In this document: piece by piece, positions 1 to 64,000 of the stretch
Numbering within the stretch: position 1 is the first letter of the stretch
How the letters are laid out: every line of letters starts with the position of its first letter
Source of the DNA: Alphaproteobacteria bacterium
GTDB lineage: Bacteria; Pseudomonadota; Alphaproteobacteria; MPNO01; UBA830
DNA: 64,000 bases
NCBI GenBank assembly: GCA_965243135.1
Contig: OZ251539.1
Location: 1,280,001 to 1,344,000, forward strand
Direction: 5' to 3'
Program-made: the position numbers and the translations under genes
The notes under the pieces: generated by a model
Databases searched by the model: none
The model's input: only the letters and a program-made list of their open reading frames with translations
Told to the model about the DNA's origin: nothing

Positions 1-766
1 CGCGAGGCACGGCGGATCTTTTCTCCGGGTAAAAGCTCTCTCCCTGTCAATTCCGAGGCGCAACGCAGGCAGTCGGCAATCTCCGTCGCGAGGCGGTACG
101 GGCTTCGCAGCGAGTCAAGCGTCCCGCCCCTCGTCCCCCCGAAGGCCGCCGCGCGACGCTCTTCGCAGCGGCAACGCGTTCCCGGAATCTCCACGCCGGT
201 CCCGAAAGGCGCACTACGCACGCTTACCGGTCGGGCGAGCGCGGCCCACCAAAGTCCGTCTCGCGGTCAGAGATCCCCGAGCAAGCCCCCTGTCGCCGCG
301 CCCAGGCAAGAAGTCCGCCGCGACACCGTACAGGCAGCGCCGGGCGTCTCTCCGGCCCCTGCAAGCGGCATGACGAGGACACCACCCGGAAAGCGAGGAC
401 AGGACGTCACATTGCCCTTCCGTTCCTGAGCGGGTTCTCCCATGTCGGCGGTCGACCGAAGACGCGCTCCGGGGCCGCCGTTCCGCAGGAATCTTCTCCG
501 CCGAAATGATCCTCCTGTCAATTCCGACGCGGCCGTCGACGAGAACGGCCGGCTCTCCCGCCCCGCAGCGCGGCGCAGAACCCGGAGACGCGCCCGGCCC
601 GCGAAGCCTGCAAGGAGACGCCGCCGCGGCCCCGAGGCGGCCTCCTCGGCCGGGCGGCCCGTCAAGCCGCGCGACGAACCGGCGGAACCGGCTGCCGCCG
701 CAGGCCGAACCACGGGCGGCGTTCTTTCGCAGAGGCGGCCGTGTCCGAACGGAACCTCGTCCGGCT

Positions 767-2299
767 TCAGGCGGCCTCGCAATCGAACCCGACGACGTTG
801 CGCTCCGCCCGGCTGAACTCCACCCCGATCAGGTGGACCGAACGCCCGAGGCGGCGGTACTTGTCCGCGTAGCCCTTCTCCCGCAACTGCGCGATCGCGG
901 TCCCCTCCCGTCCGCGCTCCACCACCTTGAACTCGAACAGGTAGACGCGCCCGCCGGCGCGGATCGCCATGTCGGCGCGCCCCCGGCTGCCGCTGTCCTC
1001 CGCGACCGGCTCGAGGCCCTCCATCAGGAAGCAGCTGTGGATGACGCTCGCGTAGTGGGCCTCGTACTTCGCGACGGGGCTGGTCGCGTACCACTGGTGC
1101 GGGATGGCAGCGAAAATGCCGCGGAACAGGGTTTCGAGACGCCTGAAGTCGTTCGCCTCCAGCAATTCGCCCAGCCGCAGGTTCTCCGTCTCCTCGCGGG
1201 CCTCGTCCGGGAGCAGTTCTTCCAGCAGGGCCTCGCCCAGGCTCTGGCGCACTTCGAGGTTCGGGTAGCCCAGCCTGTAGCGCCCGTTCTCCTCGCCGGC
1301 GATGGTGAGGTAGCCGGTCTGGAACAGAAGCGCCTCGACCGACATCCTGTCCACGTCGAAGGCCGAGAGCAGGCTCTCGCTGCCGATCATTCCGTCCAGG
1401 CGTGGAGTGGGCAGGTTGCGGCGCGCCAGCGTCTCGACCAGGAAGGTCGGGGTGCCGCTCTGGAACCAGTACGGGCGGAACTCGCGCCGCTGAAACAGCA
1501 GCAGCAGGCCGAACGGGTTGTAGACCCTCTCCGGCCCGCGCCAGTTGTAGCCGTTGTACCAGCGCCGGATCTCGTCCCGGTCCAGGCCCTCGAGTTCCGG
1601 GGCGAAGGCCGCGTCCAGCTCCGCGTCCGTGCAGCCGCAGATGTCCGAGAACTCCGGCGCCAGCGTGATGTCGTTCAAATTGTTCAGGCCCGAGAACAGG
1701 CCCGATAACTTGCTCACCCCCGTCAGGAAAACGAAACGCAGCTGCCTGTCGCATGCCTTGATCACCCCGTACAGGCTGCGCAGGAAGTCGCGGTTGGCCA
1801 GCGCCACTTCCCGGTCGCCGAGCGCGTCCAGGATCGGCTTGTCGTACTCGTCCACCAGAACGACCGCCCGCTGTCCGGCGCGCTCGTGCAGCGTCCTTAT
1901 CAGGCGCCGGAAACGGACCGCCGCCCCCGGGGGGCCCGGTTCGAGGCCGGCCTGCATCTCCGTCTCTTCCAACTGCGCTTCCACGGTTCCCCGAACCCCG
2001 TCCGGGGTGTCGAAACGGCCCACGCCGCTGAAATCCAGCCGCACGACCGGATGGCGCGCCGACCAGTCCCACTTGCCGTGCACGGCGAGGCCGCGGAACA
2101 ACTCCTCGCTTCCTTCGAACAACTCCTGCAGGGTGTCCACCAGCAGGGTCTTGCCGAACCGGCGCGGACGCGACAGGAAATAGTACTTGCCCCCTTCGAT
2201 GAGGCGGCGCGCATGGTCCGTCTTGTCGACGTAGTAGCAGTCCATCCCCCGGATCTCCCGGAGGGAGGAAAAGCCGATCGGAAGCATGCGTTTCGTCAT
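767..2299 (-). CDS. AAA-ATPase-like (PF09820-type) + C-terminal PD-(D/E)xK nuclease (PDDEXK_9/DUF1703-type), copy 1
   Basis: YYVDKT, Walker A RPRRFGKT, Walker B VVLVDEYDKP, SGLNNL, YNPF, YPNLEV, GRADM...LFEFK, ALAQ-like/KGY motifs. ATG at 2299 (MTKRMLPIG). Confidence 0.9.
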   Translation of the reverse strand: MTKRMLPIGFSSLREIRGMDCYYVDKTDHARRLIEGGKYYFLSRPRRFGKTLLVDTLQELFEGSEELFRGLAVHGKWDWSARHPVVRLDFSGVGRFDTPDGVRGTVEAQLEETEMQAGLEPGPPGAAVRFRRLIRTLHERAGQRAVVLVDEYDKPILDALGDREVALANRDFLRSLYGVIKACDRQLRFVFLTGVSKLSGLFSGLNNLNDITLAPEFSDICGCTDAELDAAFAPELEGLDRDEIRRWYNGYNWRGPERVYNPFGLLLLFQRREFRPYWFQSGTPTFLVETLARRNLPTPRLDGMIGSESLLSAFDVDRMSVEALLFQTGYLTIAGEENGRYRLGYPNLEVRQSLGEALLEELLPDEAREETENLRLGELLEANDFRRLETLFRGIFAAIPHQWYATSPVAKYEAHYASVIHSCFLMEGLEPVAEDSGSRGRADMAIRAGGRVYLFEFKVVERGREGTAIAQLREKGYADKYRRLGRSVHLIGVEFSRAERNVVGFDCEAA

Positions 2300-2305
2300 C
2301 CGAAG

Positions 2306-2334
2306 AGGGTAGGCCGCCATGCCGGAGCCGTCAA
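2306..2334 (-). promoter_or_regulatory. sigma70-like promoter (TTGACG-17 bp-TACCCT) 6 nt upstream of the ATG; leaderless mRNA; conserved before all seven copies
   Basis: Minus strand reads TTGACG gctccggcatggcggcc TACCCT cttcgg ATG. No Shine-Dalgarno. Equivalent sequence precedes copies 2-7. Confidence 0.65.
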
Positions 2335-2956
2335 GAAGTCGGCGGTCGCGAGGCACGGCGGATCTTTTCTCCGGGTAAAAGCCTCTCTCCCTGTCAATTC
2401 CGAGGCGCAACGCAGGCAGTCGGCAATCTCCGTCGCGAGGCAGTACGGGCTTCGCGGGAGTCAAGCGTCCCGCCCTTCGTCCCCCCCGAAGGCCGCCGCG
2501 CGACGCTCTTCGCCGCGGCAACGCGTTCCCGGAATCTCCACGCGGGTCCCGAAAGGTGCACTACGCACGCTTACCGGTCGGGCGAGCAGCGAGGACAGGA
2601 CGTCACATTGCCCTTCCGTTCCTGAGCGGGTTCTCCCATGTCGGCGGTCGACCGAAGACGCGCTCCGGCGGCCGCGACAGCGCTCCGGGGCCGCCGTTCC
2701 GCAGGAATCTTCTCCGCGCGAAATGAATTTTCTCGCCCTCTCAAGCCTTGCCTCCCGGCTCCGGCATCGTCGAACGGGGCCGGCCCGCAAAGCCTGCCGG
2801 CGCGCGAGCGCCCGCAGGGAGACGCCGCCGGCCACGAGGCGGCCTCCTCGCCGGGCGGCCCGTCAAGCCGCGCGACGAACCGGCGGGACCGGCTGCCGCC
2901 GCAGGCCGAACTCGCGGCGGCGTTCTTTTGCGGAGGCGGCCGTGACGGGAAGCCGT

Positions 2957-4474
2957 TCAGGCGGGCTCGCAGTCGAACCCGACGACGTTGCGCTCCTCGC
3001 GGCTGAACTCCACCCCGATCAGGTGGACCGAACGACGGCGGTACTTGTCCGCATAGCCCTTCTCCCGCAGTTGCGCGAGCGCGGTCCCCTCCCGCCCGCG
3101 CTCCACCACCTTGAACTCGAACAGGTAGACGCGCCCGCCGGCGCGGACCGCCATGTCGGCGCGCCCCCGGCTGCCGCTGTCCTCGGCGACCGGCTCAAGG
3201 CCCTCCATCAGGAAGCAGCTGTGGATGACGCTCGCGTAGTGGGCCTCGTACACCGGGCTGTTCAAGTACCACTGGTGCGGGATGGCGGCGAAGACGCCGC
3301 GGAACAGGGTCCCGAGGCGCTCGAAGTCGTTCGCTTCCAGCAATTCGCCCAGCCGCAGGCGCTCCGTCTTCTTGCGCGCCGCGTTCGGGAGCAGTTCTTC
3401 CAGCAGGGCCTCGCCCAGGCTCCGGCGCACCTCGAGGTTCGGGTAGTCCAGCCTGTAGCGCCCGTCCTCCTCGCCCGCGATGGTGAGGTAGCCGGTCTGG
3501 AACAGAAGCGCCTCGACCGAGATATTGTCCACGTCGAAGGTCGAGAGCAGGCTCTCGCTGCCGATCATGCCGTCCAGGTCGGGAGTGGGCAGGTCGCGGC
3601 GCGTCAGCGTCTCGACCAGGAAGGTCGGCGTGCCGCTCTGGAACCAGTACGGGCGGAACACGCGCCGCCGAAACAGCAGCAGGAGGCCGAACGGGTTGTA
3701 GACCTTTTCCGGTCCGAGCCAGTTGTAGCCGTTGTACCAGCGGCGGACCTCGTCCCGGTCCAGACCCTCGAGTTCCGGGGCGAAGACCGCGTCCAGTTCG
3801 TCGTCCGTGCAGCCGCAGATGTCCGAGAACTCCGGCTCCAGCGTGACGTCGATCAGGTTGTTCAGGCCCGAGAACAGGCCCGCCAACTTGCTCACCCCCG
3901 TCAGGAAAACGAAACGGAGCTGCTCGTCGCAGTCCTTGATCATCGCGTAGAAGCCGCGCAGGAAGTCGCGGTTGGCCAGCGCCAGTTCCCGGTCGCCGAG
4001 CGCGTCCAGAATCGGCTTGTCGTACTCGTCCACCAGAACGACCGTTCGCTGCCCGGTGCGCTCGTGCAGCGTCCTTATCAGGCGCCGGAAACGGACCGAC
4101 GCCTCGGCGGGGCCCGGTTCGAGGCCGGCCAGCCGCTCCGTTTCCTCCAACTGGTCTTCCACGTTGCTCCGAATGAAGTCCGGGGAGTCGAAATTGCCCC
4201 CGCCGAAGCTGATCCGCACGACAGGATGGCGCGCCGACCAGTCCCACTTGCCGTGTATGGCGAGGCCCCGGAACAACTCCTCGCTTCCCTCGAACAGCTT
4301 CTGCAGCGTGTCCACCAGCAGCGTCTTGCCGAACCGGCGCGGACGCGACAGAAAATAATATTGACCACCCTCGATAAGGCGGCGGACATGGTCCGTCTTG
4401 TCGACGTAGTAGCAGTCCATCCCCCGGATTTTCCGGAGGGAGGTCATGCCGATCGGAAGCATGCGTTTTGCCAT
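2957..4474 (-). CDS. AAA-ATPase-like + PD-(D/E)xK nuclease, copy 2
   Basis: Same motifs as copy 1. Starts MAKRMLPIG; has a few small in-frame deletions. Confidence 0.9.
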   Translation of the reverse strand: MAKRMLPIGMTSLRKIRGMDCYYVDKTDHVRRLIEGGQYYFLSRPRRFGKTLLVDTLQKLFEGSEELFRGLAIHGKWDWSARHPVVRISFGGGNFDSPDFIRSNVEDQLEETERLAGLEPGPAEASVRFRRLIRTLHERTGQRTVVLVDEYDKPILDALGDRELALANRDFLRGFYAMIKDCDEQLRFVFLTGVSKLAGLFSGLNNLIDVTLEPEFSDICGCTDDELDAVFAPELEGLDRDEVRRWYNGYNWLGPEKVYNPFGLLLLFRRRVFRPYWFQSGTPTFLVETLTRRDLPTPDLDGMIGSESLLSTFDVDNISVEALLFQTGYLTIAGEEDGRYRLDYPNLEVRRSLGEALLEELLPNAARKKTERLRLGELLEANDFERLGTLFRGVFAAIPHQWYLNSPVYEAHYASVIHSCFLMEGLEPVAEDSGSRGRADMAVRAGGRVYLFEFKVVERGREGTALAQLREKGYADKYRRRSVHLIGVEFSREERNVVGFDCEPA

Positions 4475-5177
4475 CCAAAGAGGGTAGGCCGCCGCGCCGG
4501 AGCCGTCAAGAAGTCGGCGGTCGCGAGGCACGGCGGACCTTTTCTCCGGTTAAAAGCTCTCTCCCTGTCAATTCTGAAGCGTAACGCAGGCAGTCGGCAA
4601 TCTCCGTCGCGAGGCAGTACGGGCTTCGCGGCGAGTCAAGCGTCCCGCCCTCGTCCCCCCGAAGGCCGCCGCGCGATCAGAGATCCCCGAGCAAGCCCCC
4701 TGTCGCCGCGCCCAAGCAAGAAGTCCGCCGCGACGCCGTACAGGCAGCGCCGGGCGTCTCTCCGGCACAGCCCCTGCAAGCGGCATGGCGAGGACACCAC
4801 CCGGAAAGCGAGGACAGGACATCGCATTGCCCTTTCGTTCCTGAGCGGGTTCTCCCATGTCGGCGGTCGACCGAAGACGCGCTCCGGCGGTCGCGACAGC
4901 GCTCCGGGGCCGCCGTTCCGCAGGAATCTTCTCCGCGCGAAATCAATTTTCTCGCCCTCTCAAGCCTTGCCTTCCGGCCCCGGCATCGTCGAACGGGCGC
5001 CGGTCCGCAAAGCCTGCCGACGCGCGAGCGCCTGCAAGGAGACGCCGCCGGCCACGAGGCGGCCTCCTCGGCCGGGCGGACCGTCAAGCCACGCGGCGAA
5101 CCGGCAGAACCGGCTGCCGCCGCAGGCCGAACCCGCGGCGGCGTTCTTTCGCGGAGGCGGCCGTGACGGAAAGCCGT

Positions 5178-6713
5178 TCAGGCGGTCTCGCAATCGAAGC
5201 CGACGACGTTGCGCTCCTCGCGGCTGAACTCCACCCCGATCAGGTGGACCGAACGTCCGAGACGGCGGTACTTGTCCGCATAGCCCTTCTCCCGCAGCTG
5301 CGCGAGCGCGGTCCCCTCCCGCCCGCGCTCCACCACCTTGAACTCGAACAGGTAGACGCGCCCGCCGGCGCGGATCGCCATGTCGGCGCGCCCCCGGCTG
5401 CCGCTGTCCTCGGCAATCGGCTCAAGGCCCTCCATCAGGAAGCAGCTGTGGATGACGCTCGCGTAGTGGGCCTCGTACTTCGCGACGGGGCTGTTCATGT
5501 ACCACTGGTGCGGGATGGCGGCGAAAATGCCGCGGAACAGGGTTTCGAGACGCTTGAAGTCGTTCGCCTCCAGCAATTCGCCCAGCCGCAGGTTCTCCGT
5601 CTCCTCGCGGGCCTCGTCCGGGAGCAATTCTCCCAGCAGGGCCTCGCCCAGGCTCCGGCGCACCTCGAGGTTCGGATAGTCCAGCCTGTAACGCCCGTCC
5701 TCCTCGCCGGCGATGGTGAGGTAGCCGGTCTGGAACAGAAGCGCCTCGACCGAGATCCTGTCCACGTCGAAGGTCGAGAGCAGGCTCTCGCTGCCGATCA
5801 TGCCGTCCAGGCGTGGAGTGGGCAGGTTGCGGCGCGCCAGCGTCTCGACCAGGAAGGTCGGCGTGCCGCTCTGGAACCAGTACGGGCGGAACTCGCGCCG
5901 CCGAAACAGCAGCAGGAGGCCGAACGGGTTGTAGACCCTCTCCGGCCCGCGCCAGTTGTAGCCGTTGTACCAGCACCGGACCTCGTCCCGGTCCAGGCCC
6001 TCGAGTTCCGGGGCGAACACCGCGTCCAGTTCCGCATCCGTATAGCCGCAAATGTCCGAGAACTCCGGCTCCAGCGTGACGTCGATCAGGTTGTTCAGGC
6101 CCGAGAACAGGCCCGCCTGCGAGAACTTGCTCACCCCCGTCAGAAAAACGAAACGGAGATGCCTGTCGCAGTCCTTGATCGCCCCGTACAGGCTGCGCAG
6201 GAAGTCGCGGTTGGCCCGCGCCAGTTCCCGGTCGCCGAGCGCGTCCAGGATCGGCTTGTCGTACTCGTCCACCAGAACGACCGCCCGCTGCCCGGTGCGC
6301 TCGTGCAAGGCCTCGATCAATTCCCCGAAACGGTTCGACGCCTCGACGGGATCCGGTTCGAGGCCGGCGCGCCTCTCCGCCGCCGCCAGCTGCCTTTCCA
6401 CGGTTATCCGAACCCCGTCCGGCGCACGGAAATTGCCCCTGCCGAAACTGAGCCGCACGACCGGATGGCGCGTCGACCAGTCCCACTTGCCGTGCACGGC
6501 GAGGCCCCGGAACAACTCCTCGCTTCCCTCGAACAGCTCCTGCAGCGTGTCCACCATGAGGGTCTTGCCGAACCGGCGCGGACGCGACAGGAAATAGTAC
6601 TTGCCCCTCTCGACGAGGCGGCGCACATGGTCCGTCTTGTCGACGTAGTAGCAGTCCATCCCCCGGATCTCCCGGAGGGAGGAAAAGCCGATCGGAAGCA
6701 TGCGTTTCGTCAT
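5178..6713 (-). CDS. AAA-ATPase-like + PD-(D/E)xK nuclease, copy 3
   Basis: Same motifs; 511 aa from the ATG at 6713. Confidence 0.9.
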   Translation of the reverse strand: MTKRMLPIGFSSLREIRGMDCYYVDKTDHVRRLVERGKYYFLSRPRRFGKTLMVDTLQELFEGSEELFRGLAVHGKWDWSTRHPVVRLSFGRGNFRAPDGVRITVERQLAAAERRAGLEPDPVEASNRFGELIEALHERTGQRAVVLVDEYDKPILDALGDRELARANRDFLRSLYGAIKDCDRHLRFVFLTGVSKFSQAGLFSGLNNLIDVTLEPEFSDICGYTDAELDAVFAPELEGLDRDEVRCWYNGYNWRGPERVYNPFGLLLLFRRREFRPYWFQSGTPTFLVETLARRNLPTPRLDGMIGSESLLSTFDVDRISVEALLFQTGYLTIAGEEDGRYRLDYPNLEVRRSLGEALLGELLPDEAREETENLRLGELLEANDFKRLETLFRGIFAAIPHQWYMNSPVAKYEAHYASVIHSCFLMEGLEPIAEDSGSRGRADMAIRAGGRVYLFEFKVVERGREGTALAQLREKGYADKYRRLGRSVHLIGVEFSREERNVVGFDCETA

Positions 6714-7475
6714 CCGAAGAGAGTAGGCCGCCGCGCCGGAGCCGTCAAGAAGTCGGCGGTCGCGAAGCACGGCGGATCTTTCTCCGGGCTCCCTGTCAGT
6801 TCTGAAGCGCAACGCAGGCAGTCGGCAATCTCCGTCGCGAGGCAGTACGGGCTTCGCGGCGAGTCAATCGTCCCGCTCCTCGTCCCCCCAAAGGCCGCCG
6901 CGCGACGCTCTTCTCAGCGGCAACGCGTTCCCGGAATCTCCACCCCGAAAGGCGCACTACGCACGCTTACCGGTCGGGCAAGCGCGATCCACCAAAGTCC
7001 GTCTCGCGATCAGAGATCCCCGAGCAAGCCCCCTGTCGCCGCGCCCAGGCAAGAAGAGTCCGGCGCGACGCCGTACAGGCAGCGCCGGGCGTCTCTCCGG
7101 CACAGCCCCTGCAAGCGGCATGACGAGGACACCACCCGAAAGCGAGGACAGGACATCGCATTGCCCTTCCGTTCCTGAGCGGGTTCGTCGGCGGTCGACC
7201 GAAGACGCGCTCCGGCGGCCGCGACAGCGCTCCGGGACCGCCGTTCCGCAGGAATCTTCTCCGCGCGAAATTAATTTTCTCGCTCTCTCAAGCCTTGCCT
7301 CCCGGCATCGTCGAACGGGCGCCGGCCCGCAAAGCCTGCCGGGAACGGCGTGCGAGCGCCTGCAAGGAGACGCCGCCGGCCACGAGGCGGCCTCCTCGGC
7401 CGGGCGGCCCGTCAAGCCGCGCGACGAACCGGCGGAACCGGCTGCCGAAATGTCCGAACGGGACCTCGTCCGGCT

Positions 7476-9011
7476 TCAGGCGGCCTCGCAATCGAAGCCG
7501 ACGACGTTGCGCTCCTCGCGGCTGAACTCCACCCCGATCAGGTGGACCGAACGTCCGAGATGGCGGTACTTGTCCGCGTAGCCCTTCTCCCGCAACTGCG
7601 CGAGCGCAGTCCCCTCCCGCCCGCGCTCCACCACCTTGAACTCGAACAGGTAGACGCGCCCGCCGACGCGGATCGCCATGTCGGCGCGCCCCCGGCTGCC
7701 GCTGTCCTCGGCGACCGGCTCAAGGCCCTCCATCAGGAAGCAACTGTGGATGACGCTCGCGTAGTGGGCCTCGTACTTCGCGACGGGGCTGTTCATGTAC
7801 CACTGGTGCGGGATGGCGGCGAAGACGCCGCGGAACAGGGTTTCGAGACGCTTGAAGTCGTTCGCCTCCAGCAGTTCGCCCAGCCGCAGGTTCTCCGTCT
7901 CCTCGCGGGCCTCGGCCGGGAGCAGTTCTTCCAGCAGGGCCTCGCCCAGGCTCTGGCGCACCTCGAGGTTCGGGTAGTCCAGCCTGTAGCGCCCGTCCTC
8001 CTCGCCGGCGATGGTGAGGTAGCCGGTCTGGAACAGAAGCGCCTGGACCGACATCCTGTCCACGTCGAAGGCCGAGAGCAGGCTCTCGCTGCCGATCATG
8101 CCGTCCAGGCGGGGAGTGGGCAGGTCGCGGCGCGCCAGCGTCTCGACCAGGAAGGTCGGCGTGCCGCTCTCGAACCAGTAGTTGCCGAACCTGCGCTCGG
8201 CGAACAGCAGCAGGAGGCCGAACGGGTTGTAGAGCCTCTCCGGCCCGCGCCAGTTGTAGCCGTTGTACCAGCGCCGGATCTCGTCCCGGTCCAGGCCCTC
8301 GAGTTCCGGGGCGAAGACCGCGTCCAGTTCCGCGTCCGTGCAGCCGCAGATGTCCGAGAACTCCGGCGCCAGCGTGATGTCGCGCAGGTTGTTCAGGCCC
8401 GAGAACAGGCCAGCCTTCGAGAACTTGCTCACCCCCGTCAGGAAAACGAAACGGAGATGCCTGTCGCTGTCCTTGATCATCGCGTAGAAGCCGCGCAGGA
8501 AGTCGCGGTTGGCCCGCGCCAGTTCCCGGTCGCCGAGCGCGTCCAGGATCGGCTTGTCGTATTCGTCCACCAGAACGACCGCCCGCCGCCCGGTGCGCTC
8601 GTGCAGCGTCCGTATCAGGCGCCGGAAACGGATCGACGCCTCGGCAGGCCCCGGTTCGAGGCCCGCCAGCCGCTCCGTCTCCTCCAGCTGGTCTTCCACA
8701 TCTTTCCGAACGAAGTCCGGAGTGTCGAAATTGCCCCCGCCGAAGCTGATCCGCACGACCGGGTGACGCGTCGACCAGTCCCACTTGCCGTGCACGGCGA
8801 GGCCCCGGAACAGCTCCTCGCTTCCCTCGAACAACTCCTGCAGCGTGTCCACCAGCAGGGTTTTGCCGAACCGGCGCGGACGCGACAGGAAGTAGTACTT
8901 GCCCCTCTCGACGAGGCGGCGGGCATGGTCCGTCTTGTCGACGTAGTAGCAATCCATCCCCCGGATCTCCCGGAGGGAGGAAAAGCCGATCGGAAGCATG
9001 CGTTTCGCCAT
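7476..9011 (-). CDS. AAA-ATPase-like + PD-(D/E)xK nuclease, copy 4
   Basis: Same motifs; 511 aa. Confidence 0.9.
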   Translation of the reverse strand: MAKRMLPIGFSSLREIRGMDCYYVDKTDHARRLVERGKYYFLSRPRRFGKTLLVDTLQELFEGSEELFRGLAVHGKWDWSTRHPVVRISFGGGNFDTPDFVRKDVEDQLEETERLAGLEPGPAEASIRFRRLIRTLHERTGRRAVVLVDEYDKPILDALGDRELARANRDFLRGFYAMIKDSDRHLRFVFLTGVSKFSKAGLFSGLNNLRDITLAPEFSDICGCTDAELDAVFAPELEGLDRDEIRRWYNGYNWRGPERLYNPFGLLLLFAERRFGNYWFESGTPTFLVETLARRDLPTPRLDGMIGSESLLSAFDVDRMSVQALLFQTGYLTIAGEEDGRYRLDYPNLEVRQSLGEALLEELLPAEAREETENLRLGELLEANDFKRLETLFRGVFAAIPHQWYMNSPVAKYEAHYASVIHSCFLMEGLEPVAEDSGSRGRADMAIRVGGRVYLFEFKVVERGREGTALAQLREKGYADKYRHLGRSVHLIGVEFSREERNVVGFDCEAA

Positions 9012-9798
9012 CGTAAGAGAGTAGGCCGCCGCGCCGGAGCCGTCAAGAAGTCGGCGGTCGCGAGGCACGGCGGATCTTTCTCCGGGCTCCCTGTCAGTTC
9101 TGAAGCGCAACGCAGGCAGTCGGCAATCTCCGTCGCGAGGCAGTACGGGCTTCGCGGCGAGTCAATCGTCCCGCTCCTCGTCCCCCCAAAGGCCGCCGCG
9201 CGACGCTCTTCTCAGCGGCAACGCGTTCCCGGAATCTCCACCCCGAAAGGCGCACTACGCACGCTTACCGGTCGGGCAAGCGCGATCCACCAAAGTCCGT
9301 CTCGCGATCAGAGATCCCCGAGCAAGCCCCCTGTCGCCGCGCCCAGGCAAGAAGAGTCCGGCGCGACGCCGTACAGGCAGCGCCGGGCGTCTCTCCGGCA
9401 CAGCCCCTGCAAGCGGCATGACGAGGACACCCACCCGAAAGCGAGGACAGGACATCGCATTGCCCTTCCGTTCCTGAGCGGGTTCGTCGGCGGTCGACCG
9501 AAGACGCGCTCCGGCGGCCGCGACAGCGCTCCGGGGCCGCCGTTCCGCAGGAATCTTCTCCGCGCGAAATTAATTTTCTCGCTCTCTCAAGCCTTGCCTC
9601 CCGGCATCGTCGAACGGGCGCCGGCCCGCAAAGCCTGCCGGGAACGGCGTGCGAGCGCCTGCAAGGAGACGCCGCCGGCCACGAGGCGGCCTCCTCGGCC
9701 GGGCGGCCCGTCAAGCCGCGCGACGAACCGGTGGCTGCCGCCGCAGGCCGAACCGCGGGCGGCGTTCTTTCGCGGAGGCGGCCGTGACAGAAAGCCGT

Positions 9799-11334
9799 TC
9801 AGGCGGTCTCGCAATCGAAACCGACGACGTTGCGCTCCTCGCGGCTGAACTCCACCCCGATCAGGTGGACCGAACGTCCGAGACGGCGGTACTTGTCCGC
9901 GTAGCCCTTCTCCCGCAGCTGCGCGAGCGCGACCCCCTCCCGCCCGCGCTCCACCACCTTGAACTCGAACAGGTAGACGCGCCCGCCGGCGCGGATCGCC
10001 ATGTCGGCGCGCCCCCGGCTGCCGCTGTCCTCGGCCACCGGCTCGACGCCCTCCATCAGGAAGCAGCTGTGGATGACGCTCGCGTAGTGGGCCTCGTACT
10101 TCGCAACCGGGCTGTTCATGTACCACTGGTGCGGGATGGCGGCGAAAACGCCGCGGAACAGGGTTTCGAGACGCCTGAAGTCGTTCGCCGCCAGCAATTC
10201 GCCCAGCCGCAGGTTCTCCGTCTCCTCGCGGGCCTCGACCGGGAGCAGTTCTTCCAGCAGGGCCTCGCCCAGGCTCTGGCGCACCTCGAGGTTCGGGTAG
10301 TCCAGCCGGTAGCGCCCGTCCTCCTCGCCGGCGATGGTGAGGTAGCCGGTCTGGAACAGAAGCGCCTGGACCGACATCCTGTCCACGTCGAAGGTCGAGA
10401 GCAGGCTCTCGCTGCCGATCATGCCGTCCAGGCGGGGAGTGGGCAGGTCGCGGCGCGCCAGCGTCTCGACCAGGAAGGTCGGCGTGCCGCTCTCGAACCA
10501 GTAGTTGCCGAACCTGCGCTCGGCGAACAGCAGCAGCAGGCCGAACGGGTTGTAGAGCCTCTCCGGCCCGCACCAGTTGTAGCCGTTGTACCAGCGCCGG
10601 ATTTCGTCCCGGTTCAGGCCCTCGAGTTCCGGGGCGAAGACCGTGTCCAGTTCCGCGTCCGTGCAGCCGCAGATGTCCGAGAACTCCGGCGCCAGCGTGA
10701 TGTCGCGCAGGTTGTTCAGGCCCGAGAACAGGCCTGCCTTCGAGAACTTGCTCACCCCCGTCAGGAAGACGAAGCGGAGATGCCTGTCGCAGTCCTTGAT
10801 AACCCCGTACAGGTCGCGCAGGAAGCCGCGGTTGGCCAGCGCCAGTTCCCGGTCGCCGAGCGCGTCCAGGATCGGCTTGTCGTATTCGTCCACCAGCACG
10901 ACCGCCCGCTGCCCGGTGCGCTCGTGCAGTTCGGAGATCAGATGGTGCAGGCGGTCGGAGGCGTCCGGGTAGCCGCATTGGACGCCGGCGCGCTTTTCGG
11001 CGGCGTCGAGCTGCATCATCGCGTTCCTGTGCAGCCGGTCGGGGACGACGAAATTGCGCCCGCCGAAACTGAGCCGCACGACCGGGTAGCGCACTGACCA
11101 GTCCCACTTGCCGTGCACGGCGAGGCCCCGGAACAGCTCCTCGCTTCCTTCGAACAGCTCTTGCAGCGTGTCCACCAGGAGGGTCTTGCCGAACCGGCGC
11201 GGACGCGAGAGGAAATAGTATTTGCCCCTCTCGACGAGGCGGCGCACATGGTCCGTCTTGTCGATGTAGTAGCAGTCCATCCCCCGGATCTCCCGGAGGG
11301 AGGAAAAGCCGATCGGAAGCATGCGTTTCGTCAT
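9799..11334 (-). CDS. AAA-ATPase-like + PD-(D/E)xK nuclease, copy 5
   Basis: Same motifs; most divergent variable cassette (FVVPDRLHRNAMMQLDAAEKRAGVQCGYPDASDRLHHLISE). Confidence 0.9.
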   Translation of the reverse strand: MTKRMLPIGFSSLREIRGMDCYYIDKTDHVRRLVERGKYYFLSRPRRFGKTLLVDTLQELFEGSEELFRGLAVHGKWDWSVRYPVVRLSFGGRNFVVPDRLHRNAMMQLDAAEKRAGVQCGYPDASDRLHHLISELHERTGQRAVVLVDEYDKPILDALGDRELALANRGFLRDLYGVIKDCDRHLRFVFLTGVSKFSKAGLFSGLNNLRDITLAPEFSDICGCTDAELDTVFAPELEGLNRDEIRRWYNGYNWCGPERLYNPFGLLLLFAERRFGNYWFESGTPTFLVETLARRDLPTPRLDGMIGSESLLSTFDVDRMSVQALLFQTGYLTIAGEEDGRYRLDYPNLEVRQSLGEALLEELLPVEAREETENLRLGELLAANDFRRLETLFRGVFAAIPHQWYMNSPVAKYEAHYASVIHSCFLMEGVEPVAEDSGSRGRADMAIRAGGRVYLFEFKVVERGREGVALAQLREKGYADKYRRLGRSVHLIGVEFSREERNVVGFDCETA

Positions 11335-11999
11335 TCGAAGAGGGTAGGCCGCCGCGCCGGAACCGTCAAGAAGTCGGCGGCGGCCGGCTTGTCTTGCGCC
11401 GCGTCCCCTGGCGCGACAAGCAGCCGGCAGTTTCCGCGGCGGTACGGGCGACCGGCGGGGAAAAGCGCGGGGGCGAGCGAACCTGTCGCTCCGCGGAAAT
11501 CCCGCCCCGCCGAGGCGAGCGCGTTCGGCACGCGCAACGCGCGGCCTGGAGGCCGCGGGCGGAAGCGAACGCCGACGGAATGCGCTGCCGCCAAAGGCGA
11601 CGCACGTCGACAACGACGTCGACGCCGGATTCGCGAGTCTCGACGGCAAGGTCGACGCCCTCGCCGCGGAAACCGGGGCCGGCGCAACGCGACGGCAAGC
11701 GCCCTCGCCAGGGAAAGCCGCGCGCAACTAGGACGATTGTCGCGGCAGGCCTCGCCGCCCCTGCGTTGGTTCGCCCCGAAGATCCGCACGCGACGACGAC
11801 ATGCGCCTCAAGCGGCGAAACGCCTGAACGCCAGACAACGGTTCCGTCGAACGAGAGCGTCGTCCGGTCGGGCGAGGCGGACCTCCACCTCCTTGAGCGA
11901 AAAATCTTCCGGCGCGGAAATCTCAGCCGTGACCTGTGAGCAACCGAATCGGTTGGCGAAAGTCAGAGAAAAATGCAGCGCAGTGAAAAAATGTGGAAT

Positions 12000-12454
12000 C
12001 ATGCCGCTACCTTGGCGTGAGATCGTCCTGGGTGGAAAGCGACGGCGTCTTGACGGCCCGGCTTCGGCGCCGCAGCTTGGACGATCACGCTGCGGAACAA
12101 GTGCAGGAATCCTGAAACCCGCCACCGCAACCTGCCGCTGATGGTCAACAACGCCAAAGTCCTGCCTTGGGCAGGAACCTTGCGTCCTATGCCCTCACCC
12201 TGGTCGAACGGCGGTTGCCGGACGACTGGGATCTCCGTTACGCGTCGCGTCCGGTCCCGCCCGAGACCTTCTGCGAAATGCCGCGCTTCGCGGGAACCTG
12301 CTACCGGGCCGCCAGCAAGGTCGGCGCGACCCAGGGCCGCGCGGCAACACCCGGCGCGAACGCGCTCACCCGGTCAAGGATGCTGAAGCCTCTGCGACGG
12401 GACAGGAGACGGATCCTCAAAAAATAGACTGTCACTTGACGAACGAACGCTTAC
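12000..12454 (+). pseudogene. Degenerate DUF4338 (DruA-like) gene ending at an IS66-like right end
   Basis: Fragments RNLPLMVNNA..LPW and NLASYALTLVERRLPDDWDLRY..RPV..ETFCE.PRFAGTCYRAA. CGAACGCTTAC (reverse complement of IS66-type GTAAGCGTTCG) at 12444-12454. Confidence 0.65.
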
Positions 12455-12927
12455 GGTTTGGGTTTCTCAAGAACGATTTATTTCCTGATCGGACGCCTTG
12501 TTATCGGCGTTCTTCAAGCCGAGAGCGCCTATAGCCTTCCGAATATCCTGACGAATACGAATTCCGTCGCGGATACGCGCCAAAAAGCCATAGTCCGGTC
12601 TCTTCGCCGGCACGTCGTCAGGGAACATGTGCACGCAAACAAAGGCATCCCAGAGAGTCTCGTCGCGAGAATCTTGGGGTTCGTCAAATTCCTTATGGAG
12701 TCCGAAGGTCATAACGGAAGGGCCTCCCTGAACGCCGCGCATTTCGCCGTGGCCGTGGAACCTCGAGGGCCGACCAGGGGGATCTCGCCGGAACCATTCT
12801 TCGCGAGCTTTCGGTGACCCTCTGCCGCTGCGCGACCGCGAAATCATCCGAGCACGAAAAGGCTTTCCTGCGTCGATCAATCATGACCAGTATTTACGTT
12901 ATTGACGAGCTGTCAACCAACCCCGGA

Positions 12928-14893
12928 CACGGCTAATTTGTTCTAATTCTGTCGTTGTCCGCCGGGTGCCTTCTGCGAGTGTTTTCGGTCATCCGCAAAT
13001 AGTCCAGAACCAGCCGCGGACTTCGCTGGAGGCGCCGGATGGTGGATGCGACGCAGGCGTTCTTGGCCTTGATCAAGCCGATGGCGAAGCGACGCAACCG
13101 CGTCGTGTTTTCGGGTCCGTAGCCGGTACGGATCCGCTGGCGATCCTCGTCCCAGTTCCAGTCGAGGATGTAGTGACTGCTGTTTTCGACCGTCCAGTGC
13201 CCGCGGTTGAACGCGAGTACCTGTGCCGGGCTGGCGGTGCCGGGAGTGTGGCTGGTATAGATCGTTTCCTTGCTGGTTTTTCCGGTTTTCTTGACGGTCA
13301 CATAACGCTCGATCGCGAAGACTTGGCCAACGTCGGGAAAATCGAGATAGTCGTTGAGATCAGTGGACACCCAGACGGCCCGTTCTTCGATTCGTCCGTG
13401 CCGAAGATCGACATCTTCCCGGAAGTCGGGTTCGCCCCTGTCTTTGAAGAGAAGTTCGATATCGGCCAACAGATTCGGCTGGTTTCCCTTGACGGTAAAG
13501 ACGTAGAAAGCTCCCCGCTCGCCGAGGTAGGCGGCGAGTTTCCGCTGGGTCAGCAGGGCATCGACGGTAAAGGTCTTGCCGGAAATATCCGACGTCATCT
13601 GCTCCAACATGGGGATGACCATGCCGATTTCGTTGGTCTGCTTGACTTCGTCCCCGGTCGGCAGTTTTCCGACCTTTTTCTGAACATGCGTGGCGGACGT
13701 TTGGTGGCCGACGGCGCTGATGACATGGACTTGGTTGCCTTCGTCATCGACGGCACCGCGCAGTGTCTTGCCGTCGATCGCGAAAGCGGAATCTTCGAAG
13801 CCGTAGTCGGCGTTGAAGCGTTGCAGGGCAGCGTCCAGCTTGTCGGGGTCGACCCGCACCAGCACAATAACGCTTGTGCTGGGCACATGATATTTTCCGT
13901 TGCGGTGCCTGCAGCAGAACCTTTCCCGCGCCTTCTCGCCAAGAGACTCCACCCACTCCCCCTTGGCCTTGAGGCTGCGCATGCCGCATAGCGCAGCGGC
14001 GGCGGAAAGCGCCAGTATGGTGGCAAGAGAATGACGCTGACCCTGGCGCCGCCGCGGGTCGGGGATATCCATGAAATATTCCGGCAAGGCGCGCATCATG
14101 CTGGCTTCAATCATGATCTTGGGACCTCCATGACGATAGACGGGGGCAAGTTCAACGGCACTCATCCTTGCTCTGGCGTCGGAGGCCAGAGGACGGACGA
14201 AAACGAGTTTGCGGGTGCTCGGGCTGTAGCCGTCGCGATGGCGGCGAAAGCCGCGCGTGCGCCCAAGGCACTGCCAGTTCGCCGCTTTGTAGACAGTGCC
14301 CGGGAAACGCGCCGGATCGACGAAAGTCTCCAGCAACAACAGCGGGTGGCCGAAGCGTTTGGACCAGTCCGACGCAAGCCGTTGTTCACAAAGCGAAAGC
14401 AGGCGCGACGCCAGGTTCCGGCGATGCCAGCCCGGCAGGATCAGGAACCGGCTGTTGTTGGTCACCAGGTGCAGCCGGTCGTACTGGATGCGGAAATCCC
14501 AACCGATCCAGGCATCCCGCGCACGGCACTTCAGGGCCGGAGAGGAAAAGCTCATCAGAGCGATCCACTCGTCACGCCAACGTGCCACGTACCACAGCGT
14601 TTCGCCGATCTTCGGCAATGCGCCCAGATAATGATGAGCCTGCATCAGGCGCTGAAAGCGTCCCTCGTCGTTCGCAGGCTCGACGACAACTTCATGCAGC
14701 ATGGCAACCTCCAAGAAGTTCCATACTGCCGAATCAGTCCGGGGAAGTCCAGTCCTTCGGGTAACCGCATGATTTAGTGGAATTTCTTCTCCAGCAAAGC
14801 CGGCGTGCGGTTTTCTGACCGGCAGGTAGACCGGATCTGGTACCTAAGATCATGTTAATAAAGAGCTTTTACTCGGAGAATAAATCCGCCGTG
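12928..14893 (-). mobile_element. Complete ISAs1-family insertion sequence (1966 bp) with 17-bp IRs and 10-bp TSD
   Basis: IR CACGGCTAATTTGTTCT (12928-12944) versus reverse complement of 14877-14893, CACGGCGGATTTATTCT (14/17 match). Direct repeat CAACCCCGGA at 12918-12927 and 14894-14903. Confidence 0.92.
12933..14702 (-). CDS. ISAs1-family DDE transposase with fused N-terminal DUF4338 (DruA-like) domain
   Basis: N-terminal HHYLG, RDAWIGW, NNSRFLILP, NLASRLL, LLETFVDP.RF.GT.YKAANW. C-terminal IPDPRR, AIDGKTLRG, NEI, DALLTQR, VKGNQP, HGRIEER, RGHWTVEN..H..LD...ED. GGAGG upstream of ATG 14702. Confidence 0.9.
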   Translation of the reverse strand: MLHEVVVEPANDEGRFQRLMQAHHYLGALPKIGETLWYVARWRDEWIALMSFSSPALKCRARDAWIGWDFRIQYDRLHLVTNNSRFLILPGWHRRNLASRLLSLCEQRLASDWSKRFGHPLLLLETFVDPARFPGTVYKAANWQCLGRTRGFRRHRDGYSPSTRKLVFVRPLASDARARMSAVELAPVYRHGGPKIMIEASMMRALPEYFMDIPDPRRRQGQRHSLATILALSAAAALCGMRSLKAKGEWVESLGEKARERFCCRHRNGKYHVPSTSVIVLVRVDPDKLDAALQRFNADYGFEDSAFAIDGKTLRGAVDDEGNQVHVISAVGHQTSATHVQKKVGKLPTGDEVKQTNEIGMVIPMLEQMTSDISGKTFTVDALLTQRKLAAYLGERGAFYVFTVKGNQPNLLADIELLFKDRGEPDFREDVDLRHGRIEERAVWVSTDLNDYLDFPDVGQVFAIERYVTVKKTGKTSKETIYTSHTPGTASPAQVLAFNRGHWTVENSSHYILDWNWDEDRQRIRTGYGPENTTRLRRFAIGLIKAKNACVASTIRRLQRSPRLVLDYLRMTENTRRRHPADNDRIRTN

Positions 14894-15502
14894 CAACCCC
14901 GGACCGCCACACAGGCTGTCGGCAGCGCGCGGGCATTATCGGGGTGGGTTGGCCGACGAGTTATGACGCTACTGCGGAAAATTCTTCTCTTCCCCGGGTG
15001 GGTGCATCTCTATTTTTGCCAAACACTTGTTTTTATTTACGGAATCAGGAGTTCCGCCACCGCGACGGCGTTCAGCGTGTCGTTCGCGGCTCCAGTGGCC
15101 ATGCCGACTCGAAGCGACCCGACCAACGCTCTTCGGGATCCTCCCGTTCGGCCCCTTCGAAGGCCGCGAATTTCCCGCACGCCTCTTGCAGCGCGAGCAA
15201 GTGCAGGGCCTCGCGCAGTCGGCTGCCGTGCAGCGGGCGCACGACCGTTCCCAACCGGTACAGGCGCTTGCGCCGGTAGTCGGCGGCGCGCGGTCGTCAG
15301 GGTCGCCTGCAAATGTACGGCAGCTCCGTAGGGACGTTCCCGAGGGACCGGAAAGAAGAACTATCACCGGATTGCTCCCTCGTCGGCGCGACTTCCCGCC
15401 ATGCGGTTCGAATCGCTTGCGGCCCGACAGCCGCCAAGGGCATATTGAAACCGGACTGAAGCTGGCACGCGTTTAATCGGAGGGTCTTTCCTCCGCCGAC
15501 GC

Positions 15503-16606
15503 ATGAAAGGTAAGAAGACGATGCCTGACACGGGATCCCCCGCGATCGAAGACGACGATCTGATACAGGGCGAAGACGCGAGCGACGATGAAATCGCTGA
15601 CCCGGTTCGCTACATCATAACGAGTTACGGGGCGGACATGCCGGTCGACGGGCTCATAAAGCGCTTTGACAATGGAGACGTCTTCATCCCGGACTTTCAG
15701 AGGAACTTTGTCTGGACATTGGCGCAGGCTTCACGTTTCATCGAATCCCTTCTTCTGGGACTTCCGGTTCCCGGAATTTTCCTGTTCAAGGAACCGGATA
15801 CGCAAAAATTGATGGTCGTCGATGGGCAGCAGAGGCTGCAAAGCCTGAAAAAATTTTATGAAGGGAACTTTGCGGAAAAGAGATTCAAGTTGATCGGAGT
15901 CTCGCCGGAATTCGGCAACAAAACGTACCAGGATCTTTCCTCACCTGATCGGCTTCGTTTCGATGATTCAATTATGCACGCAACCATATTCCAGCAGGCA
16001 GATCCCAGTAATGATCGAAGCTCAATATATTCAGTTTTCGAACGTTTGAATACGGGCGGGACACCTCTCACTCCTCAAGAGATTCGGGCGTGCGTGTACA
16101 GAGGAAAGCTCGACAAGATGTTATCGGAATTTGCAGACAATCCCTCGTGGAGAGAGTTATACGGTAAGAGGAACATTCGGAAAAAGGGCGAAGAGATCAT
16201 TTTGCGCTTCTTTTCTCTCTATTTCGATCTCGAAAAATACGAGCGTCCGATGAAGCGATTTCTGAATCTGTTCATGGAAGAGAATCGCGAACCAGACAGG
16301 GATCGGGAGGACGAGCTCCGCAAACTGTTCACAAGGACAGTGGGTGTCGCTGCGGACGTTCTCACGAAGGAAGCGTTTCGTCCAGAAGGGGCTTTCAACG
16401 TTGCGGTCGCGGACGCTACATTGGTGGGCTTGGCGCACAGGTTGCAAAGTGGCGATGTCCGGGATCGCGTCTCCTTGAAATCTCGCCATGACGAGTTGTT
16501 GAGGCGATTGCGGCAGGAAAATCTGCATAAAGTGAGCACTGCCGACAAAGATCGCGTCTTGAGGCGCATTGAATACGCGCGTAAATGTTATGGGTCAGTT
16601 CAATGA
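15503..16606 (+). CDS. DUF262 (ParB/GmrS-like) domain protein
   Basis: PDFQRNFVW, SRFIESLLLGLPVP, VVDGQQRL, FERLNTGG..LT.QEIR motifs. Confidence 0.9.
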   Translation: MKGKKTMPDTGSPAIEDDDLIQGEDASDDEIADPVRYIITSYGADMPVDGLIKRFDNGDVFIPDFQRNFVWTLAQASRFIESLLLGLPVPGIFLFKEPDTQKLMVVDGQQRLQSLKKFYEGNFAEKRFKLIGVSPEFGNKTYQDLSSPDRLRFDDSIMHATIFQQADPSNDRSSIYSVFERLNTGGTPLTPQEIRACVYRGKLDKMLSEFADNPSWRELYGKRNIRKKGEEIILRFFSLYFDLEKYERPMKRFLNLFMEENREPDRDREDELRKLFTRTVGVAADVLTKEAFRPEGAFNVAVADATLVGLAHRLQSGDVRDRVSLKSRHDELLRRLRQENLHKVSTADKDRVLRRIEYARKCYGSVQ

Positions 16607-17062
16607 CCGTTCGAGACAGCCAAACCCTGAAAATCGCGATCAATTCCGCACATGAGGGGGCGAACGGTCTTTCGGACGAAAGCCAGACTTTCTCAACTAA
16701 CGACGGTCTTGATTTCCGGCTATCTCGAAGTCATTTGTAGAGACGTTCTGTTAACGTATGTTGAGAGAACATCCGACAAGGGCGTGGCGAGGTTCGTTGG
16801 CAAAAGACTTAAAAGAATTCGCAGTCCTGAGGCTAGCAACATTCTGGAATTGGTCAGATCATTCGATGAAGAACGCGCCGACGAATTGAAGAAATTTCTT
16901 GACGGAGAGATTAAAGAAAGTGTTGATAGCGTGGTTAATTTACGGCATCAAATAGCGCATGGGCGATCGACAGGTACGACCATCGAAACCACAAAGAAGC
17001 AATTTGACGACTCTCAAAAGCTTGAAGAAAAGTTGAGAGAATTGTTTGCTGTAGCGGCGTAA
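16603..17062 (+). CDS. HEPN-domain protein (RiboL-PSP/MAE_28990-like), probable frameshift near 16690
   Basis: ISGYLE and VNLRHQIAHG (RxxxxH). ATGA overlap with the DUF262 stop at 16603, but that ATG is out of frame with the 16652..17062 ORF. Confidence 0.8.
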
Positions 17063-17645
17063 CGCCTGGGTTACCGCCTCCATGAGGATCGCCGCCTCAT
17101 TGAAGCCGCGTTTCCGTTCAAGCGGGCGTCTCTGGATGCGTTGCATGAGAAGAACGTGCGGCACGGGCATGTTTCAATACCGCACGTCCGGCCGGCGCGG
17201 CGTCCGCTTCCGGCGGCGACCACGCAGTTGCGTACAGGGTAATGCGGAGATGCGGCCAAAAAGGGCGGGGCAGGGGTCTTTTAACTCCTCGTTGTTGGGT
17301 CCTTGAGCATGTCGTCGTTCCGCAGCCCCGGTAGATTTGAACGTAAGCCTTGATGTAGCCGTGGATGGTCCAGGGCAGCTGCTCGCGTTGGGATGAAGCC
17401 CGCGAGCCGCTTCACCACGAAGATCCTGGCGCCGAGGTTTGGGGCAGCGCCCTGCTCTTGCCTCGTTCGGCGAGGTCGAGCGCCGTGATTTCATCTTCGT
17501 TCGCGACTTCGGCGGCCGAAGCGTCGGGCCAGTCCCGCGCCAAGCGCTGGAGGTCGAACACCTTGCAGCCGGTGCAGGCGTCGAAGGCGATGCACTTTCG
17601 GGCGGCGTCGCCGAACGGTGGTCTTCGATGTCCGTGCCGGACTTA

Positions 17646-18929
17646 GGGATCTCGCCAAAATAAGATATCTATTCAGGTTGGTTTATTCTATGCTATAATT
17701 TGTGTCATGGAGAACCCCGTGGCACAAATGGTTCGGGCCAAGTTCGTCGCGTTGAAGCCTTTATTCGACGAGCGAACGCGGCGGCGTTGGGCGGCGACGG
17801 AGGCGCGCGCGATCGGTCGCGGCGGCATCGCGCGTGTCGCCGAAGCGACGGGAATGTCGAGAACGACCATCAAGGCCGGGATCGAGGAACTCGACCAGCC
17901 GATGGAAGGCGGACGGATACGTGGTCCGGGCGGAGGCCGGAAGCCGCTCGTTGAGCACGACCCGGATCTTCTGGTTGCTCTTGAGAAGATGGTGGACCCG
18001 GCGACGCGCGGCGACCCGTCGGAACCGTTGCGCTGGACGTGCAGCAGCGCCTCTCGATTGGCGGAGGAGCTTCGGGCGGCCGGGCATCCGGTCAGCGAGC
18101 GGACGGTGAACCGGATGCTTCACCATGCGGGCTACAGCCTGCAGGCCAACCGGAAAACGCTGGAAGGCAACCAGCATCCTGACCGGGATGCGCAATTCAA
18201 GTACATCAACCGGCGTGTGAAGGCTTTTCAAAAGTTGGGTCAGCCGATCGTATCGGTTGATGCGAAAAAGAAGGAACTCGTTGGAAAATATAAGAATAAT
18301 GGCAAGGAGTGGAAGCGCAAGGGGCGGCCCGAAGCTGTCAACGTTCATGATTTTCCGGACAAGGATCTCGGGAAGGCGATCCCTTATGGCATTTACGATT
18401 TGACGAACGATACGGGGTGGGTGAGCGTCGGCGTCGATCATGACACGGCGACATTCGCGGTCGAGACGTTGCGCCGATGGTGGCGCAAGATGGGCAGCCA
18501 GGTCTATCCTGGGGCGCGCCGCTTGCTGATTACGGCCGATGGTGGCGGTTCGAACGGCAGCCGCAACCGCTTGTGGAAATGGGAGTTGCAAAAGCTCGCT
18601 GACGACACCAAGCTTCAGGTCTGCGTTTGTCACTTTCCGCCCGGCACAAGCAAGTGGAACAAAATCGAGCACCGAATGTTTTGCCACATCACCCAGAACT
18701 GGCGCGGTCGCCCGCTGACAAGTCACGAGGTGATTGTGAACCTCATCGGCCATACGACGACGAAAAGCGGCTTGGCGCTCCGGTCCGAGTTGGACGAAAA
18801 CAGCTACCCGACCGGGCAGCCGGTGACGGATGAACAGATGGCTTCCCTGTCTCTCGAGAGAGACAATTTTCACGGGGAATGGAATTACCGCTTCTCGCCA
18901 AAATAAACAATTTATTTTGGCGAGAGACC
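17646..18929 (+). mobile_element. Complete ISAzo13-family IS (1284 bp), 18-bp IRs, 3-bp TSD TTA
   Basis: GGGATCTCGCCAAAATAA at 17646 versus reverse complement of 18912-18929, GGTCTCTCGCCAAAATAA. TTA at 17643-17645 and 18930-18932. Confidence 0.9.
17707..18906 (+). CDS. ISAzo13-family transposase
   Basis: DERTRRRWAA.EA, TRGDP..PLRWT, GYSLQANRK, SVDAKKKELVG, KAIPYGIYD, LLITADGGGSN, HFPPGTSKWNKIEHR, FHGEWNY. Confidence 0.95.
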   Translation: MENPVAQMVRAKFVALKPLFDERTRRRWAATEARAIGRGGIARVAEATGMSRTTIKAGIEELDQPMEGGRIRGPGGGRKPLVEHDPDLLVALEKMVDPATRGDPSEPLRWTCSSASRLAEELRAAGHPVSERTVNRMLHHAGYSLQANRKTLEGNQHPDRDAQFKYINRRVKAFQKLGQPIVSVDAKKKELVGKYKNNGKEWKRKGRPEAVNVHDFPDKDLGKAIPYGIYDLTNDTGWVSVGVDHDTATFAVETLRRWWRKMGSQVYPGARRLLITADGGGSNGSRNRLWKWELQKLADDTKLQVCVCHFPPGTSKWNKIEHRMFCHITQNWRGRPLTSHEVIVNLIGHTTTKSGLALRSELDENSYPTGQPVTDEQMASLSLERDNFHGEWNYRFSPK

Positions 18930-19266
18930 TTAAGCGCCTTGAAATACTCCGCGCCGTTCGTACTGCTTGCGCATCGCACTTTTCAACTCGCCCTCCGCAG
19001 CGAGCGGCAGCCAGTCGAGAGCCTCCGGTCCTGCGGGCGAGCGTGGAGAGAGGCGCGCCGCCGATCCCGTCGCCGGGCAGCGCCGGCCGGACGCGGGCTG
19101 CGCGGCACCCCACGAAGGGCCATCTTGATCCTTCGCCTCGCACCTGCGGCGGAAAACGGATCTCTCGTCGTGAACGCCCGGCTCTTCCCGCACCGCGCCG
19201 GCACCACGCTCAAAAGCGGAAATACCCCTCCTGGTCGGCGGATCGCTGGTCGATGGTCGGCGTCCT

Positions 19267-21264
19267 TCAGTCAGCCGCTTCCCACAGGACATCGCGAGCG
19301 TCCGCCGCCGCGCATGCCATCACTGCGCCAGCGAGCTCGTCTCGTTCGCGAGGGCTCGCGTCGACGAGTCGTTCCTGCGCTTCGCGCATAAAGGCGTCGA
19401 CGGCGCGTCCCGCGCCGTTACTCCCGTAGCCGATTGGGCCGGCGTCGCCGCCCGGTCTGGCGAGCGCACGAAGGAACTCCGTCTCCGGGGCGGCTTCGGG
19501 GAATTGCGTCGCCAAGCGTCGCCAATCATCGGGAGCGGCCGAGGCTTGCCAATATCGGCAAGCCTTCCACGCCCAAGCGTGCGGAGGGATCTCCGGGGTC
19601 TCTTCCGGCATCAACCACTGCGAATAGAAGCCGGCCAGCGGATCGCCTTTCAGACTTTCCCGTTTGATCAGATCCGTCGGGGCATCCAGCCCGCGCGCCA
19701 TGGCGATTCGGGCGCGACCGAATTCTCCTGCCAGCTTCCCGCGCCGGAGGAGTTCTTGCAGAGCGCCGGGAGGAGATATCGGCGAGTCCTGATGAGCGGC
19801 CCGCTCTTGAATCTCATCGTTCCAGGCAACGCCAAACGCGGCGGCCGCGGTGTAAGAGCGATCCTGCAATCGGTCGAGCGTTTCCTGCGCTGTCGCATCG
19901 TCGGGGCACCGCTCCATGAATTCGGCAAGCATCGCCTTGGCCTCCGTACTGCGGTGGCGCAAGGCCAGCAATCGGGCCATGACTACGCATGCGTGGCCGT
20001 CATCTCGATCCATCGCGTTCTGCAGGTGGTGCTCGGCCTCATCCCAACAGGCGTCTCCGCGAGAGATCAGGAGGAGCGCCAGTTCGACTCGCGCGTGCAA
20101 GTCATTTGGAAACAGACGCAACATCTCACGCAACGTCGCCTCGTGCGCGTCCCTCCGGTTCTGAACCTTGAACCATTCCGCCCAGAGCATCCAACAATAG
20201 GGATTCGCCGGTTCCCAGATCAAAGCACGTTCAATCATGATCCCGAAGCGAGACATGTCGGCCGAACCGAGCTCATGGCGTTCCAGCAGCGGGGTGCCGA
20301 GGTTGCTCAACGTACGGACGAAGAAGCAGCTCACGCCGGTGGCCATGGCGTAGTCGTGGTTGCGCTCCAGGAGTTCAAACAGACGCCGCGCAAGCGTTTC
20401 CGGCCGATGGTCCGAGCCGAGGATGTCTTGCTTCAATTCACCCCATTCTTCCTGTCTTGCGGGCATGGGAATCGACGCTTTGCCGAAAGAACGAGTCTTG
20501 GCCCGCATGTTGGTTTGCAAGGCGTCGGCCAATTCCTTCGCAATTGGTTCTCCAGCATGCTCCAGAAAACCATCCAGCGCCTCGTTCAAGACCCCGTTCC
20601 AATGTTGGGGGCTACGCGGAAAGAGACCGCGCTGCGCCGCAAAGCAGCGGTTGAAAAAGACGCTTGCTTCGTCGGCTTGGCGGTGGATCTTGACGGCGTG
20701 GCGCAACAGCGCCTGCAGCGTCAGCGCCTGATTCTTCCGCGCGTTGCCCTGGTTCGGCAACATGCGCAGCCCCGCCAGCGCCACGGTCAGATACTCCGGC
20801 CGGGGATCCGCGGCGAGGCGCAACCACAGGGCCGTGCGGCGGGCGTCAGGTTGGCCTCGGGTCATCAGCCTGAAACACTCCAGCCCGGGATCCCGCTCAG
20901 GAGCCAGCCTCAAGGGCGACAGCCAGCGCAGCCAAGCGCCCATGTCCGCATGGATCCGATCCTTGGTCCGCGGCAGATCCAGCAGTTGCAAAGCGACCAA
21001 TGCGTCCCCGACCCGCTTGCCATAGACGGAAAAACCGAGGCGCTCCACCTGAGAAGCATAACCCTCGCGCATGTCGGAAAGCCAGGACCCGAGCGCGTCG
21101 TCAAGCTGCGTGCGTTCGTTGACCATGTTCGCCGGGAATCGCCGATACAGCGATTCCGGCACGTCAAGGCGGAGGTCCGACCCCGGGTCCACACGTCCGC
21201 TGAAAAGGTCGGCGACGGCCCTGTGGGGATCGCAGCGGAAGGCTTCGAGCCATGGATCGCTCAT
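19267..21264 (-). CDS. Hypothetical protein with central TPR-like repeats
   Basis: 665-aa ORF from MSDPWLEAF. Helical repeats such as ERALIWEPANPYCWMLWA, LREMLRLFPNDLHARVELALLL, AEFMERCPDDA. Confidence 0.7.
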   Translation of the reverse strand: MSDPWLEAFRCDPHRAVADLFSGRVDPGSDLRLDVPESLYRRFPANMVNERTQLDDALGSWLSDMREGYASQVERLGFSVYGKRVGDALVALQLLDLPRTKDRIHADMGAWLRWLSPLRLAPERDPGLECFRLMTRGQPDARRTALWLRLAADPRPEYLTVALAGLRMLPNQGNARKNQALTLQALLRHAVKIHRQADEASVFFNRCFAAQRGLFPRSPQHWNGVLNEALDGFLEHAGEPIAKELADALQTNMRAKTRSFGKASIPMPARQEEWGELKQDILGSDHRPETLARRLFELLERNHDYAMATGVSCFFVRTLSNLGTPLLERHELGSADMSRFGIMIERALIWEPANPYCWMLWAEWFKVQNRRDAHEATLREMLRLFPNDLHARVELALLLISRGDACWDEAEHHLQNAMDRDDGHACVVMARLLALRHRSTEAKAMLAEFMERCPDDATAQETLDRLQDRSYTAAAAFGVAWNDEIQERAAHQDSPISPPGALQELLRRGKLAGEFGRARIAMARGLDAPTDLIKRESLKGDPLAGFYSQWLMPEETPEIPPHAWAWKACRYWQASAAPDDWRRLATQFPEAAPETEFLRALARPGGDAGPIGYGSNGAGRAVDAFMREAQERLVDASPRERDELAGAVMACAAADARDVLWEAAD

Positions 21265-21486
21265 GTTCGTTCCTCGAAAATCTCGCCGAAATCCTTGCGC
21301 CCGCATGCCTCATGCAGCGCGAGCAGGCGCTGCGCATGATTTTCCCTTGGCGCTGCAACCGAACTGCAGGCATCGATATTGACGATATGGAACGGTCCCC
21401 TGCGTTTCAAATCCCTATAAGCCTCGCTGCCTGTGCAACAGAGCGCTCCCGCCTGTTTGTTCCTCGGTGCAGACGATGCGTGGCCA

Positions 21487-24400
21487 TTACCGACGTTCCA
21501 GTCTTTGGTCGATTTTCACTCGGTTGTCACGCCACTCTGCATCTTGGTCGTAGCATTTCGCAATGCCTTCAAGAACGCTGCTGACATACGGATAGTCGGC
21601 GAGATTTTCCGCTCGACTCCGGTACTTGGTAGCGAGCGCACGCTCTTTCTTTCCGCCTTCTCCGATCATCCTTACTGTTGCCCCCCGCCGGTCGAGGACA
21701 CCAAACTGAAACCCTTGGCCGATATTCTTGGAAGGAAACCTTTCCATCGCTTTGCAAATTGAAGGGCAAGGCCATGCGCCATGTTCTTCGTTCGGACCTC
21801 TGGACAGAATTCGGCCGATGTACCGGTCGCCGATTTCGCTCCGGCCATATTCGGCACATAGCTTCCGCACTTCAGCTATCCACCCGGACAGCTTTTCGAC
21901 TTTGATCTTGTTGTCTTCCCCTGTCCCCGGTACCCGGCGGATTTGACGAAGAAACTTGTAAGACGCAGAAGCCAGCGCCTGCCTTCGTCCCGGGTCGTGA
22001 ATCCGCCATTCAAGCGGATCCTCGCCATCGTCTTCGCGCTTGTACCTCAGAGCGAGCGCTTGAACGAACAGGATAGGCACCTCGAAAATCCATCGTTCCA
22101 GATTCGGAATACCGCGCTCGCTGTATTCGAGCGCCCCAATGTAAAGGAGTTCCAGCTGCGCCATTTCCTCGATGGTGACGCCGCTGCGGCCGCCGAGCTC
22201 GTTCAGGGCATCGAAGAGGGAATCGGCTTCCGGTCCGTGGTCATCGTTTGTCTCGGTGTCCACGGTGACGCATTCAAAGAGAAGGCGTTTCAGCCGCGAC
22301 GTTTCGACCTGTGACCAATCGAAATCCGCGGCTGCGAAGGCAGCCCGAGGGCGTTTCGCTTCGAGCAGGCGATCGATAAGTTCCAGCAACTCGTCTTCGC
22401 CATAGCGGTTCCAAGACGGACGAACCGTCTGCCAGTATTGATTGCCAACTACCTCATCGTACCGGTCGAGCAGGCGCCAAGTGCACCACCCGAACGGAGC
22501 GCCTCGGAAAAACCGAACAATGTCATCCACTTCCGCCCCGTCGGCGGCGGCACATAGAACTGCGCCGCAGGCGTCGTCACCGATGGCTGAGAGAAAACCT
22601 TTGATACAACCATCGACCTTGTTTGCCGGGCTTTCCGCCCGGAGGCATCGGCGCAAAAAGCATGCCTGTTCTTCCCCGTCGTTTATGACCTGTTCAAGGG
22701 AGTGGCCGACAACGTCCGGGGCGCCGCTCCCGGAAACGAGCGCCATCACGCCTTCAAATCCTTGATCCTTCCATATTTCCCTCACCGCTGATACGCGAAG
22801 CGACCGGACTCGTTCGTTGTGCTGGGTGATATCCAGAGGCTCTTCCTCGAATTCTGGTCTGCGGATCCAATGATTCGCGAATAGCCATGCGTGCCCAATC
22901 ACCAGATCGCCGGGTCGTAGTTTCTCGTACGCTGCGCGGGCTCGATCCCTCGACGCGACGTTCAAATCGCCTCTGCCTGCGCGTCGCGCGAGCGCCGTTC
23001 GGTGGATCCGTCTCCTGAGATCGGCTTTGGCCTCGTCATCGGTTGCGGTATCCGCCCACTCATCGACCCGATCCCAAACTTTCGTCTGGTCCTTGTCGTC
23101 CATCTCATGGAGACGTTCCACCAGATTGCCGAGAGTTCTCCGGTCATGGTTCGACCATGCAAATGCGATGTCGATTGCATAGCGTCGGAACTCGTCAATC
23201 TCTTCCTGTGCCGTCACAGGACTTTCAGCGCTGAACGCATCCCTGCGCCATCGCGGCCGGTAGGATGGAAACACCGCTGGATCGGAATCCAGCTGTTTGA
23301 TGCAGATCTGCCACCCGACATCAGGAAATTTCTGCGTCAGCGTTTCAAGAGCCTGCTTCCGATCCGGAAGCGGAGCGGCAGTTCGGGGAAACCGCGGCCG
23401 GAAGATCGCTTGGAGGCTGGCAACAGGTTTGTTCAACCAGTTATCGTCGATCACAGTTCTCGACAATTTCGCGAGAATCAGGCTGACTCGTGTGACGTAC
23501 TTCCATGCGAGGCACTCAAGCGCCCACAGGAAGCCGGAGCGCGGACATCCACCGCCAAGCGGTCCGCTTCCGGCGGACTGCAACAGGCCGAACACGACCG
23601 GCTCACTTTGACGCAAATCTTCTTCGACGATCTCCAAAAACACTTCCGGTGCCGCCTCTGCGTAGAGCGGAATTTCCCGGTCATGAGAACGCAGCAGGTC
23701 GAGGTCCAGCGGACTGAGCAACCTGCGTATCAATTCGGAAATTTCAGTCGCAAGATCGATGCCGAGCCGACGCCGGAACAGTTTGTTGCCGTACACCGAA
23801 AGGATGACGAGCGTTTCGCAGATCCCGTCGCGCAGCGCGGCGGAATGGGTGCGCACCTTGCCGTGCATTGCAGCGGCCCATCTCTCGTTTTCCGGAAGTT
23901 CAAGCGCCGGATCTCCTTCCGAGAGAACATGCTCTGCCAACTCCATAAATTTCGTGATGTCTTGTTCGATCACGTGACGGTGGATGGCGAACAGGGCATC
24001 GATCTTCGCAGCTGCACCGCGGTAATTGCCCACCGACCAGACCGGGCTGTCCTCGATATCGAGCAGACCCGTGACGTTCCTTTCAATCTCCTGAGGGAGC
24101 TCGGCAGCAAGGCGTACGATGATTTTCTGATCGGCATCGGATTTGGCATCCCAAGCCCCGAGCAAGGCGATCGGGATCAGCTTTCTTGCAGTTTCCTCGC
24201 TCTCGGCCCATTGGGGGTTCCTGATAGCTGGGATCTGCGAAAGCCGCCGTCGTAAAATCGTCGGGCTTCGTGCGGACTTCCGCGCAAGTCTGTCGATCTC
24301 GTCTTCCTCGATGTCCATCGCTGCGAGCGCTCTCCTGAACGCGCCGTCATCCAGGATTTCAAGCGCAATGTCGGGCTGCAATTCGAAGGTGCCGCAAAGC

Positions 24401-25533
24401 CGGACGGCAATGCAGCGGCGGCTGCTACGAAACCCTGCCAGTTCGCGCTCCGCTTCTTCGGTAGGAACGACCGGAATGAATGACGCCGACGATTCCGCCA
24501 GCCTCCGCAGCGTTTCGGTTGATCTGAACACCGCCGCCAGATCTGCCCAAGGCTCGCCGATCTTTCGGAACAGGCAATGAAGAAAAGCCAACGCTTCGTC
24601 CCTGGAATCGGCCGTGACCACGAACGGACGTTCGCTTGGTTTCGCGAGCCAGTTTTCGAATTCCTTGCGATGCGCGTCGACTGAAGATTTAAATATCTCG
24701 GGCTTCATCTCCGGCTGGGTCGCTTCGGCCCAACGCCGCCAGCAACTGTCTAGCGTCTCGAAGCCTTCTGTAGGGATGCCGAGCTTCTCGGCGAGCCACA
24801 TCCGTGGGGCAATCGATCCTTCAAGCCATTGCTCAAGGTCACTCGCATCCAGCGCACGGACCTCTTTCCAGCCGTCCCGTTTGCTATCGGCCCATTCCGT
24901 TTTGCCGGTCCAGTTGCGCGGCGTGACGAAGACGTATGTGCATTCGCTCCTCTCGTTCGGCGGGACGGAAGCGAGTCGTTTGCTGTAATCGCACTCCGCC
25001 TTGCGGCCTGGATTCTGACCGGTTCCCAATTCCCAGCAGGATTTGCCCTCCGGGATCCACGGCGTCGGTGCCCCGGCTTCCACGTAGCCATCCCAACCTC
25101 TGCGGGCGGCGTTGTCGTAACCATGAAAGTCGACCCGGCACAGATCGCGGCCGGTCGAATGCACGAGCATCCGGACAAGCACCGGCAGCAACTCCCGTGA
25201 TTCCGAATTGCCGCACGACCAGTTGTGCAGCTGCCCAGCCTTGATCGTAAGGAAGCCGGGGACGTAGGGGTGCACTGCGACCGCGTTCTCCGCCGCCGCT
25301 CGGGCATGCCGGTCGAACGCCGTCTGCCGATCAAGAAGCTCTTGGCGGTCGGCTCCGAACACCTTCTCCAATCTGCCGGCCATCTTGGGAGAGAGCGACG
25401 AGTTGCCGTTCAACATGTTTGATAGGGCGGGCCTGCCTACACCGAGTCTCCCAGCGGCTTCCGTCACCGACATGCCGACCGGGATGACGTGTTCTCGAAC
25501 GAACGTGCCGGGGTGTGCGGGGTGTCGCGACAT
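21487..25533 (-). CDS. Large (~1348 aa) protein: HigA-type HTH + PD-(D/E)xK-like domain + long helical region
   Basis: HPG.FVREH...MSVTEAA..LGVGRPALSNMLNG..SLSP.MA.RLEKVFG (HigA/VapI HTH), followed by GWDG.V...WELG...KA..DY.KR...FVTPR...DLEQWL. GGAGGA RBS before ATG 25533. Confidence 0.75.
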   Translation of the reverse strand: MSRHPAHPGTFVREHVIPVGMSVTEAAGRLGVGRPALSNMLNGNSSLSPKMAGRLEKVFGADRQELLDRQTAFDRHARAAAENAVAVHPYVPGFLTIKAGQLHNWSCGNSESRELLPVLVRMLVHSTGRDLCRVDFHGYDNAARRGWDGYVEAGAPTPWIPEGKSCWELGTGQNPGRKAECDYSKRLASVPPNERSECTYVFVTPRNWTGKTEWADSKRDGWKEVRALDASDLEQWLEGSIAPRMWLAEKLGIPTEGFETLDSCWRRWAEATQPEMKPEIFKSSVDAHRKEFENWLAKPSERPFVVTADSRDEALAFLHCLFRKIGEPWADLAAVFRSTETLRRLAESSASFIPVVPTEEAERELAGFRSSRRCIAVRLCGTFELQPDIALEILDDGAFRRALAAMDIEEDEIDRLARKSARSPTILRRRLSQIPAIRNPQWAESEETARKLIPIALLGAWDAKSDADQKIIVRLAAELPQEIERNVTGLLDIEDSPVWSVGNYRGAAAKIDALFAIHRHVIEQDITKFMELAEHVLSEGDPALELPENERWAAAMHGKVRTHSAALRDGICETLVILSVYGNKLFRRRLGIDLATEISELIRRLLSPLDLDLLRSHDREIPLYAEAAPEVFLEIVEEDLRQSEPVVFGLLQSAGSGPLGGGCPRSGFLWALECLAWKYVTRVSLILAKLSRTVIDDNWLNKPVASLQAIFRPRFPRTAAPLPDRKQALETLTQKFPDVGWQICIKQLDSDPAVFPSYRPRWRRDAFSAESPVTAQEEIDEFRRYAIDIAFAWSNHDRRTLGNLVERLHEMDDKDQTKVWDRVDEWADTATDDEAKADLRRRIHRTALARRAGRGDLNVASRDRARAAYEKLRPGDLVIGHAWLFANHWIRRPEFEEEPLDITQHNERVRSLRVSAVREIWKDQGFEGVMALVSGSGAPDVVGHSLEQVINDGEEQACFLRRCLRAESPANKVDGCIKGFLSAIGDDACGAVLCAAADGAEVDDIVRFFRGAPFGWCTWRLLDRYDEVVGNQYWQTVRPSWNRYGEDELLELIDRLLEAKRPRAAFAAADFDWSQVETSRLKRLLFECVTVDTETNDDHGPEADSLFDALNELGGRSGVTIEEMAQLELLYIGALEYSERGIPNLERWIFEVPILFVQALALRYKREDDGEDPLEWRIHDPGRRQALASASYKFLRQIRRVPGTGEDNKIKVEKLSGWIAEVRKLCAEYGRSEIGDRYIGRILSRGPNEEHGAWPCPSICKAMERFPSKNIGQGFQFGVLDRRGATVRMIGEGGKKERALATKYRSRAENLADYPYVSSVLEGIAKCYDQDAEWRDNRVKIDQRLERR

Positions 25534-25751
25534 GAAACAGTCCTCCAAGTGCAAAATATATTGTAGCGTGTAGCGCAACGAGAGTCAACAAAAAGATCTC
25601 AAGCGTCAGGACTTGAGCTTTGGTTCGCAATGTAAGGCTTTTCCGCGTGTTGATGCTCGTGACCTGCCGCATCGAGCTCGCAAGCGAAGCGCTTCGGTGG
25701 CGAAAGGATCAATGCGTTTCCGTGGACAGGCGCGATGCCGCTGTCGTGCGC
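25201..25751 (-). repeat. ~550-bp direct repeat, copy 1 (5' end of the HigA fusion plus upstream region)
   Basis: Aligns by eye to 30875-31413. Confidence 0.9.
25560..25588 (-). promoter_or_regulatory. Near-consensus sigma70 promoter TTGACT-17 bp-TACAAT with overlapping imperfect palindrome (possible HTH operator)
   Basis: Minus strand ttgact ctcgttgcgctacacgc tacaat. GTAGCG-N5-CGCAAC imperfect inverted repeat overlaps the spacer and -10. Confidence 0.75.
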
Positions 25752-26200
25752 AGACGGTCGATGGTAAGCGTTCGCTACCCAAGGGACGAAAAAAATTTCG
25801 CCCGGGGACCGGACACGGGACCCTTGCGCACCGGATTTGCGACCGATGGACGGGGGCTTTGCTGTCGGCAACGCCCGCAGCGGGACGAAGCGCGTGCGTC
25901 GCGCGGAGGTAAGGGCAGCGTTCCGGAAAACGCAGCGCCGCCGAAGCGGCGCGCAACGAGTTGAAGCGCCTGAAGTCGGCCTCTTCGGCGAACGAACTTG
26001 AGCGGGAAGCGGGCCTCCACGGCGAAGTCGAGGAAGCGCCGCGACATTGTCGCCGGCTCCGTTCGACCTGCACATGCGCATCGAGGCGGGAGGCGCGCCA
26101 ACGCCGCGGTCGGTCGCGAACGACGGTGCCGGTACCGGGACTTGCGCCGTGCGACTGCGACAGTCGCTCGACTTCGAGGTCTTGTCGGCGGGGAACGGCG

Positions 26201-26440
26201 TCAGGCGCCCCTCGTTCGCGCCCCGTCCGCCGACGTCGTTCGTTCGGCGACGGTTTCCGGCGCGGCGGTCTGGCGGCCGGCTATCAGCGCCTTGAGCGCC
26301 GTCATGTTCTCCTCGTGGCGGCGTTCTTCGGCTTCGCACTGCTGTTGCCCGCGTTCGTCGTTGGCACGGACCATCGCACGGATGCCATACCAGATGCCGA
26401 CGGCCGCGAGGACAGCCACGATCACGGACACCTCGCTCAG
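26201..26440 (-). CDS. Small hypothetical membrane/coiled-coil protein (start uncertain, possibly degenerate)
   Basis: Hydrophobic VSVIVAVLAAVGIWYGI followed by helical RAMVRANDERGQQQ..EERRHEENMTALKALIA. Confidence 0.35.
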   Translation of the reverse strand: MSEVSVIVAVLAAVGIWYGIRAMVRANDERGQQQCEAEERRHEENMTALKALIAGRQTAAPETVAERTTSADGARTRGA

Positions 26441-26751
26441 ATGTTTGCACGCAGAGTCGACCGCCCGTTCGTCGGACCCAGTAAAAGATCTGACCGTCTT
26501 GGTAGATTGGGCGGCCCTCCCGTCCCGTGCGTAGTTGTAGAGCGTGCAGCGGAAACCTGGCCAATACTTGAAAATCAACGCCTTACGGATTATCCAGTTT
26601 GGCAATGCCAGATTTGCACCCGCTGCAACGGTTTACAGTCTGTGGGGTTTCCCCTCGCAGATCGTGTAGCTGGAGCTGATTGATTTTTCTCCATATACTG
26701 CGAAGCGGAGGCCTCATGCAGTTAGTTGTGGTGAGATATCTGGGGTAGACG

Positions 26752-27138
26752 ATGAATTACGCTTTCGCATTCCGGTTGGTCGAACACGGATCGGGGACAA
26801 AGCTCATCCTTCATCACGGCAGGGCTGTAGAGGACATGACTACAGAGGAAATCGTCCTCAACAAGGAGGAAACGTCAGGGATGTTGGGAGCACTACACGA
26901 AGTGAGGACGAGTGTGGAAGGAAAAGGGGAATTCCCATATGGAACGCTCGTCTGCCCCAGAAAATGCAACAACGGAGCAAACCAGTACACGGTGCTCCAC
27001 CGGCCGGAACAAACCTTCGCGCTACTGCAGACACCGAATGGAGCTCAGCTGCCGCTCGAGCTCAGGGCAATACGAGATATGGAAAGTGCGTTTGAGAGAG
27101 CAAACGCCGCCTTGAACAGAAGAACGGAAATACGGTAA
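26752..27138 (+). CDS. Hypothetical protein, 128 aa
   Basis: Lower-GC ORF with natural-looking composition; no recognised motif. Confidence 0.5.
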   Translation: MNYAFAFRLVEHGSGTKLILHHGRAVEDMTTEEIVLNKEETSGMLGALHEVRTSVEGKGEFPYGTLVCPRKCNNGANQYTVLHRPEQTFALLQTPNGAQLPLELRAIRDMESAFERANAALNRRTEIR

Positions 27139-27267
27139 AGCAGTAGAGGTCACCGTGGTCGAAGACAGAGGCCGGAACGCGCTGATAGCGTCCTAAGGGG
27201 CTATTGGAGGAACGCAGAAAAGAGATAGCAAAAGGGCGGTTTGGAAAACTGTTTTCATGTACCGAGC

Positions 27268-27518
27268 CAAACGCTCATGATCGGCGCCTGCTCACCCCGT
27301 AGCATGTAACTTTGGGTACGGTTCACCCGGCCTCGCGCCGCTCGCCGACGTATCCGTTCCGCGTTCGGGCGTCGCGGCGCGAAGACAGGGCGTTACGGGG
27401 CAGCCCTCAGCGTCACGCTCCCGAATTATCGAACGGCGACCGCCACAGCGAAAAAATCTTAGATTTGCGGAACGGTCTGGTGTGGCCGACAGCTCGGGGT
27501 TAGTTACACAACAACAAG
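27268..27518 (+). repeat. Dispersed ~220-250 bp non-coding repeat (MITE-like), copy A
   Basis: ctcaccccgtagcatgtaactttggg...ccgttccgcgttcgggcgtcgcggcgcgaagacaggg...gcagccctcagcgtcacgctc...agttacaca; also found at 50785, 52422, 63499 and partially at 59481. Confidence 0.85.
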
Positions 27519-27680
27519 TGGTCGGGACGATCTCGGCACCGAACCGAAAAGGGGAGGGTATGTCGTGACCCACCGTCTGCCGACAACGACGCTTCCTCGC
27601 CAAGTCTCCCGCAAAGGTCTGTTGCCTTAGCGGGAATTTCTGTTTAGGCTGTTGTTCCTCACTGTAACATGTTGATGCAT

Positions 27681-30600
27681 ATGGCGTTTACCCCCCCCCC
27701 CCCCGGACGAGGAGCTTGCGCTCCAAGCGGCGGGCGACCTTCTGTCGGCGAGCTCCCGGGTGCCTGAAGACCGAAACCGCCAGAACCTCGGACGTCTATT
27801 CGACGCGCTGAGGATCGAAAATCTTCTCACCTATCCGACGGAGGCGGGTCCGGCCGACCTTTATTTGCCGCGACGGCGAACCGTCATAGAAACCAAGAGG
27901 AGCGGTCTCGCGGCCGATCCCGACAGGCGGCAGGCGGGCGAAGGGTCGGAGACGCCCCGCGAACAGCTGGAGCGGTATCTGCGCGCGGAGATCGAGCGAG
28001 AAGCTAGCATTCCCGACCTGTTCGACACCGAGGAGGAACGAAGGCGGCCGTGGGTCGGTGTTCTGACCGACGGGCGTAATTGGCATGCCTGGCGTTACAA
28101 GCATCAGCCGGGTGCGGTCGGAATACCCGTCTTCAAAGACTTCCGGCCGACCAACCAGCGCCAGCTTCTGGATCGCGTGAAGGGTCTCGTGGGCGACGAG
28201 CCGCTGGGGAAACCTTGGATTCCACTTGAGTCGACGAAGATATTCGCGCCGCACAAGGAGTCTCTCGACGCGCTCCTCGGCGCTCTTACCGGCGGCCAGC
28301 GACAGCGCACCGAAACGAAGTTCCAGCTCTGGCTCGACATGCTCAGGACATCTTGCATGGCGCCCGAGACGGAGCGCGACCAATGGCGCATGTTCGTGGC
28401 GCACTCGTTTCTCGTCACTATCGCACGGGGTGTCATACATACCGTCAGTGAACCTCGTCAACGACCGGATTCCGGGCGAATTCTCGGCGACGGTTTCGTT
28501 GCTTGGATTCTCGAAAGCGACCGCGGCCGGAACTGGGCGCAGAACGTGCTGGACCAAATCCATGGATACGAATGGCGGCTTCCGCGAGGAGACATTCTCC
28601 GCACCGTCTACCAGAACTTCATCGATCAAGCCGATCGCAAGATCTTCGGTGAATATTACACGCCGGACTGGTTGGCGGCTCTGCTCGTTGACGATATACT
28701 CGACGACGAATGGTGCGAGCACGCCGTTAAGCGGGCGCTGTCCGCTGAGAGAAGAGCGATGCCGATCCGGAACGTCGGGGTTCTCGATCCAACCTGCGGT
28801 TCGGGAACATTTCTGTATCACGCCGCTGAGAAGCTGCTGAAAGCGAAGGCGCTCCGAAACAGGCCGCCGACGAAGAAAGCGGAGATCGTCACCCGCTTGG
28901 TGCACGGGCTGGACATCCATCCGGTCGCTGTCGAGATCGCGCGGGCGACCTTGCTTCGCGCCTTGCCTAAGGCACCTCCTGAAGAGGGAGATGCCATCCA
29001 GATCCACCAAGGCGATGCGCTCATTACCAGCAGCCGGGAACATCTCCGTCAGGGAAGCCTGTTCAGTTCGGAGGGCGGCGAGTTCCGCATCGAAACGCCG
29101 AAGGGGCGCGAAATATTCCTGCCGAAGAGTTTCGCCGAGAGCAGGTCTTTCATACCCGATATGCGGCGAATCGTTGCGGCCGCGAGTGGCGGCGAACCCT
29201 TGCCGGTAGATGTTCTTGAAGGGCTTTCCGACAGCAAGGATCGGTGCGCGCTCCAGACGGCGCACGAAACGATCAGGAAAGTCATCGAAACGGAAGGCAA
29301 TTCGATTTGGGCGTGGTACATCGGCAACATCACCGCTCCGATCTTGCTCTCGGAACGCAAGGTCGACCGCATCGTCGCCAATCCGCCATGGGTCGTTCTG
29401 AGCGATGTCCAGGTCAAGGTGCGCAAGCGGGCGCTAGAGGAACTCGCCGGAAAACCCTTGGACAAGGACGGTCCGGTTCCAGGCTCGCTCGAACTGTGGA
29501 CTGGCGGCAGGCAGGCGACAGGTTTCGATATCGCGCAGTTGTTCGTGAAGCGCTGCCGCGAGAAATATCTTTCCGACCCGAAGCGCGATCCCGCCGCCTG
29601 GCTGGTGAACGCGGCAGCCATGCGGGCAGGTAACTGGGAAGCTTTTCGGGCCTGGCACGAAGCGCATCTCGAACAGGTTCTGGACTTCAGCGAGCTCAAG
29701 CAACCTCCTTTCAGCGGCGCCGCTTCCTGTGCGCTATTCGAGCACCGCACCTGTCGACAGCCTTGTGACCGGCATGTCATGGTGCGGACCTCTGGGGAAA
29801 AGATCACGTCGGAGACGGTCCCCAAGGAGGCAAAGCGGCTGCTCGAATTCAGGAAGGCGCGGAAGAGAACGCGCCGCGCGCCATCGGACTACATCGGCCG
29901 GTTCCGCCAAGGCGCCACGGTAGTGCCGCATGTCTTGGTCCTGCTGGACCGGGTCGAGGTCGATGGCGACGAGGCCGTGGTAACGACGAAAACACCGGGA
30001 AAGGGAAGCAAGAAGCCTTGGAATGAACTCCGGCCCCGCAACGGGCGGATACCGCGGGAATGGATAGGACAGGTGCTTTTTTCCGAAGATCTCTTCCCGT
30101 TTTGCATCCGAAGCGTGCAGGTGCAGGCAATCATTCCAATCAACGAAGGCGGAGCGCTTCACCACGATCCACGCAGCGCGACGGAGTTTTGGAGGCAGCT
30201 TGACGACGACTACCGGGAGTATCGCGGAAAAGGCCGTGCGACGCCGAAAACGCTGCTCGGCAACATCGACTACTTGGGAAAGCTGTCCCGACAACTTCCG
30301 TTGTCGGATTCGAAGAAAAAGTGCGTGGTTTTGTATCCGAAATCAGGGAAGATCATGCGGGCGGCGCGTGCTCCTCTAGCGACGACGCTGGTCAACGACA
30401 GCGTTTATCGTTGGAACGCGGGCAGCCGCGACGAAGCAGCATACTTGGTCGCGTTACTCAATGCGCCGACATTGCGGACCGCGTTTGCCGACGCACGCGG
30501 CTCGGACCGTGATTTCCATCTCTCGCCGTGGATGAACGTTCCCATTCCGCGGTTCGATCCGGAAAATGCCGGCCACACGCGGCTGGCGGAACTTACCAGG

Positions 30601-30759
30601 GCAGCCGAGGATCTCGCGAAGCCGTGGCGATACGACGAAAAAAACAGACAGATTACGATCTCGAGGCGCATCGGCGAAACCCTCAAGAAGAAAAAAATCC
30701 TTCAAGACATCGATGAAATTACGCGTAGACTGCTGCCCGATCAATGCGAGGGCCGGTAA
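27681..30759 (+). CDS. Type IIG/IIL-like fused restriction endonuclease-N6-adenine methyltransferase (frameshifted at poly-C, or starting at GTG 27760)
   Basis: ADLYL...VIETK (PD-(D/E)xK), GEYYTPDWLA, VLDPTCGSGTFL, GLDIHP.AV, IVANPPW, C-terminal TRD-like region. Confidence 0.85.
27691..27704 (+). repeat. Poly-C (C14) tract just after the probable start codon of the R-M gene
   Basis: ATG GCG TTT A-C14-GG ACG. C13 would place ATG 27681 in frame with the 999-aa ORF. Confidence 0.85.
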
Positions 30760-30862
30760 ACGGCGGTCGCGATGGCGTGCGGGTTTCACTCGCAAGACTC
30801 GAAGATTCGGAAATTTCGGGGTGGCGGCCGTTAGGAAAAAAGGAAACGGGAAATGGCTATCT

Positions 30863-31413
30863 TCAAGGCCGATTGTCCGAATTTCCGCACGACCAGTTGT
30901 GCGGCTGCCCGGCCTTGATCGTAAGGAAACCGGGGACGTGGGGGTGCACTGCGACCGCGTTCTCCGCCGCCCGGGCATGCCGGTCGGACACCGTCTTCCG
31001 ACCAAGAAGCTCTTGGCGGTTGGCTCCGAACACCTTCTCCAATTTGACGGCCATGTTGGGAGAGAGCGACGAGTGGCCGTTCAACATGTTCGACAGGGCG
31101 GGCCTGCCTACACCGAATTTCCTAGCGGCTTCCGTCACCGACATGCTGGACGCGTTTCCGAACGAACGTGCTAAGGTGTGCGGGGTGTTGCGACAAGAAA
31201 CAGTCCTCCAAGTGCGAAATATATTGTAGCGTGTAGCGCAACGAAAGTCAACGAAAAGATCTCAAGCGTCAGGACTTGAGTTTTGGTTTTCTATGTAGGG
31301 CTTTTCCGCGTGTTGATACTCGTGACCTGCCGCACCGAGCTCGCAAGCGAAACGTTTCGTTGGCGAAAGGATCAATGCGTTTCCGTGGACAGGCGCGACG
31401 CCGCTGTCGTGCG
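30863..31413 (-). pseudogene. Truncated duplicate of the HigA-fusion 5' end (HTH only), with retained promoter at 31223-31251
   Basis: MSVTEAARKFGVGRPALSNMLNG..., stops after WSCGNS. Original start lost (cat to caa on the + strand). TTGACT-17-TACAAT retained. Confidence 0.8.
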
Positions 31414-31755
31414 CCGCCAGCACCGCGCAGAGGCTGCGAACCCCACCGCGTCAAGCCAGCTATGGGATGAACCCACGAGATAACGGCAACCAGCCAGCAC
31501 CGCCTTGGCGAGCGGGCGCATCGTGACCATCAACTCGTTCCGCGCTCTGTTCAGGGCTCTGCACCGGAACCAACTGCAACCCCGGCGACCGCGCCGCCTA
31601 GTGGGTCAGACATATTTAGTACAAGGACCGGTCATATCGTCTGTTAATGACACCTGCCGCCCCGGCACCTTGACTTACCGGCTGCCCATCCCATACTGCC
31701 TCGCGACAGGAATTGTCGACCGTCTGTGTCGCACTTCGAAGTTGATGGGGGAAAC

Positions 31756-32691
31756 ATGGAACAATATTTCCTTGAGATGCGCCAAACAATGCTGGCTCAT
31801 ACCGTGGTTATAGGACGGATTCTGACGGAATCCAATATAAACTTCAAGAATAAACTTGAGTGGTTAACCGGTTCCGGAACGCTTGTACGCAAAGAAGGGC
31901 AGGCTGGGATATTGACCGCGGGCCATGTGATTCGGGATTTGAGGGAAGGAGATCTCGTAAAAATGACAATTTTACAAAGTTCTAATAGAGACCTGATGAA
32001 ATCGGATGGTAAAGTTATCCCCACAGAAGTGAATGGATGGATAATCAGAGGCGAAGGAATGGACAAAGGAAAGGAGGATCCGATAGAGAAGCAGCTGTGG
32101 GATCCCGATATTGTCTGGATTGCAATCACGGAGAAAAATGTCAAGTCGATTGAGGGATATACACAAGGGATATTTTACAATTGGGATAAGCGGCAGGAAA
32201 CACTAGATCAATTAATCGGATCGGAAGAGGGCAAATATGACGGGATGTGGGTGTGTGGAAGAATACACGAAATAAGCCAGAAACTACTTGAAATGGGTCG
32301 AGGTTATCGAATATATGTGCATGCACGTCAAGTCTTTGGGAATGGGAAGGTGCAAGACCCTACAGATGAATGGGACCGTTATGACTATAATGTTGATCTG
32401 CAGGAATCTGAGGATATGTATAGTATATACATTGGAAATATGATGGAAGATGAAGACGAATCGGTCAGTAAACTACTGATTGATGACCCTCATGAATGGG
32501 GCGGTATGAGTGGCGGTGGAATTTGGTTAGCTCATATGAACGGGAGGGATTTTCGAGAGAAAGCTCTACCAGATATCACTCTGGTAGGAGTAGTATATGC
32601 ACAGCACGGCATCGATCAACAAGGGCAATGGAGAGTGTTGCGTGGACACGGAATCAGAAGTCTGAAGCGAATATTAGACAGTGCAGGTTAA
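31756..32691 (+). CDS. Trypsin-like serine protease, low GC
   Basis: GSGTLV...ILTAGHV (His), DPDIVWI (Asp), GGMSGGGIW (Ser), LVGV. Markedly AT-richer than its flanks. Confidence 0.75.
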   Translation: MEQYFLEMRQTMLAHTVVIGRILTESNINFKNKLEWLTGSGTLVRKEGQAGILTAGHVIRDLREGDLVKMTILQSSNRDLMKSDGKVIPTEVNGWIIRGEGMDKGKEDPIEKQLWDPDIVWIAITEKNVKSIEGYTQGIFYNWDKRQETLDQLIGSEEGKYDGMWVCGRIHEISQKLLEMGRGYRIYVHARQVFGNGKVQDPTDEWDRYDYNVDLQESEDMYSIYIGNMMEDEDESVSKLLIDDPHEWGGMSGGGIWLAHMNGRDFREKALPDITLVGVVYAQHGIDQQGQWRVLRGHGIRSLKRILDSAG

Positions 32692-32799
32692 TTGACAGTC
32701 TTGACGTCGAATTTGGCGACGTGATCTGTGTTCGAATAGAACCGCACTCTTCGCTAAATGTCTGATTTTGCAATTACCTCAGACATCGGGCGACATTGA

Positions 32800-33695
32800 A
32801 CTGTTCGTTAGGGTTTTTGCGATCACTGATCCGCTTCGTTCCGTAGCAGCCTCGATGTCTTTATTAGCGACATGCGCGTAGCGCAAGCTCATCAGCACGT
32901 TCCGGCGGCCGAGTAGCCGCACGACGACCGGCAGCGGAATGCCCTGCAAGACCCCGCATGGCCGGCGGTGGTATGACGCAGATCGTGGAGGCGTACATCT
33001 TCCAGCCTTCCTCGGATACCCGTGCTAAACTGCGAGATTCCCCGATCGGGGCCCTGCTGGATTCAAGGGCGGCGAAAAAACATACGGGCCGCCTGTCCGA
33101 GGCTGGCGTCCTGATGCCGCGGGCCCCCTTCGCTCAAGAAGATTTTTCGGGGTCCGGTTTTTTGCTGTTCGCAAGATACAAGGTTTGACCGTCTACTTCA
33201 TGCCATTGCAAATTGACGATTTCGCTTTTTGGGTATCTTGTCGCGAGCAGAAGACGGATGATGTCCGCTTGCTGTTTGCGCGATGCTGTCTCGTGCCCGC
33301 AGCCGTTCAGTTCCGTATGGAGACAGCGGAGTTCCTCTCGCGACAGGAAGCGAGTGAGCCATGGACGCCTGTTCCGCTTGATGCCCTGCGCCGGATTCCT
33401 TGTGACCGCACATGATCGCGTGGTTCATCATCTGCAGAAATATGTCCGGCGTTCTGTTAGCTCCGTCGGGTGCCGTCCGGCTGTACCGGTCGAACCACCC
33501 GTCGACTTCCGCCGCGGCGACCCGGTCGAGCGGCATGGAACCGAAGGTCGGCAGCAACCGATCGTTCAGGACGAAGTTCACCATCCGTTGCGGCGGCGGC
33601 TTGTAACGCTTGCAGCAGGCGGCTTCCCGCTGATTCACGAAGAAATCCCCGAACGACGGCGCCGTTTTCGCGGGCGCGACAGCCTCGAAGATCAC
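32800..33695 (-). pseudogene. Degenerate tyrosine recombinase/phage integrase
   Basis: Fragments APSFGDF, LLPTFGSMPLDRV...WFDRYSRTAP.GANR, and C-terminal LQGIPLPVVVRLLG.....SLRYAH; multiple frameshifts. Confidence 0.75.
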
Positions 33696-33761
33696 AATGA
33701 GGCGTCTCTGGGCGTTCCGCGGGGAGCGGAAGCAGCAATACTCGGGTACTGACCAGGGGGT

Positions 33762-34694
33762 TCAGTAGCCGCGGTCGAGGTCGACCTGACCGACCAAGGG
33801 CTGGCCCGCCAAAGCCCTCCTGACGTTCTCCGCGATAACGGCGGCGCCAGATTCCGGCAGTGACCACGCCGCTGAGTGCGGATACAAGGTAATGCGGGGA
33901 TGCGCCCAAAAAGGGTGATCAGGGGGCAGGGGTTCCTCGCGGAATACGTCGAGGGTGGTATAGGACAACTGCTCCGAGTCGAGCGCATGGAGCAGATCCT
34001 GATCGACCAGATGGGCGCCGCGGGCGGCGTTGATCAGCACGGCGCCCGCGGGCAGCGCGCCGAGCGTCGTCGCGTCCAGGATATCTTCGGTTTCGGGGGT
34101 GAGTGGAAGAAGGCAGATCAGAATTTCGCTTCGTTCGAGCATCCGGAACAATCCGTCTTCTCCGGCGAGCGATTCCACGCCCTTGATCGATTTCCGGGAC
34201 CGCGACCAGCCGGCGACGGAGAATCCCAGGTCGCGGAGCGCTTCGGCGCAGGCGCGGCCCAGATACCCCAAACCGAGGATCCCGATCCGGCGTCGACCGG
34301 GTAGCGTCTGCGGCAGCAACCGCCATTCGCGGGCCGCCTGCTGAGCGCGATACTCCGGTTCCCGGCGATGATACCGGAGAACTTCCATGGTCACGAATTC
34401 GATCATGCCCGCCCGCAGGCCGGGATCGACCAAGCGGGCCAGCGGAACCCCCGCCGGCAGATTGCCGTCGCGAAGCACATGCTCGACGCCGGCGCCGAGC
34501 GACAGGATCGCCTTGAGGCGGGGAAGGGTCGCCAGGAGACCCGGCGGCGGCTGCCATGCCAGTGCGATGTCGATTTCGTCGACGTTTCCCGCCGCGTCCG
34601 GCCAGATCCGGAAGTCGAGGTCGGGAAGTTCGGCTTGCAGCGCCGCCTTCCAGGCCGCAGGATCTTCGCCATCGCAGAGAAACAGGAACGCCAT
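33762..34694 (-). CDS. ghrA: Glyoxylate/hydroxypyruvate reductase A (D-2-hydroxyacid dehydrogenase)
   Basis: SLGAGVEH, PLARLVD, GILGLGYLG, LLPLTPET, INAARG, LDVF..EPLP..HPFW.HPRI...PH. Confidence 0.9.
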   Translation of the reverse strand: MAFLFLCDGEDPAAWKAALQAELPDLDFRIWPDAAGNVDEIDIALAWQPPPGLLATLPRLKAILSLGAGVEHVLRDGNLPAGVPLARLVDPGLRAGMIEFVTMEVLRYHRREPEYRAQQAAREWRLLPQTLPGRRRIGILGLGYLGRACAEALRDLGFSVAGWSRSRKSIKGVESLAGEDGLFRMLERSEILICLLPLTPETEDILDATTLGALPAGAVLINAARGAHLVDQDLLHALDSEQLSYTTLDVFREEPLPPDHPFWAHPRITLYPHSAAWSLPESGAAVIAENVRRALAGQPLVGQVDLDRGY

Positions 34695-35253
34695 CGCATG
34701 TCCGCTTTGATGAAACGCTGCCGGCCGATCCTACACGATTCGCCTGCGCCGGGTTGAAACCGGGGAGCGGTCGAAATGGCGTTTTGCGCGTCGCGCGCGT
34801 TTCGTCGGCCGCAGGCGTAGAACGCGGGGAGCGCATTGCCGCGGTCAAGCGCCTGTTTTGCAGTCTCGCGGATCAACGCGCGAGGCGGCTTTTCCCGAAA
34901 CATGACCGGATCACGTTCGCGCGTGAGCGCCGCCTCCGACAATCGTATTTCGTTCCATGATGGCGGTTTCCGGGCGTCGCAGCGCCATGGCGGGCGCCGG
35001 AAGGGCAGGGGCAGGCCAACGCTGCGCAAGGACAAGCGAGGCCCGCTTTGGCGCATCACTATCGGTTCGTCGACGAATGCAGATAATGTTCGCTCAATCC
35101 GCCATCCGGCCCTTTTCGCAAGTGCCGGTGAGACTATATCAACTTCCAGCCGTTCCCGGCGGCTGCCGGATTTCGGGGCAGTTCGGGAGAGATGCCCCAA
35201 AGCCGTCTTCGACCAAGGTTCGCCGGGAACGCATGTAGAAGGAGGCCGTCTCG

Positions 35254-36372
35254 ATGCTCATTGGAGTGCCGAAAGAAATCAAGGATCACGAATACCGCGT
35301 GGGGCTCACGCCGGACAGCGTGAACGAAGCGGTTCTGCACGGCCACGACGTGATCGTGGAGCAGGGCGCGGGCGCGGGAATCGGCGCCGACGACGCCGAT
35401 TACGTAGCAGTGGGAGCGACGGTCGCAGCCGGTTCCGAGGAAGTCTTCGAACGGGCGGAGATGATCGTCAAGGTAAAGGAGCCGCAGGCCGGCGAGCGGG
35501 CGATGCTGCGCGAAGGGCAGATCCTGTTCACGTATCTCCATCTCGCTCCCGACCCGGAGCAGACCGCGGACCTGGTCGAGAGCAAGGCGGTGTGCATCGC
35601 TTACGAGACGGTAACCTCCCCTTCGGGCGGGCTTCCTCTGCTCGCGCCGATGTCGGAAGTCGCCGGCCGGCTCTCGATCCAGGCCGCGGCTCACGCGCTC
35701 GAAAAGGTCAATGGCGGAAAAGGAATGCTGTTGGGCGGGGTGCCCGGGGTGCTGCCCGCCAAGGTCGTCGTCATCGGCGGCGGCGTGGTCGGCACACATG
35801 CCGCGCACATCGCGATGGGAATGGGCGCGGATACATGGGTGATCGACCGTTCGGCCGAGGCGCTCAAGGCATTGTGGCGCCAGTTCGGACGCCCGTTGGA
35901 CACCGTCTACTCCACCCGTACCGCGATCGATCGTCACGTCACCGGCGCGGACGTGGTGATCGGCGGGGTGCTCATTCCGGGCGCGGCCGCTCCCAAGCTT
36001 GTCACCGCGGACATGGTTCGCCGCATGAAACCGGGATCGGTCGTGGTCGATGTCGCCATCGATCAGGGAGGCTGCGTCGAGACCTCGCGCCCCACGACCC
36101 ACAGCGATCCGACTTTTATCGTCGACGGCGTGGTCCACTACTGCGTCGCGAACATACCGGGCGCGGTGCCGCGAACCTCGACGTTCGCGCTCAACAACGC
36201 GACCCTGCCGCATGTCCTCGCCCTCGCGAACAAGGGTTACCGTCAGGCTCTCGTCGACGACCCGCATCTGCGCAACGGCCTGAACGTGCATGCCGGCCAC
36301 GTCACCTGCAAGGAGGTTGCCGCGGCGCTCGGCTACGACTACCGGGATCCTGCGGAGGCGGTCGCCGTCTGA
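35254..36372 (+). CDS. ald: Alanine dehydrogenase
   Basis: [73 protein letters not shown]. Confidence 0.97.
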
Positions 36373-36497
36373 GGGGCCACCCTCCCTGCAGCGGCGGTCG
36401 GCAGCGCGCCCGGCAGCGCGTCGGATTCGTTATCGGGCGGCCGCCTCCGTCGTTGTTTCCCGGTGCGCAGCCGTCGTCGGGACCGCGCAACCGGGAT

Positions 36498-39194
36498 TCA
36501 GAACGAGAGTCGATAGCCTGCAAGCAAGGTCAATTCCGGAGTGCGGCCGACCGTGTGGTCGGGCTGGAACGATACCGTCGCCCCGAAACGCGGCGTGCCG
36601 CCTATCGCGTCTGCAGGCCGGCGCCAGTCCGCGCCGATGTCTATCTGGCGTCCGGACGGAGTTAGCGGCGCGTTCACGACGCTGCGCACCACCTCGCCCC
36701 GCTTGGTGCGGCCGGTAGGAACGGCAAGCTGCATCCGGCCTCGCTCCACCCGCAAAGGCTGGGACAGCGAAAAACGAAGCCGGTCGCCGCCTTCGAAAGC
36801 GCGCTCCGCGGAAAGGGAAAACGCGGAAGTGGCGACAGTGGACACCTCCTTGACCATGCCGCCCGACGCATCGGAACCGGTCACGCCCAGTTCCGCTTCG
36901 GCGCGTATTCCCCAGTCGCCGACAGCCGTGTCGAAACCGGTTCCGGCGAAGGCGACGCCCGAGGAGAGCTTTCCGAACGCGCCGCTCGCGTTCGTGCCCA
37001 GCGAGCTTCGGAATTCGCGCAACGCGCCGAATTGCAGGCCGAGGGCGGAGCTCGGCGGCTGCCATGCAAGCACCACGCCCGCTTCGGGAACCCTTACCTC
37101 ACCCCCCAATCGGTTGTTCAACGCCGGAGCGGCGGCGAGCGCCGACGCCCGGAGTTCTCCTTCGCCGAGGGCCAGCGAAAGGCCGCCGTAATCCACCGGG
37201 ACCAGAGAGGCGTGTCCGCCGGACCACCATTCGCCTGCCGTCCGGTTTATTCCAAGCTGCATGCGCGTGGACGCGAAGGGCGTTTCGACGATCCCGTCGA
37301 GGGAGGCGCCCGCGCGAAGGCTGTCGCGCCGTTCCGATCGCATGAACCGGGTCAACCGGTCTTCAAGGGCCGGCCTGGCGGCGGTATGCGTGAATCCGTC
37401 CAGCCCCAACCAGAACGGAGCGTTCAACTCGTCGAAGACCGCCACCTCCCGGCCCCTGAACGCCGCGGCGAGGGCGTTGCCCGCAGGGCCACCGCTGCGC
37501 AGCATGCTCGACGCCGCGGCCACCCGTTTTCCGGACAGTGCGTTTCCAAGCGCGATGGTCATCCCTCCGACGGGCTCCGTAGCGGCGTCGAGGTCCATCA
37601 ATCCCCATCCGTGCGTGGACGACAGCTCGCATGTGGAGCGGTCTCTGTCGGTATCGAGGTGTTCGGGACATTGCTCTCCCTCCGCTACCGAGTCGGGCCG
37701 GGTGGCATCGCTGTCCCGGTCAGCGGTGCGGTAGAGGCGGGTCAGGATTTCGGTGTTGCCCATTTGGCCGCGGAAGTAGTGCTTCAGGACAGCGAGGCCG
37801 CCCGCCACGAGGGGTGCCGCGAAAGACGTGCCCCGCATGCCGCGGATATAGCCCCTTACTGGTCTGGAATCCGTAGGTGAGGCCGGGCCGAAATAGGCTA
37901 CCAACATGTCTTCGCCTGGAGCGGCGATGCACCATTTGGCGGCGATGCCGCACCGGTTCGAGAACCCGGCGAGCGTACCGTCGCGCCGTGTCGCCACCAC
38001 CGAGACCGAATGTTTTCGCAGCCCTTCGATGTGTACGGGAAGAGCGTTGAGGACCGCCGGGGAGGTGGCATCGATCGTCCCCTCGCGGGACAAATCGTCC
38101 CCGATGCCCGTTACAACGATATTGACGCAATTGTCCGTCCCATCAGTACACTTCTGCCCATGGTCGTTGCCGGCCGCCCAGACAAGCAAGGTCTTGTCCG
38201 CGTCATCCTTGCTGGATTGCGCCGCCGCCGTGATGGTTTCGTCGAGGGCCCTTTCGAGGACCATCCTGTCGTAATTTTCAATCAGGCCCTGAGCAGCGAA
38301 ACTCATGTTCAGGATGTCCACGCCCTGGTCGGGATCCAGCGCGGCGCGAAGCCGAGGGCCCAATGCGCCGGTATCGTAATTAGCCAGATTACTGATCGAA
38401 ATCGGTTCGTAGGGCCTGTCAGAACCCGATCCCAACGGGATGGCATACATCTTCAAGTTGGCGCCCCAGGCGATGCCGTGAAAATCCCATTGTTCGAACC
38501 CATGCCCAGATGGCACCCCTCGGTCCCGCTGGGCGGCGATCAGGCTCGCCACTGCCGTACCGTGACTGAAGCTGCTGCCGTCTTCGTCTTCCGCTCCGAG
38601 CATCGTCTCAGTAACTCGGAGCTGATCGAATTCCCAATGATTTTGATCAATGCCTGTGTCGATAAGCCCCACCGTTACCCCGGTTCCAGGTGCCCCAAGT
38701 GCCACAGCAGCGACCTCTCTTTGCCTTTGCGCGAGTTTGGCGTAGGCATTCGCTGCATGGGATGCGCCCAGACCCCAATTTCGGGAAATCGATCCAAATT
38801 GGGTACGATATTCTTGGTGCTTCCTGTAGTCGTCGGCTGTGGGCGGCGGGTTTGTGGGCGGCGGGTTTGTGGGCGGTGGTGGCGGTGATGCTGCGGGCGG
38901 CGGTAGATCGATCAAAGAGATCGCTAGGTCGGGTGTAAGGGCGGGAGCTAGAGGATCTGTCGGCCGCTCTTCCTCTTCCTGCCGCTCTTCCTCTTCCTGC
39001 CGCTCTTCCTCTTCCTGCCGCTCTTCCTCTTCCTGCCGCTCTTCCTCTTCCTGCCGCTCTTCGCTTGTCGGCGCGACGCCGCCGCCGCCACCCCCTCCGC
39101 ATGCGGCCAACAGCGGTCCGCCAACGATGCAGAGCGCTAGCAGCCACGCTGCAATCCGGCCGTTCGAGCGCTTCGTCACTTGGGCGAGTGTCAT
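36498..39194 (-). CDS. S8 (subtilisin-like) peptidase with lipoprotein signal and C-terminal beta-barrel-like domain
   Basis: LAAC-GGGGGG lipobox. DTG, HGT.VA, AAGN, IAAPG, GTSFAAP triad motifs. Beta-rich C-terminus ending YRLSF. Confidence 0.88.
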   Translation of the reverse strand: MTLAQVTKRSNGRIAAWLLALCIVGGPLLAACGGGGGGGVAPTSEERQEEEERQEEEERQEEEERQEEEERQEEEERPTDPLAPALTPDLAISLIDLPPPAASPPPPPTNPPPTNPPPTADDYRKHQEYRTQFGSISRNWGLGASHAANAYAKLAQRQREVAAVALGAPGTGVTVGLIDTGIDQNHWEFDQLRVTETMLGAEDEDGSSFSHGTAVASLIAAQRDRGVPSGHGFEQWDFHGIAWGANLKMYAIPLGSGSDRPYEPISISNLANYDTGALGPRLRAALDPDQGVDILNMSFAAQGLIENYDRMVLERALDETITAAAQSSKDDADKTLLVWAAGNDHGQKCTDGTDNCVNIVVTGIGDDLSREGTIDATSPAVLNALPVHIEGLRKHSVSVVATRRDGTLAGFSNRCGIAAKWCIAAPGEDMLVAYFGPASPTDSRPVRGYIRGMRGTSFAAPLVAGGLAVLKHYFRGQMGNTEILTRLYRTADRDSDATRPDSVAEGEQCPEHLDTDRDRSTCELSSTHGWGLMDLDAATEPVGGMTIALGNALSGKRVAAASSMLRSGGPAGNALAAAFRGREVAVFDELNAPFWLGLDGFTHTAARPALEDRLTRFMRSERRDSLRAGASLDGIVETPFASTRMQLGINRTAGEWWSGGHASLVPVDYGGLSLALGEGELRASALAAAPALNNRLGGEVRVPEAGVVLAWQPPSSALGLQFGALREFRSSLGTNASGAFGKLSSGVAFAGTGFDTAVGDWGIRAEAELGVTGSDASGGMVKEVSTVATSAFSLSAERAFEGGDRLRFSLSQPLRVERGRMQLAVPTGRTKRGEVVRSVVNAPLTPSGRQIDIGADWRRPADAIGGTPRFGATVSFQPDHTVGRTPELTLLAGYRLSF
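38963..39062 (-). repeat. 18-bp coding tandem repeat (EEEERQ x~5) in the S8 peptidase
   Basis: (gccgctcttcctcttcct) x5.5; a nearby 15-bp PPTNP repeat lies at about 38838-38880. Confidence 0.95.
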
Positions 39195-39646
39195 GGTCGT
39201 GCACCCTCAAGCTTGAAGAGATTCCTTCATTGGCACCTATAGCACAAATCGCGACCCGCGAAATCGATTTTGACCCGCCGTGAAGTTCGGAATTCTGGCA
39301 CGCAGTCGGACGCCGCCGAGCGAGATCCGGAGACCGCGGTGGGCCTGGAGTCGGCAGCGCTGGGCGAAACCCGCGTACCGGTGCCGTGAACGCGGAAAAG
39401 TAACGCAGACCGTTCCCAGCATGTCGGAGCTGAGCGCCAGAGTTCAGTGGGCGGACTCCACATGCGGTACGGATGTCGCACCCCTGTTGAAGAGACCGCC
39501 AAGCCTCGGAGAGAGAACGCCGCGACGAACGCAGATCGTTTGCCGAGCGCGAGATTGCCGAGAGGCTTCGTTCCGACGCGGCGAAGCAGGGGCGATTTCG
39601 CAAGCCGGACATGACGTTGAACGCCGTCCTGTCGCCGACCGGGAGG

Positions 39647-40130
39647 GTAAGCGTTCGCACCCGGGGACGAAAAAACTCGTCTGGGGACTGCTCACGGGAT
39701 TTTGACCCTTCGTCCTCATGGAGTTGGCGATACCGGATTCTTGCTTCGAAACGACAGACGGGCAGGGGGCTTTGCTGCTCGCAGCGACCCTCCGGCGGCG
39801 GGACGAGGCGTTGCGGCGGCGGGATGACGCGCGTCAAGAAGCGGAAGCGTTGCGCTGGAAGGAAGTAAGCGCGCGGCAGCAGGCGGCGTTCTGGCGGCGC
39901 GTCGGGCGCGAGACCGCGCTGAGGCGGTGCGCAAGGAACTGGAGCGCCCAGCGTCTCCGGTGAACAAACTCGAACGGGAGGTGAGCCGACTCCGGCATGG
40001 CGAAATCGAGAGCCGCTTGCGCTGCACGTCTTGAAATGGCTTTCAGGGCGCACGGCCCGATTCTGGCACGGAAAACTGCGAATTTTCCGCGCCGGGAACG
40101 CCGTTTTCTCGGATTCCGCCCCAAGCCGCT
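39647..40130 (+). mobile_element. IS66-like left-end relic, direct-repeat copy 1
   Basis: Begins GTAAGCGTTCGC; coiled-coil ORF remnant MELAIPDS...; aligns to 48499-48982. Confidence 0.65.
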
Positions 40131-40243
40131 ACCCCGGCGTGGGATCGCCCTGCGGCGTAGGCCGGCCCCTTGAAATCCGGCGAACCGGTCCTATATGTAG
40201 TTATGCACGGTAGTTTGTGCACAACTCAAGGGAGGCACTGAAA

Positions 40244-41389
40244 ATGGCTATCGACCCGCCTGATCAGGGGTTCATCTTCTGGCCGGTTGGCACCGGCGAC
40301 AGCACGACCATTCGCGTGGCGGAGAAAGTCTACCTGCAGGTGGACCTCCGGCACATGGCGAAATCCGAAGACGATAAGGACGCGGCTTGGCCCGTGATCG
40401 ACGAGTTGATCGAGATACTGCCGAAGCGGGATGGCGGGCCGTTCCTATCGGGGTTCGCTCTTACCCATCCCGATCTGGACCACTGTCAGGGCTTCGAGGA
40501 GCTCAACGAGCGCGTGTTTATCTCGGAGCTCTGGATGTCGCCAAGGACGTTCCGTGAAATCCGTGAGGACGAGGATCTTTGCGACGACGCGCAAGCCTTC
40601 CACGACGAAGCGATGCGACGCGTTGAAGCGACCATTGCGGCCGGTGGCGATCCTGGGCGCGGTGACCGGATTCGTATCATTGGTTACGACGACCTGCTTC
40701 AGGAGCCCGATTTCCAGGGCTTCCCCGAAGAATTCCTGTCCGTTCCGGGCCAAACCGTCACGACCCTCGACGGTGAAGAGCTCTCCGGGACATTCGAGGC
40801 GTTCGTTCACGCGCCCTTCAAGGACGACAGCTTTGGCGATCGGAACGAATGCAGCTTGGCCTTTCAGATAACTCTTCGCGACGGAGACGGCGTCGGCCGG
40901 GCGCTGCTCATGGGCGACCTCAATTACCCGATCGTCCGGCGCATCTTCGATCGTAGCGAGGCCGAAACGCTCGCCTGGAATGTGCTTCTGGCGCCCCATC
41001 ACTGCTCGAAGTCCGTCATGTACTGGAAAGACGAGGACGAGGAAACTCTGAAGCCCGAGATGGTGCGGGATATCGGTAATGCGGCCCTTGATCCGGGATA
41101 CGTTGTGTCGAGCTCGGAACCGGTGCCAGCGCGCAACGAGCCGGGAGACAACCCGCCGCACGCCAAGGCGAAGAGGCAGTACGAGCGCATCGTCCCCAAC
41201 GAGTTCCTGTGCACCCACGAACATCCGGACAAGAAGAATCCCGAACCGATCGTCTTCGAGGTCAGCGAGAACGGCTTCGCATACGTCGGCGAAAGCGAAG
41301 CGAGTAAGTCAATGGGCGACGCACTGAGAGCGGCCGGTGTTGCCGTAGCCCCTGCTGAGGCGGTCGGATTTGGTCGTGGCGCTGAGTGA
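40244..41389 (+). CDS. MBL-fold (ComEC-like) metallohydrolase of a 6A-MBL-type ubiquitin-like conjugation system
   Basis: FWPVGTGDS, LTHPDLDHCQG (HxDxDH), LLMGD, APHHCS. C-terminal tail AVGFG-RGAE. GGAGG RBS. Confidence 0.85.
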   Translation: MAIDPPDQGFIFWPVGTGDSTTIRVAEKVYLQVDLRHMAKSEDDKDAAWPVIDELIEILPKRDGGPFLSGFALTHPDLDHCQGFEELNERVFISELWMSPRTFREIREDEDLCDDAQAFHDEAMRRVEATIAAGGDPGRGDRIRIIGYDDLLQEPDFQGFPEEFLSVPGQTVTTLDGEELSGTFEAFVHAPFKDDSFGDRNECSLAFQITLRDGDGVGRALLMGDLNYPIVRRIFDRSEAETLAWNVLLAPHHCSKSVMYWKDEDEETLKPEMVRDIGNAALDPGYVVSSSEPVPARNEPGDNPPHAKAKRQYERIVPNEFLCTHEHPDKKNPEPIVFEVSENGFAYVGESEASKSMGDALRAAGVAVAPAEAVGFGRGAE

Positions 41390-44300
41390 AGGACAACGGA
41401 TTGCGCTTGCACAACTCCGGCGCATCGCCGACGCAGGTAGTTCCCCCCTCCGGATCATCGGTGTCGACGAAGAACCGGCCCCCGATGCTTCCCTGAACGT
41501 CGATATCACCCTCGATTGCGCGCGTCACAAGCGCATCGAGGGTGGCCTGCCGCTGCACGACCGAGAAGGCGTCACGCTCTCGATCCCTGTGGATTTCCCC
41601 TTCACTCCGCCATCCGTCGACACCGCCCACACCCGATTCCGCGGCTTTGGGCACGTACAATGGGAACAGCGTCTCTGCGTGTACTTGTCCGCCGAGACAC
41701 AGTGGATCCCTTCGCAAGGCATGTTCGGATTCTTGGCGCAGATCGACGAGTGGTTTCGACGCGGAGCCCGCAACGAACTCGACCGCCCCGAAGGCCCGTT
41801 GCATCCGCCGGTTGCCTATACGGCTGCCTCCACGGCGATCTGCGTGAATGCCGATACCCCGGACCGCGACACTTGGCCATGGTTCGGCGCGGCCGTACTG
41901 TCCCGGACCAAGTCCGACCTTCTCCAGGTCGACGCTTGGCGGCCTATACACGAGGTCCCGGACGATCAGCCGTTCGCGCCGGCTGCGCTGCTCGACTTTG
42001 AACTTCCGTTCGAATACCCCCGAACCGTCGATGATTTGCTCTGCTACCTTGAGAGCAGAGGTAACCCCGGCGATAGCTTGTTCAGGGACCTGATGCTGGC
42101 CTCCGACCGTGTCCCTGCGGGCACGCCGTTGTACGTAGGAATCGGCGCTCCCTCGCGCGGCATCGCGGGCGATGTTCATCAACGACGCCAGCACATCGCA
42201 TTCTGGGAAATCGAAGCGGCCGACGTCGCCACGCTGCGCACAGCCTCCCTCGCCCGCCGATTGAGCAATCTCTACAATGATCAAAATACCCCGACGGTGA
42301 TTTATGCATTGATCGACGACGGATTGAAAGCCCACCGCCAATGGCGTCGCAAAGCCTGCGTGCGCTGGTGCCGCGTGATTGAGAATCGGCCTGAGATCGT
42401 TACCCGACGAGACGAAGGTACGCCGATGGACTGGTTTCGCGGCAAACGGGTCGCGCTCTGGGGTTGCGGAGCGATCGGCGGGCTCATCGCGGAGCACCTC
42501 GCACGAACCGGGGTTGGCCAACTCACGCTCTACGATTATGGCCGTGTCACCCCGGGCGTGTTGGTGAGACAAAACTTCTCTGCAATCGACACCAATGAGA
42601 CGAAGGTCGCCGCGCTCGCGAGCCGGGTGCAATCGATCGCACCCGATGTCGCAGTAACGTCCAGATGCGAAGACATCATTTCTCAGACGTTGGCAGGAAC
42701 CGATTGGGACGCGGATGTCGACGTCATCATCGATGCGACCGCGTCCCTGTGGGTCAGAAGCAAGCTCGAGGCCGTACTCAAAGACCACGAACGGCGCATT
42801 CCAATCGCATCGGTAATGATGAGCGCTACAGCGCGACACGCCATGGCTGTCGTTGTCCCGCCCGGATATCAAGCTGGGCCCCTTGACGTCCATCGGCGTC
42901 TCGGTCTGGTCGCCGTGACACGGGACTGGTTGAGCGAATGGGCCAAGGCCTTCTGGATATCGGACGCCATTGAAGGCCTCCGTCAGCCTGAACCTGGATG
43001 CTCCGATCCCACCTTCGTGGCATCTCACGCCGATGTCGCCAGCTTGTCCGCACGAGCACTCAACGCGTTGGCTGAGAGACTTGCCGAGCCCGGCGACGCC
43101 GCCAGCGCCTTCCTTATTGCCCCGTCATCCGGCAACCCCCAACATCATTTTCGGTTTCCCCCGGATATTCGCTGGGTTGCCGGCGGACTCGACTTTCGGG
43201 TGTCGGCCAACGCCTGGCGGGACATGACCGGCTGGATCCGCACCGGCGCCCGTGAACGATCCCCGGAACACGAAACAGGCGGGTTGCTGTTCGGACAATT
43301 CGACGAGACTCTGGGAATCGCATGGGTGACAAACGTCAGTGGTCCGCCGCGGGACAGCAGTTTCTCCGCAGAGCGCTTCGTCTGCGGAACGCACGGTACA
43401 ACGGATCTGTGCGAGGACTACGAAGAGCGGACCCACCGGATCGCGCGTTACGTCGGAACCTGGCACTCCCATCCGATCAGCCCGGCCCGGCCCAGCGCCA
43501 CGGACTACAACGGCATCGCCACCATCTTCGCGAGCGCGCCTGATAACGGCGCTCACCAGCTCATGGTCATCGTCGGACATGCAGCCGAACGGGAGCCGCA
43601 ACTCGGGGCCTACGCGTTCGAGAAGCGAGATTTGACCAAGCGCCGCGCCGGACTTGCAATGGCAGCGCACGGCGGAGTGACGACGCCGCCTCCCTTGGCG
43701 CCGCTTCCTAAAAAGATCGGGTTATCGCTGTCCGGCGGCGGATCGCGCGCCGTCGCATTTCATCTCGGCACGCTTCGGGCTCTCGAAGACCTCAAGTTGC
43801 TTGATGAGATCGATGTGATCTCCGGTGTATCGGGTGGATCGATCATAACCGGCCTAATGGGCTATACCGAGGCTCCTTTCGCTCAAATCGACCGCAACGC
43901 GGTCGAATTCCTCCGACGCGGCCTGGTAAGGCCGGCACTCAGAAAACTCCTGAATCCCGCACGCACTGCACAGCTTCTGTGGAACCTTGCGGTCGTGGCC
44001 GTGCCGACAGCGGCAACCGGGGTTATCGCATGGTCGGCAAGTCGGCTCGCTTCGTTCTTTCCCGTGCTTCGCCATGCCAGCGACATCGTTTCGCGCTGGT
44101 CGTGGCCGCTTCGATGCCATTATTCGCGCACACATGTTCTTGCAGACGCGATCGCCGACGTAGTTGGCGCGCAAAACTGCGACGCGCCCACACGCCAAGG
44201 CAAGTCAATCGTCTTCAACGCGTGCGAACTGCGGACCGGCACCGCGTTTCGTATGAGCAACGAACGCTTCGGCACTTGGAGATATGGCTGGGCGCCCGCG

Positions 44301-44870
44301 AGCGAACTCCGAATCGCCGACGCAGTCGCGGCCTCGGCCGCCTATCCACCACTCCTGCCGCCGTTCGACTGGAGCCGTCCCTTCGAGCGAAACGGAAAGA
44401 CCAAGATGCACCGCGTGATAGTCACCGACGGCGGCGTCTTCGAGAACCTCGGAGTAAGCGTGATGGAACCGGGGCGGGATGTTGCAGTCAGCGTGACCGC
44501 CTACAACCCCGACATCATCATCGCGAGCGACGCGGGAGCCGGGCAATTCACTGGCGAGACCGTACCCATCAGTTGGCCAATACGAATGATCCAGGTCGTC
44601 GCTGCGGTCATGCGCAAGATTCAGGACGCTACCAAACAGCGGCTGCACGACCACGCGAAATCCGGGCGACTTGACGGCTTCATCTACGCGAATCTGGGCC
44701 AGGTCGATCAAAGGGTGCCTTTGAAACCCGCCAACTGGGTGGATCGCGAGGAAGTGATCCATTACCCAACCGACTTCTCCGCAATGTCGGAAGAAAACAT
44801 TCGGAAGCTTTCCGGACGTGGTGAAGCTATCACTCGGGCACTGGTGACGCAGTATCTGCTCAGCGACTGA
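41376..44870 (+). CDS. E2-E1(ThiF)-JAB-patatin phospholipase fusion
   Basis: E2: FPFTPP.V...HVQW..RLCVYL. E1: VALWGCGAIG, VLVRQNF, DATAS, PEPGCSDPTF. JAB: HETGG...WHSHP...PSATD. Patatin: LSGGGSR, GVSGG, DGGVFENLG. Overlaps the MBL stop. Confidence 0.88.
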   Translation: MALSEGQRIALAQLRRIADAGSSPLRIIGVDEEPAPDASLNVDITLDCARHKRIEGGLPLHDREGVTLSIPVDFPFTPPSVDTAHTRFRGFGHVQWEQRLCVYLSAETQWIPSQGMFGFLAQIDEWFRRGARNELDRPEGPLHPPVAYTAASTAICVNADTPDRDTWPWFGAAVLSRTKSDLLQVDAWRPIHEVPDDQPFAPAALLDFELPFEYPRTVDDLLCYLESRGNPGDSLFRDLMLASDRVPAGTPLYVGIGAPSRGIAGDVHQRRQHIAFWEIEAADVATLRTASLARRLSNLYNDQNTPTVIYALIDDGLKAHRQWRRKACVRWCRVIENRPEIVTRRDEGTPMDWFRGKRVALWGCGAIGGLIAEHLARTGVGQLTLYDYGRVTPGVLVRQNFSAIDTNETKVAALASRVQSIAPDVAVTSRCEDIISQTLAGTDWDADVDVIIDATASLWVRSKLEAVLKDHERRIPIASVMMSATARHAMAVVVPPGYQAGPLDVHRRLGLVAVTRDWLSEWAKAFWISDAIEGLRQPEPGCSDPTFVASHADVASLSARALNALAERLAEPGDAASAFLIAPSSGNPQHHFRFPPDIRWVAGGLDFRVSANAWRDMTGWIRTGARERSPEHETGGLLFGQFDETLGIAWVTNVSGPPRDSSFSAERFVCGTHGTTDLCEDYEERTHRIARYVGTWHSHPISPARPSATDYNGIATIFASAPDNGAHQLMVIVGHAAEREPQLGAYAFEKRDLTKRRAGLAMAAHGGVTTPPPLAPLPKKIGLSLSGGGSRAVAFHLGTLRALEDLKLLDEIDVISGVSGGSIITGLMGYTEAPFAQIDRNAVEFLRRGLVRPALRKLLNPARTAQLLWNLAVVAVPTAATGVIAWSASRLASFFPVLRHASDIVSRWSWPLRCHYSRTHVLADAIADVVGAQNCDAPTRQGKSIVFNACELRTGTAFRMSNERFGTWRYGWAPASELRIADAVAASAAYPPLLPPFDWSRPFERNGKTKMHRVIVTDGGVFENLGVSVMEPGRDVAVSVTAYNPDIIIASDAGAGQFTGETVPISWPIRMIQVVAAVMRKIQDATKQRLHDHAKSGRLDGFIYANLGQVDQRVPLKPANWVDREEVIHYPTDFSAMSEENIRKLSGRGEAITRALVTQYLLSD

Positions 44871-45129
44871 TCGTTCCGCCGCTTCCGGAAGGGTATCAGA
44901 ACCAAGCCTCTCGGAAAATGCTGAGGAGATGTCGCTCAATTTCGCAAACCTTGCGGATTTCCCAGCGCGATAAGTACTTGGCTGCCAAATGCGCGCCCGG
45001 TAAGACAACCTTCGGCGATCAGGCCTTCGCCAATCGTCCTGACAACGGTACCGATGGCGTTTGAGTTATCTTCTTGAGGGTGCAAGTCTGATCGCCAAAC
45101 CGGAAACAGCTATAGATTTTCACCGGTCA

Positions 45130-46190
45130 CGAAGTACGGGCTGCGACCGTCGGGCGTTCGGGGTCAGCGTTCGTCAAGGAAGGCGCCGAACGAGAGGGGG
45201 CGTTCGTCGATTTCGAGGTCGGGCAAGCGGATCGTCGCGCTGTGCCGGGCGGTGCCCGGGATGAGAGGGGCGGCTCGCGGGGGCACCAAGGTCGGACTGC
45301 GCGGACGCAGAAGACCCGCGCTGTCGGTCCGGTGCTTTCGGACGCGCAAGGGGTCGTTTTCGCAGGTCGACAACGACTCGGGCTGACGGCGGCCGATTGC
45401 CGCGCTCTCCTGTCCACTGCACGCCGCCGGCCAAACTCTTCGGAGAGTTGGGGGCTGTCGTCGAGCCACGCGTCCGTTGGAGACGACGGGCGGTCTCCAG
45501 AAGGAAAAGGGAAGGGGCCCGCGAGACGGAAACGGTGCGAAGCCGTTTTCTGCGCCGTCTCGCTCGACGGGTTTGCCCCGACGGGTTCGCCCCGACGGGG
45601 ACGAAGAGGCGCATGGGCGCGAAGCGTCCTGCGGGGCGGTCAGTTTCCAGGACGCGGAGGGCGTGAAAACGCTCGGTTTCGGGCCGGAAGCCGGTAAGGC
45701 GACAGCGCGACTCGCCGAAGAGGTCGCCCGCCAGGGCGCGGCTCGAGCTGGTCGCCGACGCCGCGCCTGACAACTGGACGTTTCTCGACAAGCTCCGGTC
45801 CGACGAACGGGCGGTCGATTTTTTCTTGCGCATCTCGGCGAGGCCCCCGCCCGTCGCGAGCGCTGCCACGAAAAGTACCGTGCCGTCCTGCGCGACGACG
45901 TCGACGGCAAGGTCGGCGCTCTCCGCGACAAGGCGACGACGGAAACGGCGCTCAAGGTTTTCGAGCGCGAGCTTTTCCGCAAGCGCAGGCGCGCGCTACG
46001 CGAGCCTCAAGCAAGGCCAGCGGCTGCACGGTCGGGCGTCGTCCGCCAACAAGGTGCTGGTCGACCAGCGCATGAAGCGGGCGCGCTGGAGCGTCGAACG
46101 GAGTCGAAACGTCCTCGCCCTCGGAGCATTGGTCGGACCGTCTGGCATGGCGACTAGAGCTGCGAACCAGGCGTTGAACGTCGCCTGACG
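45130..46190 (+). pseudogene. Degenerate ISKra4-like transposase
   Basis: Fragments LVADAAPDNWTFLDKL....AVDFF and SANKVLVDQRMKRARWSV....VLAL. Confidence 0.6.
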
Positions 46191-46383
46191 GCGGAAATCC
46201 CGATCCCGTAAATAAACCAGAGATTTTTGGCAAAAAAGATCCGCACCCGTCGGCAGGCGTGGGAAACAATGATCAAAATTTATGCCGCAAATCAGGGACG
46301 ACCGGCTTTGCAGCTTGACAATGGAACGCTTGGTGCAGTATTGGCCATACGAGGCCCGCAATTGTCACGAGGGAAGATTCGGT

Positions 46384-48495
46384 ATGAAAGCCGTTCGGTT
46401 TCGTGTTCAGAATTTCCGCAATATCGATGATAGCGGCTGGATACCCTTGGAACGGGTAACCGCTTTCGTTGGCCGAAACGAGTCTGGAAAGACCTCGTTG
46501 CTCAAGGCGCTTCACAAGTTCAATTCAGCTACACCGGAGCCCTATGATGAGCCCTATGATGCGCAACGAGAATTTCCTCGGGATCGGTATGTGCGCGACT
46601 ATGTCGCCAAAGGCTCGAAAGGCGAAGACTGGCCCGTCTGCTCGGTCGAGTTCGAACTTCCAGAACACCTTCGGGCGGAAATCGGTCAGATCCTCGAACA
46701 GAGTGGAGAACCACCGACCAAGACCACCCTGACACGCCATTACGATGACTCGCTCGCGTTCGAGTATACGCCGCCGCTGGACGAGCGACCGCTTGCGCCC
46801 GATCCAGTGATTGCCGCGCTCGATAAGTTTGCTTCGAGCGCCCGTCGGCTTGAGGTGCCGGCCGAGGGCCGGAAAGAATTTACGGCAAAACTGCGCAAGG
46901 AATTGACCGAATGGGCGACGGTTTGGAAAGACAAGCTGAAGAATGTCGTCGATCTATGCGGCGATGAGGGAAAAGCGCTCTTGACCGAGCTTCGAGAAGA
47001 GAATGAAGACAATATCATCCCGCAGATTGCCGACATCGTAGAAGCGCTTCAAGCCGCTATCGAACCGGTCTTGGGCGCTGCAGAAAAAGGTTCAATTACT
47101 AATCGGATTGACGAGTTGATCGAGGACAATCTTCCCGTTTTTATTTATTTCGAGAACTACGGTATTATCAGAAACGCTATCTGGCTACCCCGTCTTGTTG
47201 CTGATTTAGGACGAAGCGAGATTAGTCCTCGTGTGCGCTCGATCAGTGCTATGTTCCGCCATGTCGGTCTTGATCCGGAGCAGATTAGAGACCTTGGCTA
47301 CGAACGGGTGGGGCAACAACGAGACCGTGGGCAGATGTCGGCAGATGTTTCCGCCGATCTGAAACGTAAGGCAGAGCGTGCGATTCTTCTGAACGCGGCT
47401 TCGCTCGACATTAGCCAAAAATTTTCGGCGTGGTGGTCGCAACGCCGTCACAAGATTCGTTATCAAGCCGATGGCGATTATTTCCGTATCTGGGTCGCCG
47501 ATGACCGCCGTCAGGACGTGGAAATTGAACTCGAATCTCGTAGCAGAGGATTTCAGTGGTTCTTCTCATTCTACCTCGTATTCTTGGTTGAGTCCGAGCA
47601 CTTCCACAAGAATGCTATTTTATTGCTTGACGAGCCGGGTCTGCATCTTCACCCGACCGCGCAGCAAGAGTTGATCCAATTTTTCAAGAAACTTTCGGAA
47701 ACCAATCAACTAGCTTATACGACTCACTCGCCCTTCCTGATTGACGGAGAGCATTTGCATCGCGTGAGGCCGGTCACGGAAGACGACAGTGGCCGGTGCC
47801 GGATAACGGCGGAGACGTGGTCGAAGGACCGTGAGACGATTTTCCCGCTTCAAGCTGCCGCAGGATACGCGATGGTTCGTGGTCTCTTCCAGCATCGAAA
47901 AAATGTTCTGGTCGAAGGAATAACCGACTTTTATTACCTGCATGCGCTGTCCCAGCAATGCGCGAGATCCGGTCGAATCGCGCTGCCGGACGATATCTAC
48001 ATAACGCCGTGCGGCGGCACGAAGCTTGTCGGATACCTTGCTTCGCTGTTTCTCGGCCAAGAGGTTCGACCATTGATTCTTCTTGATGGCGACCAAGCTG
48101 GCCAAGTCCGTAGGGACGCGCTGATGAGTGAGCTATACGCCGGGCACGATTCCGAAATCCTGATGCTTGATTCCGTGCTGAATCGTGCGGAACAGGAGGT
48201 CGAAATCGAAGACATCCTCGGCGAGAAAATTGTTCTTGAGGCATTTGATGCCGTCATTGGCGGGGCTCCCGCTATGAATGGAGAAAACTTGCCGGCTGGA
48301 AGCGTTCCGAGCCGGATAAAGGCAGCTGCAAAGGATCAGGAGATCGACCTTCCAGGCGGCTGGAAAGCGTCCGTTGCCTTGCACCTCGTGTCGGATTGGG
48401 CTGAAAAGGGGACGATTCTTCCGGACCACGTTCTCGATACTGCGGTCCTATTGTTCACTGCGATCAACGACAGATTTGAAGGGGTGAAAGTCTGA
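46384..48495 (+). CDS. OLD-family ATP-dependent nuclease (ABC-type ATPase + TOPRIM)
   Basis: VQNFRNI, VGRNESGKT, SRGFQWFFSF, LLLDEPGLHLHP, TTHSPF, VLVEGITD, LLDGD..G, EIED. Confidence 0.85.
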   Translation: MKAVRFRVQNFRNIDDSGWIPLERVTAFVGRNESGKTSLLKALHKFNSATPEPYDEPYDAQREFPRDRYVRDYVAKGSKGEDWPVCSVEFELPEHLRAEIGQILEQSGEPPTKTTLTRHYDDSLAFEYTPPLDERPLAPDPVIAALDKFASSARRLEVPAEGRKEFTAKLRKELTEWATVWKDKLKNVVDLCGDEGKALLTELREENEDNIIPQIADIVEALQAAIEPVLGAAEKGSITNRIDELIEDNLPVFIYFENYGIIRNAIWLPRLVADLGRSEISPRVRSISAMFRHVGLDPEQIRDLGYERVGQQRDRGQMSADVSADLKRKAERAILLNAASLDISQKFSAWWSQRRHKIRYQADGDYFRIWVADDRRQDVEIELESRSRGFQWFFSFYLVFLVESEHFHKNAILLLDEPGLHLHPTAQQELIQFFKKLSETNQLAYTTHSPFLIDGEHLHRVRPVTEDDSGRCRITAETWSKDRETIFPLQAAAGYAMVRGLFQHRKNVLVEGITDFYYLHALSQQCARSGRIALPDDIYITPCGGTKLVGYLASLFLGQEVRPLILLDGDQAGQVRRDALMSELYAGHDSEILMLDSVLNRAEQEVEIEDILGEKIVLEAFDAVIGGAPAMNGENLPAGSVPSRIKAAAKDQEIDLPGGWKASVALHLVSDWAEKGTILPDHVLDTAVLLFTAINDRFEGVKV

Positions 48496-48498
48496 CAT

Positions 48499-49700
48499 GT
48501 GAGCATTCGCTATACAGGGAACGAAAAAATTTGTCTGGGGATTGGTCACGGGATTTTGACCATCCGTCCTCATGGAGTTGGCGATACCGGATTCTTTCTT
48601 CGAAACGACCGACGGGCAGGGGCTTTGCCGCTGGCAACGACCCTCCGGCGGCGGAACGAGGCGTTGCAGCAGCAGGACGACGCGCGTCACGAAGCGGAAG
48701 AGCGTTGCGCTGGAAGGAAGTAAGCGCACGGCAGCAGGCGGCGTTCTGGAAGATGCAGCGCGTCGGGCGTGAGACCATGCTGAAGCAGCGCGCAAGAAAC
48801 TGGAGCGCCCGGTGTCTCGCGAACTCGAACGGGAGGTGAGCGGCCTCCGGCAGGGCGAAATTGCAAGTCGCTTGCGCTGTACGTCAAAAAATGGCTCAAA
48901 GGTGCGGCCCGATTCGGGCACGGAAAATCGCGAATTTTCCGCGCCGAGAACGCCGTTTTTGCAGCTTCTACCCCAAGCCGCTCCGCGACCGCAAACGATC
49001 GCCCGCGTTCGGACATCGCTTCGGGTTCGCCGCGCCGCATCAGGCCTGTCTGCAAACCGGAAATATGCTTTTGTTCCGTGTTCGCCAGCCTGCCTTGGGG
49101 CCTGCCGACGGCTGGCCGGGGCGGTCCGCGGGAGCGCCGAACGGACGGCAGCCGACAATAATCGCGCGGCGCAAGCGCCTCGGTTGAGGGCGCGGCATGA
49201 CGAGCGCGGCGATGCTCGTCTGAAGGCACGCAACCGCAAGCTCGTCCAGGACGGGTACGGCAACGAACGTTCATGCCCGCGACGCCCGGGCAGCGGCCCG
49301 ACAACGCGAGAGCCTCGTCGTCGGGGCCGAAAGCCGGGGTCGCCGTCGAACGGGCGTGCGCTGCGCAACGCCGGTGGAGCTTCTTGAGCCGGAGGAGCGT
49401 CGCTGTTCGAACTGCGGCAAGCCGCTCCGGCGAGACCGGGCGTGGCCCGACCCCGGGAAGAGGGAATTTATCGCTGCGGCAGGGGTGCTCGCCGGCCGGT
49501 CCGGCACTGCCATCGCGACGGAGACCGCCTGTGTCGCGCTTCGGAAGGGAGAAATCTTCCGCTGGAGTTATCCAGGGATTTTGCGTCGAGGCTCCTCGAC
49601 AAACATCGGCGCAATGCCGCGTTCAGCCACTGTCTTCCCGCTCGCTATCTCGGCAGTGGCGTTGCTTCTCTGGAGAATGACGCTTTGCCGTTTCCGAAAA
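48499..49700 (+). mobile_element. IS66-like relic (direct-repeat copy 2 plus TnpC fragments)
   Basis: GTGAGCATTCGC end; 48499-48982 matches 39647-40130. RRRGRKPGS..NGR and LEPEERRCSNCGKPL zinc-finger fragment. Confidence 0.6.
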
Positions 49701-49803
49701 ATATGCGATTCCCTTAATGCATTGCTCTCGACAGCTTCTTGATCTGGACAACGACTGCGGCCGGCGCGAACGGGTGGGCCGTCTTTAAGGAAGGAAGTGC
49801 GGT

Positions 49804-50016
49804 ATGAACAGGCACTTGACGGCGATCGTTGAACGCGAAGGGGACGGTTACGTGGCCCTGTGCCCGGAAGTTGACGTCGCCAGCCAGGGAAGCGCCGTAG
49901 CCGAAGCGCGCGATAATCTCGAAGAGGCGTTGACTCTGTTCTTCGAGGCGGCTCCGGCGGAGGAAGTCGAAAAGCGCTTGCGTAGTGCAGGTAACTCGCG
50001 TCGAGGTCGCCGTTGA
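49804..50016 (+). CDS. hicB: HicB-family antitoxin (short form)
   Basis: LTAIVEREGDGYVALCPEVDVASQG....EARDNL.EAL.LF. Confidence 0.85.
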   Translation: MNRHLTAIVEREGDGYVALCPEVDVASQGSAVAEARDNLEEALTLFFEAAPAEEVEKRLRSAGNSRRGRR

Positions 50017-50234
50017 TTAGGCTGCGCGTTCTTTCTGGTCGTGAAGCCTGCGGAGTCCTGGCGTCTCATGGTTTCGCCGAGGTGAGGAGACGCGGCAGTC
50101 ATGCGCAGGGAGAGTGGCGCAAGTACCGCTCCGGTGCCGGAGGGGGTTGGGTGCTGGCGCGCTGCTGTCGATCGTTCGCCAGTCGGGTCTGCCCGGGTGA
50201 AGGTTGCGGAGCGGACTGTCGAGGGTTTCCTTGA
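50013..50234 (+). pseudogene. hicA: HicA-family toxin, frameshifted
   Basis: LRVLSGREAC.VL..HGF.EVRRRGSH, then the frame is lost. Confidence 0.7.
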
Positions 50235-50784
50235 AGTATCGAGCGGCCGCGACGGAGCTTGCCGTCGAAACCGGCTCCGAACCGGGCGACCTGCGTCATC
50301 CGGTCGCGACCAGGCGGAAGCCGTACCGGCGCGAGATCCGTGCCGCGGCGCGGCGGCCGTCGGCATCTCCGAAATCGCCGCCGCAGCCGGCGGCGGGGCG
50401 CTCAACGACGAGTCCGCCGACGAGACCGTGCGCTGGTATCTTCCGAAGCCATGCTCTGGTGCGAGGGTGTCGCCGAACCCGCCAACCTCCGCCTCCTCCG
50501 TGCGCAGGGCTGGAGCCCGCCGTTGGCGACCGGCTCCTCGACGACGTCGCCCGCCCCGCTGTCGGCACGATGGCTGTCCGCCGGGACGGAACCGGACTCG
50601 CGGTCGAACGCGTCGAGGTCTTCCCCGCGCCAAGTTCCGTCTCCGCAAGCCCCGCCTACGAGACTGCTTCGCCGACGAAGCGCGCATAGCAGGAACTGTC
50701 CTCTTGACCGTGGGTGTGAACCCGTGGCTGTCCGGTTCCGTGTTCTCTGCTTTGCGCCTGCCCCGCGCTTCCAGGCGCGTCCGA

Positions 50785-51000
50785 CAAACATCCTGCTCAC
50801 CCCGTGTAACTTTGGGGGTGGTTCTCCCGGCGTCGCGCCGCTCGCCGAAATAACCGTTCCGCGTTCGGGCGTCGCGGCGCGAAGACAGGGCTATACGGGG
50901 CAGCCCTCGGCGTCACGCTCCTCTCGAACGGCCAGCGCCGCCGCGAAAAAACTTCGCGGAACGGCTTTTTTTGTGGCCTGCAGGTTAGTTGCACAGCAAA
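50785..51000 (+). repeat. Dispersed MITE-like repeat, copy B (abuts truncated higB)
   Basis: Aligns to copy A. Confidence 0.85.
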
Positions 51001-51237
51001 TGGACGGAGAATGTCTTCAACGGCGTAAGCGGGAAATCGTTTCCGGCGTCGGTCCTGCGCCGGGTCCGAAGCAAGCTGGACCGTCACGCGGCCCGCGTCG
51101 AGGATCTTCGCGAGCCGCCGGCCAAACCGCCCGTTGACTTGAGACCGCGTCGGACAGCGCGGCATTCGCGGTTCGCGCGGTTACGCTTCGTCTGGCGGGA
51201 CGCTTGGGACATGGAGTTGAACGACCGCTACGAATGA
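51001..51237 (+). pseudogene. higB: HigB (RelE/ParE-like) toxin remnant, N-terminus lost
   Basis: WTENVFNG..GKSFP..VLRRVRSKL..AA.VEDLREPP...LRFVW.DAWD.E..D. Confidence 0.65.
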
Positions 51238-51267
51238 CCGGCGGTCCGAACGACGAGGAGTGAAGAG

Positions 51268-51519
51268 ATGTCGCGCATACCCACCCATCGCGTCGCCGAA
51301 CATCCCGGCGCTTTGCTGCGCGAACAGGTTGAGGAGATGGGATTGACCGTCGCCCGCGTCGCCGAAGGCACCGGCTTGGCGGCGGCCTGCCTGCGCGAGA
51401 TCGTTCGCGAACGGCGCGGGGTGAACGCGGAAACCGCCATCGCGCTCGGCGCGTATTTCGGGCAGAGCCCGGAATTCTGGATGAATGCCCAGAAGACGCA
51501 TGAACTCTCGAAGAAGTGA
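51268..51519 (+). CDS. higA: HigA-family antitoxin (HTH)
   Basis: HPGALLREQVEEMGLTVARVAE...EIVRERRGVNAETAIALGAYFGQSPEFWMNAQ. Confidence 0.85.
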   Translation: MSRIPTHRVAEHPGALLREQVEEMGLTVARVAEGTGLAAACLREIVRERRGVNAETAIALGAYFGQSPEFWMNAQKTHELSKK

Positions 51520-51659
51520 TCGAGAACGGAGCATCCGCTCGCGAGTGCGTATCCATGCCGGGGAGCGGTCGGCGCGGGATCGACCGCATGCTGCAGCCTT
51601 GCGACGGGGGCGCGGAGCATGTCATGACGGGCGCGGGCCTCGGGGAGAAGGCCAAGCGC

Positions 51660-52210
51660 GCGCGTCATCCTCGACCCGCGGTGAAAACTGCGACGAGTCC
51701 GGGAAAGGGCTCCGGTTCGAGCGGCTGCGGAGCGCGCTTCGGAAGCCCGAGTTCGACTGGCGCTGGCCTGGCTGCCCGAGCTCGAGGCGTTGACCGGACG
51801 GCCGCGACATCGGTATTGACCTCGTGACGCGGCGGGATTGAGTGGATCGCCATCCGGTGCAAGTGCTGCGAGGACCTGCCTTGGCAAAGGCGAGACCGAC
51901 AAGTTCCTCGGAGGCTCTCGACAACCGGTCTTCCGCCTGCGGCGTGGCGGCTTGCCGGTGGTGGCCGAAGCGGGCGATCCGGAACGTCCATCCCAGGTGG
52001 ATCGACTTCCGCGAGCGCCTGAACATCCAGGTCGAAGAGCGCGCCGCGAAGCGCCATGGCCCCTTCAGGCGGAAGTGGGACGCGGCCACTGGACTTGCCA
52101 ACCACGACCGGGGCCGCCTCGTCATGGCGTGCGGCGCGGGCAAGACCTTCACGGCCTTTGGCGTCGCTGAGCAGTTCGTCGAAGACGGGCATCGAATCCT
52201 CTTCGAGCCG
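51660..52210 (+). pseudogene. N-terminal remnant of a Type ISP-like (Mrr nuclease-helicase) R-M enzyme
   Basis: KGLRFERL, DIGIDLV...WIAI.CKC, DRGRLVMACGAGKTFTA..VAE......ILF fragments. Confidence 0.65.
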
Positions 52211-52421
52211 CATGCGCTGTCCGCAACGTCTCGAAATGCGGACAGCTTTCAAGAGTGCCGAATTTTTTCCTCGGATACGGAAAACTGCGGATTCTCCGCG
52301 CCGGGACCGCGATTTTCGCAGATTCCACCCCACGGCCGGCCGGGCGCCGCCCCTGGCCGCCGGCGTTCAGGCCACGGCCCGGTTTGCACCGGGTTTGCGG
52401 CGCGGCAACCGGATTCCCGCC

Positions 52422-52643
52422 TTTGTTGTGTAACTCACCCCGAGCTGCCGGCTGCGCAAAACCGTTCCACGAGATTTTTTCGCGGCGGCGCTCGCCGTTC
52501 GAGAGGAGCTTGACGCTGAGGGCAGCCCCGCCCTGTCTTCGCGCCGCGCCGCCCGAACGCGGAACGGTTATTTCCGCGAGCGGCGCGAGGCCGGGAGAAC
52601 CACCCCCAAAGTTACATGCTACGGGGTGAGCCATGAGCGTTTG
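52422..52643 (-). repeat. Dispersed MITE-like repeat, copy C
   Basis: Reverse complement aligns to copies A and B. Confidence 0.85.
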
Positions 52644-52811
52644 TTGTTCTGAAGACTGAGCGCCCGCGAGGCCTTTGCGGGCTGCCGGCGGGCGGGCGGA
52701 GCGGTTCGCGGGGCGTCGGCCGGGCGGCAGGCCGACAAAAAACGGAACGGCGCAAACGGCCCGACGAGCCTTCTCCTTGACGGCTCCGGCATGGAGGCCT
52801 ACCCTCTTCGG

Positions 52812-54331
52812 ATGACGAGACGCATGCTTCCGACCGGCATGTCCTCCCTCCGGACGATCCGGGAGCTGGACTGCTACTACGTCGACAAGACGGACCATGT
52901 GCGCCGCCTCGTCGAGAGGGGCAGGTACTATTTCCTGTCGCGTCCGCGGCGGTTCGGCAAGAGCCTGCTGGTGGACACGCTGCAGAAGCTGTTCGAGGGA
53001 AACGAGGAGCCGTTCCGGGGCCTCGCCATACATGGCGCATGGGACTGGTCGGCGCGCCGGTGCGGCTGGATTTCGGCGGGGGCGATTTCGGAGACCCGGA
53101 CGGGGTTCGGGAAGAAACGGAAGCGCAACTGAAGGCGGCGGAGAGGCTGGCCGGCATAGAGCCGGGCAGCGCCAGAGTTTCGATCCGCTTCCGGGAACTG
53201 ATCGCGGCCCTGCACGAGCGCACCGGGCGGCGGGCGGTCGTTCTGGTGGACGAATACGACAAGCCGATTCTGGACGCGCTCGGCGACCGGGAACTGGCGC
53301 TGGCCAACCGCGACTTCCTGCGCAGCCTGTACGGGGTGATCAAGGCTTGCGACGAGCATCTCCGTTTCGTTTTCCTGACGGGAGTGAGCAAGTTCTCGCA
53401 GGCGGGCCTGTTCTCGGGCCTGAACAACCTGAACGACATCACGCTGGACGAGCGCTACGGCGCCCTTTGCGGCTACACGGATGCGGAGCTGGACGCGGTC
53501 TTCGCCCCGGAACTCGAGGGCTTGGACCGGGCCGAGGTGCGGCGCTGGTACAACGGCTACAACTGGCTCGGACCGGAGAGGGTCTACAACCCGCACGACA
53601 TCCTGCTGCTGTTCGACAAGCGCAGATTCCGCCCGTACTGGTTCCAGACCGGCACGCCGACCTTCCTCGTCGACCTTCTGGCGCGACGCCGGGTCTCGGC
53701 GCCGGCCCTGGAGGGCATGTTCGCGGACGACGATCTGCTGTCGGCCATCGACGTCGACCGCATTCCCGTCGAGGCGCTGCTGTTCCAGACCGGCTATCTG
53801 ACCATCGCCGACGAGAAGCGGGATGAGGACGCGCCCCTCTACCGGCTGGACTACCCGAACCATGAGGTGAAGCGCAGCCTGAATGCGCTCTTGCTGGAGG
53901 CGATGGTGCCGGACGTCGCGGTCGCGGCGGAGGGCCAGGAGTTGCGCCATCTGATGCGGACGAACGACTTCGCGGGCCTCGAGCGGCAGTTCCGGGCGTT
54001 GCTGGCGAGCGTCCCGAACGAGTGGTACGCGAACACGGGCCTGGCGGGGGCGCACTACGCGAGCGTGCTCTACTCGCACTTCGTGGCGGCGGGGATGGAC
54101 GTCCGCGCGGAGGAGAGCACGGCGCGCGGCCGCTCGGACCTGACGGTCCTGTACGGCGGCAAAGTCTATCTGTTCGAGTTCAAGGTCGTGGACGGGAAGG
54201 GGCGGGCTCTGGCGCAGATTCGGGAGCGCGGCTACGCGGACAAGTACCGGCGTCCGGACGTGCCGGTCCACCTGATCGAGTTCGGCCGGGAAGAGCGCAA
54301 CATCGTCGGGTTCGAGTTCGAGACCGTCTGA
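52812..54331 (+). pseudogene. AAA-ATPase-like + PD-(D/E)xK, copy 6 (subtype B), frameshift near 53055 (real or assembly error)
   Basis: MTRRMLPTG...RPRRFGKS in one frame; LDFGGG...VDEYDKP...GRSDL...FEFK in the next. Small deletion relative to WDWSARHPVVR. Confidence 0.85.
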
Positions 54332-54519
54332 AACCGGGAGCCGGACGAGGTTCCGTCCGCGCGTTTCGGCAGCCGCCTCCGAGAAAGGCCGTCGGCCGGG
54401 CGGTCGACACGAAAACGGCGCAACGCAAGCGCCTCGCGAACGAGCCTTCCGGGGGCTCATAGAGGAGCAGCATCGCGCCGGTCTGCTACGCTCGCAGAGT
54501 CTGGAGCCACGCCACCGGG

Positions 54520-55100
54520 TCTTGCTGGTCGGCCCTCCCGGGAATGGAAAGACGTCGCTGGCCGAAGCTCTCGCGGAAGCGCTCGCGGTTTCGTTCTTCG
54601 TCGTTCGCTACGACGCGATCATCGGTAGCTTCCTCGCCGAGACGGTTGCGGCGGGTGTTCGACTGCGCCCGAACGACTCCATGCGTCCTGTTCTTCGACG
54701 TATGCCGTGGGCAAGGAGCGCGGTGACGTGAACGAGACGGGGGAGACCAAGCGCGTGATGACTTCGCGCAGGTCGACGATCTCTCCAGCTACACGGTCGT
54801 CGCCGCCGCGTCGAAGCATTCGGAGCCGCCCGACCGGGCGGTCTGGCGGCGCTTCCAGATTCGCTTGGAACTCCCCGCGCCCACGCAGACGCAACTGGCG
54901 CGATATTTCGATGCGTTCGCGCGCAAGCAGCCTCTGGGACGAAGCGCGGAATCGATCGCTAAATCTATGGGCAACATCAGCTACGCGGAAGCGGAAGCAT
55001 TCTGTCACGACATCTGCAGGAGCCTCGCCTTGTCGCCGGAGAGTGCTCGGTCCAGGCGGTGGTGGCTGAGCAGTTGGCGCTGTGGAAAGCGAGGGCCCGC
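54520..55100 (+). pseudogene. Degenerate AAA+ ATPase (IetA-like)
   Basis: LLVGPPGNGKTSLAEALA, VRYDAIIGSFL, PCVLFFD, KERGD..ETGE.KRV, WRRFQIRLELP.P fragments. Confidence 0.75.
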
Positions 55101-55326
55101 CATTCTGCGCCCGAGTGACCGATTATCCTCTCCTTCCGCTGTCGGAGCCGGGCGAACCACCGAGGTCGAAGCGCTTTCCGCGAGACCGCCCGCTGCTGTT
55201 TCCCCAACGTCAAAGGCAACGCTTCGGTCCCCAATTCAACCGTCTTCAAACGGTCCTGGCTTCCGACGAGAGCGGGTTATCGCTTCGCGCCGATCCATTG
55301 CGCCGGAACGCGCTCTCGTATTCGGG

Positions 55327-56948
55327 CAGCAATTCCCGCTAAGGCTCGACACCCTTGGAAAATATGGGGTCTGAAAAAAAATTTTCGTAGACTTTTCGAG
55401 GCGATTCGGGGCTATTTGTCTTCGAGCGGAGATTCTTTCTCTGGAAAGTGCTCCGAAGGCGAGGCGGGATCGTACCAAAATGGCCAGAATGCCAGGCATG
55501 CGCAAGACGCTCAGCGCTCCGGGATTGCTGAAGGCGCTCCGGGAGATTTTTGACGGCATTGAGGATCTGACGGCGAGTCGAGGCGTCGCTCTTTCGGATT
55601 GCCTGATGTCGGGGATTGCAGTATTTGGTTTGAAGTACAAATCTCTTTTAACGTTTGATCGCGACGCACGTTTTGATGAAACGGTTCGCAATAATCTTGC
55701 GACATTGTACGGGATTGAGAGAGCGCCTTCCGATACCAGGTTGCGCGAGCGTCTGGACGACGTTGACCCCCGTAGTTTACGTCCCGCTTTCACGAAGATG
55801 TTCCAGTTGCTTCAGCGCGGAAAGGGTCTGGAAGGTTACACCTGTCTAGGCGGGCATTATCTTTTATCCGTTGACGGAACGGGATATTTTTCATCTCACA
55901 AGGTGCACTGTAAAAGCTGCTGTGAAAAGCATCACAGGAACGGAACAATCACGTACTACCACCAGATGCTGGGGGCAGTTCTCGTGCGCCAAAAGGAAGT
56001 TTTCCCTCTTGCACCGGAGCCGATTACCAAGAAAGATGGAAAGAAGAAAAACGATTGCGAACGCAACGCAGCGACACGACTGTTGCGCGATGTGCGGCGG
56101 GAGCATCCGTTTTTGAAATTGATAGTGGTAGAGGACGGGCTTGCCTCGAACGGCCCGCATATCAAGCATCTCAAGGAGTTGAACCTTCGCTTCATACTGG
56201 GTGCCAAGCCGGGAGACCATAAATTTTTGTTTGGTGAACAGGTCACGATCTGTGAAACGTGCCGAATTTTCCGATGAAGAAGGTGTACGGCACGAATTCA
56301 GATATCTTAACAACGCACCACTCAACGACGCGAATTTCGACCTTGAGATCAACTTTGTGGAATACTGGGAAAAGCATCCCGACGGCAAAAAGCAACGCTT
56401 TTCCTGGGTTACAGACCTGCCAGTAGGAGAGCACAACCTGATGGAGATAATGCGTGCCGGGCGTGCACGCTGGCGTAAACGAGACCTTCAACACCCTGAA
56501 GAACCAAGGTTACAACTTCGAACACAACTTCGGTCATGGTTACAAGCATCTGTCGAATGTCCTGGCTAACTTGATGATGCTAGCTTTCCTGCCAGATTCA
56601 GCAGAGATGTTGCAATCTGTTTCAAAGAGCACGGAAGAAAGCCGAGCGTTCCATCTACTTGTGGGAGAAGTTGAGAGCTATGTTCTTCAACTTTTCACTG
56701 CCAGGCTGGGAAGCGCTTTATCGTGCTATAGCGTTCGGATACAAAAAGCCGATTCTGGAACCTTACGATACTTCTTGACATAATAATTTTTCGAAGTGTG
56801 TAGCAGGTTCTTCAGGGGGAAACATAACCGACGAAAGCTCGGCCATAAAGCCGGACGTTAGACGTCTGTCCTGACGGTCGTGCCTCTTGCCGAGAAAATC
56901 CTTTGCATCTGACTTGGCACGACCACTACAAGTTAGCGGGAATTTCTG
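55327..56948 (+). mobile_element. ISNCY-type IS (1622 bp), 16-bp IRs, 9-bp TSD
   Basis: CAGCAATTCCCGCTAA (55327) versus reverse complement of 56933-56948, CAGAAATTCCCGCTAA. GTATTCGGG at 55318-55326 and 56949-56957. Confidence 0.92.
55480..56783 (+). pseudogene. ISNCY-type DDE transposase split into three or more frames
   Basis: LSDCLMSG.AVF.LKY.SLL.FD, PSDT.LRE.LD, SVDGTGYFSS, YYHQML, KNDCERNAA.RLL, GRARW..ENETFNTLKNQGYNFEHNFGHG. Confidence 0.85.
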
Positions 56949-57336
56949 GTATTCGGGGTCATGGGTTCGATCAGTGATTTCTACCAACTTGTCGCGAGCA
57001 TTCGAGGGCTCGAGTTTTGGGCCGATGAAGAAACGCTATTCGACCCGGACGACGATTTCGTAGAAGCACGCCAAGGCAAGCATGGGCAGCCGGGACAAGC
57101 CGGTGGGAGGCACGCTGTGCCATGCCCGATATTAGGGCTCTACGGGAATTGCTCCGGTTGTGGAACGTCTGGCGTAAGCGTTCGGTCGTGGGGTGGCGAC
57201 GTTGAGGCCCTGCCTCCAGGCAGGGGCTTCAATCAGACATCCTTGACCGGGAGGGCGCGTTCGCGCCGGGTGCTGCGCGGCCTGCGCCGCCCCTGGTTGG
57301 CGGTTCAGTAGCAGGTTCCTCGCGAAGTCCCGAAGA

Positions 57337-57620
57337 GTAAGCGTTCGGTTGCGAAGCGGGCTGTCGAGCCCGGCGAATCGCCAGCCCTGGACACCTTTTT
57401 TTTGTTCCACGGTTGCCATGGCGGTCGAACCTGCGCACGCGCGCTTTCCGGGACCGTGCCGTCGGGCGACGGCCAGGCTCTGGCTGCGGCGTGCCGAGGC
57501 GGCTCTCTGCCAGGCGCTGGAGAGCGCAAAAGCGGAGAAGTTTCGCGCCGAGAGGTGGCGGGGAGCTTTCCACCGGGCGTTGGCTCTGAAAAAGAGATGC
57601 GAGGTGCCGCCCGGAGAGAC
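57337..57620 (+). mobile_element. IS66-like left-end relic
   Basis: GTAAGCGTTCGG followed by a coiled-coil remnant (LWLRRAEAALCQALE...AERWRGAFHRAL). Confidence 0.45.
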
Positions 57621-57767
57621 GGCAGAGGAGGCCCTTGCGGGCTGCCGGCGGGCGGAGCGGTTGGCGGGGCGTCGGCCGGGCGGCAGGCCGACAAAAAAAG
57701 GAACGGCGCAAACGCCTCGAAGAGCCTTCTCCTTGACGGCTCCGGCATGGCGGCCTACCGTCTTCGG

Positions 57768-59309
57768 ATGACGAGACGCATGCTTCCGACCGGCATGTCC
57801 TCCCTCCGGACGATCCGGGAGCTGGACTGCTACTACGTCGACAAGACGGACCATGTGCGCCGCCTCGTCGAGAGAGGCAGGTACTATTTCCTGTCGCGTC
57901 CGCGGCGGTTCGGCAAGAGCCTGCTGGTGGACACGCTGCAGAAGCTGTTCGAGGGAAGCGAGGAGCCGTTCCGGGGCCTCGCCATACATGGCGCATGGGA
58001 CTGGTCGGCGCGCCATCCGGTCGTGCGGCTGGATTTCAGCGGCGTGGGCGATTTCGACAGCCCGGACGGGGTTCGGGGCACCGTGGAAGCGCAGCTGGAA
58101 GAGACGGAGATGCAGGCCGGCCTCGAACCGGGCCCCGCCGGGGCGGCGGTCCGTTTCCGGCGCCTGATAAGGACGCTGCACGAGCGCACCGGGCGGCAGG
58201 TGGTCGTTCTGGTGGACGAATACGACAAACCGATTCTGGACGCGCTCGGCGACCGGGAACTAGCGCTGGCCAACCGCGACTTCCTGCGCAGCCTGTACGG
58301 GGTGATCAAGGCCTGCGACGAGCATCTCCGTTTCGTTTTCCTGACGGGAGTGAGCAGGTTCTCGCGGGCGGGCCTGTTCTCAGGCCTGAACAACCTGCGC
58401 GACATCACCCTCGACCCGCGTTTCGGCGCCATCTGCGGCTATACCGACAACGAACTGGACGCGGTCTTCGCCCCGGAACTTGAGGGTCTGGACCGGGACA
58501 AGGTCCGGCGCTGGTACAACGGCTACAACTGGCGCGGGCCGGAGAGGGTCTACAACCCGTTCGACATTCTCCTGCTCTTCGAAACGCGCGAGTTCGATGA
58601 GCACTGGTTCCAGACAGGCACGCCGACCTTCCTCGCCGACTTTCTGGCGCGTCGCCGGGTCTCGGCGCCGGCCCTGGAGGGCGCGGTCGCGAACGCCGCG
58701 CTGCTGTCGGCCCTCGACGTCGACCGCGTTCCCGTCGAGACGCTTTTGTTCCAGACCGGCTACCTGACTATCGTCGACGAGAAGCGGGACGGGGACGCGC
58801 TCCTTTACCGGCTGGACTACCCGAACCAGGAGGTGAAGCGCAGCCTGAACGAACTCCTGCTGCAGACGATGGCGCCGGATGTCGCGGTCGCGGCGGAGAG
58901 CCGGGAGTTGCGCCGCCTGATGCGGACGAACGACTTCGCGGGCCTCGAACGGCAGTTCCGGGCGTTGCTGGCGAGCATCCCGAACGAGTGGTGCGCGAAC
59001 ACGGGCCTGGCGGGGGCGCACTACGCGAGCGTGCTCTACTCGCATTTCGTGGCGGCGGGGATGGACGTCCGAGCGGAGGAGAGCACGGCGCGCGGCCGCT
59101 CGAACCTGGCGGTCTTGTACAACGGCAATGTCTATCTGTTCGAGTTCAAGGTCGTGGACGGGAAGCCGAAAGGCCGGGCTCTGGTGCAGATTCGGGAACG
59201 CGGCTACGCGGACAAGCACCGGCGTCCGGGCGTGCCGGTCCACCTGATCGGGATTGAGTTCGGCCGGGAAGAGCGCAACATCGTCGGGTTCGAGTTCGAG
59301 ACCGTCTGA
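57768..59309 (+). CDS. AAA-ATPase-like + PD-(D/E)xK, copy 7 (subtype B; nuclease Asp appears as Asn)
   Basis: Intact 513-aa ORF. GRSNLAV where the paralogues have GRSDL or GRADM. Confidence 0.9.
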   Translation: MTRRMLPTGMSSLRTIRELDCYYVDKTDHVRRLVERGRYYFLSRPRRFGKSLLVDTLQKLFEGSEEPFRGLAIHGAWDWSARHPVVRLDFSGVGDFDSPDGVRGTVEAQLEETEMQAGLEPGPAGAAVRFRRLIRTLHERTGRQVVVLVDEYDKPILDALGDRELALANRDFLRSLYGVIKACDEHLRFVFLTGVSRFSRAGLFSGLNNLRDITLDPRFGAICGYTDNELDAVFAPELEGLDRDKVRRWYNGYNWRGPERVYNPFDILLLFETREFDEHWFQTGTPTFLADFLARRRVSAPALEGAVANAALLSALDVDRVPVETLLFQTGYLTIVDEKRDGDALLYRLDYPNQEVKRSLNELLLQTMAPDVAVAAESRELRRLMRTNDFAGLERQFRALLASIPNEWCANTGLAGAHYASVLYSHFVAAGMDVRAEESTARGRSNLAVLYNGNVYLFEFKVVDGKPKGRALVQIRERGYADKHRRPGVPVHLIGIEFGREERNIVGFEFETV

Positions 59310-59480
59310 AGCCGGACGAGGTTCCGTCCGCGCGTTTCGGCAAGCGGGGCCGCCTCCGCGAAAGGCCGTCGGCCGGGCGGTCGACACGAAAACGGCGCAG
59401 CGCAAGCGCCTCGCGAACGAGCCTGCCGGGGGCTCATAGAGGAGCAGCATCGCGCCGGTCTGCTACGCTCGCAAAGCATA

Positions 59481-59520
59481 CCCAAAGTCACATGCTACGG
59501 GGTGAGCAGGCACCGATTAC
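59481..59520 (-). repeat. Partial copy (outer end) of the dispersed MITE-like repeat
   Basis: cccaaagtcacatgctacggggtgagcaggcaccgat. Confidence 0.75.
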
Positions 59521-59620
59521 GAAAATTTTCCGTATCACCGAACACTTACCGCCACATCTCGCTGCAAACAGTCAATCAGGTGCCACATCTGGTATGTCAA
59601 GTTTCAAAATTGAAATGGAC

Positions 59621-59833
59621 TTAACCAACGCGCGAATACGGATAGGCGTTTTTGATGTAGGCGTGCAGGAATTGCCCTTTTGAGCCTGCCCTCATCAATT
59701 CGTTATATATGTTCTCTGGAACATTGTAATACTGGTAGACTGAACCGCTGAGAAACTCGATTTCGAGAGTCTCGGTCTCCCGACTGTAACCGACGGAAGC
59801 GAGGTTCGATGAAGCGACAGGGTCCTTCTGCAT
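59621..59833 (-). CDS. KTSC-domain protein
   Basis: VASSNLASVGY......LEIEF.SGSVYQYYNVP..IY..LM.A.SKGQF....IK..Y.Y. Confidence 0.92.
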   Translation of the reverse strand: MQKDPVASSNLASVGYSRETETLEIEFLSGSVYQYYNVPENIYNELMRAGSKGQFLHAYIKNAYPYSRVG

Positions 59834-59842
59834 GACAGCCTC

Positions 59843-61681
59843 TCAGGCGTTTTCGGATGGATCTTCGACAGATTCGCGTTCGATACCCACATCGCGCACA
59901 ATAGCACGAGGCCTTTGCGCGCGCCACGACGCGACGACTCGATCATATCCTTCGGGTCTCCGGGCAAGAGACCATTGCGAACTGACCTCGGGGTCAGTGC
60001 TTTGCGGCCGCCGCCCTTCCGGCGGCAAGGTGATACGGCAACGCATGGGCAACTTGGTTGCTTCACCCACAACGATCGCCTCGCCCGTGCGAAGAACGGG
60101 CAATACATCGAGAAGCCCGACGATACCGTCCGGCAGCGTGCCCCGAACGTGATCGCGATCTGTCCGGTTTGAGAGCCGAAGTGCAAAGAATGTTCCGCAC
60201 TGTGCGAGGATGGTTTCGTCAACCTCGGAAGGCCGCTGGCTGATGATCATAGCGCCGACTCCGTATTTACGTCCTTCTTTGGCTATTCGCTGAACCATCT
60301 CGGACGCCAAGCTATCGGTACCGCTTGACAAATACCGATGGGCCTCCTCCATTACGATAAGCAGAGGGCGAATTATGCCGCCCTCAGATTTCTCTCTGCT
60401 CCAGAAGAGAGATTCGTAAACGATCTTCAGGATTGATCCGATAAGGCGGTCAAGCACTGCACTTGGCACAGCAGATAGATCAAGTATTGAAATCGATTTT
60501 TCGCCGCCTATCCAGCCGGCGAGCAAGTCGTCAAGGTCACGTTCAGGGCGACCGTCAAGGTCAGGTTCCCAAGGACCGGGATGGAGCAGAAAATCGTATC
60601 TGCGATCTAGAAGGCGAGAGCGCAGTAGATTGAGTTGTCGTCGAATGCCGACCGCTTGCGGATTAAGAAACGGCCCCTGTGCACCCATACCGTGGGTTTT
60701 GTACTGAGGGGCTTTCAACTCATTGGCATCACCCTCAACCTGTAGGGTGGATTGATCCCGGTTTCTTCCCTCGAACGTGGCGATTTCGATATTTATCAGA
60801 TCGTACCAAAGTTTTTTCAAACTGAACGGTAATGGAGTATCGACAGTGATTGAACCTTCTTCAATCCCGGCAAAATCCGCGAAATCGTGGGCGCGTGTCT
60901 TGAGTTCAAATAGCTTCTCGTTGAACGCAGTTTCGCGGGGGCCATCATCTAAGTCGCCAGTCAGAAAAGTAAGCAAATCGGATGCATTCAGTGCCCAATA
61001 TGGGATTAACAATCGCTCTTCTCCAGATTGCGGATCGGCCGAATAGATGGTGGCGACATCCGAAAGCGCCTTTCGATATTCTCCGTGGATATCAAGCACC
61101 AAGATCCTTGCACTCGGGTAACCGCCGCCATCCGCAGGGACGGCGGTGATCGCTTGCAGCAGGCTGGCTATCGTCGTCGATTTGCCCGCGCCAGTCGATC
61201 CAAGAACGGCCGAATGGCGGGTTATCAGCTTGTCGACAGCGATCTTGGCCGGGATGCTCTCGGCACTGGAAAGCGATCCGATAACCACATGTCCGAGATT
61301 GTCAGCCCCGTAGATGTGCGCAAGACTGCCTTCCGTTACAATATGGACGCTGTCGCCGACATTGGGGTATTGACTGATGCCGCGCTCGAAAACGCCGCCA
61401 ACCGACTCGCCGACGAGCTGAACCTCCATCCAGCGACCTGTGTCATCATTGTCTGCCTCGGTTGTTTGGGGTGCCGCCTTGGCACCGACCTCCGAGACGA
61501 CACCGAACAAGTTCTGATACCCTTGGGGAATACGGACGAAGCTAGCCACTTGACCGATACGGTAGGTACGGCCCTCGATAATGGACAGGCCGGAAGCGAC
61601 GGATTGCGCCAAATGGACGCCGATGGACGAGCCCGAAACTGACGCGACAGTGCCGAGATAGGTGGGATCATGGCTAATCAT
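59843..61681 (-). CDS. herA: HerA-like ATPase (HAS barrel + DUF87)
   Basis: HSAVLGSTGAGKS, LDIHGEY, IVMEEAHRY, IAKEGRKYG, SQRPSE. Confidence 0.92.
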   Translation of the reverse strand: MISHDPTYLGTVASVSGSSIGVHLAQSVASGLSIIEGRTYRIGQVASFVRIPQGYQNLFGVVSEVGAKAAPQTTEADNDDTGRWMEVQLVGESVGGVFERGISQYPNVGDSVHIVTEGSLAHIYGADNLGHVVIGSLSSAESIPAKIAVDKLITRHSAVLGSTGAGKSTTIASLLQAITAVPADGGGYPSARILVLDIHGEYRKALSDVATIYSADPQSGEERLLIPYWALNASDLLTFLTGDLDDGPRETAFNEKLFELKTRAHDFADFAGIEEGSITVDTPLPFSLKKLWYDLINIEIATFEGRNRDQSTLQVEGDANELKAPQYKTHGMGAQGPFLNPQAVGIRRQLNLLRSRLLDRRYDFLLHPGPWEPDLDGRPERDLDDLLAGWIGGEKSISILDLSAVPSAVLDRLIGSILKIVYESLFWSREKSEGGIIRPLLIVMEEAHRYLSSGTDSLASEMVQRIAKEGRKYGVGAMIISQRPSEVDETILAQCGTFFALRLSNRTDRDHVRGTLPDGIVGLLDVLPVLRTGEAIVVGEATKLPMRCRITLPPEGRRPQSTDPEVSSQWSLARRPEGYDRVVASWRAQRPRAIVRDVGIERESVEDPSENA

Positions 61682-61711
61682 CAATGTCTCCGTCAGCGGT
61701 CAGACTGCAAT

Positions 61712-62929
61712 CTATGATGCCGTTACGCTTTCTTCTCCATTAGAATCCTCCCCGGAAACGTCCGGGGCAGGCCTGAAATTGGTAGCCTGAGCTAGTGCAA
61801 AGAATTGGGCAAACAATGCAAAATCGCCCAAGAGAAACTTTTCGGTTTCCGCGCTCCAGAATGTATTGCGGATCGCTTCCCATTCGTCATTTGGCGACTT
61901 TCCAAGTCCCCATTTTCCTGGAACGCCGAAAATCATGGCGTTGTCATTTGCATAAACGCTGAGGTTAGGGCGGCGACGAGCAAGCTCGACCACAGCTTTT
62001 TCTTGCTCCAACTCACGGTATTGAAATGCTAAGACAGCTGTGTGGGTATTGGCAGAAAGTGCCTCATCTATAATGGCCGTTATTTGAGCATCTAAAAATG
62101 AGAATCCAACACATAATAACAAGCTGTCCGGCGTCATCAAAAAAGTGCGAAGGCGCTCGAAAAGTGCAGAGTATGGTTGGCGCGTGATCTGATCGTATTT
62201 TAGATGATCCGGATATATTAACACGGTGGCATTGCGGTTTCCTGTCCTGATAATTGTACCTTCTAAAAAATCCCATCCTAGCGACCCATGAAGCTTCCAT
62301 AGCCGCGACCAGCGTGGCGGAAGCACGTCGTCGGAAATGCTAGTCGGATCAAAGAAAGGCCTGTGAGCCCCTGTGAAACCGTCAAAATACGGCAACCGTG
62401 CGCGTTCGAACGCTTCTTCCAGAAGTAGGTCGTAGTTCGGCGTGAATATCTCGATCGGGTGATCGCGGTGGGTGCCGCCAATCCATGAAACGAGCTCCGA
62501 ATAAGGATTTGGTTCGTTGGGAAGAGGTTTTGCAACGATGCCTCCGATAATACTGCATATGCGCCCTGCCATCTCTTCGTAACCGACGCCATTCAGATTG
62601 TGGACTGTAGAACCTCCGATTGCTTGGGAAAGTCGTCGAATGCGGGTTAAAATAGATTCGATATTGGGATTTTTGCCCAATTCAGGCTTAAGTGCATCAA
62701 CGACCGTTTTATCCGGTTCTCCTAAATTCATTTCGACCTCTTGAGTTAGCCGCTCAACATCGGGAATGAGCGGCTGACCATTATCGTCGAGTTTGTTTTC
62801 GTCGTTGACCTTGAGAGAAACTGGCGCGCCGGCACCGATGAGAAATCCAATTCGTTTACGGCCCTGCGAGATAATTTGTCGTAAATCAGCCATAAATCGA
62901 TCAGGATTATGGATTGTGGTTTGAGGCAT
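61712..62929 (-). CDS. SIR2-like (SIR2_2) NADase of a SIR2-HerA defence system
   Basis: FLIGAGA, FTPNYDLLLEEA, LWKLHGS, LIYP...KY, VGFSF.D. Confidence 0.9.
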   Translation of the reverse strand: MPQTTIHNPDRFMADLRQIISQGRKRIGFLIGAGAPVSLKVNDENKLDDNGQPLIPDVERLTQEVEMNLGEPDKTVVDALKPELGKNPNIESILTRIRRLSQAIGGSTVHNLNGVGYEEMAGRICSIIGGIVAKPLPNEPNPYSELVSWIGGTHRDHPIEIFTPNYDLLLEEAFERARLPYFDGFTGAHRPFFDPTSISDDVLPPRWSRLWKLHGSLGWDFLEGTIIRTGNRNATVLIYPDHLKYDQITRQPYSALFERLRTFLMTPDSLLLCVGFSFLDAQITAIIDEALSANTHTAVLAFQYRELEQEKAVVELARRRPNLSVYANDNAMIFGVPGKWGLGKSPNDEWEAIRNTFWSAETEKFLLGDFALFAQFFALAQATNFRPAPDVSGEDSNGEESVTAS

Positions 62930-63498
62930 GATGGTCTCTCTGGCTTCAGGGCAACTTCATCGCGGATCTTGCTATGGAAATACTACCGAGTTTCGAGCGC
63001 AAATGGTCGAGTGAATGTTCATATACATATACGAGCCGACGAATCGGAAAGTGCACCTGCACATTCCGCGCCGCCCCATCCGAACGGAGAATATCAGATA
63101 TTCCCCCTGTCTGTCAAGAACATTTTGAACTGAGATGCCTGCCGAAGTTCGATATCCGGGCCTGATCGTGCGACCGCCGGATCGTTCCGACGCTCGAATC
63201 CCCCTCGCTGTCAGGCGTGGCCGACGCCGACTGGGACGGTGGTGGTCAGGCGGGTTTCGCGATGCCGAGAGAAACCGCCTTTCTGCGGCGCACTGAGATA
63301 TCCAAGTTGAGCGTATCTTGGGCGACCCGTGCGCTCCAGTCGATAGCGTTCCGTCAACGCTTCCCGGCGAGGCACCGGAATATCGTCCATCGTCACCTGT
63401 CCGGTCGAGAGAAACCAGTACGCCACTTCCTGCCCGGCGATCTCCGGGCGTTCGGCGATATCCACCCGGCCGGGAATGCAGCCGTGGTCTGCCTGCCC

Positions 63499-63739
63499 TT
63501 TGCTGTGTAACTACCCCGAGCCGCAGGCCATAACAACCCGTTCCGCGAATCGAAGATTTTTCGCGGCGGTGCTTGCCGTTCGAGCATTCGGGAGCGTGAC
63601 GCTGAGGGCTGCCCCGTATAGCCCTGTCTTCACGCCGCGACGCCCGAACGCGGAACGGTTATGTCGGCGAGCGGCGCGACGCCAGCAAGACCACCAGTTA
63701 CATGCTACGGGGCGAGCAGGCACCGATCATGAGAGTTTG
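63499..63739 (-). repeat. Dispersed MITE-like repeat, copy D
   Basis: Reverse complement aligns to copy A, including the caaa.ctcatgatcgg.gcctgctc flank. Confidence 0.85.
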
Positions 63740-64000
63740 GTGCGTGAGTTCCGTTTCTTGCCGCGTCGCCGCAGATGCAGCGTTCCGCCAGCCTCCATGT
63801 CCTTCGTGTGCCGTGGAAAGATGCTTTCTTCTGGTAGGTGCGAATCCCACCCAACAACTGTCGTTCCGGTTGGTAGTATGAGCGTCGCCTCGCGCTTCTT
63901 GCGCGCCCGCTTGCCGTCCAGGCGGCGAGGTTCCGCGATCTCCTGGTCAGCACCTGCTGCCCCGCCATGTAAAGGCCCTTTTCTTGCCGTCTTCGCACAA

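Follow-up and report, generated by a model that had tools for sequence, protein, structure and literature searches.

What maintains a tandem array of similar ATPase-nuclease genes that differ most in one short internal block, and what might these genes do? We addressed this question for an array in the window, i.e., the 64,000-nucleotide stretch of an alphaproteobacterial genome analysed here. The preliminary description of this DNA had reported five complete tandem genes and a sixth off-window. Coordinates and translations agree with this; the tandem unit is 2.18-2.32 kb, and just off the window lie the intact sixth copy (genome positions 1278418-1279953) and a frameshifted seventh (1276538-1278068). 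All peptide strings quoted earlier are found in the translations, and the two types of 3' flank (copies 1 and 4 versus copies 2, 3, and 5) hold. The array genes and their variable cassettes are as follows:

767..2299, minus strand: copy 1, DUF1703 ATPase-nuclease of 510 aa; cassette type 1, C-terminal haplotype 0
2957..4474, minus strand: copy 2, 505 aa, with cassette type 0; lacks 6 nt, in frame, at each of three hot spots of the family
5178..6713, minus strand: copy 3, 511 aa; cassette type 3; reference for residue numbering
7476..9011, minus strand: copy 4, 511 aa; cassette type 0
9799..11334, minus strand: copy 5, 511 aa; cassette type 4
1892..2044, minus strand: cassette of copy 1 (reference residues 86-135; end of strand beta2, loop, and two helices, ahead of Walker B)
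4070..4219, minus strand: cassette of copy 2
6309..6458, minus strand: cassette of copy 3
8607..8756, minus strand: cassette of copy 4
10930..11079, minus strand: cassette of copy 5

An array of this kind could be a collapse or chimera of strain variants, and it is true that no public contig covers the whole unit and that the Logan contigs are pieces of 100-300 nt. However, the genome is a single 6.10-Mb contig, the frames are open in 98/98 full-length copies of the gene family, runs X1, X3, and X4 (one of which may be the source sample) contain fragments of the array-specific spacers with 0 differences, and the same architecture is present in the closed genome of a sister species, G004. We consider an assembly artefact highly improbable.

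All five window copies contain PF09820 (AAA-ATPase_like; E 3e-54 to 5e-60, 184-203 bits, cut-off 26.1 bits) and, at the C terminus, PF08011 (PDDEXK_9; E 5e-16 to 6e-14, 52-59 bits, gathering cut-off 25.5 bits); Pfam detected no other domain in them. This pair defines DUF1703, for which Knizewski et al. 2007 (PMC1913061) gave the Walker A motif as RPRRFGK[ST] and the Walker B motif as DEYD. Compared with the DUF1703 proteins in the portions of that paper and of Siozios et al. 2019 (PMC6387759) considered here, the array proteins are alike in the two Pfam domains, the unusual Walker A, the DEYD Walker B, and the PD-(D/E)XK motifs. Among the 98 intact paralogues in the genome, G49, K50, and T/S51 of Walker A are each present in 98/98, as is D149 of Walker B, and E150 in 96/98; in the nuclease, E435 and E457 are present in 98/98, K459 in 96/98, Q472 in 93/98, and D444 in 92/98. 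With 92-98 of the 98 intact copies retaining the catalytic residues, the predicted ATPase-nuclease identity proposed earlier stands. The nuclease motifs of the reference copy map as follows:

5337..5411, minus strand: PD-(D/E)XK motif region of copy 3 (E435, D444, E457, K459)

In the AlphaFold model (pLDDT 92), an ORC/STAND-like ATPase, consisting of a nucleotide-binding core, a helical lid, and a winged-helix region, is fused to a PD-(D/E)XK nuclease, in which the 511-aa protein ends, with no repeat domain in the model. The best structural matches, over residues 4-357, are the archaeal AAA+ proteins PAB2304 and SSO1545 (PDB 2qen, Z 15.9; 2fna, Z 15.8), followed by plant NLRs (Z 14; RPP1 14.3), CED-4 (13.3), Apaf-1 (12.9), ORC2 (12.9), Avs3 (11.6), and TnsC (10-11); the C-terminal part matches the nuclease domains of CidB and CinB (Z 11.3 and 10.6). 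Based on the model, the analogy to NLRs drawn in the preliminary description appears sound at the level of the fold, as the ATPase module resembles both NLR/STAND and ORC ATPases, although ORC-type and archaeal ATPases (Z 12.9-15.9) score as high as or above the NLR/STAND matches. We conclude that the gene product is a predicted cytoplasmic protein of ~511 aa that combines an ORC/STAND-type AAA+ ATPase with a PD-(D/E)XK nuclease. Like Avs (Avs3, PDB 8dgc) and plant NLRs, the array proteins have a similar ATPase fold with a fused nuclease effector; in contrast to both, they are without a C-terminal repeat or sensor domain (TPR, LRR, WD40, or similar), their variable part sits inside the ATPase core, and no PADLOC Avs model matches them. 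Plant NLR loci are clustered multigene families diversified by recombination, and the array shares this organisation.

As suggested for the Cardinium paralogues, such nucleases could alternatively be exported to act against host or competitor nucleic acids. DNA of the organism is detected in sponge metagenome runs, and the published reports, in the parts considered, describe expansions of the family in host-associated Cardinium and Torix Rickettsia. Against export, the N-terminus (MTKRMLPIGF...) belongs to the conserved ATPase domain, and at least 90% of 113 family members have P7 and G9 there; no hydrophobic signal-peptide stretch is evident there by eye; and no secretion genes are linked within the window. 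We regard a role as a symbiosis effector as very unlikely.

The preliminary description had treated the array as the locus. The genes are real, but this scope is too small: in the 6.1-Mb genome the family comprises 162 loci (98 intact, 33 broken, and 31 fragments), about one copy per 40 kb, and the array is a minor part of it. The family to which the five array genes belong consists of stand-alone genes spread over the genome; its copies are 60-92% identical, and all 98 intact copies differ in sequence from one another. A group II intron homes into this ATPase-nuclease family. Two further members lie in the window:

52812..54325, plus strand: broken member; 7 nt are deleted at the nt-248 hot spot
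57768..59309, plus strand: intact member of 513 aa, with a backbone 67% identical to copy 3 and the cassette type of copy 1

Earlier, it had been noted that blocks of the array genes assort incongruently, and this holds beyond chance. PHI is 0.365 for the five window copies (permutation mean 0.571; Rmin 29) and 0.132 for the six array copies (permutation mean 0.498; Rmin 36), with 0 of 1000 permutations as low in either case. In block comparisons across intact copies, the copies make up one cluster at residues 1-90 and 151-210, while the cassette falls into 9-16 clusters with an adjusted Rand index of 0.00-0.07 with every other region. Residues 301-480 are one linkage block (adjusted Rand index 0.8-0.97), the C-terminal half (winged-helix plus nuclease) has three haplotypes, and the block at residues 208-225 has three alleles genome-wide (52/23/21). 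Each gene is a mosaic in which a constant framework is combined with three polymorphic modules, i.e., the 50-aa cassette, the C-terminal half, and the following block:

6039..6092, minus strand: second small polymorphic block of copy 3 (residues 208-225)

The cassette is independent of the C-terminal haplotype (chi-square 14.0, 12 df, p=0.30) and of the mid block (chi-square p=0.87). Among 28 pairs of tandem neighbours, 89% share the C-terminal half (shuffled mean 40%; 0 of 5000 shuffles reach 89%), and 25% share the cassette, which does not exceed chance (shuffled mean 15%; reached in 525 of 5000 shuffles). Moreover, each 120-nt window of the array copies is matched at 93-100% by at least one paralogue, usually a dispersed copy, and the nearest paralogue switches along each array gene. 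Shuffling by unequal crossover or gene conversion had been proposed; the gene conversion part is supported, with the whole genome rather than the array as the donor pool, and, compared with unequal crossover inside the array, gene conversion is the better explanation. We conclude that short-tract gene conversion between copies genome-wide keeps the framework homogenised and outpaces array growth in transferring entire cassettes from one backbone to another.

Sequence entropy along the protein peaks between Walker A and Walker B, in the segment at residues about 86-135. Here, dN is 0.28-0.36 versus 0.04-0.08 elsewhere, and dS is 0.41-0.58 versus 0.11-0.22 in the flanks, so that the cassette exceeds its flanks 2-5-fold in both. 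The elevated dN/dS anticipated for the cassette was not found: the ratio is 0.61-0.69, reaching 1.0-1.3 only in one 15-codon window (residues 91-105), and no value is clearly above 1 over the cassette. At 90% nucleotide identity, the 98 cassettes form 11 clusters (sizes 23, 18, 15, 13, 9, 7, 7, 2, 2, 1, and 1). Accordingly, the block called hypervariable is indeed the most variable part of the protein, but it exists as ~7 major discrete alleles and not as open-ended hypervariation. Judged by synonymous sites, the age of the cassette alleles is 2-5 times that of their flanks, and the alleles are therefore being retained. What had been described as the generation of specificity variants is instead a pool in which a few old alleles persist, with no generator of new specificities.

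In the AlphaFold model, the cassette is a two-helix insert (block pLDDT 94-98; DSSP E85-89, H100-115, H125-140, E144-149) in which highly variable positions are interspersed, at helical periodicity, among invariant framework residues, and the variable residues lie on one face. In ORC, Cdc6, and DnaA, the initiator-specific motif lies between strand beta2 and Walker B. The model places two helices between strand beta2 and Walker B in the array proteins as well, a possible likeness to initiator-clade AAA+ proteins; here, in contrast, a nuclease is fused, and no origin-binding role is implied. DNA contact by the cassette is doubtful because it is acidic rather than basic.

Discrete cassette types could also arise without adaptive meaning if a less constrained segment diverges beyond the homology needed for conversion and then moves only as a whole block. 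The cassette dN/dS below 1, the many decayed copies, and the wider family (113 sequences), in which the consensus is mostly x in the cassette region and this region is the least conserved part of the ATPase domain, are in line with such a neutral by-product. However, whole-cassette exchange is fast, as seen in the linkage equilibrium and the randomised tandem neighbours, and drift alone should then fix one type; instead, seven major types persist at the cassette dS given above, against far lower values in the flanks. The invariance of the framework residues and the restriction of variation to one helical face also argue against it. Finally, the pattern arose with different alleles in G004, which shows the same regime (cassette dS 0.59 versus 0.14-0.16; PHI 0/1000) with alleles distinct from those of this genome (best cassette identity 56%), and it is present, more weakly, in genome G030. 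We regard this explanation as unlikely.

The regions between the array genes contain the following features:

6720..6748, minus strand: conserved upstream element of copy 3 (TTGACG, 17-nt spacer, TACTCT, 6 nt, ATG)
2306-2334, 4481-4509, 9018-9046, and 11341-11369: conserved upstream element of the other array copies
6714..7475, minus strand: spacer upstream of copy 3
9012-9798: spacer upstream of copy 4

The element of copy 3 contains no Shine-Dalgarno sequence and may be a candidate promoter of a leaderless mRNA; a consensus promoter scan of window positions 1-12200 made no call. In the high-identity subfamily, nearly all of the 50 listed copies are preceded by the element TTGAC(G/A)-17 nt-TAnnnT-6 nt-ATG. 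Across ~600 nt, the spacer upstream of copy 3 is 99-100% identical to that of copy 4; in contrast, the genes of these copies are just 74-98% identical per 100-nt window. Borrelia vls, Neisseria pilS, and trypanosome VSG achieve antigenic variation by gene-conversion cassettes. The family is similar to these systems in its mosaics from segmental gene conversion and in a donor pool that includes pseudogenes; however, there is no single expression site with silent promoterless donors, and the products are predicted cytoplasmic enzymes rather than surface antigens. We rejected an antigenic-variation layout because 50/50 listed copies have a full frame, nearly all with the same upstream element.

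The copy number itself could reflect proliferation rather than host benefit, if the ATPase-nuclease promotes its own spread or retention in a homing-, addiction-like, or transposition-related manner and the cassette alleles represent competing selfish lineages or self-recognition. Several observations point this way: the copies are very numerous, many occur as dispersed singletons that each have their own upstream element and a conserved tail (45-200 nt in family copies), and 64 of the 162 loci are decayed, in a birth-and-death-like manner. Transposons carry PD-(D/E)XK nucleases and TnsC-like AAA+ ATPases, in line with the fold match to TnsC, and the homing of the group II intron fits as well. 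In the part of PMC6387759 considered, a bacterial DUF1703 homologue is placed within the Medea selfish element of Tribolium. On the other hand, the flank listings, in which homology ends anywhere from ~10 to >200 nt past the stop and ~45-60 nt or more before the ATG, revealed no terminal inverted repeats, target-site duplications, fixed ends, or common ends of the kind expected of a transposable element or homing gene; an empty-site comparison lacked synteny in same-genus genomes (70-82% identical) at the locus tested. Tandem arrays with common spacers indicate segmental duplication, and the 10-35% divergence between copies is unlike that of active insertion sequences. Matches are also rare in phage records (29/50,697, all unannotated metagenomic fragments) and plasmids (65/72,556, of which 55 are non-mobilizable). 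We assign a selfish family a low probability, equal to that of the neutral by-product.

The explanation that we favour, with about even confidence, is that the family is a repertoire of ATP-gated conflict or defence nucleases reshuffled by genome-wide gene conversion. The window was described earlier as a defence island, and it is rich in defence genes (SIR2-HerA, NsnA-like, type IIG RM-like, an E1-E2/JAB-patatin fusion, and OLD/AriA-like); however, this proximity may be due to chance because family copies lie genome-wide, about every 40 kb. The array proteins matched 0 families in PADLOC-DB at E <= 0.01 and 0 in NCBIfam, while two plasmids carry homologues among toxin-antitoxin or restriction-modification genes. 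We speculate that the variable face of the cassette helices is a specificity surface that binds a trigger or inhibitor or contacts another cassette in an oligomer; that the nuclease would be switched on when the protein assembles in an ATP-dependent manner, as ORC and NLR-like ATPases do; and that the nuclease may act on DNA in conflict with phages or other mobile DNA, with broken copies as possible additional donors for conversion. If true, the genome holds a combinatorial, germline-encoded repertoire. A broad sensor repertoire fits poorly because there are few cassette alleles and many copies with identical cassettes; moreover, about 40% of the loci are decayed and single copies are therefore dispensable, which argues against the defence-repertoire reading. 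The cassette dN/dS below 1, the absence of a sensor domain, the lack of alleles common to this genome and G004, and the promoter scan that made no call also count against it.

The Rpn (YhgA-like) proteins of enterobacteria are multi-copy PD-(D/E)XK nucleases that contain a highly variable segment and have been linked to recombination. The array family shares all three traits; in contrast to it, Rpn belongs to another Pfam family, is without an ATPase domain, and has far fewer copies. YhgA-like nucleases are named in PMC1913061, in the portion considered. Expansion and recombination of the DUF1703 family are already published for Cardinium (PMC6387759): as far as the sections considered describe it, cCpun has 25 DUF1703 paralogues with a mean identity of 39%, intragenic recombination by PHI and RDP, and some predicted signal peptides. 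The two cases are alike in a lineage-specific expansion in a host-associated bacterium and in recombination among paralogues. They differ from what those sections report for Cardinium in that signal peptides are not evident by eye here, 98 intact and 64 decayed loci compare with 25 paralogues, the copies are 60-92% identical, the framework is homogenised, and the variation falls into separate modules that are in linkage equilibrium, one of them a defined cassette within the ATPase core.

Copies 1 to 5 of the tandem array are DUF1703 genes arranged head to tail, and the proteins encoded by all five match both PF09820 (AAA-ATPase_like) and PF08011 (PDDEXK_9) far over the curated cut-offs:

767-2299, minus strand, copy 1, DUF1703 ATPase-nuclease
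2957-4474, minus strand, copy 2, DUF1703 ATPase-nuclease
5178-6713, minus strand, copy 3, DUF1703 ATPase-nuclease
7476-9011, minus strand, copy 4, DUF1703 ATPase-nuclease
9799-11334, minus strand, copy 5, DUF1703 ATPase-nuclease

The tandem unit is 2178-2323 bp long, and the identity of its parts between copies ranges from 63 to 100%. The preliminary description had reported five array genes with quoted peptides, two types of 3' flank, and a sixth copy outside the window. Our analysis confirms and enlarges this observation: all peptide strings and shared blocks are found in the translations, the flank comparison recovers both flank types, and the array goes on immediately upstream, outside the window, with an intact sixth copy and a frameshifted seventh, in a genome that is a single 6.10-Mb contig. 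Array DNA is also present in sponge metagenome runs, with spacer pieces matching perfectly in the one examined; the Logan contigs of the public runs are short, none spans a tandem unit, and their depths are sums over paralogues, not copy numbers. Longer ORFs from upstream TTG or GTG starts were rejected in favor of the ATG of MTKRMLPIG or MAKRMLPIG, because the Pfam ATPase profile begins there and P7 and G9 are present in at least 90% of 113 diverse members of the family. The antisense ORFs at 1886-5227, 4857-7178, and 7350-9848 on the plus strand (773-1113 aa) were rejected as an artefact usual with GC3-rich genes; in the real array genes, the GC fractions at codon positions 1, 2, and 3 are 0.67, 0.43, and 0.89. 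Window 1-13000 contains no Rfam match at E ≤ 1.

Using tblastn with copy 3, which also provides the residue numbering, we found 98 full-length, stop-free copies in the genome. Chaining of all matches gave 162 family loci, i.e., these 98 intact copies, 33 that cover the whole span but are broken, and 31 fragments. The intact copies encode proteins of 505-522 aa in 97 cases, and one reads on to 609 aa. Approximately 50 of them (the close copies) have 84-92% protein identity to copy 3, ~46 have 60-76%, and two have 43%; no two of the 96 copies with >55% identity are identical in sequence. Other arrays comprise four copies at genome positions 18463-26249 and six at 1937991-1952695, and singletons are numerous. 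G49 and K50 of Walker A, D149 of Walker B, and the nuclease residues E435 and E457 are present in all 98 intact copies, E150 of Walker B and the nuclease residue K459 in 96, and the nuclease residue D444 in 92. Searches against NCBIfam and PADLOC profiles gave 0 hits, and a sequence search of the PDB with a family protein returned nothing under E 0.5.

Among the 50 close copies, column entropy is highest at residues ~88-135, between Walker A (44-51) and Walker B (145-152), with lesser peaks at residues 211-220 and 271-280. Based on Nei-Gojobori estimates, this cassette (residues 86-135) has a dS of 0.41, a dN of 0.28, and a dN/dS of 0.69 in the 50 close copies, and 0.58, 0.36, and 0.61, respectively, in the six array copies; in the gene outside the cassette, both sets give a dS of 0.11-0.22, a dN of 0.04-0.08, and a dN/dS of 0.17-0.54. 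At synonymous and nonsynonymous sites alike, the cassette is far older than the sequence on either side of it. An elevated dN/dS had been expected in the cassette, and the ratio is indeed higher there than elsewhere; however, values of 1.0-1.3 are reached only in the 15-codon window 91-105, so that positive selection is without formal proof. Similarly, the cassette had been described as hypervariable, and by entropy it is the most variable block, but its variation is not open-ended, as the 98 cassettes fall into only 11 clusters at 90% nucleotide identity (sizes 23, 18, 15, 13, 9, 7, 7, 2, 2, 1, and 1). Identical cassettes recur in several copies, and each of the seven large types is present on close and distant backbones.

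PHI was lower than in every permutation for the five window copies (0.365 vs a permutation mean of 0.571; 0 of 1000 as low), the six array copies (0.132 vs 0.498; 0 of 1000), and the 50 close copies (0.425 vs 0.522; 0 of 200), and the four-gamete test gave an Rmin of 29 events in the five window copies and 36 in the six array copies. Each 120-nt window of every array copy has a 93-100% match in some other paralogue; along the gene, the best-matching paralogue keeps switching, and it mostly lies elsewhere in the genome, with the distant subfamily included. In 90-nt windows across 96 copies, residues 1-90 and 151-210 form one cluster; the cassette forms 9-16 clusters, with an adjusted Rand index of 0.00-0.07 against all other regions; residues 211-240, with two or three alleles, are likewise almost unlinked; and residues 301-480 behave as a single linkage block (index 0.8-0.97), of which three haplotypes exist (50, 33, and 12 copies). 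Cassette type is independent of the C-terminal haplotype, i.e., the variant of the winged-helix and nuclease half (chi-square 14.0, 12 df, p=0.30), and of the mid block at residues 208-225 (p=0.87); the mid block, for its part, is associated with the C-terminal haplotype (p=1e-4). Among 71 copies, 29 of the 42 possible combinations of major classes are realised.

Based on 28 same-strand pairs, tandem neighbours share the C-terminal haplotype in 89% of cases (shuffled mean 40%, reached in 0 of 5000 shuffles), the mid block in 68% (39%; 9 of 5000), and the cassette in 25% (15%; 525 of 5000). Copies 3 and 4 have upstream spacers with 99-100% identity over ~600 nt, and between the two genes themselves identity falls to 74-83% in the cassette and to 89-93% in further segments; the simplest reading is that a tandem duplication occurred recently and ectopic donors then overwrote parts of the coding sequence. 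The preliminary description had attributed the shuffling to unequal crossover or gene conversion. We suggest that the two would have separate roles, with arrays growing by unequal crossover and mosaics being made by gene conversion with the entire family, mostly dispersed copies, as donor. Neutral concerted evolution is a live rival to the functional reading given below. Because whole-cassette exchange is fast, one type should win under drift alone, yet the cassette still has seven deep lineages, and the coalescence of its flanks is 2-5 times more recent; from this we infer that old cassette alleles are retained. Altogether, a mechanism is well supported in which tandem duplication is combined with short-tract gene conversion across the genome, whole cassettes are exchanged, and old cassette alleles are kept.

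PF09820 is present in 5 of the 31 genomes searched, including the present one: the sister species G004, of the same genus, has 23 matches, G030, of the same order, has 9, and the comparison genomes G002 and G003 have 9 split matches and 1 match, respectively. In 17 of the 20 regions fetched from G004 (three that were truncated or without a clean start were left out), identity is 96% at the N-terminus vs 62% in the cassette, the cassette has a dS of 0.59 and a dN of 0.27 compared with 0.14-0.16 and 0.02-0.07 in the flanks, and 0 of 1000 permutations gave a PHI as low as that observed. Similarly, the cassettes of seven G030 copies are 72% identical vs 90-94% elsewhere in the gene. A search for trans-species cassette alleles between our genome and G004 found none, the best cassette identity being 56%. 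Because the alleles differ between species, diversification of this segment is recurrent and lineage-specific.

An AlphaFold2 model based on a 113-sequence alignment has a mean pLDDT of 92.4 and a pTM of 0.90. Among the structural match candidates listed by Foldseek, residues 1-~365 align best with the archaeal AAA+ ATPases 2qen and 2fna (Z 15.9 and 15.8; 280 residues aligned), plant NLRs (Z 14.3 and 14.1), CED-4 and Apaf-1 (Z ~13), ORC2 (Z 12.9), Avs3 (Z 11.6), BrxC (Z 11.4), and TnsC (Z 10-11), and residues ~301-511 align with the PD-(D/E)XK nuclease domains of CidB (Z 11.3) and CinB (Z 10.6). In the model, the cassette runs from the end of strand 85-89 through helices 100-115 and 125-140, each preceded by a loop, stands directly before the Walker B strand 144-149, and has a block pLDDT of 94-98. 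In ORC, Cdc6, and DnaA, the initiator-specific motif lies after strand 2 and before Walker B. The invariant residues of the cassette (F90, P98, D99, Q108, L109, E113, G117, R128, L132, I133, and L136) are interleaved at helical periodicity with variable, often charge-swapping positions (96, 97, 100, 103, 104, 107, 110, 122-124, 127, 130, 131, 134, and 135), a pattern that would fit a buried conserved face and an exposed variable face. That the cassette does not co-vary with the other variable blocks argues against a lock-and-key relation between surfaces of the same protein; possibly, it contacts an outside partner or another cassette. Two copies of residues 1-365 folded together with ATP gave a score of 0.00, the mark being 0.42, which speaks neither for nor against a homo-oligomer.

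Selfish spread of the family, by which the copies would multiply for their own sake, is also a live rival, and the flanks and the distribution of the family bear on it. Genome-wide homology around the gene begins ~45-60 nt upstream of the ATG and ends ~45-200 nt past the stop, with variable endpoints, and no inverted repeats or target duplications were seen in the flanks of family copies; the central 400 nt of the spacers within the array have only approximately six genomic occurrences. At the one locus compared for empty sites, the same-genus genomes are too diverged and non-syntenic. Homologues were found in 65 of 72,556 plasmid records, 55 of these non-mobilizable, and in 29 of 50,697 phage records, all of them unannotated faecal metagenome fragments. 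A lone family copy lies among toxin-antitoxin genes on an Azotobacter plasmid, and on a Calditerrivibrio plasmid two tandem copies are found close to an HNH gene and a methyltransferase. In a 50%-identity library, the family comprises 17,493 clusters at E ≤ 0.001. The alanine dehydrogenase of our genome has its closest match (88%) in an Immundisolibacterales metagenome-assembled genome.

Upstream of the genes lies the element TTGACG, 17 nt, TACCCT or TACTCT, 6 nt, ATG, without a Shine-Dalgarno sequence, which may be a per-copy promoter for a leaderless mRNA. A consensus scan of window 1-12200 gave 0 promoter-like sites, and it missed this element because the second hexamer matches at only three of six positions; moreover, G004 and G030 have instead an ordinary Shine-Dalgarno-like box (GGGAAAGG or GGGAGAG) 6-9 nt before the family-gene ATG, whereas the element in our genome ends 6 nt before it (compared with window 6714-6773). 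For these two reasons, we treat the promoter only as putative. Terminator-like sites in window 1-12200 number 4 vs 9.6 expected and gave nothing of use. We rejected the idea that the conserved flanks harbor a small partner gene or RNA: in both the upstream spacer and the 200-nt tail, copies differ by indels whose lengths are not divisible by three, and neither region has a conserved ORF.

The array had been placed in a defence island, and the window is indeed rich in defence genes, listed here with their best PADLOC E-values:

15503-16606, plus strand, NsnA-like / GmrSD_N, DUF262 gene (PADLOC E 4.5e-65)
27760-30759, plus strand, type IIG RM-like methyltransferase (PADLOC E 3.9e-37)
41370-44870, plus strand, E1-E2 / JAB / patatin fusion (PADLOC E1-E2 E 1.3e-78)
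46282-48495, plus strand, OLD/AriA-like ATPase-TOPRIM (PADLOC E 5.6e-28)
59843-62929, minus strand, HerA and SIR2 pair (PADLOC E 1e-158 and 1.6e-155)

However, the genome has one family member per ~40 kb, which makes this co-location weak evidence. The product of 41370-44870 is a single 1166-aa protein with prokaryotic E2, E1 (ThiF), and JAB domains and a patatin phospholipase, and it resembles a CBASS-type ubiquitin-like regulator joined to an effector. Adjoining the array, 12933-14714 (minus strand) encodes a DDE_Tnp_1 transposase with a DruA-like domain (E 2.9e-24) fused at its N-terminus, and 21487-25578 (minus strand) encodes a 1363-aa protein with an N-terminal HTH_3 as its sole match and no match in PADLOC.

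The two modules of DUF1703 and its unusual Walker A were defined in the description by Knizewski et al. 2007 (PMC1913061). In their sections on this family, Siozios et al. 2019 (PMC6387759) report 25 paralogues in Cardinium cCpun with recombination by RDP4 and PHI, a comparable expansion in a midge Rickettsia, fewer than four copies in most species, and ten or more in 9.8%, and call the function unknown. According to a table in a 2023 review, the ATPase domains of RADAR RdrA, PARIS, and Old-tin include PF09820; our PADLOC scan gave no such match, and full-text searches of the literature yielded no functional study of the family. Family expansion and recombination are already in print, and what is new here is the scale (98 copies are not claimed as a record), the organization into modules in linkage equilibrium, and the delimitation of a cassette within the ATPase core.

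From the fold, the motifs, the context, and the pattern of variation, we judge it an evenly balanced proposition that the proteins are ATP-gated nucleases acting in genetic conflict, with the cassette as specificity surface. We also speculate, and consider it rather unlikely, that the family is a germline combinatorial repertoire of ~100 individually promoted minimal NLR-like ATPase-nucleases, in which allelic modules under balancing selection are re-dealt by ectopic conversion. The modules would be the surface cassette in the ATPase core, the second small block, and the winged-helix and nuclease half; pseudogenes would serve as additional conversion donors; and, in a bolder variant, the nucleases themselves would cut the breaks that drive cassette exchange. 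If so, the family would be a prokaryotic counterpart of NLR clusters or of gene-conversion-based immune diversification, and bacteria would diversify an immune-type family by paralogue expansion and gene conversion, a route so far linked with plants, vertebrates, and antigenically variable pathogens. DUF1703 is very widespread and repeatedly amplified in host-associated bacteria, without a known function; here, ~100 near-isogenic genes that differ mainly in the cassette and C-terminal module they carry constitute a natural experiment, so that natural variants directly supply the designs for cassette-swap and mutant tests. Even if the spread is selfish or the exchange neutral, the family is a clear case of prokaryotic concerted evolution with protected allelic islands.

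At least five family copies contain an ORF-less group II intron of ~860 nt at an identical codon, residue ~332 (QTGYL/TIAGE), with Rfam matches to RF02003 (77 bits) and RF00029 (51 bits), and a sixth copy has a 3.6-kb version at the same site; the intron-bearing loci are at genome positions 1150705-1151560, 1933573-1935949, 3617911-3620295, 4118662-4121041, 2889065-2891254, and 2664731-2669812. In at least one copy, the one read through, removal of the intron would restore the frame. In decayed copies genome-wide, 5-, 6-, or 7-nt deletions recur at ~40 discrete sites, compared with only five 1-nt and three 2-nt indels; no microhomology or common motif was found at these sites. The 5-nt deletions that bracket the cassette were considered as traces of targeted breaks, a reading that was set aside because the 5-7-nt bias is also found in group II intron and IS copies. 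Some sites have two deletion sizes, e.g., 5 or 7 nt at gene nt 248, and intact copies also carry in-frame 6-nt deletions. Examples in the window are 52812-54325 and copy 2 (2957-4474), and a short-read contig from the public run X4 has a 5-nt deletion at window position 10935.
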